From: Phaeosaccion multiseriatum
Lineage: Eukaryota > Protista > Ochrophyta, other classes
Reading direction: 5' to 3'
Assembly (NCBI GenBank): GCA_965112735.1
Contig: OZ218953.1
Location: 5,084,001 to 5,148,000, forward strand
Length of the DNA stretch: 64,000 nt
Part shown: in pieces, positions 1 through 64,000 of the stretch
Numbering within the stretch: position 1 is the stretch's first letter
Layout of the letters: every line of letters begins with the position of its first letter
Notes under the pieces: generated by a model
Told to the model about the DNA's origin: nothing
Seen by the model: only the letters and a program-made list of their open reading frames with translations
Databases searched by the model: none
Position numbers and translations under genes: made by a program

Positions 1-72
1 GGGAACAGGGGAGAAGGAGGAGGGGGAGTGTAAAGGTCTATTGAACTGAAACTGAAGCTGAAACTCACATAC

Positions 73-2107
73 TGCCCGCAGACACCTCCACCAGCACGTG
101 AGCTTGCGTGCATTGCTTTCCTCCTTTTCCGCCTGTACAGTAAGTCAATGATCCACAGCGTACGTCAATGAGCCACCGAGTAAGTCAATGGGCCACAGAC
201 AGCCATACCATCGATTATCGTCCATTATCGTTGAATCGCTTCTAGTGGAATGCGAGGATTGAAAGGAAGGAGGGTGGTGAATGGACGCGCAAGAGAGAGC
301 TTACAAGCAAGTCTAGCTAAGGATGGCAGTCCATGGACAGAGCAGATGAGTCTGTTGGCTTACAGACTAACTAACTACCTCTGTTAGCTTACTAAAACTA
401 ACCTGTTAGCTTACTAACAAACAAACTAACTATCCTCTGTTAGCTTACTGACAAACTAACTACAAGTAACTAACCTGAATGCGCCGCTCTTCCACATCGA
501 ATCTCCACCGCTGCAAGGCCCGGTCCTTGGCACCCTGTTCGGCGCGCGGAGGGGGGGGGTGGCAGGTGCAGGAGACAGGAGAGAGATGACGGTTACAGGT
601 GACAGGTGAGTTGACAAGTGACCAGGCGACAGGGTTACAGCGGTAGTTTCAGCAGGCGGGGGAAGGAGTGGGGAAGGGGAGAGCACAGAGAGGGGAAGCT
701 CTTTCTACTGTCCCCCCCCCCCTCCTCGGCCAGTGGGTCGCAGTGGGTCGGTGCCGGTGTGCGTGTGGGTGTGAGCGGGGCAATCGGGCCGAAGGGGTTG
801 AGGGGAAAAGGCCAACCAAACAAGCAGAGCAGGGAGAGAAAGCAGGGGCCACGGCTGACAGCGCCACTTGTGTCCCCCCCCCCCCTTGACTGAAGAGGAA
901 CTTCGCTGAGGTATCGCGCGGACAATGTGCTGACTTCTCGCGCTGACAATTTGCTGACTTATCGCGCTGACTATTTGCTGACTTATAGCGCTGACTATTT
1001 GCCGACTTACGTGCCATCTGCGGTACATCTTCTGCAGAACTTTCGCGGCACGGTCTTGAAGCACCCTTTCCCATTCGCCGGGCTTCTTCGCCTTCACCTA
1101 AGGGGGGGGAGGGAGGGAGGAAGAGAGTGAGTGATTGAATGAGTGATTGAGTGAGTGATTGAGTGAGTGAGAGAGTGATTGAGTGAATGAGTGAATGACT
1201 GAGATAGAAAGGTGCATCCCTCCTACGCCTGTAACTGTGCCATGCCATGCCTTGTCTGTGCCCTCCTCCCCTCCCTCCCTCCCTCCCTCCCTCCCTCCCT
1301 CCCTCCCTCCCTCCCTCCCTCCCTCCCTCCCTCCCTCCCTCCCTCCCTCCCTCCCTCCCTCCCTCCCTCCCTCCCTCCCTGCCTGCCTGCCTGCCTGCCT
1401 CCCTCCCTCCTCCCTGCCTCCCTCCCTCCCTCCCTCCCTTCCTCCCTCCCTCCCTCCCTCCCTCCTTCCCTGCCTCCCTCCCTCACTGCCTACCTCCCTC
1501 CCTCCCTCCCTCCCTCCCTCCCTCCCTCCCTCCCTCCCTCCCTCCCTCCCTCCCTCCCTCCCTCTCTCCCTCCCTCCCTCCCTCCCTCCCTCCTTCCCTG
1601 CCTGCCTGCCTGCCTGCCTCCCTGCCTGCCTCCCTCCTCCCTCCCTCCCTCCCTCCCTCCCCCCCTCCCTCCTTCCCTCCCTGCCTGCCTGCCTGCCTCC
1701 CTGTCTGCCTCCCTCCTCCCTCCCTCCCTCCCTCCCTCCCTCCCTCCCTCCCTGCCTGCCTCCCTGCCTCCCTCCTTCCCTCCCTCCCTCCCTCCCTCCC
1801 TCCCTCCCTCCCTCCCTCCCTCCCTCCCTCCCTCCCTCCCTCCCTCCCTCCCTCCCTCCCTCCCTCCCTCCCTCCCTCCCTCCCTCCCCCCTCCCTCCCT
1901 CCCTCCCTCCCTCCCTCCCTCCCCTCCTCGCCCCCCTCCCCTCCTTCTAGTCTGCCCCACTGACCTTCTCTCGCATGTCGCTCTCCTGCTTGCCGAGCAG
2001 TATGTCCTTGGCGACTTCCAGCAGCTCCTCCTCAGTGGCCTGAGTAAATCACCACATTGTCCACATGGGCCATGTTAGGATGGGGGGGGGCAAAGCAAAC
2101 ACACACA

Positions 2108-2143
<36 letters not shown>

Positions 2144-5100
2144 ACGCACACACACGCACACGCACACGCACACGCACACGCACACACACCACGCCTTGCC
2201 GTATAAACATCGTGAGGAGGTCAAACAAAGTGCATCTAACACACCTAACTTGGTCCTTAACAAAACTGGCACTCACACGACACACACGACACACACACCT
2301 TGTAGTCCCAGAGCTCCTGCTTGGTCTCTATGTTGTACAAAGTCATGATGGCGTGCTTCGGCTCCACGTACATTTTCCACGCACTGCCGGGGAAGCCGCA
2401 CATCTCCTCATGGACATCCATCGCCTCCTGTTAGAGGTGTTGGGGTGTTAAAGGTTAGAGGTTTGGGGTTGTTAAAGGCCAGGGGGTCGGTGTGCAAGTG
2501 TGCGTGAAAGGAAGTGTGTGTGTGCGCGCGTGTGCGCGTGTGTGCGTGCGCGAGTGAGAGCGTGAGTGTTTTGTCTGTGTGCGTGCGTGTATAAACACGT
2601 GTCTGACCTCTGACCTCTGACTGACCTGCAGCTCCGGATAGTCGATGAAGCCGCTCTCGTCCCTGTCAATGGTGCGCTGAATGCCCCTGATCTTCTCCGT
2701 GGTCATCTCCGGAATTTTCATCGCCTCCACCATCACCTGTTGGCGGTACACAGAGTGCCATCGAGTGGGGGTGAGTAGGAGGTGAGTGAGTGGGGGGCGA
2801 GTGGGGGGGGTGAGTGGGGTCCTGACACCCCTCGCCCCCCTCTGTCCTGACACCCCTCACCCCCCTGTCCCGACACCCCTCACCCCTGTGTCCTGACACC
2901 TCACCCCCCTGTGTCCTGACACCCCTCACCCCCCTGTGTCCTGACACCCCTCACCTTAAACTCATCATAGGCTAAGTACCCGTCTCCCTCGCGATCATAC
3001 TGTACGAAGAATTCCTTGAGTGAGATTTCTGGGGTCAAGGGTGTCAGGATAGGGGGGTCAAGGGTGTCAGGACAGGGGGGTCAAGGGTGTCAGGACAGGG
3101 GGGTCAAGGGTGTCAGGACAGGGGGGTCAAGGGTGTCAGGACAGGGGGGTGCGAGACAAGTATGAGGTAGAGGGACAAAGAGGTGGAGAGAATGATAGAA
3201 AGAGAAAAAGAGCAAGGGAGTGAGGTATATGGGCAGATGTGCAGGGGAGCAAGAGAGAGGGGGGCAGGGAGAGCCAGAGACAGGGAGCCACAGAGAGGGA
3301 GAGGGAGAGGGAGAGGAGAGGGAGGAGGGAGCAAGGAGAGAGAGAGAGAGAGAAAGGGCAGAGACACCACGGGAGAGAGAGAATGGAGAGAGAGATGGTT
3401 CTCACTTCGCCCTATACACACAATTACGTAATTCTTACGTCGATTCCAATAAGTCAGTAAGTCAATATTATATTACTGTCTCAGCCTGATATCAATAGAA
3501 CTTTACCTTTTTGGTAGAGCATGCTGGAGATAGAGGCCATGACCTGGAGGGGGAGGGAGGAGTGACTTTAATGACTTCACAGGAATCACCTAAGAAAAGA
3601 AAGTCGGGGGCCGAGGTGTGAAAAAAAATCCAGTTGTGACTGCACTTGTAATCAAGTGGAAGTGGAAGTTGCGGCTCATCAGACCTCTATATATATTGTA
3701 TACATGTCACTAACCTGGTTGGAGGGATTGGCGAGGAGCTTCTCCCTGGCGAGGTTTTCGATGGTCGGAGCGGCGTGGAAGGCCTCCTTGAGGGTCAGCA
3801 GAGCCTTCTCGACCATGTACTGCACCGCTGACACCTTGAGGGGAGGGGGGCCAGGAGATGGCAGGGAAAGGATGAATTGAGAGGTGGCACTGGAAGGGTG
3901 AAGGGGATGGCACTTGAGGGGTGCATAGAAGGCACAAGTGAAGGAAGGACAAAGCTCTTCTTCCTCTTTACGCACCTCCTTGGCGGTGGCGAGCATGGCT
4001 TTGTATGAGTCTCGCATCTGCTGCACCTCGGCAGCTGACTCGACCGCCCACCGCTCCTGCAGGAGGAGGAGTGAGTGGTGAGTAGTGAATAGGGCAAAGG
4101 AGGGTGCAAGAGGGTGTCAAGAGGCCACTAAGGACTGAGCAATGACTGTGCACTGACTCATCGTCAACACTGACCACAGAACACTCTGATCACAGAACAC
4201 TGACCACAGAACCCTGACCACAGAGCACTGACCTCGAATGCCTTGGTGAGCTCAACCGTTTCTTCGTACACGCGCTTCCTCCTCTGCTCCCTCTGACTGG
4301 CGAGCACCTTCCTGTCTCTGGCTGCTTGCACTGCCTCCTCCTTCTGTTGACGCATCTTGGCCTGGTAGGAGGCCTCCGCCATCTGCAGAGACCAGGGGGA
4401 GAGGGGGAGGTGGAGAGGCACACACGCCGGCAATGAAGGGTGGGTGGGTGGGTGGGTGAGTGAGTGGCGCTCCCTACCCACACGCTTCCCCATACCAATG
4501 CCTGACTGGCGACTGCCCATATGCCTACCCCTCTCTGCCCCATATACCTCTTGCCCCTCAGACACACTGACTCACTGACTCACCTTGGCTGCCTTGGCTT
4601 CGATCTTTCGGCGGACCTCCGCCTCTTTTGCCTCCTCCTCCTCTCGCTGAAGCTTCTCCTCGGCCAAGCGTATCTCCTATCGTAGTTCAACAAAGAAGGG
4701 CATGTCATATCGAGGGCATCGAGAGCGCGTACCGGTAGCATGGAGAGGACATGTATCGAAGTATCGAAGTATCGAAGATAGAAGAAGATGAAATGAAGGA
4801 AGGAGGGTATATCGAAGTGGGGGGGGGGGCAAGAGGAGGCAGGAGGAGGTCGGTAATACGATAACAAACACAAACAGAAGAGCCAGCAACACTTCCCATC
4901 CCTCTCCTCGGCATCCACTGCCATCCCTCTCCAACCACCCACTGCCATCCGTCCCCTGCCCATCCACTGCCATCCCTCTCCATCCCTCCCGACCCACCTG
5001 TGCGATTTGGTCGGCCCTCCGAGTCAGCCTGTCCTCCTCGTTCCTCTGCGCCACCACTCTTCTTGCCTCATCTCTAAAGGCGAGGAAGTGAGACCTCAGC

Positions 5101-5897
5101 AGTCGAGTGTCGGCAAGGGAAGCGCAATGCTCCCACGCGGACATGAGCGACGCCTTGGAGGGGAGAAAGGGGAGGAAGGGGACGACAGGGGAGGAAGGGG
5201 GGGGAGGGGACGAAAGGGGAGGGAGTGAGGGAGCGGAGGGGAAGGAGGAAGAGGAGGGGAGGGAGGGAAGGAAACCGAGCGATAGGATCGAGTGAGTGCG
5301 TTGTTCAATCACTCCTCGCACGCACGTGCCCACCACGGAAGAGTGGAGGGAGTCACGCTGCAACGCTTCATGTACGAAATACAATACAAGCTTTCACCCC
5401 CTCTCTCCTCCCCTCTCTCCTCCTCTCTCTCTCCCCCTCTTTCCTCCCCTCTCCCCTCCCCTCTCCCCTCCCCGCTCTCCTACTCTCGCTCCTCTCTGCT
5501 CTGTTTTGTTCCGCTCTGCTCTCCACCCCCCCCCCCTCCCCTCCCCTTCCTCCCTTCCCCTCCCTCCCTTCCCCTCCACTCTCCCCCCCCCCCTTCCCCT
5601 CCCTTCCCCTACCCTCCCCTACCCTCCCCTCTCCTCTCCCCTCCCCCCCCCCAAACACAAACACTTACCGTTTCGTACCACCTGTACACAAGCTTGCGCT
5701 TGTCCACTTTATTACACACATGCCGCAGCACTGCCCCCCCCCTGACTATCTCCTTCCCAGCCTTGGAGCATGTCCAACTGAGGCCCTTGAGTTTGAGTTG
5801 GATGTGCACGAGTTGGACGATTCGAGAGAAGCGTAGGCGGAGGACACGCAGCCTGATCATAATGATAAGTCAATGAAAGTGATGATGATGATGGTGG

Positions 5898-5928
<31 letters not shown>

Positions 5929-6403
5929 AATCGAAGGGAAGGGGGTAGCAGCGGGTGTCGGAGGAGAGAGCAGTTGATGGCCGTAGGGGGCAGATGGCAG
6001 TGGATGAGTGGATGGAGAGCTGGGGTGGAGGGGTCCATAAGCGCACACACGCAACGGCGGCAAGGGCAGAGCAGAGCAGAGCATAATCACGTGTATCATC
6101 CACTTCAAGACGCTTACATGCACATGCGCAAAGGGAGGGACTCCTTCCCTCCCTCCCTCCCTCCCTCCCTCCACATCTCTCTCTCTCTCTCTCTCTCGCT
6201 CTCTCTCTCTCTCTCGACCGACCGACCGACCGACCAACCGGCCAAACCCGCCTCACCTGCCCATCTGCTCGGCCCTCTGCCTGAGCTTGCGCATTCTTGC
6301 CTTTCCTGCAGCTTTGCCGAGCCAAAAGGAGAGGGCGAGCCTCACCCGGCGCTGTCCCACTTGTCGGAGCTGCAGCTTCATCTCCTACCCAGATCAGAAA
6401 CCC

Positions 6404-6438
<35 letters not shown>

Positions 6439-9400
6439 GGACAGACAGACAGACAGACGGACAGACAGACACACACAGGACGGGAGGGAGGGAGGGGTGG
6501 AGGGAGGGAGGGAGTGCGTGAGTGGGCACGCTGGGGAAGAACAAACATGATAGCGAATACTGAAACTGGAGAAGGTGTGTGTGTCGAGGTGTGGACACGA
6601 AGCTACAGTACCCCTATACTTGACTAACTCACTCACCCTGCGTGCATCCAAGAAGTGAGCCCACTCCACAAAGAAATGCTTCTTGAGGGTGCGTACGTGC
6701 CAATTCACCGCCCGTGTGAGCTTCATGCCCGCCAGCCTGTGATTGAGCTTGTCGAAGGGCTCTCCCTCGAGCCCTTTCAGCACCTCGAGACGGTACGAGG
6801 AGGGGAGGCGCTTCCACATTTGCTCTCGGAAGGTCTCCATGATACTGTGCGTGTATGTATGTGGGTGGGTGTGTATGTGTGTGCGTGTGTGTGTGGGTGT
6901 GTGGTATGTGTGTGGGTGGATGTATGGTGTGTGTGTGTGTGTGGGTGCGTGTGTTCGAATGCGTCGTGCGTGTATGTGTGTGTCGCAGTGGGGGGGAGGT
7001 ACAAAGAGACAGACGCGCACGCACATACAATGAGAGAGAAAAGAGTGAGAGAAGGGCAATAAGCCGGACATAAGCCGGACAGACAGAAGAGAGCGACAAT
7101 GGGAAAGGCCACTCAGTCGGTCAGTCAGTCGGTCAGTCAGTCGGTCAGGCTCAGACCGAACATTCACTCGCAACATCGTCCGTCCCGTGTGTGCATCTCT
7201 CTATGTAATATTGATTCTCTCTTCCTGTGGGACCCTCTCCTACTCCTTCTCTCCCTCTCGGTCGGTGCCTCTCTCTCTTTTCTTCTCTTGGTTATCTCTC
7301 TCCCCCCTTCCCTTTCTCTTCCTTTCTCCCTCTCTCTCTCTCTGATAGATACCTCGAGTTGTTTTCGAGGATTTCGAGGAGAAGGCCTGTATACGCACGC
7401 ACACACACACGCACACACACACGCACACACACGCACACACACACGCACACACACACACGCACGGGGCAGGGTGGGGGGGGGAGGCGGCAGAAAAAGACAT
7501 GAGAGACGAGCGAGACAGCGATGGAGGCACATGGGAGACGAGAGAGACACATGGGGAAGATGAAGAAACCCCGCGACGCGGCATGGAGCTGTGCACAATC
7601 ACTGCACTGATTTTGCTCTCACTCACCGTGTGACAGCTTTTTGAACTTCCTCTTGAGGCCCAACACAGCCGCGGCCTCATTGAGCTTCTGCTCCACTCGG
7701 GCACTACACTGGCGCTCCTCCTCCGCTGTGATGGAGGGAAGGCGGAAGATGGCGAGGCAGTCCTCTCTCCAGCTCCAGTCGAGTGTGTTGGTGGTGCTGG
7801 TGCTGGTGCTGGGGCGGTGCTGGGCGCTGCGGGGGGCATATGTCTCGAGGAAGGACAGGAGAAGTTGCCGGGGCTTATCCCTTCGTGTATGTGTGTGTGT
7901 GCGTGTGTGTGCGCGTGCGTGTGTGTATGTATATGTGTGTGGAAGTGTGTGGAAGTGTGTGTGTGTGTGTGTGTGTGGGCGCGGGAGGGGACAGAGATGC
8001 AGAGATGCATGAGTATCTGGCGCACTATCCGAAAGAAAGCAAAGAACATTCGGCAGCACAGATGGCACCAGAGGGTGCAGATATACAATGCTCATGGAAA
8101 GAAGGGGAAAAAGACAAGAAAGAAGAAGAACGAATGAACAAACACACCCAAACACAACAGCCCCCCTCCCTCCCTTCCTTCCTTCCTCCTTCCTCTCTCG
8201 CCCCATCACTCCTAAGTCAATAAATTGATAGTAGCACGTAAGCAGGCGAGAGCTCACCGAATCATGGGGTAGAGCTCCACTATCCGGAGGCGGCACAGGA
8301 TGTCTCTGTAATCCACACTGCCGTCCTTCCCCCCTTGGTCTTGCGCGTGGTGGTGAGAACAAGCAGAGCCAGAAGAAGGGCCACACGAAGAAGGAGAAGG
8401 ACAAGAAAAGGAGGAGGAGGAGGAGGAGGAGGAGGAGGTGTGTGCCTCCCCCCCTCCCCGCCCCCGATCACAGCTGTCGTACATGGACTCCAAGTGCACA
8501 TCCATTCTCAACTTGCGATCGAACACAAACTCCTGCATGACGGCGGAGACGAAGGCGCTCTTGGCCACGGTCACTCCGGCTCCTCCGAGCTTGAGCATTG
8601 CGTTCTCGAGGCTTCGGTAGCGGTACGGCTTCTCGCTGGCAACTTTGTGGAAGTGGCGGATTTCCTAGCGCGTGTTGTCGTTTGTTGTTGTCAGTTGGGA
8701 AGGAGGGAAGGATCAAGTCATGGACGAATCACAAGAGTGAGTAAGAAGCGTGGCGCTGCAAGACGTAGGGTTCGGATATAGAGGGCTCAGTGGAAGGCGT
8801 ACTGGACGGACGAGGGAGCGTTCGTGAGGCCAAAATGATTCCTGGAACACGACGAATTGCCTTTCAACAGAGAGCGAGAGAGAGAGAGAGGGAGAGAGCT
8901 CTTGCAGTGCTCAAAACGCGCGCACGCGCGTCACACCACTTTCCTTACCATCCAAAGTCTTCTTCTCCTCTTCTCTTGCTTGTCTGCGTCCAAGAAGGGC
9001 TTCAGTCTCGGGTCATCCTTGCCGAGAAACTCCTCGCCACCCTCCGCCCCCTGCTCCTCTCTATCCCGCAGACCTTGCTGCCGGGGATCAGGCGGAGGTG
9101 GAGACGCACTGGCGGCCGCTCTCGGAACAGGGTGGGGCAGCCTCCTCTTCCTCCCCACCACTCGGGCCTGGGAGTCCTCCCTCTCTGCCTGCCTGCTCTC
9201 GTCCTCCTTTTCGCCCTTCCTCCTCCTTCTCTCCGCGGCCCCATGCTCCCTCCTGGCCACTGCTGCTGCGGCTGTCAGGCTCTGCCGGGAAGCGTAATGT
9301 TCGTATGTGTTGGTGTTGGGCTTGTTTCTTGTGCCGCCTCTGTCACGCTTCCTCACGCCCACCAACTCGGCATCGAAAGCCGGGGCGCTGTCACCATCGC

Positions 9401-9536
9401 CCTGTGATAAAGCCCCATCGTCACCATGTCTGTCTCTTCCCCCTTCTCCGCCTGTTGTTCCTGAGTGCTCTATTTGTGGGAGGACTCCTGAATGCTCCCC
9501 TCTGCTCGGACTAATTTCCGGGAGATGCACACCCAT
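73..9536 (-). CDS. Multi-exon EF-hand / Sfi1-like repeat / coiled-coil / WW-like / IQ-motif protein (3' end lies beyond the window start)
   Basis: About 22 GT-AG exons splice in frame (approx. 9536-8949, 8841-8803, 8664-8472, 8340-8258, 7880-7628, 7386-7353, 6844-6637, 6384-6257, 5852-5669, 5153-4998, 4676-4584, 4382-4233, 4056-3976, 3834-3715, 3543-3507, 3028-2955, 2736-2626, 2427-2299, 2039-1965, 1097-1011, 534-475, 132-73). Motifs: EF-hand loops YDREGDGYLAYDEF and IDRDESGFIDYPEL plus a degenerate KDGSVDYRDI; WW-like SAWKMYVEPKHAIMTLYNIETKQELWD; IQ-like AAKVLQKMYRRW and NARKLTCWWRCLRA. No stop codon is reached in the window. The 5' exons are the least certain. Confidence 0.8.
352..474. repeat. 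Intronic minisatellite containing CTGTTAGCTTAC (sense strand GTAAGCTAACAG), 3 copies plus 1 variant
   Basis: Exact copies at 381-392, 403-414 and 437-448; variant CTGTTGGCTTAC at 352-363; interspersed with ACTA repeats. Confidence 0.85.
912..1010. repeat. 24-bp intronic minisatellite (about 4 copies, TGCTGACTTATCGCGCTGACTATT-like)
   Basis: Visible tandem repeat beginning exactly at the donor (GTAAGT) of exon 1097-1011. Confidence 0.85.
1262..1945. repeat. Long (CCCT)n/(CCTG)n microsatellite in an intron of gene 1
   Basis: About 680 bp of near-pure CCCT with CCTG interruptions; it generates the spurious PPSL and GGRE ORFs. Confidence 0.97.
2817..3150. repeat. Two ~24-bp minisatellite arrays in inverted orientation flanking exon 3028-2955
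   Basis: 2817-2954 repeats CCCCCTGTGTCCTGACACCCCTCA; 3030-3150 repeats TCAAGGGTGTCAGGACAGGGGGG, whose reverse complement CCCCCCTGTCCTGACACCCTTGA is nearly the same unit. Confidence 0.88.
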
Positions 9537-9806
9537 CCTTGGAGCGCAAAGAACGGTCCCTTACGGAGTACCCCCTCCGTCAGTCGTCATATGCCGTCCA
9601 TCGGAAAAACGCCACCGACCAGGAGGGAAGCGCAAGCCCAGCACCAATTGCCAGCACCCCCCCCCCCAAAAAAAAAAAAAAAAGAAAGAAACGTCAATAA
9701 CGCGCCAGCTGTGATGGAGTCTCTGGATAACCAAAGACGAAAGGTGGGCGTGACGATACTCGATATTAAGCAATCGATATCAGCAATCCGCTCGTTGGAT
9801 AACGGA
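9537..9806. promoter_or_regulatory. Probable bidirectional promoter / 5' UTR region between gene 1 and the cyclophilin gene
   Basis: 270 bp between divergent ATGs (9536 minus, 9807 plus); contains a C-run followed by a poly-A tract. Inferred from gene geometry only. Confidence 0.5.
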
Positions 9807-10840
9807 ATGGCGGCCCTTCTCGTAGTTCTCGTCCTCGCCATTGCAGCTGCCCCCGTCCGGGCGTTCCAGGTAGGGGGCCCGCGTTTGTGTCTGAAGGGAG
9901 ATTTATTCTCTTTCCTTCACGCGGGTGACTCTCGCTCTCCTTTGTCCCCCTCGTTTGCTTCCTCTTCCCCTTCCTTTGGACAGCCATTCCCGAATGCAGG
10001 AGCTAGTGGAAGGGGGCGGTGTTTAGAGTGTAGGGCTCCTCACACCCTCAATAGGGATAGACTAAGCAACCTCAATGCCCGACGCAGAAGCAGAACTGAC
10101 GACGCGGAGGAGGAGAGAGAAGCCCCAGCAGCAGGAGGAGCATGCTCAGCGCAGCCCACCTCTCGCCGCGATGTATTGCGCGGAAGCTTGTCTGTGGCGG
10201 GAGCAGCGGTTGTGGCAGTTGTTACCGACGTTGTGCAGGCACCTATAGCAAATGCCGTCACTGCGAAAGCGGAAGGCAAGGTGCAAACAAAAGTGTTTAT
10301 CGAGGTGCGTAGCTTTGGCCTCTACTCCTCTGTCTGTGCTCTGCCTAGCTCCCACCCCCTTCAACCTCAGAGTATTGCTCTTACCCTCCATTGGCCCTTA
10401 TCCGTTGATGGCGCCATTTCTCAAACCCTGCCGCTGCTGCGGCCCTGCTCCTGTTCATTCTCCTGCTTACTTGCTCTCCTCCTCATGCTCCTGCTGACTC
10501 TCCTCCTCATGCTCCTGCTCATGATCCTGCTCATGCTCCTGCGCTGCCGCTTTCCCTCCCTGCTCTTGCTGCGACTTGTCTCCCTCCTTCAGATTCGAGT
10601 AATGGAGCCCCTGAATGAGGCCAACGGGTATTCCTCGTCAGGGGCCTTAAGGTGAGTCAGTCAGTCAGTCAGTCAGTCAGTCAGTCAGTCAGTCAGTCAG
10701 TCAGTCATTCCGTCTCTCAACCCCCCGCTGCCACGGCATCTCTGTTCGGAGGGTTCTTCCTCCCTCCCCCTCTCTCTCTCTCCCGCCGCTCGGGGGGGGA
10801 TTGAGGGATGAGCTTGTTTAGCTGTTGCGTGCTCTTCCTC

Positions 10841-10879
<39 letters not shown>

Positions 10880-12468
10880 TCTGTCTCACTCTGCTCGCCG
10901 CTGCTGCTGACTCTCTCTCTCTCTCTCTCTCATCTCTTCCTCCTGCGGGGTGATCCACCCCCCTGTGTGTCCGCTCCTCTGTGTGCAGAGGGCGCGTGGT
11001 GATTGGCCTCTTCGATGATCAGGCACCCAAGACTGTTGCTAATTTCCTCAAGTGCGTGAGAGGGACTGAGGGACGGAGGAAGGAGGGAGTGAGTGAGTGG
11101 GGGAGTGAATGAGTGCGTGCATGTGCGTGCGTGCGTATGTGAGTGGACGGGCAACAGGGTAATCTCCCTCCTCTCTCCTCTGCGACCCTGACACACACAC
11201 ACACACACACACTCTCTCTCTCTCTCTCCTCGCCCCCTCTCTCCCCCTCTCTCTCCTGTCCCAACACTCTCTCTCTCTCTCCCGTTCCGTCCTGTCACCT
11301 CGCTCTCTCTGTCTATCAGGTACATCAACTTGGACTACTCAGACGCGGCGCCAAGCTATGCGGGGGGGCTCTTCTCACGATTGACGCCAGGCAGGCTGCT
11401 CGAAGGCGGCAGGATTAAGGGGCTCAACCTGGTGCGGTACCTTGAGATCAGTAGTGAGAGGGAGAGAGGAAGGGAGAGGGAGAGGGAGGGGGAGAGCGCG
11501 CGACCGAGGGAGAGAGCACGAGACTGAGGGAGGGGGAGGGAGAGGGAGGGAGTGAGAGAGTGTGAATCAAGGAGGGAGAGAAAGGGAGAAGGGGGGGGGG
11601 GGACAGAGTACGCGAGTAAGGGAGGGAGACGGAGAGAGGTAGGGAGCGAGAGAGCGAGGGAGGGAGAGAAAGAGAGAGGGAGGGAGAGAGAGGGAGGGAG
11701 AGGAAGAGAAAGGGAGGGAGAGGGGGAGAGAGAGGAAGAGAGGAAGAGAGAGAGGGAGGGAGAGAAATGGAGAGGGAGAGAGAGGGAGAGAGAGGAACAG
11801 AGAGGAACAGAGGGGGAAGTCGAAGGTCAGAGAAGGAGAGAGACATGACCGCCTGGCACCACACTCCTACGTTGTTGTTGGCCTCCCGGCATGGTCTCCC
11901 TCTCTCATCCCGTCTGTGTTCTCTCTTATTCTCTCCTGTGCCTCTCTATTTCTCTCTATCCCCCCCCCCCTTCTCTCTCTCTCCCTCTCATTCTCTCCCC
12001 TCACCCCACCTCACGCAGGTCAACATTGCAGGCAACAACCAGCTCGAGTTCGGCGGCCAAATCTACCCCGCGGTGCCCTCCGTCGATCGAGACAACGGAA
12101 TCGCACACGACCAGAGAGGGCTCTTGTCGAGGCGCAAACTGGACGTTGGGCCTGAGTTCGCCATCACATTGGCTGCGGTGCCGGAGCTGGACAATGGGGA
12201 ACACACGGTGTTCGGCAAGGTCCTGGAGGGGCAAGATGTCCTCGAGAGGGTGGAGAGTGTGCCCGTCATGGACGACAGCAGCACGCAGGTGTGTGTATGG
12301 GTGTGTGTGTGTGTGTGTGGTGGGTGGTGTGTGTGTGTGTGTTTGGGGGGGTTTGGGTGTTGTGTGTGTGTGCGCGTGTGCTCGTGCGTTGTTCCCTCAC
12401 CTTCCCCTGCTTTCCTTGTTTTATTCTACGTGCCCGCTCACCCCCCTTCCGCCCCCTTCACCCCCCGC

Positions 12469-12528
<60 letters not shown>

Positions 12529-12685
12529 TCAGGACGACGGGAGCTTTGCTTCCAACCTTTACAAAGCGCAGCGTAAAGCGGCGCTGTCGGTAGGGAAGAA
12601 CGTGCTTGGTGATGAGCGGGCCGTTGACCGAACGGGTACACCTCTTCGCCGGATAGACATCTCTGGCTGCGGACTGATCAAGTAG
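9807..12685 (+). CDS. Thylakoid-lumen cyclophilin-type peptidyl-prolyl isomerase (CYP26-2-like), about 384 aa precursor
   Basis: Exons 9807-10304, 10593-10651, 10989-11051, 11320-11431, 12019-12288, 12533-12685 splice in frame. Cyclophilin motifs GRVVIGLFDDQAPKTVANFL, HTVFGKVLEGQDVLERVE and C-terminal GDERAV...PLRRIDISGCGLI. Signal peptide MAALLVVLVLAIAAAPVRA|FQ, then a transit peptide and a twin-arginine lumen signal SRRDVLRG...IANA. Confidence 0.9.
10652..10707. repeat. (AGTC)n microsatellite extending from the intron donor GTGAGT
   Basis: About 13 AGTC units directly after the donor at 10652. Confidence 0.9.
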
Positions 12686-12740
12686 ACCCAAGTAGACCCA
12701 AGTAGACCCAAGTAGGCCCAAGTAGGCCCAAGTAGGCCTA
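12681..12740. repeat. 10-bp tandem repeat AGTAG(A/G)CC(C/T)A x6 starting at the cyclophilin stop codon
   Basis: agtagaccca x3, agtaggccca x2, agtaggccta; the first unit contains the TAG stop. Confidence 0.9.
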
Positions 12741-12909
12741 AGTGAGTCGAGATGGTTAACATGTATGTCAAGAATGGTAAAGGTCAGGATGGGCCGAGCG
12801 TCAGAGCCCAGTAGAGACAAGAGCAAGAGCAAAGAGCAGCGTGAAGGGGAGAGGGGGAGAGAAGGGTCCGAGAAGGGTCCGGTATCTTTGGGGAGGACAA
12901 GGAATCACG

Positions 12910-12947
<38 letters not shown>

Positions 12948-13785
12948 GCTCTCTTGTTGTTGTTGAGATTGAGATGCAAGTGAGTGAGTGTTACACGAGG
13001 CGGTCAAGTCGGACGATGGGGCGGATTGAGACATGGAGAGGGGAAACACCCTTTTGAGGGTATTTCGGTGGATTGCCCCCGTCTTTCTGTCTCTTCTCAG
13101 TCTCCCCCCCCCCCTTTAGAAGGAGGGTGGGAGGGAGAGGAGAGAGAAAGAGAGAGAGAGGGAAGGAGAGAGGAAGAGAGAGAGAGGGAGGGAGGGAGAG
13201 AGGGAGACAGAGGCGACGAGCAGACAGACAAACCCCCTCCCGGCGTGTGGGTAGATGGACATATATATGCCCTCCCTCGCCGTGCGGGTGTACTTTGGCA
13301 GTTTCGTTCACGCACGGGGCGACGGAGTGCCTCACCGCTGCTCGCTCCACCAACACTTCCCTTGAGAGTACAACGCAACAGCAGCAGAACAGCCCGAGAC
13401 CGACCGATGATGGATTCACATTATATATATAGGGGAAGACAGAGAGAAACAGACATAAAATAGAAATCATCAAAACATTGAGAAGTGGACAGAAAGACAA
13501 ATGGGATCGTGGGGCTCAATCAATCAATCAAACAAGCAAAACAAAACGTATTTGCAAGGGCGAACTTGTGTGTGTCGATAATAAAAATTAAAAGCGTTTT
13601 GAGACGTTCTTTAGAAAACCCACCCGCCACCCGCCGCCCTGGTCGACCGATGATGTATCTATCCTCTCCTTCTAACGACCTCCTCCTCGATCTTCTCGAT
13701 AACCCACTCTCTATCCTCTAAAAGACCTCTTGCCCTCTCTCGACACCCACTCTTTCCCTATTCCTCTGGTCAAGTATACACAAAC

Positions 13786-13816
<31 letters not shown>

Positions 13817-14110
13817 ATCCATTCCCTTTCGTTCGTTCGCTCGTTCCTTCGGCCCAGTCAGTCTCAGTCTTTCTTTCTCCGTCGAGCCGAGAGCCGAGCC
13901 TCCCTTCCGCTCCACCCACTCACAGCACGACACGACACGACCAGCACCGTTTCTTTTCTCTCTCGCTCCCCCAGTCGCCGTCATCGTCGGTCTTCGGAAG
14001 AAGATCTCACCTCTGTCTTGCCTCTCTCGCACACTCTGGACACCTCTCGACGTCGACATCGACATTGGACATCGACATTGGAAATGGATACCCCGCCCCC
14101 CGCCCTCTCT

Positions 14111-14349
14111 CTACTGGGGTTCGTCGGCCATCTTGAGCATCTCATCAATGGAGGTGGGGGGGTTGGCCGCGGACTCCACTGCTTGTGGCAGGGGGTTGAG
14201 CACGCTCTCGATGCCGTCGGCGATGCCCGAGAGCATGTCGCTATCAAAGGAGTCGGCTAAGCCGTCCCCGAGGCCCATGACGATGCTCTTCGCCGCCTCC
14301 TCGCGAGCCTTACGCTCCGTCTCCATCCTCTCGTGGTACAGGGCCTGTT

Positions 14350-14382
<33 letters not shown>

Positions 14383-17210
14383 AGAGAGGGGAGGGGGCAG
14401 CGAGAGAAAGGTGGGTGGTGGTGAGCGCCAGTGGTAGACTACAGACAGACAGACAGACAGAGAGGACCAAGTACCGCAATTGACTTCCCTTCACGGTCCC
14501 CCCTCTCCTCTTCCTCTCCCCCTCACTCACCGCTGTCTGCTCTGCCTCGTCGAACACCTTCTGCGGGTTGCGGAGCATGTCACCAGGCTCGGGCTCGAGC
14601 GTCTTGGTGCTGAGGGCGATGCGTCCGTTGATCTTGTCGTGGTCGATGATCATGCACTTCATTGCCATGCCGGGGGCCACGATGGACGACAGGTCCTCGA
14701 TGCGGTCGTACGAGATCTGGAGGAATACGGGTCATGGGGTGGTGGTGATGATGGCACACGTCATATCACAAGGAGGACGAGGAGGAGGAAAGGAGTGGGA
14801 GTGGAGCAAAGGTAGCAAAGAGATTCGTCAACAGGCGGGCCTTGGGCCATACGTAACTAAACACGTAACTAACCTCCCGAAGACAGACAAACAACATACA
14901 TACATACATACACACCCTACCTGCGAGATGTGCAGCAGGCCCGACATGCCCCTGATCTCCACAAAGGCTCCGTAGGGCTTGAGGGCCTTCACCACTCCCT
15001 CCACCACGTCGCCTCGAGACAGTTCCTGCATCTCCTGCTCCAGCACGGCCCGTCTGAGGGGGGGGGAGGGCCAGAGAGAGCGGGGTTTGGGACGGGAGTC
15101 AGACCGAGGAGAGAGGGGAAAAAGCACGGGATGGGGAAGGGGGTGGGATGGCACTCAATACATAACACACGCACGCACGCACACACGCGCGCACATTCAC
15201 GCACCTGTTTGACACGACGAGCTTGTTGGCCTCGGGGTTGACCTCCAGGAATTTGAAGCTCATCTTCTGGCCTGTTATGTTAGTATAGAGGCATACGGAC
15301 ACAGCAGCGGCACCAGGGGACAGGATGAGGGGTGGGAAGGACGGAAGAGACGCAGGCATGACAAAGGGGCGGTAGAGCTCTGAATTGATGGTAACCACAG
15401 CCCTCTACCACAAACTGCCTCCCTCCTCCCAATCCAAGTCCATTCTTCCTGCTCTTTCTCCTCTTGGTTGCCTCAACTCCCCCGCCCTCCTCTCCTCACC
15501 CATACACGCACACACCCACACACGCACCGACAAGCTCCTCTGTGGGCAGACCTCCACACAAGTGGGAGCCGGGCAAGAAGGCACGGAGGCCCTCTACCAT
15601 GACGATTGCACCTCCCCTGTTGACGGCGACAATCTCGGATTCGAACACGGCATCTTCCGACTGCATGGCCTGCACACGCTCCCACGCCTTCTCGAACTCG
15701 AGCCTTCGGATGGAAACTGTCACCTGGCCCCACTCGTTCTCGTTGCTGCAGGGTTCATGTGGGGAAGGTCAGGGTGGGAGTCGGTAAGAGTAGTGTGGTA
15801 TGACACAAAGACAGAGAGAGAGAGAAGCGAAGCGGGGTGAGCACACGCTGGGGGGAGGGGGGTGCGTCTTGTCTGTCTGTTTGTCTCTGCACCACACCAA
15901 AACGCCCGTCCTTCATCCTCAAGGCCCCTCCACCGCTAGTACTGGGCGCGTTGAGCGGCCCACGTGCGGCGATTTCATAACCTTCCGCATGCTCCGCATG
16001 CTCATAATGTACCCCTGCTTGCTTTGCCTTCCTGCCTCAGAGCCGCCCCCCCTCCCCCAACCCTTCAGTTGCAGGCAGATGTAGCAGCATCAATCCCCCG
16101 CTCCCCCCCGGCTGCTCCTCGTGACGCACCTCACAATCATCACCTCCACCTCGTCTTCCAATCCGAGCACGTCATCGATGTCTCCCGTGACGGCAAGACC
16201 GGCCTCTCGCAGAGGCAGGTACGCGCCTGACTTGGAGCCAATGTCGATGAGGGCTCCGTCCTTCTCGTATTGTGCCACTGTCCCCTTCACCACCTCTCCT
16301 CGAGTGAACGCCACCTGCAGCGACAGCAGTCAGAAGCAGGAGCAGCGTAAGGCACAATGAGCCCAAGAAATAGCTGTTAAAAGAAAAAAGAGAAGGGTTG
16401 TTTCCCCGAACACGGATGGGGGCTGCACCTCTGGAAAAGATGGTGAGTGATAGTGTGTGTGATCAGTTGGAGCAAGTTTAGAGCCAGAAGCACCGTCATC
16501 ACAGTCTAGCACTTGTCAAGGCGACCAAAACTGCGCCCGCTAAAAAGATGGGAGGAGAGGAGAGGAGAAGCGGTGGCAGCCGCAGGCCGAGACGGGAAGC
16601 GAGCCCGGAAGCCCCCATCCACGGGGATAGGAGTCCCTTCACCAACCGCACCACCTTCGACGCGTTCAGCTCTGCTATTGAGGCTATGCCGTGCTGCTCC
16701 TCTGGCTGTTCCCCACGCACGCATGCATGAACAAACATTTTCTGAATTTCTTCCTTTCTCTTCCTCTTCCCCTCCCCAACTACTCCTTCTTTCTACTGCA
16801 CAGCACTGACTTGTCCTTCCTCCATCCCCTCCCCCACCACTGACCTTCTGCTCGTTGAGCATGGTGGCAAAGTCGCCATAGCCGAAACCCATCTCCTCTG
16901 CCATGTCGTCGAGGTCCAGGTCCTCGGCATCGAGGTTGCTCATGAGCCCCTTATACGTCTTCTTCTTCCTCTCGAACTTCGACTCCGGCTGCTCCAACAA
17001 GGTCGTTGATCCCAGGCTGGTGTTGGTGTCTACATCCGCAGCCTCTGACATGTGCAGGCGACTATGTGTGTGGCTCCTGCTGCTGCAAGTCGCCTTCTGC
17101 CCACAGCACTGCGCCGCCCGCGAGCCGGACGTCCATGAGCTCACAAGTGGTGCGTGGAAGGCCGTGGCTCCAGTGGCCGTGGCCGCAACAACGACAGCAG
17201 CAGCCTTCAT
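14111..17210 (-). CDS. rps1: Plastid 30S ribosomal protein S1 (nuclear-encoded, bipartite targeting peptide)
   Basis: Exons 17210-16845, 16314-16130, 15745-15528, 15271-15205, 15053-14921, 14716-14531, 14344-14111. Three S1 domains of cyanobacterial type: RGEVVKGTV...GALIDIGSKSGAYLPLRE, VNRGGAIVMVEGLRAFLPGSHL, KPYGAFVEIRGMSGLLHISQIS...RIALSTKTLEPEPGDML. Leader MKAAAVVVAATATGATA|FHAP. Confidence 0.95.
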
Positions 17211-17404
17211 CTCAGTCAACGCAACTGGTCGTCTTGGCTTGGGCAGGAAGGAAGGAGGCAAACCAGGTCAACCCCCCTGGGCGATATACGTAAGTAGACG
17301 TTGGGTCCTTACGTATGCCAGTGCCCCTCCCAAAAAGCGAGTATCCTTTTGAGAAGGAAAGGTTTGGCGTGGGCTGCAAGGCGGCAGAGAGGATGGCGGA
17401 GGGC
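17211..17404. promoter_or_regulatory. Very short divergent intergenic region (probable bidirectional promoter) between rps1 and TRAPPC11
   Basis: Only 104-194 bp between the rps1 ATG (17210) and candidate TRAPPC11 ATGs (17315, 17393, 17405). Confidence 0.5.
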
Positions 17405-18616
17405 ATGGCCTCTCGTGTGGACGTCGACCCGGACTTGCTGGAGACGCCTCGACCCCTCGTAGGCATTATGGGCTCGGCCCAAGCCAAGCCGATGAGGATG
17501 ATGGGGGGGGGAGGGGGGGCAGTGCCGGCCTCCGTGTCTGCTGCGCTGTCTGCAAAGGCCCACGAGGACATAATTACGGCCTTGGCTGGCGCAGATGCAG
17601 GGAGTGGCTTCACCCCGCTCCGTTTCCTCAGTATCCCGGACAACCACGCCTTCCCTCTCCGGAAGCGAGGGGGGGGAGGCTGGCTCACTCCGGATGGGAT
17701 GCACGTTGTGGAAGGCTATGTGTGCCAGGGTATTGTCAAGGCGGGCTGGCTTTCGAAGCATCTGCGGGAGCAGCCAGCAGTGGTTCTTTACTTTGCGCTG
17801 TCCGATGCATCGCTCACGCCGCTGGAGTGGGCACCTGTGGAGGCGTCCATAGTGGCTGGCATTGCTCAGATGCGCCAGACGCTTTCGCAGAGGGACGTTC
17901 GAGTGATGCTCGTGCTGGTCAATCGACGAGTGCCGCCATCGGCAGCAGCGGGGACGACAGGAGCTGCTGCACCTGGAGGAGGGGGGGGGTCACACCAGCA
18001 CCAGCAGCCGCAGCAGGACGGCCGCGAGCTGACCGAGGAGCGGTTGAGGACCATTCGCCGTAAGAGCGACCCGGTCAACTCCACCTCGCCTCTCCTCGCC
18101 ATGCAGCTCGCGGAAGCGGACCTGGCCCCGCTCAGCATCGCACTCCGTGGCTTGGTCAAGCAGGCCAGGGACCTTGCTCTTGGCCACTACAATGGTCGCA
18201 TCATTCGACTCCGCCGCCTGGAGAAGGTGGTCACGCCCCTTAGAGGCCACCAGAGAGCTCTTCTGGCCCGCCTGATGTTCAAACTGGCCACCTTTCATGA
18301 GCTCGAAGGCTCGGACTCCAAAGCCGTGTCACTTTATGGACAAGTGGCCGTGGTGCTGCAAGAGATTGTCTCGGCGGCTGCGCTGGCAACGGCGAGCTTC
18401 GAGGATGGCACCTCATCATCATCATCACCATCATCATTGCTTGCTCCTCCCACATCATCCCTCGCTGCGCTGGACACGCGTGGGTATGGTGCCGCCCCGG
18501 GCTCCACTGCCCCCACTTCGTCAACCATGTCTTCGCCCAGCAGCAGCGGCCTCAGAGGCGGGAGCGTGGTAGAGATGGAAGGCGGTGGTTTGGGTTGGGG
18601 ATCGCCACAGCAGGAC

Positions 18617-18671
<55 letters not shown>

Positions 18672-19667
18672 CGCCTAGCCCACTGGGAGGAGGGGCCGGT
18701 GAGGAAGGGGACGGCAGCAGCAGCAGCTCCGGAGGGGCGGGGGGGGGAGACCTTTTTCTGCAGCCCCCACCCCCCTCTTTCCCGCCACCCCACCCCCCAC
18801 CGCCGCCCATGGCTCCACCTCTGGTGCCACCACCTCCTCCAGCATCAGTGATGACCGTCATGGACGCTGTCCGAGCGGCGGGCGGGGACATATGCGAGCA
18901 GGTGAAGGGCGTTGCTGGGGTGTCGCTCTTCCGGCTGGTCAATGCAGAGCTGCGATGTATGCAGCAACCGGGGGGGAGCCTCCTCAACGCGCACAACAAC
19001 CTCCACCAGCAAGCAGTGTCGTCCTCAGCGGCTGCTGTGGCCGCTCAGCTCCAGTCAGTGGTGCTTAAGTTCCGACGGCATGTCAGCGCCTTCATGGGAG
19101 GGAGGGGGGTGGGTGATCTCCCATACCGGCATCATGCCTGGCTGAGCCAACAGTACCTGGTGTTTTTCAAGTTGACGAGGCACTTGCTGGAGCAGGGCAG
19201 GAAGACGGTGGGGGAAGCGGCCTATCTCAGTCCAAGCTACTATCTGCACCAAGCCGCTATGCAGGTACGTGGGTGGGTACGTGGGTGGGTGGGTACGTGG
19301 GTGGGTGGGTGGATGGGTGGGTGGGTGGGTGGATGGGTGGGTGGATGGGTGGGTGGGTGGGTGGGTGGATGGGTAGATGCGTGAATGGGTGGGTGGATGG
19401 GTGGGTGGATGTAGCATAACGTGTACATGTGTTTTTGGATTTTTGAGCCCCGCCGAGGGGGAGGAGTAGGAGCAGGAGGAGCAGGAGCAGGAGCAGGAGC
19501 AGTAGGAGGAGGAGGTGGTGGAGATGGAGGAGAGGAGGAGGAGGAGGAGGAGGAGGAGGAGGAGAAGGAGGAGAAGGAGGTCAGCAGACAGGCAGAGAGG
19601 TCTTGTCTGTGTCTCTTATCACGTCGTGCGCTCTCCTCTGTCCCTGCCCCTGTGCCCCCCCTGTTCC

Positions 19668-19710
<43 letters not shown>

Positions 19711-21975
19711 GCTGTCGTTCTCCCTCTCTCTCTAGGAGCGACAGCGCAGGGAGGAAGGGCAGCGGCGCTTCGCCTCCTTCGACCAAGCCACTCTCAAGAA
19801 CATGGCATCGGAACTGCAGGTAAGTCAATGTGTGTGTGTGTGTGTGGATGTGTGCGCGCGTGTGTGTGTGTGCACCCCCCGTTTCCTAATGGGCCTACCT
19901 TCGACCCCCCCCCCCCTCCTCCTCCTCCCAGGGAGTGCTGGTGCTGGATCCCGTGTACCTGGGTGAGGCCGTGCGCCTCAGCGACCCTCAGGCCAGGCCA
20001 GGACGGAACCTCAGGAACTGCTCTAAGGCCATCCTTGACCTTGAGGAGAGGAAGGTGAGGGCAGGGTGGGTGGATGAGATGATGAGTGTGGGTGGATGGG
20101 TGTGTATATGTACGTGAGTGTGCGGGTGTGTGGGTGCGTCTGTCCTTCTCTCTCCCGCTGTTGTCAGTACCTCTTTTCTCAAGACCCCTCTGAACAATAC
20201 AATGAATGGCAGCTGTAAACCGTATTCTTTTATGCCCTTTGTGCCCGTATTCCCGTATTGTTGTGTGTTGTGTGTGTTTTGCCTCTTCGTTGTCTTTTTC
20301 TCTTCTATTCTCACACTCATGGCAGGTGGATTTAAGTGCTTCTGTGGTGAAGCTGCTGGAAGATGCACTACAGGCACGAGAGAAGACACTGCAACTGCAA
20401 CACAACAACAACCGAGGTGAGTGAGCGAGTGCGCGAGTGAGAGTGTGTTTTTGTGGTTGGTCCGCCCTTCTTTCTCACCCCGCCTCTCCGTGTAGACGAG
20501 ACGGGAAGGAAGGCAAGAAATGACGGGCCTTGCTGTTTTGTGTGCTGCTGTTGGTTCCAAACAGTGATCATCTCGCTATCCTCTCTCTAGTTCACTTTTA
20601 ACCCGGCTGGGGCATGCCATACGTGTGTGTGTGTGTGTGTGTGTGTGTGACATACCCTCTTTTTCTCATGCCCTCTACCCCACCCCCTCCCATCGTCCCT
20701 CCCTCCCTCCCTTCCAACCCTTCCTCCCTCCCCTCCCTCCATCCCATAGTGGATCCTGCCTACATGCTGCGGCAAAAAGTACTGCTGCTAGGTACCCTCG
20801 GGCAGGAATACCATCGCCTAGGTCGGTGGGAAGCGGCCAAAGCCGCGTTAGGGCCGGCGGCGAGCAGCTATCTGGGCGACGGGTGGACGCAGTTGGCCTT
20901 GGTGGCGTTGGAGAGGTTGCTCGATAGCGCTTGGAGGCTCGGTCTAGCGGGAGACGTGGTGGAAACATCCCTCAAGCTTTTGGACTGCAGGTGCGTGTGT
21001 GTGTGCATTCGTGTGGTTGTGCGTGAGTGTGCGTATATGCGTGTGTGTGTACTGTGGTTTGCCGGTTCACCGGTTTCCTGCATCTCCCGGCCGCTTTTTG
21101 CCGACTCCTCCTCCCCCCCTCCCTCCCCTCAGATTGTGGCCCCTTGTGGAGCTGCGACAGCGCCGAGAACTGCTCCAAGATGTCTTGTCCATACTCTCCG
21201 CGAGGGCGAATTGCGATCCGTCCGCAGAGCAGCAGCAGCAACTGAGCAACGGTACCGCGCAGCAGCAGCTGCCTGATGGGGAAGGAGAAGGTGGTGGTGG
21301 AGGAGGAGGAGGAGGAGGAGGAGGTGGTGGTGGTGGTGGTGGTGGCGATGGTGGTGGTGCAGTAACCACAACCCTCCTTGACCTTCTACGCGCTCCGCTG
21401 GAGGCCGATCTCGTTGCCACCTGCCCCGATGTGGTGCACGTGCCCAGCGACTGCAGCAAGTATTTGGTGGAGGTGGTGGGGTCCTTTCTTGAGGGGCCTG
21501 TGGCGCTCGTGGGGGGCGCAGGGGAGCCCACCAAGCTAGCCCTCGTCGTGCGAAGTTTGCTGCCTGTGGCGGTGGCTTTCGACCACGTGGAGATTCTTTT
21601 TTCGATGCCCGAGGTGAGTGAGTGAGGGAGGAAAGGAGGAAGGGAGTGAGGGAGTGAGTGCGTGAAAAGATTGAATGAATGAGGTTGTGCGTACGTGAGT
21701 GAGTGAGTGAGTGAGTGAGTGAGAACTACGGTACTAGAGTGAGGCATATGAGGGGGAGAGGAAGATAGGAGTAAGAGAGGAGAGCGGGGAAGAGAGAGAG
21801 AGAGGAGAGACATTGTGTCTCCTCCTCTCTCCTTGGGCACCAGCAAGCAGGAGCAAGACGCAGCAGTGGGGGGCTTTTCGACCCGACTCTCCACTCTTAC
21901 CACTCTTAGGTCCGGTCCGGCCCAAGGGCCCCCCAATCATTTACACGCGACAATTTACACATTTAGTGGTCTGAC

Positions 21976-22016
<41 letters not shown>

Positions 22017-24605
22017 ATACGACTGATGCCGTGATTCTTCCACTTCCACAGGTGAGCTGCGTGCTACGGGATGCCTCTTCGGCAGAGGAGAGGGCAGAGG
22101 CGGAGGTAGCGCAAGAGGCGGAAGATGGGGTGGTAGCGGGAGGGGCTGTGGAAGGAGGAGGAGGAGGAGGAGAAGGAGGGGCACCCTTCAGCACCATAAC
22201 TCGGGTGGCACAAGAGATATTGGCGGATGTACCACCGGGGATGATGGCCGCAGGAGGAGGAGGGGGAGGAGGAGGAGGAGGAGGAGGAGGAGGAGGACAA
22301 GACGAGAGGATTACTACTTCTAGTGGTTTGAGTTGCACGAACAACAGCAACGACGGCAACGACAACAGCAACAGCAACAGCAACAGCAACGATCCGTACG
22401 CGGATACCCAACAGACTGCTCCTCAGACATGCTCCTTTGGAGTGAGCCTGGTGTTACTGCCAGGGGTCACGACGGTGTTTGAAATCCCCCTGCGGCCGCC
22501 GCCACACATCGAGGACCTTGTTCGCTCCATGTCGACGAAGCGCCCGCCCGCGCTTCACGTTGTGGGAGCCTTATTCCACTTCACCCCCCCCCAGACCCCC
22601 CCCCAGCTGGCCCTGGCACAAGCGGAGGCGGCGGCGGCGGCAGCGGAGGAGGAGGAGGAACAAGAGGGGCAATGGGATGGTGCGGGTAGTATGGCCGTGG
22701 AGGGCAAGAAGGGTAAGGGCGTGAAGCCTAAGCGTGCGGCGGGTCTCGCACTTGACGCACCTGTATGCTCTCTGGATGAGGTGAGGCGAGCGGGTTGGTG
22801 GGACGGCCGGGGGTCGGCCGTCCTGCGCTTTGAGACGCCCGTCGGACGAGCGTCGATACAGAGGGTGGCCCTTTCGGCTGCCCGACCCCTGTCTGTGTCT
22901 GGAGTGGAAGGAGAAGGGGGGGGCTCTTCTCACACTCTCACAGGCGAAGAAGGATCATCATCAGCATCATTATCATCATCATCGGAGGGGGGGGCGAATG
23001 GCACCACCGCTTCTTCTCCTTCTTCTTCCCCTGCCGCTGCTGCCGCTGCTCCATTGCCGGGGCTGTTGGCGGGTGCGTTAACGTGCATCAGGTTGCGTGT
23101 GCGTGGCAATGGAGACGCTGTAGAGAAGGGGCGGATACGCTTGCTGTGCTCCCCGCCGCCTGCGAACCACCGTCCGGCCAATGCGTTCTTCTGGGAGGAG
23201 TGCACATGCGAAGGCGGAGAGGGAGGGGGGGGTGGGGAGGCGAAGGAGGGAAGCGAGAAGAGCTCGCGGCGGATGGGGGAGGGCGGGCGAGTATTTCGAC
23301 CGATGAAGCTCGGGGACGATGACTTGCAGCCGCTGGATGCCGTGCCGGTGCCGCCCATTCCGGCGGCGGAGATGGCAGCAGACGGCCGAGGAGTGGTGGG
23401 GCAGGAGGAAGGGCGGACGGTGGACGTGTGGGTGCGGTGCTCGGCAGAGTTTGAGAGTCGGATTTTGTCCGCGCAACTAGAATACGTGGCACACACGAGC
23501 GGAAGTAGTGATGGAGATGGTGGTGGTGGTGGTGGTGGTGGTGGTGGCGGGGTCGGTACATCTAGGAAGAGTGAGGACTGGCCCTTCTTGGTGACCGTGG
23601 ACTTGAGTCTGTCGTGCTCCAAACCTGTGGGGATGTATATGGTGGATATGTCAGCAATGCAGGAGTACACATCGGCACTGACGCTGGCCGATGAGGCGAG
23701 TGCGAGGAGCAGCAGCAGCAGCACCGGTAGCAGTAGTGGGAGGGACCCCTTCCTCTCCTTGCCCGGCCAGCAGCAGAAGCAGCAGCGGCGGCCAAGTCAA
23801 CGGCAGAATGGGCAAGGCGGGAAGAGCATCGCAGAAGCTCTGGTGGGTGAGCTGATGGTCGTTCGGTGCTGCCTCATGTGCCCTCACTCGCAGCCGGTGG
23901 TGCTACGACGGGTTGAGGTGGAGCTCGGAGAGATGGGGCAGTCCATTGTCGACCTCGTCGGCGACCCCGTCCTGCTGAAGGACGACGAGGAAGAACAAGA
24001 GGAGGAAGGAGATGGTGGTGGCGGACAAGGAGACGAAGGTGACAGACAAGGCGAGAGGGAGGGTGAGGGTCCCACTGGAGACAGCAGCGGAGGAGAAAGT
24101 GGGGGAGGAGGAGGAGGAGGAGGAGGAGACAGTGGGGCCAGAGCATCCGCCTTCTCTGACAGAGATGCCGTGCTGCGCCGTGCCGACCACTACACCCTCG
24201 TCTTCTTGATCCGAGGCAAAGCCGCAGGCGTCGCTCCGGAAACGCTGGGAAAGCTCCGGGTCTTGTGGCAACGCGTGTCTGACGGGAGACTGAAGATACC
24301 CACCGCCACGGCTGCTGCTGCTGCTGCCCTCGCCCTCCCCCCCTCCCCCTCCTCCACCTCCTCCCCCCCTCCCCTCATTTCGATGAGCGATGACGTCGGC
24401 GGCATGGTGGAGGAGGGATCGGGGGGCGCGGCGGGGGTCGAGGGGGGTGAGTCGGAGCTCTTGGCAGGGCTCGTGACTTGCACGGACCTTCGCCTCCCGC
24501 CTTTGTGCGTAGAAGCACCGGCTCTTGTGGCGAATCTGCGTGTGCCTGACCACGCCACCCTCGGGCAAGACTTCAGGCTAACCTGGGTAAGTCAGTAAGT
24601 GCATG

Positions 24606-24643
<38 letters not shown>

Positions 24644-25328
24644 TGTATGCGCGTGTGTGTGTGTGCGTCTCTTCTTTCTTGGATGAATGTCATTTGACTC
24701 ACCCATGCGCTTGCTGGCTTCCCCCCCATCTTCGCCCCCCCACCACCCCCCCTGCTCCTTCTCCTCCTCCTCCTCCTCCTCCTCCTCCTCCTCCTCCTCC
24801 TCCTCCTCCTCCTCCTCCTCCTCCTCCTCCTCCTCCTCCTCCTCCTTCTCCTCCTTCTTCTCCTCCTTCTCCTCCTCCTCCTCCTCCTCCTCCTCCTCCT
24901 CCTCCTCCTCCTCCTTCTCCTCCACCTCCTCCTCCTCCTCCTCCTCCTCCTCCTCCTTCTCCTCGCAGGAAATCACCAATCGCAGTACCCGCTACCAGGA
25001 GCTCTTTGTAACTGCGACAGGCGGTGGTGAGTTTGTGTGGCAAGGCACGCGAGAAGGCGAGCTTTTCCTTGCCCCGCAAGAGACGCACTTGCTGACCTAC
25101 AGCCTCACTCCGCTGGTGGCCGGACATGTCTTGCTGCCCTCCTTTGCCATCTCGGCTTCGGTCGGAGGAGGAGGAGGAGGAGGAGCAGGGGTAGGGGGAG
25201 GAGGGGTAGGAAGCAGTGGCAACAGTAGCACCGGCAACAGCCTATTGCCCGCCGGGCCGAGGGGCACGGTGAGCATCGTGGAAGGAGGAGCTTCGGGTCG
25301 GCAGCGGGCCATCTTCGTCTATCCTTGA
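17315..25328 (+). CDS. TRAPPC11: Trafficking protein particle complex subunit 11 (Foie gras/Gryzun family), about 1,920-1,950 aa
   Basis: Exons 17315 (or 17393/17405)-19264, 19736-19819, 19932-20054, 20326-20416, 20750-20990, 21133-21613, 22052-24586, 24969-25328, with consistent phases. N-terminus [11 protein letters not shown]...[11 protein letters not shown]...[20 protein letters not shown] matches TRAPPC11; [12 protein letters not shown]; [12 protein letters not shown]; C-terminal Gryzun-type FVWQG...[16 protein letters not shown]...IFVYP. Confidence 0.9.
24761..24962. repeat. (CCT)n microsatellite forming the polypyrimidine tract of the last TRAPPC11 intron
   Basis: About 200 bp of CCT/CTT ending just before the CAG acceptor at 24966-24968. 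Confidence 0.95.
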
Positions 25329-25416
25329 TGGTACTTCCAAGGGTACTTGAAGTAAACGACTGGGTGAAGGACTCCCCAGGGGGGCTGGCTCCAGCGCTCG
25401 GTCCGGATTACTTTTG

Positions 25417-25477
<61 letters not shown>

Positions 25478-25718
25478 TTTGCTCTTTTGTCATCCTTCGC
25501 GTGACGCTGCCGGTACTGTGAGGAGCCCCATTGGGCAAGGGGGTGTCTCTGATGGAGGTGGATGCTGAGGACAGCCAGGGGGCTGCCGGGGAGGGGCCCG
25601 TCCAGAGAACTTGGGGGGGAGATGGGTCTCAGCTCTCTCCACCTCTTTGTTAGCTTCGTACACTCCTGTGCAAAGTCATGCGTTCGGCCGCGTTGGAACC
25701 AGGGTCATTACGGGGGGG

Positions 25719-26996
25719 ATGCAGCAGGGACGAGGTGGTAGGCGTACAGAACGAGAAAAGCAAATTGAGCTGAACAAAAGAGATCCAGAAACTTGGAAAT
25801 AAGCGCGACTGGAGGGGGGTTGCGAGAGCGATTGAGGAGGCGAAAGTCATGAAATGAAGGCAAGCGGCCTCCAACCCGATGTCATCTCGTACAGCTCTGC
25901 GATTGATGCTTGTGGCAAGGCAGGGCAGCACGAGAAGGCGCTGGCCTTGCTGGAGGAGATGCGGAGGGAAGGTCTTGGACCCGATGTCATCTCGTACAAC
26001 TCTGCGATTGGTGCTTGTGGCAACGAAGGGCAGTGCGAGAGGGCGCTGGCCTTGCTGGAGGAGATGCGGAGGGAAGGCCTTCAACCCGATGTCATCTCGT
26101 ACAGCTCTGCGATTAGTGCTTGTGGCAAGGCAGGGCAGCACGAGAAGGCGCTGGCCTTGCTGGAGGAGATGCGGAGGGAAGGTTTTCAACCCGATGTCAT
26201 CACGTACAACTCTGCGATTGGTGCTTGTGGCAAGGCAGGGCAGCACGAGAAGGCGCTGGCCTTGCTGGAGGAGATGCGGAGGGAAGGTCTTCAACCCCAT
26301 GTCATCTCGTACAGCTCTGCGATTGATGCTTGTGGCAAGGCAGGGCAGCACGAGAAGGCGCTGGACTTGCTGGAGGAGATGCGGAGGGAAGGCCTTCAAC
26401 CCCATGTCATCTCATACAGCTCTGCGATTGATGCTTGTGGCAAGGCAGGGCAGCACGAGAAGGCGCTGGCCTTGCTGGAGGAGATGCGGAGGGAAGGTCT
26501 TCAACCCCATGCCATCTCGTACAGCTCTGCGATTGATGCTTGTGGCAAGGCAGGGTAGCACGAGAAGGCGCTGGCCTTGCTGGAGGAGATGCGGAGGGAA
26601 GGTCTTCAAACCCATGTCATCTCGTACAGCTCTGCGATTGATGTCCTGTCTGTGCTGAAGCAGTGGAACCCGGCTGATAGCCTGTACGCAGAGGCCATCG
26701 CAAGGGGCATAATGTCGCATTGGAAGAGGGGCAGCGAAGGGAAGGTGATGCACGAGAACTCGGAGTGGACCGGCAAGGCCGCCCTTCGTTACGCTCTGCA
26801 CGTGGAGGAGGCGAAGGGCCGGATCACCGTCATCACCGGGCGAGGCCGCGGTAGTGTGGGCGGTATCAGCGTGTTAAAGCCTGCGATGCTGACGTGCCTC
26901 AACAAGAGCTGTCTGGGCGTGCTCGTGATTACTTTTTGTTCCAAATTCCCCAATTTTTGGATGGCACTTGAAGGGCTTTTCCACCAACAGCTTTAA
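25719..26996 (+). pseudogene. Intronless PPR-SMR gene, disabled by frameshifts and a premature stop
   Basis: Seven near-identical 35-aa P-type PPRs (VISYSSAIDACGKAGQHEKALALLEEMRREGLQPD) start at 25881 with a 105-bp period, followed by a degenerate eighth repeat and an SMR-like tail (MHENSEWTGKAALRYAL...ITVITGRGRGS...VLKPAM). TAG at 26556-26558 stands where most sister repeats have CAG. Upstream, KQIELNK and EIQKLGNKRDWRGVARAIEEAK lie in different frames from each other and from the repeats. Confidence 0.85.
25881..26640 (+). repeat. 105-bp tandem array (about 7.3 copies) encoding the PPR motifs
   Basis: Unit starts at 25881, 25986, 26091, 26196, 26301, 26406, 26511 and 26616; only a few substitutions per unit. 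Confidence 0.97.
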
Positions 26997-27068
26997 CACG
27001 ATTCCCATACACCCCCCCCTGTATGCAAGTACACCCCATAGAAGAGTCATTCCAAAGACAACAACAAA

Positions 27069-27101
<33 letters not shown>

Positions 27102-27124
27102 TTCAACAGCCTCAAGCGTCTAAT

Positions 27125-29708
27125 ATGCCAGGTGCGGAGATTATGGACGAGGGGAAAGAAACAATGAGGCCAGCTCAGGGCGGAGGAAGGATAGCGGAGG
27201 CTGCCGCCCTTCGGCACGTAGGACCTGGATTACTCACCAAAGAAGGCTGGGATTTGTCTCATGCCAAGTGAAAACCCCGCTCCACCTCGTCTCACGAATC
27301 TCTCAGCTAATTCCCACATTCACTTCAACTGCTGCTCTTCCTGGTCTTATTTCTCCTCTTGCCTCCTCTCAGGGTTCCTCTGTCTTCAGTGTGTCAGTAC
27401 AGGACAGGTCGGCGTCATCGAGAGGTACCCTACTCCCCCTTCCTTGGTCGCTCGTATCTAATACTTTCCGTGATTAGTAATTTCCCTCTCTCCCTTCCGC
27501 TTAGGCTGGGTCAGTTCGGTGGCTTGGCACAGCCAGGACTGAACTGCATGCTGTGGCCGATCGACAGGATCGTCGCCACCCTCAGTACCCGCGTGCAACA
27601 GCTGGACGTGCAGGTACGACAGACTGGGAGAGAAAGGATAATTGAAACAGTTACTACCCACCTCGCTGGGACTCTTCATCACTAAGCTACGCCTTCTCGG
27701 GAGAGAGGCGTATGCCATAGAGCCAAAGAAAAGAGTCTCTTTGCAGCTCAGGCCCCTTCTCATTCGCTACGCACTCCCCTCTTCTGCTGTCCGTCTTCTC
27801 ACTCTCGGCTCTTAGGTGGAGACAAAGACGAAGGATAACGTGTTTGTGAACTGTGTGGTGTCGGTACAGTACCAAGTGAAGCTTGACAAGGTTTACGACG
27901 CGCACTACAAGCTCACCTCCCCTTCGCAGCAGAGTGAGTGCTGTGCGAGGCAGGCCCACCCCCGTCCCTCTGTCTCTCTCTCTTGTGTCTCACACACGAC
28001 CGACCCACTCTCTCCCTCTCGCCCCCCCCCCCCCCCATCTCTCTCTGTCTATACCAGTCCGTGCCTATGTGTTCGATGTGGTGCGCTCCACCCTCCCCAA
28101 GCTCGAGCTTGACGCTGCGTTCGAGGCGAAGGACGACATCGCTCACGCTGTCAAGGCTCAGCTCACACAAGTGGTGAGGGGGGGAAGCAAGTCAAGCGGG
28201 AGCAAGGAGGCAATGGGCGAGTGACTGAACTCAACAAGTGGACGAACGAATGAACGAAACTTTCCCTGTCCTGTGGATAGAAAGGTACCCCTTGTCCTGA
28301 TATCCCCCCTGTTCTGACACCTTGTATGCTTACAGATGGAGGACTTTGGCTTCGAAATCGTCCAAACGCTCGTCACAGACCTTGATCCCGAGCAGATGGT
28401 CAAAAGTGAGTTGTCTCAATGAATGAGTGGGTGGGTGGTTAGGTAGGTAAATGTGTAGGTGGGCAGGTGGGCAGGTGGACAGGTGGGTAGGTGGGTGGGT
28501 GGGTGGGTGAGGAACATGAGAGGGTAAGTGGGTAGGTAGATGGTGGAGATGGTGATGGTGCAGGAGCTTTGCCTTGTGCTTGTTGAGAAGAAGGAAGAGC
28601 CAATACAGAAGGTCGACCGGAGGGAAGGGGGTTGAAGAGGGCCTCGGCGGGGCGGACTCCGTCAGCGTATGGGGTGGCCCTCTCTTGTCGGCTCACTCAC
28701 TGCCTTACACCCTTTTAGTGTAACATACTATCCCATCTTCTCCTCCTCCTCCTCCTCCTCCTCCTCCTCCTCCTCAGACGCGATGAACCAAATCAACGCT
28801 TCCAAGCGAATGAGGGAGGCAGCGCTGAACAAGGCGGAGGCCGACAAGATTATGCAGGTTGGTAGCTGAGTGGAGGCGTCAGGACAGGGTGGGGTCTACG
28901 TAGTGTACTCTGGCTGTCTTGCTGTCCTCCTCCTTAACTTGCCCTTGATTTTGCTACTTGACCGCCTTGGTTGGTCCGTCCCTCCCGTTCGTTCTTTTTT
29001 TCCCTTTTATCTTACATGTCCTTCCGCCCTTTCGTTCCTTTGCCATAAACGGTCGTGCGTCTTTGTGATTCACTGCCATAGGTCAAGGCCGCAGAGGCCG
29101 AGGCGGAATCAAAATACCTCAGTGGAGTTGGAGTCGCGAAGCAGCGAAAGGTAACGTAAGGAGGGGGGGGGGGGCCGGCACCCGCGGGCCTGTGTGCGGG
29201 CGTGTATGTGCGCGGGTGTATGGTTGCGTGGGTGTGTGCGCTTCTTGCAATACTACCTCCATCTCCTCTTCGATTCGCCCCTGCTTACCGGTGACGACCT
29301 CCCCATTCGACTTTACTCGCGTTGTTCGTTGGCCAAGAGTAATCGCCACTCTTTCTTCCCCATCCATGGACTGCCATCCATCCATCCATCCATCCATCGA
29401 TCCATGCTTTCGTGCTTGTTCCTCGTGTGCCCTATTTCCTCAGGCCATCGTTGACGGGCTGCGAGACTCCATCGCTGACTTCAGCAAAGAGATCAACGGC
29501 ACAACGCCAAGTAAGAAGGAAGGAAGGAAGGAAGGAAGGAAGGCTGCTTTGCTTGGCTTGAGGGGGTGGGAGGGCGAGGGCAGGACCTGCGTATCTTACC
29601 ACAGCTGCGACAACCCAAGTCAAGAGGAGTTTGGACGCTTTCCCCTTGGTACAGACGCCCTCCACTAAACCGCCTACTCCGCCCCTCCGCCCTGCTCCGC
29701 TGTCCCTC

Positions 29709-29762
<54 letters not shown>

Positions 29763-30192
29763 CTTTCTCTATGTTAACTCGCACAGAGGACGTGATGGAC
29801 CTGCTCATGCTCACGCAATAGTAAGTCGTTAAGCCCGTCAATTCATTCCACAATCAGTGCTGTGTTTGTTGTTATTTGTCTCCAATTGCAAATGTAACCT
29901 TGACTGATTTCTACTGCGACTACTTAATGGTTCCTATACTTCATTCTCTTTGACGCTTTGTAATCAGCTTCGCTTTCCTCACACTTGTTTTCTGTGCTTA
30001 TTCATTTCTTTCCTTTCTCAATCAATGCTCTGCAGTATGGACATGTTGAAAGAGATCGGCGCCACTGGCGGTACCAACACCATCTTCCTGCCCCACACGC
30101 CGGACTCGGTGGCAGGGCTACAAGCCTCGATGAGAGACAGTTTCCTGCAGGGGGCGGCTGGCGCTAACAGCATGGGAAAGATCGAGCGCTGA
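27125..30192 (+). CDS. SPFH/band-7 domain protein, hypersensitive-induced response (HIR)-like
   Basis: Exons 27125-27131, 27373-27424, 27505-27613, 27816-27933, 28058-28173, 28336-28405, 28778-28857, 29082-29150, 29444-29510, 29787-29820, 30036-30192 splice in frame: MPGFLCLQCVSTGQVGVIERLG...VETKTKDNVFV...RAYVFDVVRS...AMNQINAS...[30 protein letters not shown]...DVMDLLMLTQYMDMLKEIG...IFLPH. An in-frame upstream ATG at 27023 would add a polyQ extension. Confidence 0.93.
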
Positions 30193-31392
30193 GTGAGTGA
30201 GTGAATGAATGATGCATCAGATACAGTAGTCTGTCTATGCCCTGAGCCTGCCTGAGGGCTGAGGCCTGAGGAAGCTTCTGTCTCCCTGAGACGGGCTGCC
30301 AAGAGAGAGGGATGGAGAGAGAGACACCCTGAGAAGAAGAAGAAGAAGAAGAAGGTGACGAGGATGTAGTGTATAATTGTCAGGCGAACAAAAGGCTGTT
30401 TGACTATGCGTTGCGGGACTTTGCTTTGCTTGGGTTGCAGCGTAGGACAGCGGAAGACCAGCGTCAGAGGGGGGAGGGGGGGCAACACAAGGCGGCTTGA
30501 AGCAAATACTACGAAGTACAAAGTTATTTAGTTGTAAGTACCCCTGGGCAACGCACGCCCAGGGGGGGTCTACTTGATGTCGCCGAGGGCACTGGCAGGG
30601 TTCTCCTCTTGCCTGCCAGGGCTCTGCATGGGAGGCCTGCCCGACAGAGAGAGAGAGAGAGACAGAGCACGCCAGAGTCTCACCGCGATTGGCGTAATGA
30701 ATGTAAAAGAAACCTTGATTACAACAAGTTCCCTCCGGTGAAAGGAAGCTCCTCCTCAGCCTCTGTCAGACAGAGCTCAAGCTCCACTGTCCCCAGCCCA
30801 ATTCAAGCCTCGTACCTACCGTGCTCTCTTCTCCATCAGTGGGGGAGGAAGGGAGGGAGGGAGGGAGGCAGCGCCTACTTGTGCCTGTCTGTTCACCAGT
30901 GGGGTGGGGTGGGTAGGACAGTGCCCCCCACCCTTCGCCCCTCGCACCTTGGGTACCTTGGGTCGCACGCTGCTCTGGCCGTGTCTCAACAGACCCCCTT
31001 GGGACACACACACACACACACACTCTCTCTCTCGTACACTCGCTTTCTCTCTCTTCCTCTCTCTCTCTCTCCCGTGGCGGCGCGTCCTCCGAAGAGACAA
31101 GTCCCTCCCCTGTCCTCGATCTGACCTTGTCCTGCCCCTGGCCAGAGCCTGGCGGTTACGCACTCCGTCAGTGACGTAGGTGGCGTAGGGCAGACGACTC
31201 AACACTCTCCATCTGCGGCTCGAGAGAGAGAGAGAGAGGGGCCAGCCTCCCTTCGCTATAGCGCTGCGGTGTGTCACTCTAGACGCTCATCTCTGGTCGT
31301 TGTACAAAGAGAGAGAGAGAGGTCCAGCAACAATCTCAAAAAAGATGGCATGTCACTGTGGGTGGAGGTGGGTTTTGTCGTCTTGCCATCAA

Positions 31393-33374
31393 TCAAGACA
31401 CGTCTCCGAGGGAAATACGGAACTGCTGCACCCCGGCCCGAATGCGTTCGGCGCTCTCGAGCAGCTGTCCACGCAGAGAGGCGTACGAGACCCTCCTTTC
31501 CTTGCCTGTCCCCTCCTCCACCTCCTCCTTTCCTCCTTCCTGCCCATCCTCCTCTTCTCCTTGCATCCTCCTCCCGCGCTCTTCTTCTTCTCCGCCGGGC
31601 AGGCCCGCTACAGCAACCACCGCAGCCCCAGTTGCGCTCGCTCTCGCTGCTGCCCGCAGGACGTCCTCCACTTGGAAGCCTCCTTCGAAGCCTCTGCATC
31701 CATCACCTCCATCGTCGTCGGCAGTTGTTGCCAAGTGGCCCAAATTGGCCACCAAATTGGCCACCAAGGCGCCACAAAACGCATTTCCGGCTCCCGTGGG
31801 ATCCACAACGCGATCAACAGGAGCTGCGGGCACGTGCCAGCAAGTGTGAGGGTCCTGCATCATGTTGTAGGCATGAGGAGCGAGCGCGAGAAAAGAGTGC
31901 AGTTCATAGCGACATCAGGCGAAGTGTCAGAGAGAGTTTCAGAGCGAGCAAATGAGTAGGAGGGAGATGGAATACAAGTGTAGAGTAAATAGGGAGCGAA
32001 CAGGGGGAAGGGGGGTTTGCACCTCCGTTCGTCTGGGTAGAGAGAGAGAGAGAGAGACACACACACAGAGATCGCACGAAAGCGGGGAGACCATGCTTGG
32101 AACTGAACTTTCGCCGTGTGGCACAAAACTTGAACGAGTGCCATCGATGCTGTTTATCTGTTGCCGATCGATTGACTCATGTACTGTACCTGACTGCACC
32201 ACACGAAGGAGCCGTTCGCGCCCTTCCTCACGCACACAACCCTGCTGCGGTTTCTCCTGCGACACTCTTGGCGCCGTGACGACTCTATGACGCCGCTGGT
32301 AGAGCGCTGCTGCTGCTGCTGCTGCTGTTGGACTCCTTCCTCAGGAAACATACACTGCGCCCAACGCCCTACGACCTCCGCCATGTCGCGGAAGCTCAAA
32401 CTGCCGCCGCTGTCAGCACGAGCCGCAGGGCTCTCGTCGCCCTCACCTTGTACGCGGAGGCAAGCGAGGCTTGCAACGACAGCGTCCCAGTCGGGCGACA
32501 CGATGTCTGCGCACCTCAAGGACTCAGCCAACCTTCGAACAAGGGCAGGAGTCAAGTCGCCGTTGAGAACGGGCTCCGCGCTGACAAGCATCCTCCTCCG
32601 CGCACCCAGCCCCTCTTCTGGGTCAAGAGATGCCTCCGCTAGAGCATTGGTCATGTCAATCTCCGCATAGCCCGGTCCCTCCACCAACACATGACAGGCT
32701 CTTCCTGCCGACTTGTAGTGCGCAGGTGTGGGCAGCTCTGTCCGGAGAATCTCTTCCCACCTGAACAGATAAGGCGGCGTCGCTAATCTCTGTTAGATGC
32801 ACCAAGTCGTCGCGGACTCCACCTCTCTCATGTGCTGGGTGCTTGGAGCCGCGATATAGTGGCTTAGTGGCTTTGCTTAACACCACACTCACCTGTCCCA
32901 CCCTTGCCCCGGAATCCAGATCATCTTCTCTCCCTCATATCGAATGGTCTCCCTGGGAGTGATCTTGCAGCCTGCCAGTACGTGCACGCCAGACGTGTCC
33001 ACGCCCATGCCCCGCAGAGTGTTCTCGTGCGTGGAGCCGGGGAAGTCCGCGCCCACTGGCGCAACCAGGCCTGCACATCCAAAGCAGGCAATTACATTTT
33101 CATACGAACCTCAGGGATCCCTCAACCCCTCCCTAGCCTCTTCACACTCCTTCTTACCTACTTCATTTCCCCAAACCCGTGCTGCCCAAGCTGCCTGGCT
33201 TGCCCCTCCACCAAGCAGAGAGCTGTCGGTCTCTGGGAAGTCGTCAATGATCACTTTTCCCACAATGACCAACAAATGCGGCTCGAGTGCCAACGCGAAT
33301 CCGAGGAGCGTGGCACACACTACGAGCACAAGGTTCAGTCTTCCACAAGAGGAGGAATGGAAGCATCCCCCCAT
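31393..33374 (-). CDS. PfkB/ribokinase-family carbohydrate kinase-like protein, about 475 aa, with a hydrophobic N-terminus
   Basis: Exons 33374-33158, 33070-32893, 32760-32190, 31854-31393 (1,428 nt). PfkB motifs VIVGKVIIDD, LGGGASQAAWAARVWG..VGLVAPVGADF, VCVRKGANGS, VVDPTGAGNAFCGAL. Confidence 0.85.
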
Positions 33375-33595
33375 CCTCTTTTCTCCTCCAGAGGTCTTGG
33401 GAGGGGCCTGGGGAGGGCCTTCACAGCAAGGATCAAGAAAAAGAAAAAAAGAAGATTAGAATGAGCTGAAACTCAAATTCGGCTGAAACTGTCACGAGAA
33501 GGCGACAGAGAGCAAAGAAATGCGGCGTGCGTGATGGAAGCTGCTTCCAAGGTCGCAGGTCGATTTGATCGTCCTGAATAGAACTTATAGGTAGC

Positions 33596-35311
33596 ATGGC
33601 CGGGGACAGCGGGACGGGCGTTCAGCGGAGCAATAGCAACGAGATGACAGCGAAGCTCGGGGTTTCGGGTGGAGGGCAGCAGCAATTGATGGGAAGCTCC
33701 ACTGCACTTGACGCCACTCAGGTAGACTGGGGGGAGGAACGGGGCGGGAATCGTCCGATCAGTAGTGGTGGGATGGCAGGGGGCAGTGGAGCAGGGGCCG
33801 GCACGAGGACTATGGCCGACATGAGGGCCGCGAGAGAGTCGAGGGCGACGGAAGCGCTGAAGATGAAGGACGAGCAGCTGCACATTCTGCAGCAGCAGAA
33901 CCACCAGCTCTTGGGGAACTTGGATAGGGTAGAAGAAGAGGCCACGAGAATCCAGGGGGAGAGGCTCACCTCTGAGGAAGAGAACCGAACTCTGCGCGAG
34001 AGCGTATTTGAGGCTCAGGGAAGGGCGAGGGGGGCAGAGGCAGCACTGAAGAAGGTGCAGGCGGAGGCAGGAGACAAGGAGAAGCAGCTCCGCATTATGA
34101 CAGATCAGAACAGCGAGCTTCTCAGACTGCTGGAGCAAGAAGAGGCCCAGACTGCGAGATTGGCGTCAGACGGAGATGCCGCTGTGAAGGAGTTGGATTT
34201 GCTCCGGGCAAAGTACGGCTCTCTGCTCACCACGGCCAAGACGCACGAGGAGTTGGCGGCGCGAGCGGCTAGGGAAGGGCAGCTACGGGCAGAGGAGGTT
34301 CGATTATTGCGGGCTGAGGGGAAGCAGCTGACGCAGCAGAACAGTGAGCTGAAAATGAAAGCTCAGGTGGAGTTAGAGAGTCTGCAGGAGCAGCTGCGGG
34401 TACGCAAGGAGAAGCAGTACCAGCTGCTGGAGAAGCTGCAGGGGCAGGAGGAGGCCAAGAGGCAGGCAGAGGATCAGGTATCCGGCATGGAGGAGAGGCT
34501 CCGTGTGCTCCATGCTCACGGAACAGAGCTGGAGACACAGTTACAAGTGGAGGCGCGCGCAAGGAGAAGTGCCGAGGAGGCGAACAAAGCTCTGGCGGTA
34601 GACCTCGACAATGCACGGCAAAACCTAAAGGACCTGCAAGCCAAGGTGGAGACGGCGGAGGGAGAGAGGCTGAGAATGGAGGCGGAGGCGCGAGACTCGG
34701 GAGAGCAGCTGAGAGAGATGGCTGAGAAAGTCTTTCAGCTGCTGGAGAGACTCAAGCTGGCGGAGCTGGCCAAGAACAAGGCAATGGAAGCGCTTCGCAG
34801 GAAGGATCAGGAGCTCGTGGCCATGAAGAAGAAGAACGGCCGTCTCATTAAGGAGTCTACCAAGGAGGGGCAGGCCAGGGTCAAGGCCGAGCTCGACTTG
34901 AAGGTGGTGTCCGATCAGGTCAGTCAGTCAGTCGTGCCGAGTGGCGGGGAAGGGGGCATGGAGAGTGTGTGTGAGAGAGAGTACTCAGCCTTTCTGGAGA
35001 GCATTTTCACGTCCATTGTCGTCTGCTGCTGTCATCTCATTTCCTCTCTTTCTTCTGGCCGCCTGTCTCTGCCGCTTATCCCACAGGTGGTGGCGCTGAA
35101 GAAGCACAACGCGCAGTTGACGGCACGGTGCCGAGAAGAGGTCAAGATGAAGCTCAAGGAGCACGAGGAGAGAAGAGAAACACAGGAAAAGGTGTGTAGC
35201 CCGCGCTTGTGCCCGTGTGTGTCCGTGCATGTGTGTGTATGTTGGCGGGTGTGCGTGTGTGATTGCTATTTGGGGGAAACATTACGTAAGCCTACGACAT
35301 GCAGAGCGCTC

Positions 35312-35350
<39 letters not shown>

Positions 35351-37377
35351 GTTGACCTCCCTTTGCGTGTTGAGGCACGGTCAGCAGAGTAATGAGTCGT
35401 CGCCAGCCAGCTAGTCACAATGACTTACTGTATTCTTTAGATGGCCCACTACACCGCTGAGTCATGACAATCACTCACTACATCACCCTTGACTGTTCCC
35501 ATTGCTCGCAATAGGTACGCACACTGGGAGGCAGGCTTACCTTCCTGCTGAACAAGATGCAGAGCGACGAGGAAGCAAAGGTGGTGCTCAGAGAGGAGGC
35601 GAAGAAGATGGAGGCACAAGTCCGGAGCCTCGCGGCGAGGGCGGAGGAGCTGCAGCAAAAGCTGGAGGAGTCCGGGGAGGGCAACCGCATCATCACACAG
35701 GCCATGCGTCTCAAACAGGAGGAGCTGGAGGAGCTGACTATCCGACACGAGGCCATCGGAAGGCAGCTCAAGAAGGCCGAGAACGAGAGCGCCAGCGGTG
35801 GGGCCCTGCTTACGACTGGGACGATGGCGATGACGGAGCAACGGCCCGAGGTGGATGGAGACGACAACAATAACGAAAAGGATGGGGCGGGGGGGGGTGG
35901 GGGAGGACCTCTGCACGACCCCGCCGCCGTTAAGGCGAGTGGGGGTCGAGGTATCTTCTACGTGGAGTCCAAGCCCTCTCAGGGGCTGCTGCTGGTGCGC
36001 GGGAAGCGCAGCGGGCACCGGGAGTGGTTGGACCAGCAGCAGGACCTCAACGGATTCCTGAAACGCGCCCAGCGATCTACTCGCCTCAAGGAGATGCTGA
36101 TTGAGCGACTGTGTCAAGTGTATGCCCTGCTCTTGGTCACGGAAGAGGCCACAGCCGACCGAGAGAAGCAGCTCGGGGAGAAGAAGAAGCAATTCGAGGT
36201 GTACTCGCGCAAGAACGCGTACCTGCAAGAGAGGGTGGCGACGGAGGAAGACGCCAAGAGAAGAACGCTCATTCGCTATGTGCATGCAGTCAAGGCCGCC
36301 GCGAGTGTCGGAGTGAGCCCGGACGCAGCCAAGACGATGGCCGCGGCCGTGGGTCAGCCCGGTGCGGGAGTGCTTCAGCTGCCGGAGAGTGGCATTACGG
36401 ACGAAGAAGTGCATGCCATCGCAGCCCTTTTGAGGGGCAACACCACCATCTCGGAGCTTAATCTACGAGGCAACGAGGTGACGGATGAAGGCGCTCGGGC
36501 TCTGGCTGCGGTAGTGGGGGGGAGGTCGGCGTTGCGATCCATCGACCTTCGCGAGAACCGCATTAGCAAGCAGGGAGTGAGAGACCTGGCCGAAGCGTTG
36601 GAGAGGAGCGAGCGCGTAAGGCATGTCTACGTGCACGCAGGAGGGAAGATCGAGGCCCTTGGAACGGGCGTGTGGGCGGCTCCTAGAGGAGGGGGAGGAG
36701 GAGGAGGAGGAGGGGGAGGGGGAGGGGGAGGGGGGGGAGAAGGAGGCACGGCATCTGTACCGATGGTAACGGTCGAGACTGTATGTGTGATTGACGTGAG
36801 AGAGAACCTTCCACCCAAGCAGCACAGCGTAACGGCCATTGCTCGGGTGATGGAAGACGACACCCTCGACCTTCCGGAGGGACTACACGGGGGGGCAACG
36901 GCACCCACCTTCGCCAACACAATGATGGGCAAGGGAGGAGGAGGGTCGGGCGGGGCAGCGACGGGTGGAAGGAGGGGGAAGGGAAATGTTGAAAAGATGA
37001 ATAGGGAGGAGAGGGCGCGAAGGAAGGCAGATAAACGCGCCAAGAGTCTGGCCCATGCCAAGCACCGAGAGATGGAGTCCAACTGGAATGGGCGCTCAGG
37101 AGGGCTGGAGGTGAGGGCACCAGGGGGCAGTGGGCAGGGGGGGCAAAGCAGCAGCAGCGGCGGCGGTGGTGGTGGTAACAACAGCGGAAGTCTCCCTCCT
37201 GTGAACGACCACCCGACTCTGGATGTGGATGACCAACACCTGAACGACCTCGATGGAGAGCATAGAGCCCACTCACTGAGGAACAGCCCGTTTGCAGGGC
37301 ACTCATCCAGCAAGCAGAACACTGGCAGCAGCTCAGTCAAGCTCAGCCGGGGAGGGACGCGAAGGGGGGGTGGGTGA
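33596..37377 (+). CDS. Long coiled-coil protein with C-terminal RI-like leucine-rich repeats, about 1,096 aa, function unknown
   Basis: Exons 33596-34918, 35087-35191, 35515-37377. About 600 aa of E/K/Q/R/L heptads, then LRRs LQLPESGITDEEVHAIAALLRGNTTISELNLRGNEVTDEGARALA...LRSIDLRENRISKQGVRDLAEAL. Confidence 0.85.
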
Positions 37378-37584
37378 CGATGGTAGCGCGCTAGTAGCAG
37401 GCTAGTAGCAGGGGAGCATCGCCACGGCAGCACCACCTTTGGACTAAACTTTGGTTGACATACAAACATAGTTTATACTTTCACACACTCGTTCTTCTCT
37501 CTGTGTCTTCTCTGCTTATAATTATTACATAATGTTATGTACAAGCGCGCACGACACGACGCAGCACGACGGACGAGTACAAAG

Positions 37585-38185
37585 GTCAGCGCCCCACCCT
37601 CGCCACCAGTCTGGCCTACACATCCCCACATACGTGTATATTCCCTCACTCAACATGCACACCGACTGCCCCCCCCAGGGTAGCTGGCTGAAAGTAGGGA
37701 AACGACTCCTTTAGTCCAGCCCGATTGAAAAGGGTAACGCCCTGGAGGGCAAGCCTCTATCGCGCTTGAGGGAGAGTCTCGTGGCGAGGTGTAGGACCTG
37801 CACGCTATCGCTGGCTGCGTCTCAGATGGTGGCCTGATGGTGGTGGTATTTCGTCATCGCCAAAGCTTGGTGCTATCCTCTGTCTGCCAGCCCCCATCTC
37901 CCTCCTTCCCTCCTGGCCTTCGAAGCTAATTCACAGGCCCGGCCCTGCTTCTCACGGACAGCTCCGCCCTCGCCGCCTGCACCTCCTGGTGATACCTTCC
38001 ATCCACATCCACACCAACCACCCTCCCATGAGTGTCGCCATTTTTCCAACCTGGCTCAAGGTGGATGAGAAATGAGTAGCTCAGTCCAGCCCGATTGAAA
38101 AGAGGGTTCGGCGGTTGGGGGAGGGTGTCGCGGCGAGGCTTCGTAGACGCTTCTCTCGTACATGCCACCGCCAGATGTTGGCGCA
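37585..38185. repeat. Diverged tandem duplication (about 370-bp period) between the convergent LRR and ccdA genes
   Basis: Identical 20-mer AGTCCAGCCCGATTGAAAAG at 37713-37732 and 38083-38102, with further collinear shared blocks on either side. Confidence 0.7.
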
Positions 38186-38255
38186 ATGAGGTCGCCGTGA
38201 AAACGCCGCACCTATCCCCCGTCAGCCCCTCCTCCCCTTTGAAGCTCCAGCTCAC

Positions 38256-39395
38256 TCACAGACCTGTCGCTGCTTGACCGAACAGAGCTGACAGACCCGT
38301 CCAAGTCCCGTATGATATAAGGACAGCTCCGCTCGCGGAAGGTACCCACGTGAGGCCGCTCGAGCTCATGATGCGCGAGAGGGTGCCTGATGCCGTGCCT
38401 GCTATCACCAGGGTCGTTGTGTATCCCAACGAGTAGAACAGGAGGAGCCCCAGTCCGAGCACCGGGTCCTGGGAAGTCGCCACAAAGCCCAGTATGCTGG
38501 CCAGCACAGGGGTGCAGCAGGGAGAAGCAATGAACGCGGAGCTCGCGCCGAGGGCATATGTCCGAGCCGACCTGGGCACCTTGCGCAGAAAGCCAACCGA
38601 CCCGTCGTTGCTTCCGAGGGATGGCAGGGATATGTTGATGACGTTCAACAGGTTCAGACCCATCGCCACTGCAATCCCAGCCGAAAGGGTGGGAAGCACG
38701 GCCTCTCCGACCTCACCCCCTACGCTCATCACCGTGCTGAATCCCACGGCTTTGCCCGAGAGCGCCGCCGACACCCCAAAGATGGACAGCATGGTGGCCA
38801 GGCCAGCGGCGAAGGCAGCTGAAGGGAGGAAGCCCGTCTGCGCCAGGCCGAAACTATTGAAGCCATCGTCGTCGTCATCATCGCCCCAGTCCAGTAGGCT
38901 GCTACTCTCCCCTGCCGCCTCGTCACCCTCGGCTACTACTGACCCCCCCCCATCTGCGGCCAGCTTGGCCTCCCGCTCCTCCTTTGCCTCCCTCTCCACC
39001 TCCTCTTGCGTCCCGGCGATATACCCCATCGTCAGCGGCAAGAGACCGAGCGCACACGGCGAGAAGGACATGGTGACCCCGGTGGCGTACATGACCGCCA
39101 AAGAGAGCGGCGAGATGTGAGTCAGCTCGGACGCCGCCAGCTGCCCTGCCTGCTGCTGCAGCTGAAAGACATCCACGCTGTCGAACATGGAGAGCGCCGA
39201 CAAAGAAGCCGCCCCCCCCCGGACGCTGCCGCCACTGCTCTGTCTGGCCCTAATCCCTCTGCTCTCGCTGCTACTCTGCTGGGCACTTCGTTTGACGACA
39301 CTTGAGGCGGCGAAAGCGGCGGGAGAGGCCACAAAGGCTTGGGCCCGCCCCGACAGGTGGGCTAGTCCCACACCCGCGAGAGCGCTCCACCGCAT
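38256..39395 (-). CDS. ccdA: Cytochrome c biogenesis protein CcdA (DsbD beta-domain family), plastid-targeted, intronless
   Basis: Conserved SFSPCALGLLPLTMGYI and ASPCCTPVLASILGFVA motifs, about six hydrophobic helices, leader MRWSALAGVGLAHLSGRAQA|FVASP. An alternative upstream ATG lies at 39443. Confidence 0.93.
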   Translation of the reverse strand: MRWSALAGVGLAHLSGRAQAFVASPAAFAASSVVKRSAQQSSSESRGIRARQSSGGSVRGGAASLSALSMFDSVDVFQLQQQAGQLAASELTHISPLSLAVMYATGVTMSFSPCALGLLPLTMGYIAGTQEEVEREAKEEREAKLAADGGGSVVAEGDEAAGESSSLLDWGDDDDDDGFNSFGLAQTGFLPSAAFAAGLATMLSIFGVSAALSGKAVGFSTVMSVGGEVGEAVLPTLSAGIAVAMGLNLLNVINISLPSLGSNDGSVGFLRKVPRSARTYALGASSAFIASPCCTPVLASILGFVATSQDPVLGLGLLLFYSLGYTTTLVIAGTASGTLSRIMSSSGLTWVPSASGAVLISYGTWTGLSALFGQAATGL

Positions 39396-40356
39396 TGTAT
39401 TACGTCTCCTCCTCCCCCACAGTTCCTCTCTCCTCCGCCGCATGGCCGCCCTCCTTTTTTTTTTTGATTATCGGTCCCATCCCTCATTTGCAGGTGTATG
39501 GGAGTATCATTGAAACTGACACACAAACTAAAGCCGTTGGCGCCGCAGTTTCAGTGCTTTGGACGCGGTTTTACCATCGATCTTGCCTCCGCTATAGACG
39601 GGCAAGGGGAAACAACAGCAACATCAGAGAGGACCACAAGGAGGAGGATTGCAAACTTTTATCACTCACCCTCCGGGATAAGCAGGAGGAAGGACAGGAG
39701 TACTCTTGAGCTGCTCTTTTCCACCTATCGTCTCGATTTTTGGCGTCAAGCTGGGGAGGCAACTGGTGGGCTCTACCACATTAGCCGCCGCGGGCGGCTT
39801 CAGGAGAAGGCTACGACCGGAAGGGCACTAAATCACTAGTGTGCTTTGAGGAGAGGTGAGCAGCGTCGTACTTTGTGGGAGGGCATTGCATTTGGGTGCT
39901 GATTCTGCGGCTGCTGCTGGTGCTGGTGCTGGTGCTGGTGCTGGGTGCTGCTGCGGCATTGTGCTGTTACTGCTCTTGTTTTGCCAAACCGCCGGTACTC
40001 CTATTACAGCTGACCCTTGAATACACTTAGCTGCGAGGCTGACCAGCAACGCTATTGCATTCTATAATGGTGTGTTGGGGTGGGCGGTGAGGGCATCGTG
40101 TAACGGAATGGTGTGTGAGCCTTGGGATGACTGCTTCTGCTGGTACCACTGCGGAACGCTAAAGAGTAACTTGGGCTCGATGATACGCATCCATCAGTTG
40201 TAAAGGCAGCAGCGACTTACTTGCCTACTCCTCTCTCTTCCTCCTCGTCCTCCTCCTCCTCCTCCTCCTCATCCTCCCCCCACGACATCCACCCTTCCTC
40301 CCCTCCCCTTCCCTCAGGCCCAAGGGTCGCCCTTGGTGCACTCCGGTGGCAAGGCC

Positions 40357-43300
40357 ATGGGCCATCATCCACAACGGTGGCGCTCCATCATGGCGCTGCC
40401 CGGTTTAGTTTTGTTAGTGCTCGTGGCGCTTGCTGCTTTTCAAATACAAGTAGCCCGAGCAGCAGCTGTCAGCGTACCTGGCTCGCCGTCAGCGGTGCGG
40501 CTGAACGTACTCAGCGGCGACTCAATAGAAGTTAGCTTCGACGCTCCCCTTTCGGACGGGGGCGCGGTGGTGCAAAGCTACGAGGTGGAGTGGGACACCG
40601 ACCCAGGCACACGAGAGGTGCAGTGGGTGCGGAGTTACGCAGATACAGGACCCAACGAGATTCAGACCATTACGACCACTGCAGACGATGTAGACGAGGT
40701 CCAGATGGTAGTCACGGCGGCCAATCAGACGCTAGAAGTACAACAGATTGTGGTTTCGGACGCCACATCTGGAAGCTTCATGCTGAGTTTGGACCTGACA
40801 TCACGGGGGGGCAGCGTGCAAACCTCAGGAGAGATTGCCTACAATGCTAACAGCACCACCGACAGCGGGTACCTGAGTGTGGGTGCGGTGCTGGAGGCGA
40901 TGCAAAATTTGGGGGAGGGTTCCATTCATGACGTGAGCAGTGTCTACACCATTGACGCAGGCAATGTGTACACCTACACGTGGAATGTGACCTTCGCCGG
41001 CAGCCTTGGTAACATTCCCCAAATGACGCTCGGGGGCGCGAGCCTCAGCCCGGCGGGGGCAGATGTGAATATCACCACCATCCAGGACGGCAACGTACTG
41101 GGGGGTAGCTTTCGTTTGGGGTATGGGGGCTTTACCACAGCCAGCATTGACCACGACGCCAGCGGGGCCGAGTTTGCCGCGGCGCTGGAGGACCTGGCCA
41201 GTATTGACAGCGTGGTTGTGGAACGGTTAGGCCCCGACGACCAGGGAGGTTACAATTGGACAGTAGCCTTTACGAGCGACAATCAGGACGGCAATCTCGA
41301 CCTCATGACTGTGGAAGACCTGGCGCTGCTCACCGGAGACGGGGCATCAGTCGAGGTCGAGGCAGTCACGGACGGCTCGGAGCTGAGCGGCTCGTTCAAC
41401 GTCACCTGGGACGGAGCCGACGACGCCAACACCACCACCCTTGCCTTCAACGCCACGGCAGAGGATGTCAGAACCGCCCTCGAGGGAGACCTCGGGACGG
41501 GGGCCCTTGCAGTCTATCGCACGGGGCCGGATAACCAACTCGGCTACGTGTGGGAGGTGCACTTCACAGAGATGGAGGGGGACGTGCCTGACCTTGTGGC
41601 GAGTGCGTTCAACTCATCGTTGGAGGGGGGGGGCGCCACACTCACGGTGGAGGAGACGAGACAAGGCACCTGGCAGGAGATACAGACCATTGCAGCCACT
41701 GCAGCGTCCGGAGCAGCGAACGGCGTGTCCAACGATACGATGTTTGTGCTTGCCTACAATGGGTACGAGACGGGACCCATTCTCGCCGTGGTGAACAACA
41801 GCTGCGACCCCGCCCAGCCGGAGGTGCAGGTGGTCTACACAACCACAACGGACACGCAGAGCAGCGGCGGGGACAGCCACGTGAGCTACGGGCTCACCTT
41901 CCGTCTCGTCTACTACGACGCGGCTGGAGAGGCGTACGCTACGAGTGACATCGACGCCAACCCCGACTTTGGTGACTGCAGCGCACCCGCAGCTGTCATT
42001 CAGAGCGAGTTGGAGGATCTGTTGGACTCTTCCGTTACCGTGTCGTACTCCGAGGCAGCAGATGACGACGGCTGCACTTGGGCCATTACCTTTTCGGACA
42101 CGCCGGGCAATGTGGAGGGCATGAAGGTGGAGTCGGGGACGAGCTACGGCCCCGACGACGAGGTGTATGTGGGGGATGATACCGTAGGGGTGTACACCCA
42201 AGTCAATGGCACGATTGACGCCATCAAGTACGAGCTGGAGCTGCTCACAGGGGTGGGAGAGGTGACGGTTACAGCGAGGAACGAGACCAGCAGCACAGGG
42301 GAGTGCATTTGGGACGTGGAGTTTGAAGACAACACTGGCAGTGCAGCCGATGGAGGGGAGCTTCTCCTTCTCACAGTGACTTACTATGAGAGCACCAACG
42401 GCACATATAGCAATGAGACCTTCACGGGCGACACCATCTCTGTAGCACGGAATCGCAGCGGCACCAGCGAGGAGCTGGGTGGGGACTTTGTCTTGGCCTA
42501 CATGGGGGAGAGGACCCAGTACCTTCCTAGCGACGCCTCGGCCAGGGACGTGAAACTCGCACTGGAGGCCTTGGACAGCATCGTCAGCGTGGACGTGGAA
42601 CGATACGACGGTGACGCCCTCGTCAACGGAGGCTACACCTGGGCCGTCAGCTTCCTCACCAGCCTTGGAGACTTGGTTGCTCTGACCACCGACGTTGGTG
42701 CTGTGACGGGCACTGCCCCCACCATGACTGTCGGAGAGATCACAACGGGCGTGGCCCCTCCCTTCAACAGCCTAGACTCCGTCAATGGTCTCTCTCTCGG
42801 CTCCACCACCATCACCGACCTGAGCGACCTCTCCCTCACCATCACCGATCTGGAGGAGGGCATTGCGTACTATGTGCGAGTGACGGCTGCCAACACCCTC
42901 GGTTACGGCGCTGCGGAGATGGCTTCTTCCCCGTTCGCCATCCCCGAGCCCCAGCCCAGCGACGCCCCTCTCAACGTGACCATTGAGGCCATCGACGGCT
43001 CCACCCTTCGCGTGGGCTTCTCCACACCAGCGTCTACGGGAGGGGAGGAAGTGGACAAGTATCGAGTGGAGTACTCCACCGAGCCTTTTGAGGATGAGGT
43101 ACAGTCCGTTCGCATCAGCTGCGGCGTGCAAGAGGAGGTGCAGGTGGTGACTTCTTCGGCAGAGGCAGTGGTGGAGGTACAACTTGTGCACGCGAAACTG
43201 GACGACACCTTTAGTGACTTATACAGCGGAGCCATGGTGTACGAGGTTCAGAACGTTACGTGTGACGCCAGCGGGGGCTCCTTCGCCCTCACTTTTGACG

Positions 43301-46300
43301 GACACACCACCGACTCCATCGCCTACGACGCCTCAGAAATCGAGGTGGCAGCGGCGCTGGAGGAGCTCTCCAACATCAACAGCGTCAATGTGACCTTCGC
43401 CGCCGGAGTCAGCACCGCCTGCAACGAGTACCCTTCGCTGGAGGCCTTTGCCGTTACTTTTGTTGACATGGAAGACTTTAGCGGAGACGTGCCCTTGATG
43501 ACGAGTGTGGTGGACGATCTGACGGGCAATCGACGGGTGACTGTGGTGGAGCTCGAGCAAGGAGTGGCCACCATGTCGGGCACCTTCAAGTTGACGTTCA
43601 AGGGACACACCACCACCGAGCTGGCCTACAATGCCGGTGTGGAGGACGTGCAGTCCGCGCTGGAGTATCTGGACCCGATCGGCGAGGGGGGGGTGAATGT
43701 GAGCAGCGGAAACCTGACCAGCGCCTACGAAACCATGTGGAGGGTAAGCTTCAGCGGTGGCACGGTGGAGGGAGACGTGGAGGCCCTGCAAGTGTACAGT
43801 TACAACGACAAGCTGATGGGCAACGGAGCCTCCCTCCAAGTATACACCGACGGAGAGGAGAGCAACTTCGAGCGAAGGGGGGCAGAGCCTTCCATCCAAG
43901 GCAACGTGCTATCGGGCACGTTTGCGCTGACGCTTCGCGGACACACCACCGACAGCATTGAGTTTAATGCTGCGGAAACCACCATGAAGGCCCGTTTGGA
44001 GGAGCTGGACAATGTGGGGACGGTGGAGGTGGACCGATCGGGGCCAGACGGACAGATGGGCTATGCTTGGACCATCACCTTCCTCGACAACCCGGGCTAC
44101 TTTCCGATGGGTAGTGGCAATGTGGCTGCACTCGAGGTGGACTCCAGTGGCCTCATGGGCACTTCACCGCTGGTCAATGTCACCGACCTGACCGAGGGCA
44201 GCGAGCCCCTTGACGGAACCTTCTCCCTCTCTCTCATGGGCAGCAACAATGTTACCTATACGACGGAGGAGCTGTACTACAACGCGCTTCCGTCCGAGCT
44301 GGAGGCGTCTCTGGAAGCGCTTGCAGGGGTGGGGAATGTGGCCGTGGAGAGGGTGGAGAACACCAACGGCTACTCGTGGGCCGTCACCTTCCTCTCCTGC
44401 CGTGCCAACGCAACCACCGGTGTCGACATTTGCAACGATGGAGACGTGGAGCTGCTCGCCTTTTACACCAATGCCACGTCTCTCACGGGCTGCTCCGACA
44501 ACGTCACTACCTCCGTCACCACTGTGGTGCAAGGAAGCGCAGGAGACAGCAGCAGCAGCGTGGAGCTCAGCGACTTGACGGCAGGCAGTCCGTACAGCGT
44601 AGACTTGGAGGACCTGACTGCAGGCACCGCTGTCTACGCTCGTGTGGCCGCCCACACGGTCATGTCGTACGGTCTCAAGAGCCTGACTACGCCGGAGTAC
44701 GCCACCCCCAGTAACGTGCAACCCGGAGCCTTGGAGCCGGTGCGTCTCGTCAGCAGCACCGACACGAGTATCAGCCTCGAGTGGAGGCCCCCCACGGTGG
44801 ACGGGGGCGAGGCGGTGGGCGGTTACGAACTGTGGATGGGCGAATGGGCAACGTCCAATTTCCGCTTGGTGTATGACGGTCTGGACGCGCCGGATGTAAC
44901 CTCCTTCACCGTCAGCACGACCAACTTTCCCGAGCTGGAGAGTGGCAGGACGTATCGGTTCCAGGCGAGGGCCGTCAACTACTGCAGCGCCATCGACACT
45001 GACGAGGCATGCTATGGCGAGTTTAGCGAGGCGGTGGCCTACACTGTGCGGGCGGCAAGAGCTCCCCAAGCCCCTCTGCAGGCGCACCGAGACGCAAATT
45101 CGAATGCCTCTGCCATTTCAATTTACTGGGACGCCCCCATGGACAATGGCGGTAGCGCTGTGACTTCCTACAAGGTTTACACAGAGGACCAGGCCGGCAA
45201 CACGACCACGCACACCGTCGCCGTCGATTCATCCGCCTCGGACGCTATGTGGGAGCCGCTGGGGCTAACGGTGGACGTGAACGAGGGGGAGCTGTACACC
45301 TTCTCCATTCAGGCCGTCAACAGCCTGGGCACCTCCGGAGTCGGTCCTTCTCTCACCGTGGTGGCCGCTCTCCTCCCAGGTATGGACGCCAGCACCAATC
45401 AGACGTACGCGCTTACCAAGCCGCAAGTGGAAGACGTTAGTGCTACGACCATTTCTGTGAGCTGGAGCGACCCGGCTGACACGGGAGGGAGTCCCATCAC
45501 CGGCTACGTGTTGTACATGTTCGAAGGCGTGGCACTCAACTCGCAAGCGGACGAGGAACCCGTCAAGAAGGAGGTGCAGGTGGTCACCACGGAGGTATCT
45601 GACCCCGCCCGGGAAGTACAGGAGTTGGTGGTACGCAACGTCACAGGCGGCACCTTCACTCTGCGTGTGCAGGCCGATGGACTGGGCGGGGAGGTGGACG
45701 GCACCACTGCAGAGATTGATTTCGATGCTTCTGAGGCCAGCGTGGAGGCACTCATCGCTGCCATTGACTCCGATTTGGGCTCTGTCGATGTGTCTCGCTC
45801 CATCAGTGTGAGTGGCACCACCTACACGTGGAGCATCACATTCTCGGACTATGAGGGAGACGTGGAGCTGTTGGTGATAGACACGGCCGAGCTCGACGCC
45901 TCCTCTGGCGCTGTGATTGACTACGACGTTAGCACGGTCACAGATGGCACGGAGCGACTGCAGGGCACCTTCACACTGGCTCTGGACGGTTACGAGACTT
46001 ACCCCCTGGGGTACTCGGTTTCCGAGGCTGGCATGAAGCAGGCCCTGGAGAATCTCGACTCTGTGGGCGTGGTGACGGTGAGCCGGAACGAGTCGACCTC
46101 GGGAGGTGACTACGGAGCCTATGCATGGACCATCACTTTCGATAGCGACGTTGGTGACATGGCCATGCTGGAGGCCACCGCGGGGAGACTCACAGGAGGC
46201 GACGCAGACATCAGCGTGAGCGAGTACCAAGCGGGCTCTGCAGCGACCGTGGTGTATGACGGGGAGGGGCAGCCTTCCGTCAAGAGCTGGGCCGTTACGG

Positions 46301-49300
46301 GACTGACCGAGGACAGCCTGTACGCCTTCAAGGTGGTGCCTATCAACGCCGTGGGGGAGGGCATCCCCACGGGGGCTTCCGCCACCGTCGTGGCTCGGGA
46401 AGGGGCCGCCGCCGGAATGACCACCGCCAACGGCCCCGCGCTGAGAGTGGGTATGGCTGGCCTGGTGTACGAGCAACAAACCATCACCTCCGCCCCCGGC
46501 GTGAACTTTACTCTCAGCTACGGAGCCTTCGGCACCGAGTCCGGCGCGATATACTCCGACAGCCCGAGCGTGTCCAGCGCAAGCGAGGTGGAGCAACTAC
46601 TGGAGAGTCTAGTGGGCGATGTGCACGTGACGAGGTCGGAGAGCAACGTCACCGGCAACACCCTCTTTGTGTGGACGGTAACCTTCCTCGACCTGACGGG
46701 AGATGTAGACATGCTCTATGTCAACACCACGGACTCGACCGACGGCAGCCTCAACGTGACCATTGCCGAGTACATTAAGGGCGAGGCAAACGAGTTCACC
46801 ATCTCGCCTCGCAGGGCCTCTGGAGCCCCCCTCACCGACCTCACCTCCACATCTTCCTTCGCCACCAAGGGGAAGGGTGCCTACAGTTTCGCCGGCACAG
46901 ACGTCTTCTTTACGGAGCTGTACAAGGAGGAGGTATGGGAGTCCGACGGCGGTGTGGCTTCTTACCACGGCGTGCAGTACGAGGTGCAGCAGATCACCAT
47001 CCCAGCCGGCAGCACGGGCTCTTTCTGCCTCGGCTTCGAGTGGGATGGCACCTTATACAGCAGCACCAACGGCACTGGTGCAGGCTGTGTGGAAGTGGAC
47101 GAGGGAGGTGCGGCGCTTAAGGCCGCCCTCGAGCAGCTCTCTCCTCTCAGCGATGTGGATGTGTCGTACAGCAGCAGCAGCGAGTCGAGCAGCGGTGACT
47201 TCATCTATCGTGTGTACTTTACCGGCCTTCTTGGTGACTTGCCGCTCCTCAGCCAGGCCAATGCCAGCGACGCACTCACACCCGGTCAGATGACCATCTC
47301 GGAGGTTCAGCCCGGGTATGCGGAGGTGCAGGCGGTGATTGTCTCTGCAGACACGCGCTTTGTGTATGAGGTACAGTCTCTGGAGTTGAGTGATGTTAGC
47401 GACACCATCGCAGGGCAAGGATTGACCTTCAATCTGACGTTGGAGGGAGCCTCCAACAGTGTGGAAGTGAGCGTGGACGCTTCCGCTGCGGAGATGGAGG
47501 AGGCTTTGGAGTCACTCAGCAACGTGTACGACGTTAGTGTGGTGCGCGTGGACAAGCTCAACTACAACAGCAGCAGCAGCAGCAGCTCCTCCTCTGTGGT
47601 GGAGAACTCCACCCTCTGGACCGTTACTTTCTACGACCCGGTGGGAGACCTTCCTGGGCTCGAAGTGGACTATACCGACATTGAGAGTGCCTCCGCTTCC
47701 TCCGCGATTGACGTGGTGGAGGTGGTGGAAGGAGAGTCGCCTCTCAACGGCACTTTCACCCTCTCCTACCGGGGGCAATTCACGGAAGATTTGGACTTCT
47801 TCGCTTCGGAGGACGATGTTGAAGATGCTTTAGAGGCTCTTTCCACCATAACAAGCGTGCAAGTGAGCCGAGATGACTTGGGTACGGGCTACCGCTGGTG
47901 GGTGACCTTCACCGGAGACGTTGGTGATCTGCCCGACGTCGTCGCATACCCCTATCGCTGGGAGGAGCAGCGCATTGTGCTCGCGGGTGGCGACCCCACT
48001 CCCATCGGTGGCTCCTTCAAGCTCAAGTTAGGCAACGGTACCTACACCGCTGCTTTGCCGTACGACATCACTGCAGACGGCATGCAGGGAGCGTTGGAAG
48101 CGCTCTCCAACGTGGGCAGTGTCGACGTGAGCAAGGAGGTGGGCACCAACGGACAGGCCGAGTGGGCAGTCACTTTCCGTGACCTGGTTGGCGACGTGCA
48201 GCTCCTCACGGCGAATTCCAACCTTCTCACCGGCAGCGAGGCGACAGTCCATGTGTATGAGGAAGTGAGCGGCAGCGATGCAAGCCTCACCGGAAACGCC
48301 CCCGTCCTTGAAGTGGTGGAGATGCTTGCCGGCTACCCTCGGTACACGGGTAGCTACCTGCCCAAGACCACGGGCGACTACCAAGTGAAGGTCATGCAGT
48401 TGCTCCAAGGGGGCCTCAGCGCGACTTACTACGACAACCAATGGCTGCTCGGCACGCCCGCCGTCCAGCGTGTGGACCCGCAGATCAAGTTCGACTGGGG
48501 CACCGGTGCGGTGACGACTTACGGTCGAGACTACGTGTCTGTGCGGTGGGAGGGCAAGCTGTTGGCGACGACTTCGGAGGACTACACCCTCTACCTGCTG
48601 GCCAACGACGGAGCGCGGCTGTACCTCGACCATGAGCTGATTGTGGACGAGTGGGAGGCGACGAGCGGCGTGGACGTACGCGTCACGGTGGCACTCACCG
48701 AGGGCACTTACCACGACCTTGTGGTGGAGTACAGAGAGGAGGTTGGCACCGCTTCCATCTCCCTCATGTGGAGCAGCTTCAGCATCACCCCTGAGGTCAT
48801 TCCGACCGAGAACCTTTTCTATGCTTCCTCTATTGCCGGCAGCCCCTATGAGGTTGGCGTGGTGCCTGGTGCGGCGACATATCCTTACACGGATGCGTTT
48901 GGAGAGGGACTGGAGACAGCCGCCGCCGGAGTGCCTGCCTCCTTCGTCATTCAGGTAGGTGGAAGGAAGGAAGGGAGGAGAGGAGAGGACGGGAGAGGGG
49001 CGTATTCTGCGTCTGTGCTTCTCCTGCTTTCCTTTTGTTTTAGTGTGGTCTTGTATTCCTCTTTCTTTCCTTCTTTCATTCTTTCTTTCTTCTCCTTTTC
49101 CTCCTCTCTCTATGTAACGTTCCCTCTGTTCGCACCTAATGCTTCTCTCTCTCCCTCTATCCCTCCCTCTCTCTCTTGCTCTCCCTTCCTCTCTCTCTCT
49201 CTCTCTCTCTCTCTTCCTCCCCCCCCCTCCTTTCTCACTCTCACCCAGGCCAAGGACGGGTGGGGCAACAACGAAACATACGACATCACCGGTGCGGACG

Positions 49301-52300
49301 GACGTGCCTTCCTCGTGACCCTCACCGACGGCACCCTCGTCCTCGGAGCCAACAGCCTGGGCGAGCCCGTCTACATCGGAGACGGGCAATACCGAGTTAC
49401 CTACACCGCCACCCGGGCCGGCAGTTACAGCCTGTCCGTGCAAACCGCCTCCGGAACGGACATATACTGCGGGCTGGGACAGGAGGACAAGTGCTCTCCC
49501 TTCGATGTGACCGTTACACCAGGCCCCACCGTGGCTGCCGTTTCAGAAACCGAGGGAGAGTCCAGCCCCGCGATGGACGCTCTTGTGGAGGCCGTCGTCG
49601 GAGTGAGTGGGTACTTTACCGTCCAAGCTAAGGACACGTTCGGAAACAATCGCCTCACAGGAGGCGACGACGTGGCTGCAAAGATGGTGTACTCCGACTC
49701 CATCAGCTACCGAGGCGCCGTACAGGACAACGAGGACGGTACCTACTCAGTGATTTACACCGTTCCCCGGGCAGGTATATTTGCCATGCAGGTCACCATT
49801 GGAGGAGAGCCGGTGCAGCACTGCTCCCCTCCTTACACACCTCTTGGCGTTACGGAACGGGCCTACAATGGGATGGCAGTCTACAGTGCCCCAGCCTCGT
49901 GTGACACATCCTACCCCGAGCTGCTCGTGGTGCACAGCGGCCTGCACGTCCCCAGTAGTACCGCCACGGAAACCTACTCCTCCACTGCTGCCTTGAGCGA
50001 GGCGATTGTGGGGGTGCCTTCCCGCTTCACCATAGAGGCTCGCGATAGCTTCGGCAACCTCCGTGTCGGGGACAACACTACGCATTCGACGGACTATGGA
50101 GACGGAGCGAGTGATGCTTTCCTTGTGACTCTGTCCGGTCCTGCGGGCTACCAAGTCAAGACGTCGACCGCAGTCACACACATCAACTTTACAAGCGTAG
50201 TGGATGTGGATGGAGAGGGTGCATCTGCTGCCTTCCGACTAAGCTTCGGCGATTACATCACACAGGACATTCCGCACAATGCTTCCGCGGCCACGCTTCA
50301 AGCCGCGCTGAGTGCCATGCGATTATCTGACGACTCCGACGGCGGCGACCAGGAGGTGACCATGGTGGAGGCAGTGGTGACCAAGAGCTACAGCAACGAT
50401 TCATGGACGGTTACGCTCCTCAGTCATCTCGACGAGTGGATGGAGACGCCTCTATCGGTGGTGGAGAGTAGTGACAACTCCACCTCGGTGTCCGGTGCCA
50501 TGCAGGCCACCAAGGCCGCCAGCGCGGGGCTTTACCCTGTCGAGTACACGTGTTGGTACTCCGGTATGTACTCCATGTCTGTGACCAGCCCCGACGGGAC
50601 TTTGCACGTGGCCAGCAGCGCCTTCATGGTGGAGGTTACCACCTACGAGACTGAGGCAGCGAGCTCCATCGCCACAGGGCAGGGCTTGGTGGGCGGCGTG
50701 GCAGGCGAGCAACTCTCGATTCTGGTACAGGCACGGGACTGGCGGCAGCGAGAGGTTCAGACCATCCGTTCCTCCGCTGCGGTGGTGCCTGTGGTAGCCG
50801 AGGTGCAGAACGTCACCTTCTCAGGGCTCGGTAGTGTGGAGCTCACCTTCCTCGGTGCCAATGTGACTACGGTTACCACTTCAACGACGGCGTCTGAGCT
50901 GGCAACTGCATTAGAAGCTCTCCCCACCGTAAGTGAGGTGGAGGTGACCGGCACCGTCGCCCAAGGGTTTTCTGTAACGTTTACGGGGGTGCGTGGCGAC
51001 TTGCCTCTGTTCAACGCCGTGCCCAGCAGTAAAGCGACGGCTACAGAAGTGGTCCAGGGCGATGCGCCCTTCCGCAAGGAGGTGCAGGCTTTCATGTGTA
51101 GCAGCGACGCCAACGGAACGTCCACCGTGACTTTCCGCGACTACGACAGCGTCGATGTACAACTGTTCGACAACGGCACGGCGCTCTCTGTGGAGGACTT
51201 TGAAACTCTCCTGTCCTCCTCCCTCGTGGAGGTTTCCGTATCCGCCGTGGACGACTCCCAGCTGTGCACTGGCAATTACGTCTACATTACCTTGGAAGAG
51301 GTGGTGGGCGACGTGTCTGCCCTTCAGTTCTCGCAGCCCTCCCTCGGCGGCTCCCTCACCCTCGATGCCTCAGCTGGTTTGTCTGGCGTCTTCCCCCTGT
51401 GGGGCACCTTCACTCTGAGCTACGGAGAGGAGACAACGTCTGAGCTGTCCAGCGATGCTTCTGCCGAGGAGGTGGAGACCGCTCTCGAGGCTCTGGACGG
51501 GATTGGTGCCGTGACGGTCGACAAGGAGATGCTGGGTCTGACGGTGGACTCAGAGGGCGTCAACACGTACGCCAACGGCACCGCTCTGACCAGCGTGTGG
51601 ACCGTGGTCTTCGACGGGCTCTGCAGTAACGCCTCTGCTTCGGATGGCAACGGATGCCCTACCGACCTTGGCGACCTGCCCCTGCTTGTGGTGGACTCGA
51701 GCTCGTTGCAGTGGGCCGACAGCCCGTACGAGCACCAAGCCGCACCGGAGTTGGTTGTGCTTGAGGCAATCAAGGGTACGGCAGGCAACAATCAGACGCA
51801 CGACAAGGTCAGCGTCGATGACATTAGCCTGGTGATGGCACTCAACGGAGGTGCAGGTCTCGGCATTGGTGTCCATGAGGAACAAGAGCTCTCTTGCTAC
51901 TCGCCTTCTTCTTCCTCGCCTACCGGGTCTTTCCTGCTGAGCTTCATGGGCAGCGAGGTGGAGGTGGCCATGAACAGCACTCGACAGGAGCTGCTCTCTC
52001 TCTTGGAGAATGGCTTGTCCATCGACGCCACTCTGGAGCCGTCCAGCCTCGCTCTCTGCGGCGCAGACAACGAGACAACAACCATCATCTTTGCCTCCAA
52101 CTACACTCAGCCGCTCCTCCTTGTCAGCGATGTGTCTCCTTCCAGCAATAAGGTGGTCGTCAAGGAGATGGTGAGGGCTGTGGACTCTGTGGAGTACCTC
52201 GGAGACGGAGTGTATGAGGTCTTATACACGCCCGCACGCGCGGGCTCCTACGTCCAGATCATTGCCATCGGCGGGGAGGAGATTGCAACGGACCTGACGG

Positions 52301-55300
52301 AAGGGGTAACGGTTACACCTGCTGCTACCAATGCGGTCTACACCACGTTTGAGACCTTGTCAGTTGCCATCCAAGAGGTGGAGCATACGCACAGCATTCA
52401 AGCGACAGATGAGTTTGGCAACGAGCTGTCCGGCCCCGCCAGCGGTGTGTTTGTGTCCTACCTTGACGTAGTCGAATCCGCCAAGACATCATCCGAGCGA
52501 GTCGTCGCCAAGGTCACGAGTCGGGCGACACCCAACACGGACGGGCAGTACAATGTGGCCTTCACCCCCCAATTGGCGGGGGAGTACAAACTCACCAACG
52601 CCTACCGTCAGAGTGGGGGTCTCCTGGCCACTTTCTACGAGAATGTTGACCTTCGTACCTCCCCCCAGTTGGGGAGCCGTCTGGCAACTTTCCCTTACCA
52701 TGCGAGCGCGCACTGCCCCGCGGGTATGGCGGCTCGTGACATTGGCTGTGATAGCACCACTCTCTCTGCTGGTATCGACTTTGCATGGGGCACGGACTCC
52801 CCTCTCCCGGACCTCGACTTCCCTGCAGACTACTTTAGCGTGTCCTGGGAGGGGCTGGTAGAGGGTCCGGTCAACGGCACGGTGACCTTCTCCGTCCTCA
52901 CCTCGGATCGGGTGAGGCTCACCGTTGGAGAAGAAGTGGTGTTCGATACCATCCTTTCTAACAGCACGACCTCCACCAGCGGTACTGTGAGCAGCGCCAA
53001 GTCCAGTGTGAGTGGGGTTGTCAGCATGACGGAGGAGGAGTTGCAGAGCATCAAACTTGACTTTGTCGAGTCTACCGACAGTGCCAGTATCAGCCTTATG
53101 TGGGCCTACGCAGGGCAGGCCGAGCCGACGGTCGTCCCCGCCTCTGCCCTCTTCTACGAGCGACACTTGTCGGGCTCGCCTAGTACTCTCATCGTATACC
53201 CTGGTGATGTGGACGGGGCCACGTCTGAGGCAAGTGGTAACGGCCTGACCGAGTGTGTGGCCATGGAGGACTGCTCCTTCACCATCCAGGCACGGGACAC
53301 AGATGGCAACAACTTGTTCAATGCGGGAAGCGACGAGTGGGTGGTGACAGTAGAGGGAAGCGACGGCTGGGCCGCCGAGGCGAGGATTGGCGAGTACTAT
53401 ACCGCCAACGCCGACAGCAGCGACAGCAGCGCGCCACTCACTGTCAACGCCACCTACGTGGAGAACGATTGGGAGCTCGTAGGAATGGTGAGCTGCAGGC
53501 AGGGCTATCGTGTGTGCAGTACGGCGGCCGACCTCACCGGCAATGTGTCTCGTGGAGACCTTCTCGTCATCAACGGAGAGACCCTCCGTGTGTCTGAGAG
53601 CTCCTCGGACTCCATCACCAACGGCACGCTGCCCCTCGCCACCATGTTCCGAGGGGTGACAGGAGACTACATGGCGTATAAGGCCGGCGAGGAGACAGGC
53701 ACCTACACCGTCACCTACACGCCACTCGTGCGGGGAGAGTACGTCATCACTGTGCAGGAGCCGGCGGAGGGTGAGCAGCAGCGCATCACCTCTTCGCCGG
53801 AGTACGGCAGCGTGGCATATGGCAACTTCACCCTCTCCTTCACCGGGAAGGAGGAGGAGGAGGAGGAGGAGGAAGAGACGACGTCTTTGCTCTCCTTTGA
53901 TGCCTCGGCCAGCGAGGTGCAGGAGGCGCTAAACAACCTTACTGCCCTGTCCGCCTACGGCGAGGGGGTGCAGGTCTCTCTCGGCAACTGCTCCGACGTG
54001 AGTGCAAGTTGCCAGTGGCTGGTCACCTTCCCTGCCGAGCTGGGCGACATCAGCCTCCTCACCGCCAAAGGTGGCGTGGGGAGTGGCGTGAGCCTGACGG
54101 TGGAGGAGGAGGCTGCGGGCCACCCTGCTGTGGACGTGTTGAGCAGCCCTTCCACCCTCACAGTGCTACCCAACGAGGCCGACGCTTCCCACAGCATCGC
54201 ACACGGCAAGGGTCTGTATGAGGGGGTGGCTGGAGAGAGAGCCCGCTTCACGATCCAGGCCAAGGATGCCTACAAGAACGATCGCCTCACCTCGCAAGAG
54301 GCCTCGCTGTTCAAGGTGGTGGCCTATGACTTCGACGGCGTCGCCAGCCCTGTGAGTGGGTCTGTGAAAGCGCTGGAGGATGGGCAGTATGCCGTGAGCT
54401 ACCTTCCCACCTACGCCGACAGCTACACTCTGGCAGTGGTTATGGCCACGGCGGCGGAGAGGCAGCAGATTTCGCTGACATACTCCTCTCTCGCCTCTGC
54501 GGGGGGCAATTTCCGCATCACTCTCGACGGCAAGACAACGGTCCGCCTGGCTCACGATGTGGTGAGTGTGTGTGCGCGCGTGTGTGTGTGCGTGTGTGTA
54601 TGTGTGTGTGCATGTGTGAGTGAGTGCAGTGGGCTCTGCCGCTGCTTGATTGATTATTCTGCCATCTGTGCTTTTCTCCTTGGTTTCTTGGTTTCTAACG
54701 CCTTCGCGTGTTTGTGTGTGTGCACGTTACTTCTCGTCCCCTCCCTTCCCTTCAGTCTGCAAGCAACTTGGCTGCAGCAATGGAGGAGCTTGGCATGGGC
54801 GCCGTAACGGCTACGCGATCTGTGAGTGGCACCACGTACACCTACATCGCCACCTTCGATGAATGGGTAGGCGACGTACAGGAGCTAGAGGTGGGCACCG
54901 CCTCCCTCGTCAACCTCGCCGAGGTCAACGTCACCACCACCCAACACGGAACCACCGCTCACATCAAAACGGTGGACCCTTCCTCAGACTTCCTGTCGGA
55001 CGGTTACACCAATGCCACCACCCTGGTGAACGAGCGACAGGTGGTACGCCTCGCCAGCCCGAATCAGTGGAACTCCACCCTCGAGGCCTCGGGCACCTAC
55101 GCACTGTCCTTCCGTGGGTATGAAACGGCCGAGATTGCCGTTACGGCAGATGCAGCAACGGTGGAGGAGGCTTTGGAGGCATTGGAGGTGGTTGGAGATG
55201 TGAATGTGACACGCCACACCGTCTCGGGTGGCCCTTACGGCTTTGAGTTTGTCATTGAATTCATCGGGGCAGGGTGCCACACGATCGAATGCTGGGGCAA

Positions 55301-58300
55301 CTACGGCGACCAACCGGCACTGCTCATCACAACCGATGTAGTGGCGGCTTACAACCTCACCACCCGAGTATTCAGCGGGGGGGTGGTCTCTACCGACGGA
55401 GAGTACACTGCTGACGGTGTCTCGCCCTTCGCTCCGGTCATCAGTCCGGCCCCGCTCTCTGCCGAACACTGCACTGCGGTCGACAAGGATGGCGTCGCAG
55501 ACTACGAGGCCCTGAGTACGGGCTACTTTGAACGCGAGTCTTTCTTCTCCATTCAAGCGCGGGATCGATTCTCCAACCGCATCTACGATGGACCTGTGAA
55601 GGAGGTCCAAATCATCACCACCTCAACCAATTCAACCACCAACCCCCTAGAGGGGAGCTTTACCCTGTCCTTCCTCGGTGAGGAGGTGGAGGTGGAGGCA
55701 GGGGCGGGTCCCGATGTCGTGGAGGGGGCGTTGGAGAGCCTCTCTTCGGTGGGGGCTGTAACGGTCACCACCAACGGAGTCTCCGCGGAGATTGGCGACG
55801 GCACGGTGTTGGCGGATGTGGAGTACGGCAGCATCTATGTGGACCTGTCTGTTGCTGATGTGAGCTCGTACCTCAAGGAGGGAGACTGGGTGCGCCTGTG
55901 TGATCAATATTCCGGCCTTGTGTTTACAGTGGAGTCCATCAGCGCCGACACGCTTACGCTTAACAAACCCTACTCGGACGCCACCCAAGACGACTGCGGC
56001 GTCTTCCAGCAGAGCGGCGAGGGCAGCTACTACCAGTACGTTGTCACCTTCGACAGCAACATTGGCGACCTTCCTTCCATTGTGGTCGATGGCTCTGGGC
56101 TGGATTACAACTCGGGAAGCAACACCTCCACTGCGGCCGTAACGTCTTGCACGAGCAATCAGCGCCAGACCATCATCGCCGCTGCCGATGGCGACGACGT
56201 TGGAGGCACCTTCTTGCTGGAGTACAACGGGCAGACCACGGGCCAGCTCAGCTACAACGCCAGCGCTGCCGAAGTGGCCAGCGAGCTGCTTACCCTAGAC
56301 GACCTCTACAGCCTTACAGTCACGCAAGTGGACATCGGCATCTGGACAGTGTCCATCACATCCTCCGCCGCTGCTGCTACAACAGTTGGTGATACACCAG
56401 GGTCGTCGTCCTCTGACTTTGCACTCCTGTACGCAGAGGGCTACCTGCTCACTGGCACCAATGCCGCAGTGACAGTGTACAGCGACTGCCCCGTAGCCGG
56501 AGATAGTAACTGCACCTACGCGTGTGAGACCCAAACCGCCGCAGGAGAGGTGGGCGCCGCCTGGCTCGTCAGCCTGGAGGGGGAGGAGATCGCAGCAGGA
56601 TCTGTGGAGTACTCCGGGGAGGGCATCTACACTGCTTCTTACCTTACGCCTCGCGTCGGAGGGTACGAAATGACGGTAGCGCTCGGCGAGGGATACGGCC
56701 TGCTCGGGGAGTACTTTAACAACCGATGGACGTTCGGCGACCCTGTGATTACGCGTGTCGATCCCGTGGTAGACTTCAGCTGGAGTGCGCAAGACACACT
56801 CACACCAACGGGGCAGGACTACATCTCTGTGCGGTGGACGGGATTTATCCAGCCGGCCTTTGACGAAGAGTACACTTTCTCGGTGGAGGTGAACGATGGC
56901 GTGCGCGTGTGGGTGGGCGATGAGCTCATTATCGATGCCTTTGAAGACGAGTTAAGCGAGGAGGAGACCGAACCCTTCCGCACCCACGAAGCACGCACCT
57001 CCGCCCCCTTGGTGGCCGACCGTCTCTACCCCATCAGACTGGAATTCCGCGAGAATTACGGAGCGGCGGTGGCCCGTCTTTTGTGGGCATCCACCACCCA
57101 ACCACGCCAAGTCGTACCGACACACCGCCTCTTCCACGCCTCCGCAGAGGTGGTCGGGAGCCCCTTTACCGTGGAACCCCTACCGAGCAAGCCGAGCCAG
57201 CCCACCGAGGTGGTGCTGACTGATCCCGCGTGGGACCAGCTCCGTCTCACGTGGGAGGCACCTTCCAACGACGGAGGGGAGGAGATTGAGACTTACCTTG
57301 TCGAGTGGTGGAGCGCCGTGGAGGGCGATTACGGCACAACCGAGGTGCAAACCATTCGTTTCTCCAACGACATTGACGGGGGGGTGTTTTATCTCGAGTA
57401 CCCGGCCGGATCCACCTATCCTCGTGCATTGAGTTGGAACGCGAGTGTGGGTGCGGTGACTGCGGCGCTCGAGGATCTCTACGACCTTCGGGACGTGACG
57501 GTTTCGTACGCGGAAACCAACAACACCCGCTCCTATGCCGTCAGCTTTGTGGCGGAGACGAATCACGCCGTCAGCACCCTTGTTGTGGACAGCGCCTCAC
57601 TCACCTCCAGCACCGGCACTGTCGCTGCGCTGGTGTGTGCGGATGGGGCAAACTCGACCTCTTCCTCCTCCTCCTCGCTGAGCTGCTCGGCGAGCGACAG
57701 CGTGGCTGGCAACGGCTCTGTGCTGGGCTGGAGCACCAACGTTGACATGTCAGGCTCGACCTACTCGTTCCTCATGACTGATCTTGATCAGGCCTCTGAC
57801 GTTGCGGACGGTTTCAGCGTGCGTGTTTCGGCCGGCAACGGAGCGGGTTATGGAAGACCTTCGACCGCACTTACCCTGAAGCCTGCCGCGGTTCCCTCCA
57901 CGGTGTCATCAGCGGAGCTGGTGCGCGTGGCGGACTCCTCCTCCGGCCTGACCGTGCACTGGACCGATGTGAGCGCAGACTACAGCAGCGACGTGAAGCG
58001 CTTCTTGGTGGAGTGGACCGTTGCCAACGGCACGACGACGGCTTCAGAAACAGAGACACAACACTTCGAAGCGGCCAAGAGCTACTTCAAATCAACGGAG
58101 CGTGTCGCCAACAGCACGCTGGGCAACTACTACAGGTACACCCTGGAGGGCTTGACTGCCGGCTCGGAGGTTTCTGTGACGGTTTCAGCCATCAACGGCG
58201 TCGGCGTGGGCCCTGCTCGCCCCACCAGCCCTCCTTCCCTGGTCCCCATGGCTGCTCCTTCCCAGCTGGCCTACGGCAGTGGAGTGACTCTTAGCACGGT

Positions 58301-61300
58301 GCCTGCTCAGGGCGACGCGGTGTCTGTAGCGGACTCCGCTCAGTCTCTGCTGGTGCAGTTCGCTGACCCGCCTGCCACGCAAGGCGCCCCTGTAACTGCC
58401 TACTTGGTTGAATACTGGATGGCTTCGGACGAGGTGAGGAGCGAGGTGCAAGTGGTGAAGAGCAGCAACTCTACCATGGAGGGGGCATTCCGCCTCTCTT
58501 TCGATGGCGCCGAGACGGACTACCTTTCCACTAGTGTAGGGGAAGACGCCATGGAGACGGCACTGGAAGGCCTCTCAACCATTCGCGATGTGCAAGTGGT
58601 GCGATCGGCCGTTTCGGATGGGTACGAGTGGACGGTCATCTTCCAGAGCGAATCCCCCTCGCAGAGCAATCTCGCTCTCGAGGTTTCCGACCTCGAGACG
58701 CAAAGCAGCGCTACTTCTGTAACGGTGGGGTACGATCTCACCATGGGGCTTCCCGGTCACAAGGGCCGCGTCAGCGTCAACGCCACCGGAGGAGACTACA
58801 ACGTGACGGTTACATCCTCCTCCTCAGGTTCGATTAGCTCGGCTGCCATAGGGTACTACATCTCCATCGATGGCGACAGTTACCTCATTGAAGATGTGTC
58901 CAGCGACAACACCACCATTACCCTCGCGTCCGTCTACACGGGCACGACCGCAGGAGGCTTTACCGCAGACTATGGAGTGAGCGTGCGGGGCAAGGTGGCC
59001 GATTCATACGCAGCGGTAGAGGTGTCTGGCGAGGCCAACAGCCATACCCTCACCTCCCTCAACGTGGGCGAGCTCTACAGTGTGAGGGTTTCCGCCCTCA
59101 ATGCCATGGGCTACTCCCTCCCGCAGGTTTCCACTCCGGCATACTTGGCGCCTCCTGTCCAAGTCCCTGCCATGCCCGAGGCGGTGCGCGTCTTCCCCGC
59201 CTCCGCCACGAGTCTGCGCGTCCAATTCAACGCCCCGGAGAGCTCGGGAGGGTCCATGGTGACCAAGTACAAGGTGGAGTGGGACGTCACGTCAAGCTTC
59301 AGCAGTGGTGCGGATGGAAAGGCGCTGGGCAGCCAGCAACGCCTCGTCACCAACAGCACTGAGTGCCAGAACACGCCTTGCGAGTACACCATCAGTTCTC
59401 TGACCAAGGGGACCCCTTACTACGTTCGGGTGTACGCCGTCAACAGCCAGGGCTTTAGCGCAGACGGCGCCCTGTCTACCCCAGAGGCTGAGGCGCCTTG
59501 CACGCAGCCTATGCCCCCTGCGGTGGTGATGGTGAGCACAGGTGTGGCCGAGGACAGCCTGGTGGTCACCTTCCCCCCTGCCGCGGACGACGGAGGCAAG
59601 CCAGTGACCAAGTTCAGGATCGAGTGGGACGCTGCTGGAGTAGAGGCGTACCGAGCATCTGCCTCTCCCGACGACAGTCTGTTGTACAGCCCTCGGGACG
59701 TGCAGGCCATCGCCGCTAGCGCCGCTTCCAACGACATTGGTGGTGTGTTCTACCTTGCCTACGGAGACCACAAGACGGTTTCGCTGAGTGTGGATGCCAC
59801 CGCAGAGGAGGTCAGGGCGGCGCTTCTGGCTCTGCCGACAGTAGGACCCTCCATCACTGTGGAGAGAGAAGACTTGACAGCCTACACCTACGGCTATCGC
59901 TGGGTGGTGTCCTTTGACGCTTCAGTGTGCCTGAGCGAGGAGGGGCTTGTCGGCACGTGTCCTCAGCTGCTCCTCTCCACCAACAGCTCGGCCTACGTAA
60001 GTGAGTTTGCCACCAACGCCACCGCCAACAGCGGCACCGACGCCTTTGTATCATCAGAGCGATGGATCACAGGCTTTGCGGGCTTCGATCAGCAGCGCAT
60101 TTCTCTCGGTGTCAGCAACAGCTCCATCAGCGGCTCCTTCCAGCTCTGGTACGACGGCCACTCCACCTCCCTCCTGCCGTGGGCGGCCTCTGCCGAAGAG
60201 GTCGAGACGGCGCTGGAGGCCCTCGGAGATGGGGTGCTCGGCGAGGTGGTGGTACGCAGAGCAATCGTCGCCAGCGATGCCGTTTCCGATGCTGACGCAT
60301 TGGAGTGGACCGTGGCCTTTACCACCAAGCTCGGCAACGTGCAGGCGCTCACAATCGACACCTCCTACATCTCGCAAACCGACTTTGACGCGACAATCGA
60401 GGCCAACGTGACTACCCTTCGAGTGGGCTATACACCCATCATGGACAGCTCTCTCAAGGGGGAGATGGCAGTGGATGTCAATGCCAACACGACCGCGCTC
60501 GTCACAGATGCCGACGGCAACTACCGCGTGTTGTTATCCGGCCTGCTCAAGGGCGCACCGTACCATGTCCGTGTCTCCGCCTGGAACGGCGTGGCCCAGA
60601 GCTACGGTCGCACACGTTTCTCCACCCCCGCTCTTGCCTATCCCTCCATTGCGTCGGACGCCCCTGCCTGGGTGGAGCTCTCCTCGGCGGCCGCCGATGC
60701 CGTCAAAGTGAGCTGGGCCCCTCCTCTCGACGAGGGAGGCCTCCCCGTGTCCAAGTATCTGGTGGAGTGGGACTCCGCAGGCGGCGTGCGCGAGCGACAG
60801 ATGGTCAATATCACCGGCGCTGCCTCGGGCACATTCAAGCTTTCCCTGGATGGACACTCCACCACGGCCGTACCTTTCAACGCGGACGCCTCCCGTGTGG
60901 CTGCTGCCCTCAACGCGCTGCAGACGGTGGGCTCCGTGCAAGTGGAGCGAGCAGAGCTGACGACGGGTTTCTCCTACGACGTTGTCTTCCTGGACAATGT
61001 TGGGGACGTGAGTGCGCTCGTGGCCAACTCGGCAGGGCTCCGTGGCACCGCAGCAAAGCTCACGGTGGAGGAGACTGTCAAGGGTACTGCGCCGCTCTTC
61101 AATCAAGGCTCAGTGGGCATCACTGTGAAACCCTTGGGCTCCAAGGAGGTGAGCCTCGATAGTCCTGCCGCCGTGCAGACCATCACGGCACTGACCTCTG
61201 CCGATGACCTTGCGGGCTACTTCACCGTCGCCTTTGAAGGCTTTGCCACCGAGCGTATCTCCTTCGACGCGACGGCCGAGGAAATGGCTGTCGCACTAGG

Positions 61301-64000
61301 AGGCATCCCGACATTGGGCGCCGTGGAGGTGTCCACGGCTGAGGTGGTCCCCGACGTGGAATGGGGATTCGCCAAGTACGGTCGAGAGTGGACCATCACA
61401 CTGGCACTGGCCTCCCCATCCAGCCTCCTCGTCAGCACCGAGGTGGCCAATACACCGTTCTCCATCCTCGCCTCACACGGAACTCTGCTGGGCAGCGACC
61501 CTCGCGTCTTTGTGACCGTCGTGGATGCGGGAGAGCTTGCTACCGAGTACGTGGCGGCCCTTCCGGCGAGCTTTGCCAAGGCCAAGGCAGGAGGTACGAC
61601 GGTCTTTGCGCGAGTGTCCGCCTACAACGGCAATGGGTGGAGTGCACCTCGCGTCGCAGCGGTGAGCGCAGTAACCGCGCCTGTCAAGCCCAACCCTCCC
61701 ACCACACCCACTGTGGAGGTGGTTGATGAGGCTAGCCTCGGAGTCAAGTGGAGTGCGCCTGCTGTCAGTAGCGGTGAGGAGACGGTGGTCACCGGGTACG
61801 TGGTACAGTGGAGTGGTGACGGCACCTTTGGATCCAGCGCAGGAGAGGCCACTGTGTCGGCGTCTGCCCGGAGCTACATCATCGAAGGGTTGACCGAGGG
61901 CGAGGCGACCTCCGTGCGAGTGCTTGCGTCCAACAGCATTGGCTTCTCCGATCCTGTAACCGCCACACCCGAGGCGAGCAGCTGGAGCCAGTACGAGGTG
62001 CAGCAGTTGGTGGTTCAGTCGTCCGACTCTTCTTGCGTCGCCAACCCCAACCCCGGCAACTTCACCCTCACCATGGAGACGGCGAACGGGCGCAGCGAGA
62101 CCACCGGACTCTTGGCGGTGGATGCTTCGGCCAGCGCGGTGGCAGAGGCTCTTTCCTCCCTCTCCAACTTAGGGGGTGGCGCCGTGCGTGTGACGAGGGC
62201 CGACCACTCCTCCTATGCTGACTTCGACGCGACCGGCGTCATGACCAACGAGCTGAAGCTAGCCTACCTGCTTCACTTCGACCATGTCCAGGAGGACCTG
62301 GTGGAGGTCGTTCCCACGGTCTCAGGATGTGCCGACGTGAGTGTGACAGAGGTAGTGGCCGGCAAGGGCAGCGAGGAAGCCGCCCTGCTCCGAGTCATCC
62401 CCGGCCCTCGCCCCGCCACTGCGCCCGGGAACATCTCTCTCACCATCATCAGCCCCTCTGAGCTTGGGGTGACTTGGGAGGCGCCCGCCTACGGCAACTG
62501 GGGCTACGGTTTCGCTAAGTACTTTGTCCAGTGGGACAAGGCGTACACCTTCGATAGAAGTGTGGTGGTGGACGGAGGGAATGTCACCTACTCCAAGGCT
62601 GGTCGCTTCTCTGCAGTGACGAGCGACTTGAGCTACCAAATCTCGGGCCTGGAGGAAGGGACGGAGTACTTTGTCCGCGTGTCTGCCTTCAACGGCAACT
62701 CTTCTTCCTCCTCCTCATCCTCATCCTTCAACGTTACCTCCTTGGGCTACGGCAATGCGCTGGCCTCCGTGCCGTCCACTGCCATCCCCTCGGCACAGGT
62801 GCCTTACAAGCCGAACATGGTGACGATGCGCCTCAGCGAGCCTGCCTTTGTGCACCCGGACAGCCCTGGAGATATCCCTGACCAACTCGACATCTCTTGG
62901 AGCCGGCCTACACTTGATAGTGCGACGCAGCTCTTTGACACGACGGATGGTGGGGACACAATTTCCCACTACCGCTTGGAGTGGTCCGAGAGAAGCGACT
63001 TTGCGGCACAGAACGGGAGCTTCGATGTACGGGCGGTGACGAGCAACGGCACGGCCGCAAGCTGCCATGTGAGCAACTGCAGCTTCCCGCTAGGCGCGGA
63101 GGTGCAATCACTAAGTGTGTACAGTGGAGATAGCTTTGCCCTTGCGGGAGGAGCTTATCGATTGACGTATACCAATTCGGCTCTCAGCGTTTCGGAGGAG
63201 ACGGAGTGCCTGAACTACAACGCCGAGTACAGCGATGTTCGATCGGCGCTGGAGGGCATCACCAACAGCACGGTGCTCGTGTCCAGGGAGGCCATCACCT
63301 CCCCGGGCCTAGGCTACAAGTACCTGCTCACCTTCGTCGGCGGCGCGGTGCGAGGCAATGTTGAGCAAGTGTCCGTCTCGGATATCGGCGGCAGCGGCAG
63401 TTGGTCATCCAACAGCAGCAGCAACAGCAGCAGTTGGTCATACAGCACATGCTCCTCCTGGAGCGTGCAGTCCAGTACCAACGTCACGTCCAACACCACC
63501 AGCCAACAGGTGGTCACCGAGACTGCCATTGATGGAGGATTCCTCAACCCCGGGACAGAATACTTCGTCCGAGCCTCGGCCATCAACTCTGTAGGCGTTG
63601 GGGAGGCAGAGGCCGCTGTCGGAGATGCGGTGGACTGCGCGGACGGGGACTCGGAAACCTGTGCCCCTCGCAGCCCCCCCGGGGAGGCGCAAAACGTGCT
63701 TGTGTATGCCCACCCCGACGACGGAGACGCTCTCCTTGTGACTTGGGAGGACGTGGACACGGACAATGGAGGCGAGGTGACGGGCTTCATCGTGGAGTAC
63801 GCTTCGGAAGACGAGGTGCTTGCCAGTTGGGCCACCTTCGGAAATGAAACCGTCGGGGCTGCACGTCGATCGGCGACCATCTACCCGTCTGCCAACATGT
63901 CCACAAGCGCTACTTGTGGTATAGAGTACACCGTTCGAGTACGTGCTGTGAACGATCAAGGACTGAGCCCTCCCTCCTGGTACGGAGAGGTGGGGTACGA
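40357..64000 (+). CDS. Giant secreted FN3 / filamin / PA14 / EVQ-repeat protein, at least about 7,700 aa, 3'-partial
   Basis: ATG at 40357 or 40390 with signal peptide MALPGLVLLVLVALAAFQIQVARA. Exons 40357-48954, 49249-54561 and 54756 to beyond 64000 (introns CAG|GTAGGT...CCAG and GTG|GTGAGT...TTCAG). Exon 3 starts SASNLAAAMEEL and is still in the same frame at the window end (NDQGLSPPSWYGEVGY); the ORF track shows no terminating ORF in that frame. Many FN3 (W.PP.DGG..V..Y.VEW; L..G..Y.VRV.A.N..G.G) and filamin (G.GL..A.AG...F.IQAKD.FGN; DG.Y.V.Y.P..AG.Y; GSP) repeats, three PA14 domains, and numerous N-x-S/T sequons. Confidence 0.92.
48409..48822 (+). other. PA14 domain 1 of the giant protein
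   Basis: GGLSATYYDNQW...RVDPQIKFDWG...YVSVRWEGKL...ANDGARLYLD...YHDLVVEYRE...IPTENLFY. Confidence 0.85.
52615..53157 (+). other. PA14 domain 2 of the giant protein
   Basis: GGLLATFYEN...IDFAWG...YFSVSWEGLV...TSDRVRLTVG...IKLDFVE...VVPASALFY. Confidence 0.8.
56697..57137 (+). other. PA14 domain 3 of the giant protein
   Basis: GLLGEYFNNRW...RVDPVVDFSW...YISVRWTGFI...VNDGVRVWVG...YPIRLEFRE...VVPTHRLFH. Confidence 0.85.

Follow-up and report, generated by a model that had tools for sequence, protein, structure and literature searches.

Split FN3 domains with predicted self-nested EVQ-domain arms in a large secreted stramenopile protein

Results

The best explanation of the gene analyzed in the present study, and one that we regard as very probable, is that it encodes a large secreted stramenopile protein in which a backbone of FN3 domains bears arms made of EVQ domains nested within one another. 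The self-nesting, up to four deep inside a split FN3 domain, is an unusually deep case of domain-in-domain insertion for a eukaryote. To our knowledge, nested domain insertion is mostly known at one or two levels.

The sequence analyzed (hereafter, the window) was 64,000 nucleotides of contig OZ218953.1 of Phaeosaccion multiseriatum, and all features described below lie on its + strand. A long ORF (40333-54807), an open frame of 4824 codons, has a start codon at 40357 or 40390 and a signal peptide (40357..40464) with a hydrophobic core ending in QVARA in translation; the product is predicted from this N-terminal signal peptide to be secreted. A six-frame HMM scan for the body of the EVQ domain gave no matches 5' of 40333 and located further body domains, in a changing frame, at 55086..63374. 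The gene probably continues via introns beyond the window end; it would be very large, with its 5' part in the window. The matched public sequencing contigs are DNA from one sample, and the gene is known here from DNA alone. The backbone would begin with consecutive FN3 domains and continue with PA14 domains and filamin repeats. FN3 #3 and FN3 #4 (44722..45402) were recognized by Pfam fn3 and carry no insert, and the remainder of the ORF (46336..54807) encodes two PA14 domains and filamin repeats together with further EVQ domains in single, tandem, and nested arrangements. An in-frame, intron-like low-complexity stretch was noted in this remainder at approximately 48947-49257.

FN3 #1, #2, and #5 were each interrupted after strand C by an insert of 230-740 residues. 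The splitting of these domains, which the earlier note had described, was borne out by Pfam fn3, which covered only half of its 84-position profile (2-43 at 40474 and 1-46 at 42952). Whole-protein scores for fn3 (PF00041) were 31-32 bits against a cutoff of 25, with the N-halves matching profile positions 1-46 only, and three intact copies or stretches gave an E value of 2.9e-23. Each insert consisted of runs of short "EVQ" strands followed by an equal number of bodies of approximately 100 aa. E[VI]Q occurred 12 times in the region covered by the earlier note, whereas 0.5 occurrences were expected from shuffles and the maximum in 2000 shuffles was 4. These occurrences start at 40615, 40657, 40696, 40735, 41677, and 41821 in block 1 (in FN3 #1), at 43096, 43135, 43174, and 43243 in block 2 (in FN3 #2), and at 45571 and 45613 in block 5 (in FN3 #5); every strand position given previously was verified. 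The strand/body counts of 6/6, 4/4, and 2/2 were reproduced by a body HMM, which detected 6, 4, and 2 bodies in blocks 1, 2, and 5, respectively. However, block 1, despite its count of 6/6, does not form a single stack six domains deep, as described below.

The EVQ domain is a domain of approximately 110 aa with a ferredoxin/RRM-like fold and the motif EVQ in its first strand. It has no Pfam family and is unannotated: 73 domain copies searched against Pfam-A gave no consistent family at an E value of 0.1 or better, nor did pieces of the window. A homologue is the decoration domain found in gp23, gp14, and gp19 of mycobacteriophage Bxb1. A match of the gp23/gp14/gp19 type was obtained with an 8-sequence profile (E 4.7e-22), and gp23 was matched by a profile of 73 contiguous algal and oomycete domains (E 3.6e-50). 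The PHROG major tail protein phrog_10909 was also matched (E 3e-6). The phage domains share the EVQ, GxFxL, and WxVTF motifs with the algal domain. Superposition gave Z scores of 15.1 for gp23, 12.4 for gp14, 10.9-11.3 for gp19, and 10.4 for a protein of phage Patience, with an rmsd of 1.8-2.3 Å.

Block 2 was examined as a structure model. It comprises the FN3 #2 N-terminal half (42952..43095; model residues 1-48, Pfam profile 1-46 of 84), four EVQ strands (43096..43266; model strands 50-56, 62-69, 75-82, and 98-105), bodies 1 and 2 (43267..43860; model 106-205 and 206-303, assigned to strands 4 and 3), bodies 3 and 4 (43903..44535; model 318-416 and 420-528, assigned to strands 2 and 1), and the FN3 #2 C-terminal half (44542..44712; model 531-587). 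The full block was modeled as a monomer by AlphaFold2 (AF2) with a 40-row orthologue alignment, resulting in a pLDDT of 94.3 and a pTM of 0.73; each of the four EVQ strands reached a pLDDT of at least 95. Solved single FN3 domains aligned with 90-101 residues over model 1..587 (VIA-align; rmsd 1.6-2.6 Å, Z 12-14.5). In this confident model, the FN3 #2 sandwich, with all seven strands, is predicted to close around the arm, and the two FN3 halves rejoin, which was a check named in the earlier note.

The partners of the individual strands were deduced from alignment ranges, changes in pLDDT, and covariation. Most single-domain chains chose the inner domain at 95..205. Single ferredoxin/RRM-type chains, including 6exx_A (73/79 aa), 9ki1_1 (Z 6.8), and 9mt4_Q, aligned with 73-101 residues over model 70-76..300-303. 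Since single-domain folds align across 73..300, strand 3 and body 2 form one domain in the model, with the inner domain (95-205) skipped. In a search of the ESM Atlas by shape, one 198-aa diatom model aligned over 76-396 (182 residues). When only residues 1-303 were modeled, which removes the FN3 C-half together with bodies 3 and 4, pLDDT decreased from 96 to 48 at residues 51-60 and from 97 to 63 at residues 61-70, and strands 1 and 2 became coil. Strands 3 and 4 were still strands (pLDDT 89-96). FN3 domains aligned with only 46 residues of the truncated model; the orphan FN3 N-half nevertheless kept a pLDDT of 82-87, and the decrease is therefore suggestive, not proof.

Comparisons with orthologues pointed to the same pairing. 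The cysteine positions given previously (aa 930 at 43120, aa 977 at 43261, aa 1030 at 43420, and aa 1387 at 44491) were all correct; strand 4 contains Cys 977, body 4 contains Cys 1387, and Cys 930 comes after strand 1. The cysteine after strand 1 and that in body 4 were present or absent together in each of the 24 orthologues that were informative: 12 had both in the same column, 10 had neither, none had the body cysteine alone, and 2 had a cysteine 6-7 columns away. Fisher's test of the co-occurrence of Cys 930 and Cys 1387 gave p = 6.7e-5, a value that overstates independence because the orthologues are phylogenetically related. A test of cysteine parity favored last-in-first-out over first-in-first-out pairing in asymmetric cases only, being uninformative where the outer and inner strands both carry a cysteine. 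Because profile scoring is additive, the HMM scores of artificial strand and body joins did not distinguish between partners. Furthermore, each of the four strands was conserved position by position in approximately 30 orthologues. By prediction and comparison, body 1 is completed by strand 4, body 2 by strand 3, and body 4 by strand 1; by elimination, strand 2 would pair with body 3. The dependence of the bodies on distant strands in last-in-first-out order was thus upheld in block 2 by the truncated model, the alignment ranges of the outer domain, and the covarying cysteines.

Block 1 has a more complex architecture, in which a base domain would hold two inserted units, one three deep and the other two deep. 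Strands A-C of the FN3 #1 N-terminal half (40474..40608; Pfam fn3 profile 2-43 of 84) are followed by four stacked EVQ first strands (40612..40758; aa 95, 109, 122, and 135), which are kept in orthologues, and by bodies 1-3 (40762..41670; aa 144-254, 255-349, and 350-446; body HMM). By bracket logic, bodies 1-3 would close on strands 135, 122, and 109, respectively. The second unit (41674..42450) comprises the strand at aa 449 and a body split into an N-part (aa 457-491, ending in NSC) and a C-part (aa 621-706, with ECIW), between which a whole domain (strand aa 497 and body 505-620) is inserted. Cys 491, 549, 581, and 658 of this unit were kept in nearly all of 20 orthologues. That NSC and ECIW enclose an inserted domain was confirmed by orthologues P0007 and P0008, in which, as in a natural deletion, the insert is lacking and the outer domain is contiguous. 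Prediction and comparison therefore show that one block 1 domain is split at a second site. The last body (42472..42777; aa 714-815; body HMM) would, by the same bracket logic, be the partner of the outermost strand at aa 95, and the FN3 #1 C-terminal half (42790..42945) contains LTITDLEEGIAYYVRVTAAN at 42835-42894.

Block 5 (45415..46362), inside FN3 #5, is the simplest: the FN3 N-half (45415-45567), two EVQ strands (45568-45636), two bodies (45640-45954 and 45955-46257; body HMM), and the FN3 C-half (46258-46362). The orthologous block in P0003 reads EEBB. The pairings within blocks 1 and 5 are suggested by the counts and comparative evidence.

More than 20 proteins, including those of Phaeothamnion, Thraustotheca, and Globisporangium, were collinear across the whole of blocks 1 and 2 with 32-58% identity, and the best match was Phaeothamnion confervicola (46-58% identity). 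Inserts reached approximately 2000-2500 residues in homologues versus 230-740 in the window, and 8-14 first strands were stacked inside one FN3 domain in P0001, P0018, and P0015. Since the arrangement is conserved from oomycetes to photosynthetic stramenopiles, it is selected, not accidental. Matched counts in homologues, as expected by the earlier note, were found in 157 FN3-bounded inserts: strand and body counts were identical in 56% and within one in 93% (Spearman 0.86), whereas permuted counts were identical in 21.5%, a comparison in which the relatedness of orthologues inflates independence. Non-exact inserts were mostly off by one and look like failures of detection in automatic counting. 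A whole-protein table of E-runs and B-runs gave a Spearman coefficient of 0.37, with approximately one-fifth of strands missed and many proteins being fragments; the restriction to FN3-bounded inserts accounts for the cleaner result.

Discussion

The domain order may be read in other ways. In chaperone-usher pili, a missing strand is supplied by another subunit through donor-strand exchange. The surplus EVQ strands may similarly fill the bodies of another molecule, in which case the blocks would be polymerization modules. Such an exchange would draw on orphan strands and on bodies lacking a strand, as occur here, and monomer AF2 runs are blind to intermolecular pairing. However, strand and body numbers match per FN3-bounded insert, not merely per protein, the model closes the FN3 halves in cis, and the co-occurrence of Cys 930 and Cys 1387 fits a fixed partner. 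Solved Bxb1 gp23 also nests likewise within one chain. We consequently consider exchange in trans to be improbable.

We attach even less probability to the possibility that the EVQ runs constitute a beta-sheet of their own, serving as a stalk or linker, with bodies that fold without a first strand and counts that are equal due to tandem duplication. Although the strand stack resembles a 13-aa tandem repeat, the EVQ strand is present in every contiguous copy of the domain and is where the alignment of solved relatives begins (model 95/96..205), and the outer domain aligns from residue 70-76. Moreover, the truncation disordered strands 1 and 2 but not 3 and 4, unlike a self-contained sheet. An artefact, namely, a misassembled repeat region or a non-coding frame mimicking the domain order, is hardly credible: public contigs of this repetitive locus end at stretches of low complexity, but the frame is open for 4824 codons, contigs are identical over 44800-48946 (though from the same sample), and the collinear proteins extend over both blocks.

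We favor self-nested arms on an FN3 backbone. FN3 #1, #2, and #5 would each bear one arm in the loop after strand C, and new domain copies would have entered an existing copy at the junction of its first strand and its remainder. First strands would be laid down on the way outward and bodies on the return, with strand n pairing with body N-n+1. Two short linkers would join successive levels, giving a double-connected rod that leaves and re-enters FN3 at one point. The innermost domain may fold first, while outer strands would wait for bodies hundreds of residues later. The arms may be shielded from tension along the backbone, and the overall shape may be that of a bottle-brush filament. We tentatively speculate that this is an extracellular structural or adhesive protein displaying many copies of a surface-decoration domain. 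It may bind glycans, as suggested by the PA14 neighbors and phage relatives.

The closest known system is Bxb1 gp23 (tail tip cage/Dit; PDB 9d93 chain M), which belongs to the same domain family. Model 95..205 aligned with gp23 267..609 over 101 residues (Z 15.1, rmsd 1.8 Å, 39% identity). This range indicates that the solved gp23 domain consists of 267-329 and approximately 567-609 and encloses two more copies. Like the algal arms, gp23 is nested in one chain, three deep, as two N-halves, a whole domain, and two C-halves. However, its host domain is split after the fourth strand (approximately profile position 58), whereas the algal domain is split after the first, and gp23 is a phage virion protein with a nest that is not inside FN3. 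Other phage relatives are the C-terminal domains of the Bxb1 major capsid gp14 (9d9w/9d9x) and tail tube gp19 (9d93 chain J), and that of the Patience minor capsid protein (8giu). In contrast to the nested algal copies, the 368-aa OCM5 (PDB 9ufe chain EA) carries one uninterrupted copy at residues 194-300 (E 8.6e-6). From its name alone, we take OCM5 to be a mastigoneme protein of Ochromonas; it would then also be a stramenopile extracellular protein, which is a functional lead, not evidence.

Flagellin, FliD, and tail sheaths grow by domain-in-domain insertion into out-and-back surface projections. They form bacterial or phage filaments of many subunits, usually with 2-4 different domains and not by repeated self-insertion. 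The outer domains of flagellin and FliD and the insertion domains of contractile-tail sheaths have a similar alpha/beta fold (Z 5-7), without detectable sequence homology to the EVQ domain. As in loop insertions in beta-sandwiches in general, the parent FN3 tolerates the insert and still closes; unlike in these, the algal insert is itself recursively nested. A literature search on nested or recursive insertion of domains, the tail tip of Bxb1, and OCM5 or tubular mastigonemes yielded nothing relevant, the Bxb1 structure paper being outside the search.

A wider reading, which we consider somewhat more plausible than its opposite, is that recursive self-insertion is the normal mode of growth of this domain family, which is common to actinobacteriophage virions and stramenopile extracellular proteins and reaches in stramenopiles what would be the deepest domain nesting known. 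Three or more sites, namely those following strands 1 and 4 and that preceding the helix, would accept a copy of the domain. If this is true, stacks of 8-14 strands force inside-out folding, with the first strand awaiting its body up to approximately 2000 residues later. These proteins may provide a system for the question of how a domain folds when hundreds to thousands of residues separate the synthesis of its first strand from that of its remainder, for the routing of load in a branched single chain, in which arms attached at a single point should be shielded from backbone tension, and for the construction of rigid protein rods by recursion. They also serve as a warning in annotation because 13-aa "repeats" followed by "truncated" domains can form one folded unit. 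Moreover, the domain family merits a name, as it links the decoration of phage particles with the extracellular proteins of stramenopiles.

Results

In the FN3 domains that open block 1 and block 2 (the inserts splitting FN3 #1 and FN3 #2), the Pfam profile was matched by its first half only, at 40474 (positions 2-43 of 84) and 42952 (1-46 of 84). The motif E[VI]Q occurred 12 times in the region, against 0.5 expected, at exactly the coordinates that an earlier note had assigned to EVQ first strands (E). A profile built from the ~100-aa bodies (B) detected six bodies in block 1, one of them as two separate pieces, four in block 2, and two in block 5, which splits FN3 #5. The proposed parity of strands and bodies (6/6, 4/4, and 2/2) was recovered, and all three blocks balance as brackets: EEEE BBB E(E B)B B, EEEE BBBB, and EE BB, respectively. 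Since the EVQ strand lies immediately N-terminal to the body in lone domains of the same protein, the strand is part of the domain.

Block 2 was modeled with AF2 from a 40-row orthologue alignment (A2), which gave a pLDDT of 94.3 and a pTM of 0.73; all four EVQ segments were predicted strands with pLDDT of about 95 or above. Domain closure and pairing were judged from structural-alignment ranges and from changes in strand state and pLDDT. Solved single FN3 domains (95-105 aa) aligned over 90-101 residues (about 2 Å, Z 12-14.5), with a model range of 1..587. Because each FN3 #2 half by itself has fewer than 60 residues, the halves rejoin in the model, as had been proposed.

We then modeled residues 1-303 (alignment A3), a truncation that lacks body 3, body 4, and the C-terminal half of FN3 #2. 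The pLDDT decreased from 96 to 48 at residues 51-60 and from 97 to 63 at 61-70, and strands 1 and 2 became coil; strands 3 and 4 were still strands (pLDDT 89-96). This is the outcome predicted by last-in-first-out pairing, in which strand n pairs with body N-n+1, and the selective disorder of strands 1 and 2 agrees with the suggested dependence of the bodies on distant strands. First-in-first-out pairing is argued against by the same result. A self-contained sheet of EVQ strands is likewise argued against, since strands 1 and 2 became coil while strands 3 and 4 persisted. Complementation in trans, with strands supplied between molecules, appears very improbable to us. Most solved chains aligned on the contiguous inner domain of the truncated model (95..205). 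Several single-domain ferredoxin/RRM-type chains aligned 73-101 residues over 70-76..300-303, a range that requires strand 3 (75-82) to share a single domain with body 2 (206-300), leaving out the inner domain between them. FN3 chains aligned only 46 residues. Both structure tests are AF2 predictions from related alignments.

The cysteines of block 2 were compared in A2. The Cys directly after strand 1 (aa 930; 43120) had been noted previously as the partner of one in body 4 (aa 1387; 44491), the third Cys of that body. The two occurred together in 12 rows and were both absent in 10. In two apparent exceptions, the second Cys was displaced by 6-7 alignment columns, and no A2 row had the body 4 Cys without the strand 1 Cys. 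This covariation, among rows related by descent, links strand 1 with body 4 over a distance of 457 residues. The Cys at aa 977 (strand 4) and aa 1030 (body 1) were almost invariant, which fits strand 4-body 1 pairing and leaves no covariation signal. With these partners assigned (strand 1 to body 4), strand 2-body 3 pairing follows by elimination.

The architectures of blocks 1 and 5 were deduced from sequence logic and comparison. Cys 491, 549, 581, and 658 were kept in nearly all of 20 block 1 orthologues, and the positions they occupy in the inner domain correspond to those in the split outer domain. In two orthologues (P0007 and P0008), aa 492-620 are missing and the outer domain is unbroken. 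Therefore, aa 457-491 and 621-706 together make up a single domain, in line with the earlier note, which placed an inserted domain inside the NSC...ECIW pair. The split at aa 491/621 marks a second site of insertion, which immediately precedes the helix. We discarded a six-deep stack for block 1; it is better described as a putative base domain (strand 95 and body 714) housing two inserted units.

Block 2, used as the query in a full HMMER scan, matched 3033 proteins at E < 1e-3. More than 20 span the whole block in a single stretch (32-58% identity), including proteins of Phaeothamnion confervicola and the oomycetes Thraustotheca clavata ("secreted protein") and Globisporangium splendens. The block 2 relatives keep four strands and four bodies, every strand with its own conserved flavour, and about 18 of the whole-block relatives are also collinear over block 1. 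Strands were called with a PSSM (about 4% false hits) and bodies with an HMM. The order EEEEBBBB recurs widely in homologues. As expected from matched counts, strand and body numbers were identical in 56% of 157 FN3-bounded inserts and differed by at most one in 93%, although orthologues are not independent samples; Spearman correlation among these related sequences was 0.86, and permuted counts gave 21.5% exact agreement. Most mismatches look like strands missed by detection. Certain homologues stack 8-14 strands in a single FN3 domain whose halves lie about 2000-2500 residues apart. The metagenomic protein P0001 (7591 aa) has 14 consecutive EVQ strands with a 13-residue period at residues 227-420, followed by long body runs with further stacks.

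The reading frame at 40333-54807(+) has 4824 uninterrupted codons, an N-terminal signal-peptide-like segment, and FN3, PA14, and filamin repeats (Pfam). Body-domain matches continue in other frames to 63374; therefore, this frame represents the 5' portion of a larger gene with introns. An in-frame, CT-rich low-complexity stretch (48947-49257), at which public contigs break, interrupts a filamin repeat (between FVIQV and AKDGWGNN) and is probably an intron. A (GT)n-derived VCVCVC stretch (54690-54807) closes the frame just after a body domain begins and looks like another; body domains restart at 55086 in a different frame. Nine-residue homopolymer runs lie within body-domain loops: poly-Ser (about aa 2405) at 47500-47620, where contigs are cut (47553-47602), and poly-Glu (about aa 4510) at 53850-53880. 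The public contigs matching the locus are DNA from one sample. The body at aa 2470-2551 (47740-47990) has a variant boundary: it lacks the usual last strand (L.G....V.V.E...G) and leads directly into the following domain, whose EEQ strand is degenerate.

Discussion

Pfam contains no family for the ~110-aa domain. Our profile matched gp23 of mycobacteriophage Bxb1 (genome AF271693, 13928-15985) at E 3.6e-50, as well as the C-terminal domains of the Bxb1 capsid and tail-tube proteins. The inner domain of the model aligned with gp23 at Z 15.1 and 1.8 Å (39% identity), over a chain range of 267..609 with only 101 aligned residues. Read together with the order of its sequence (N-half, N-half, whole domain, C-half, C-half), this span reveals three-deep nesting in the solved phage protein. 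It carries the same domain, but its split falls after the fourth strand. Tail-sheath proteins, FliD, flagellin outer domains, and RRM-like folds are more distant neighbours (Z 4-7).

We infer a bottle-brush shape and, tentatively, an adhesive or structural role for the protein. 3' of the nested blocks, two PA14 domains (48502-48810, E 2.4e-16; about 52670-53140, E 7.4e-10) alternate with filamin/GEX2-like Ig repeats; these neighbours hint at carbohydrate binding.

The profile also matched one contiguous domain copy in OCM5 (PDB 9ufe chain EA, E 8.6e-6) and, weakly, OCM6 (chain FA, E 0.2), which may be Ochromonas mastigoneme proteins. If so, the domain family may belong to stramenopile flagellar hairs.
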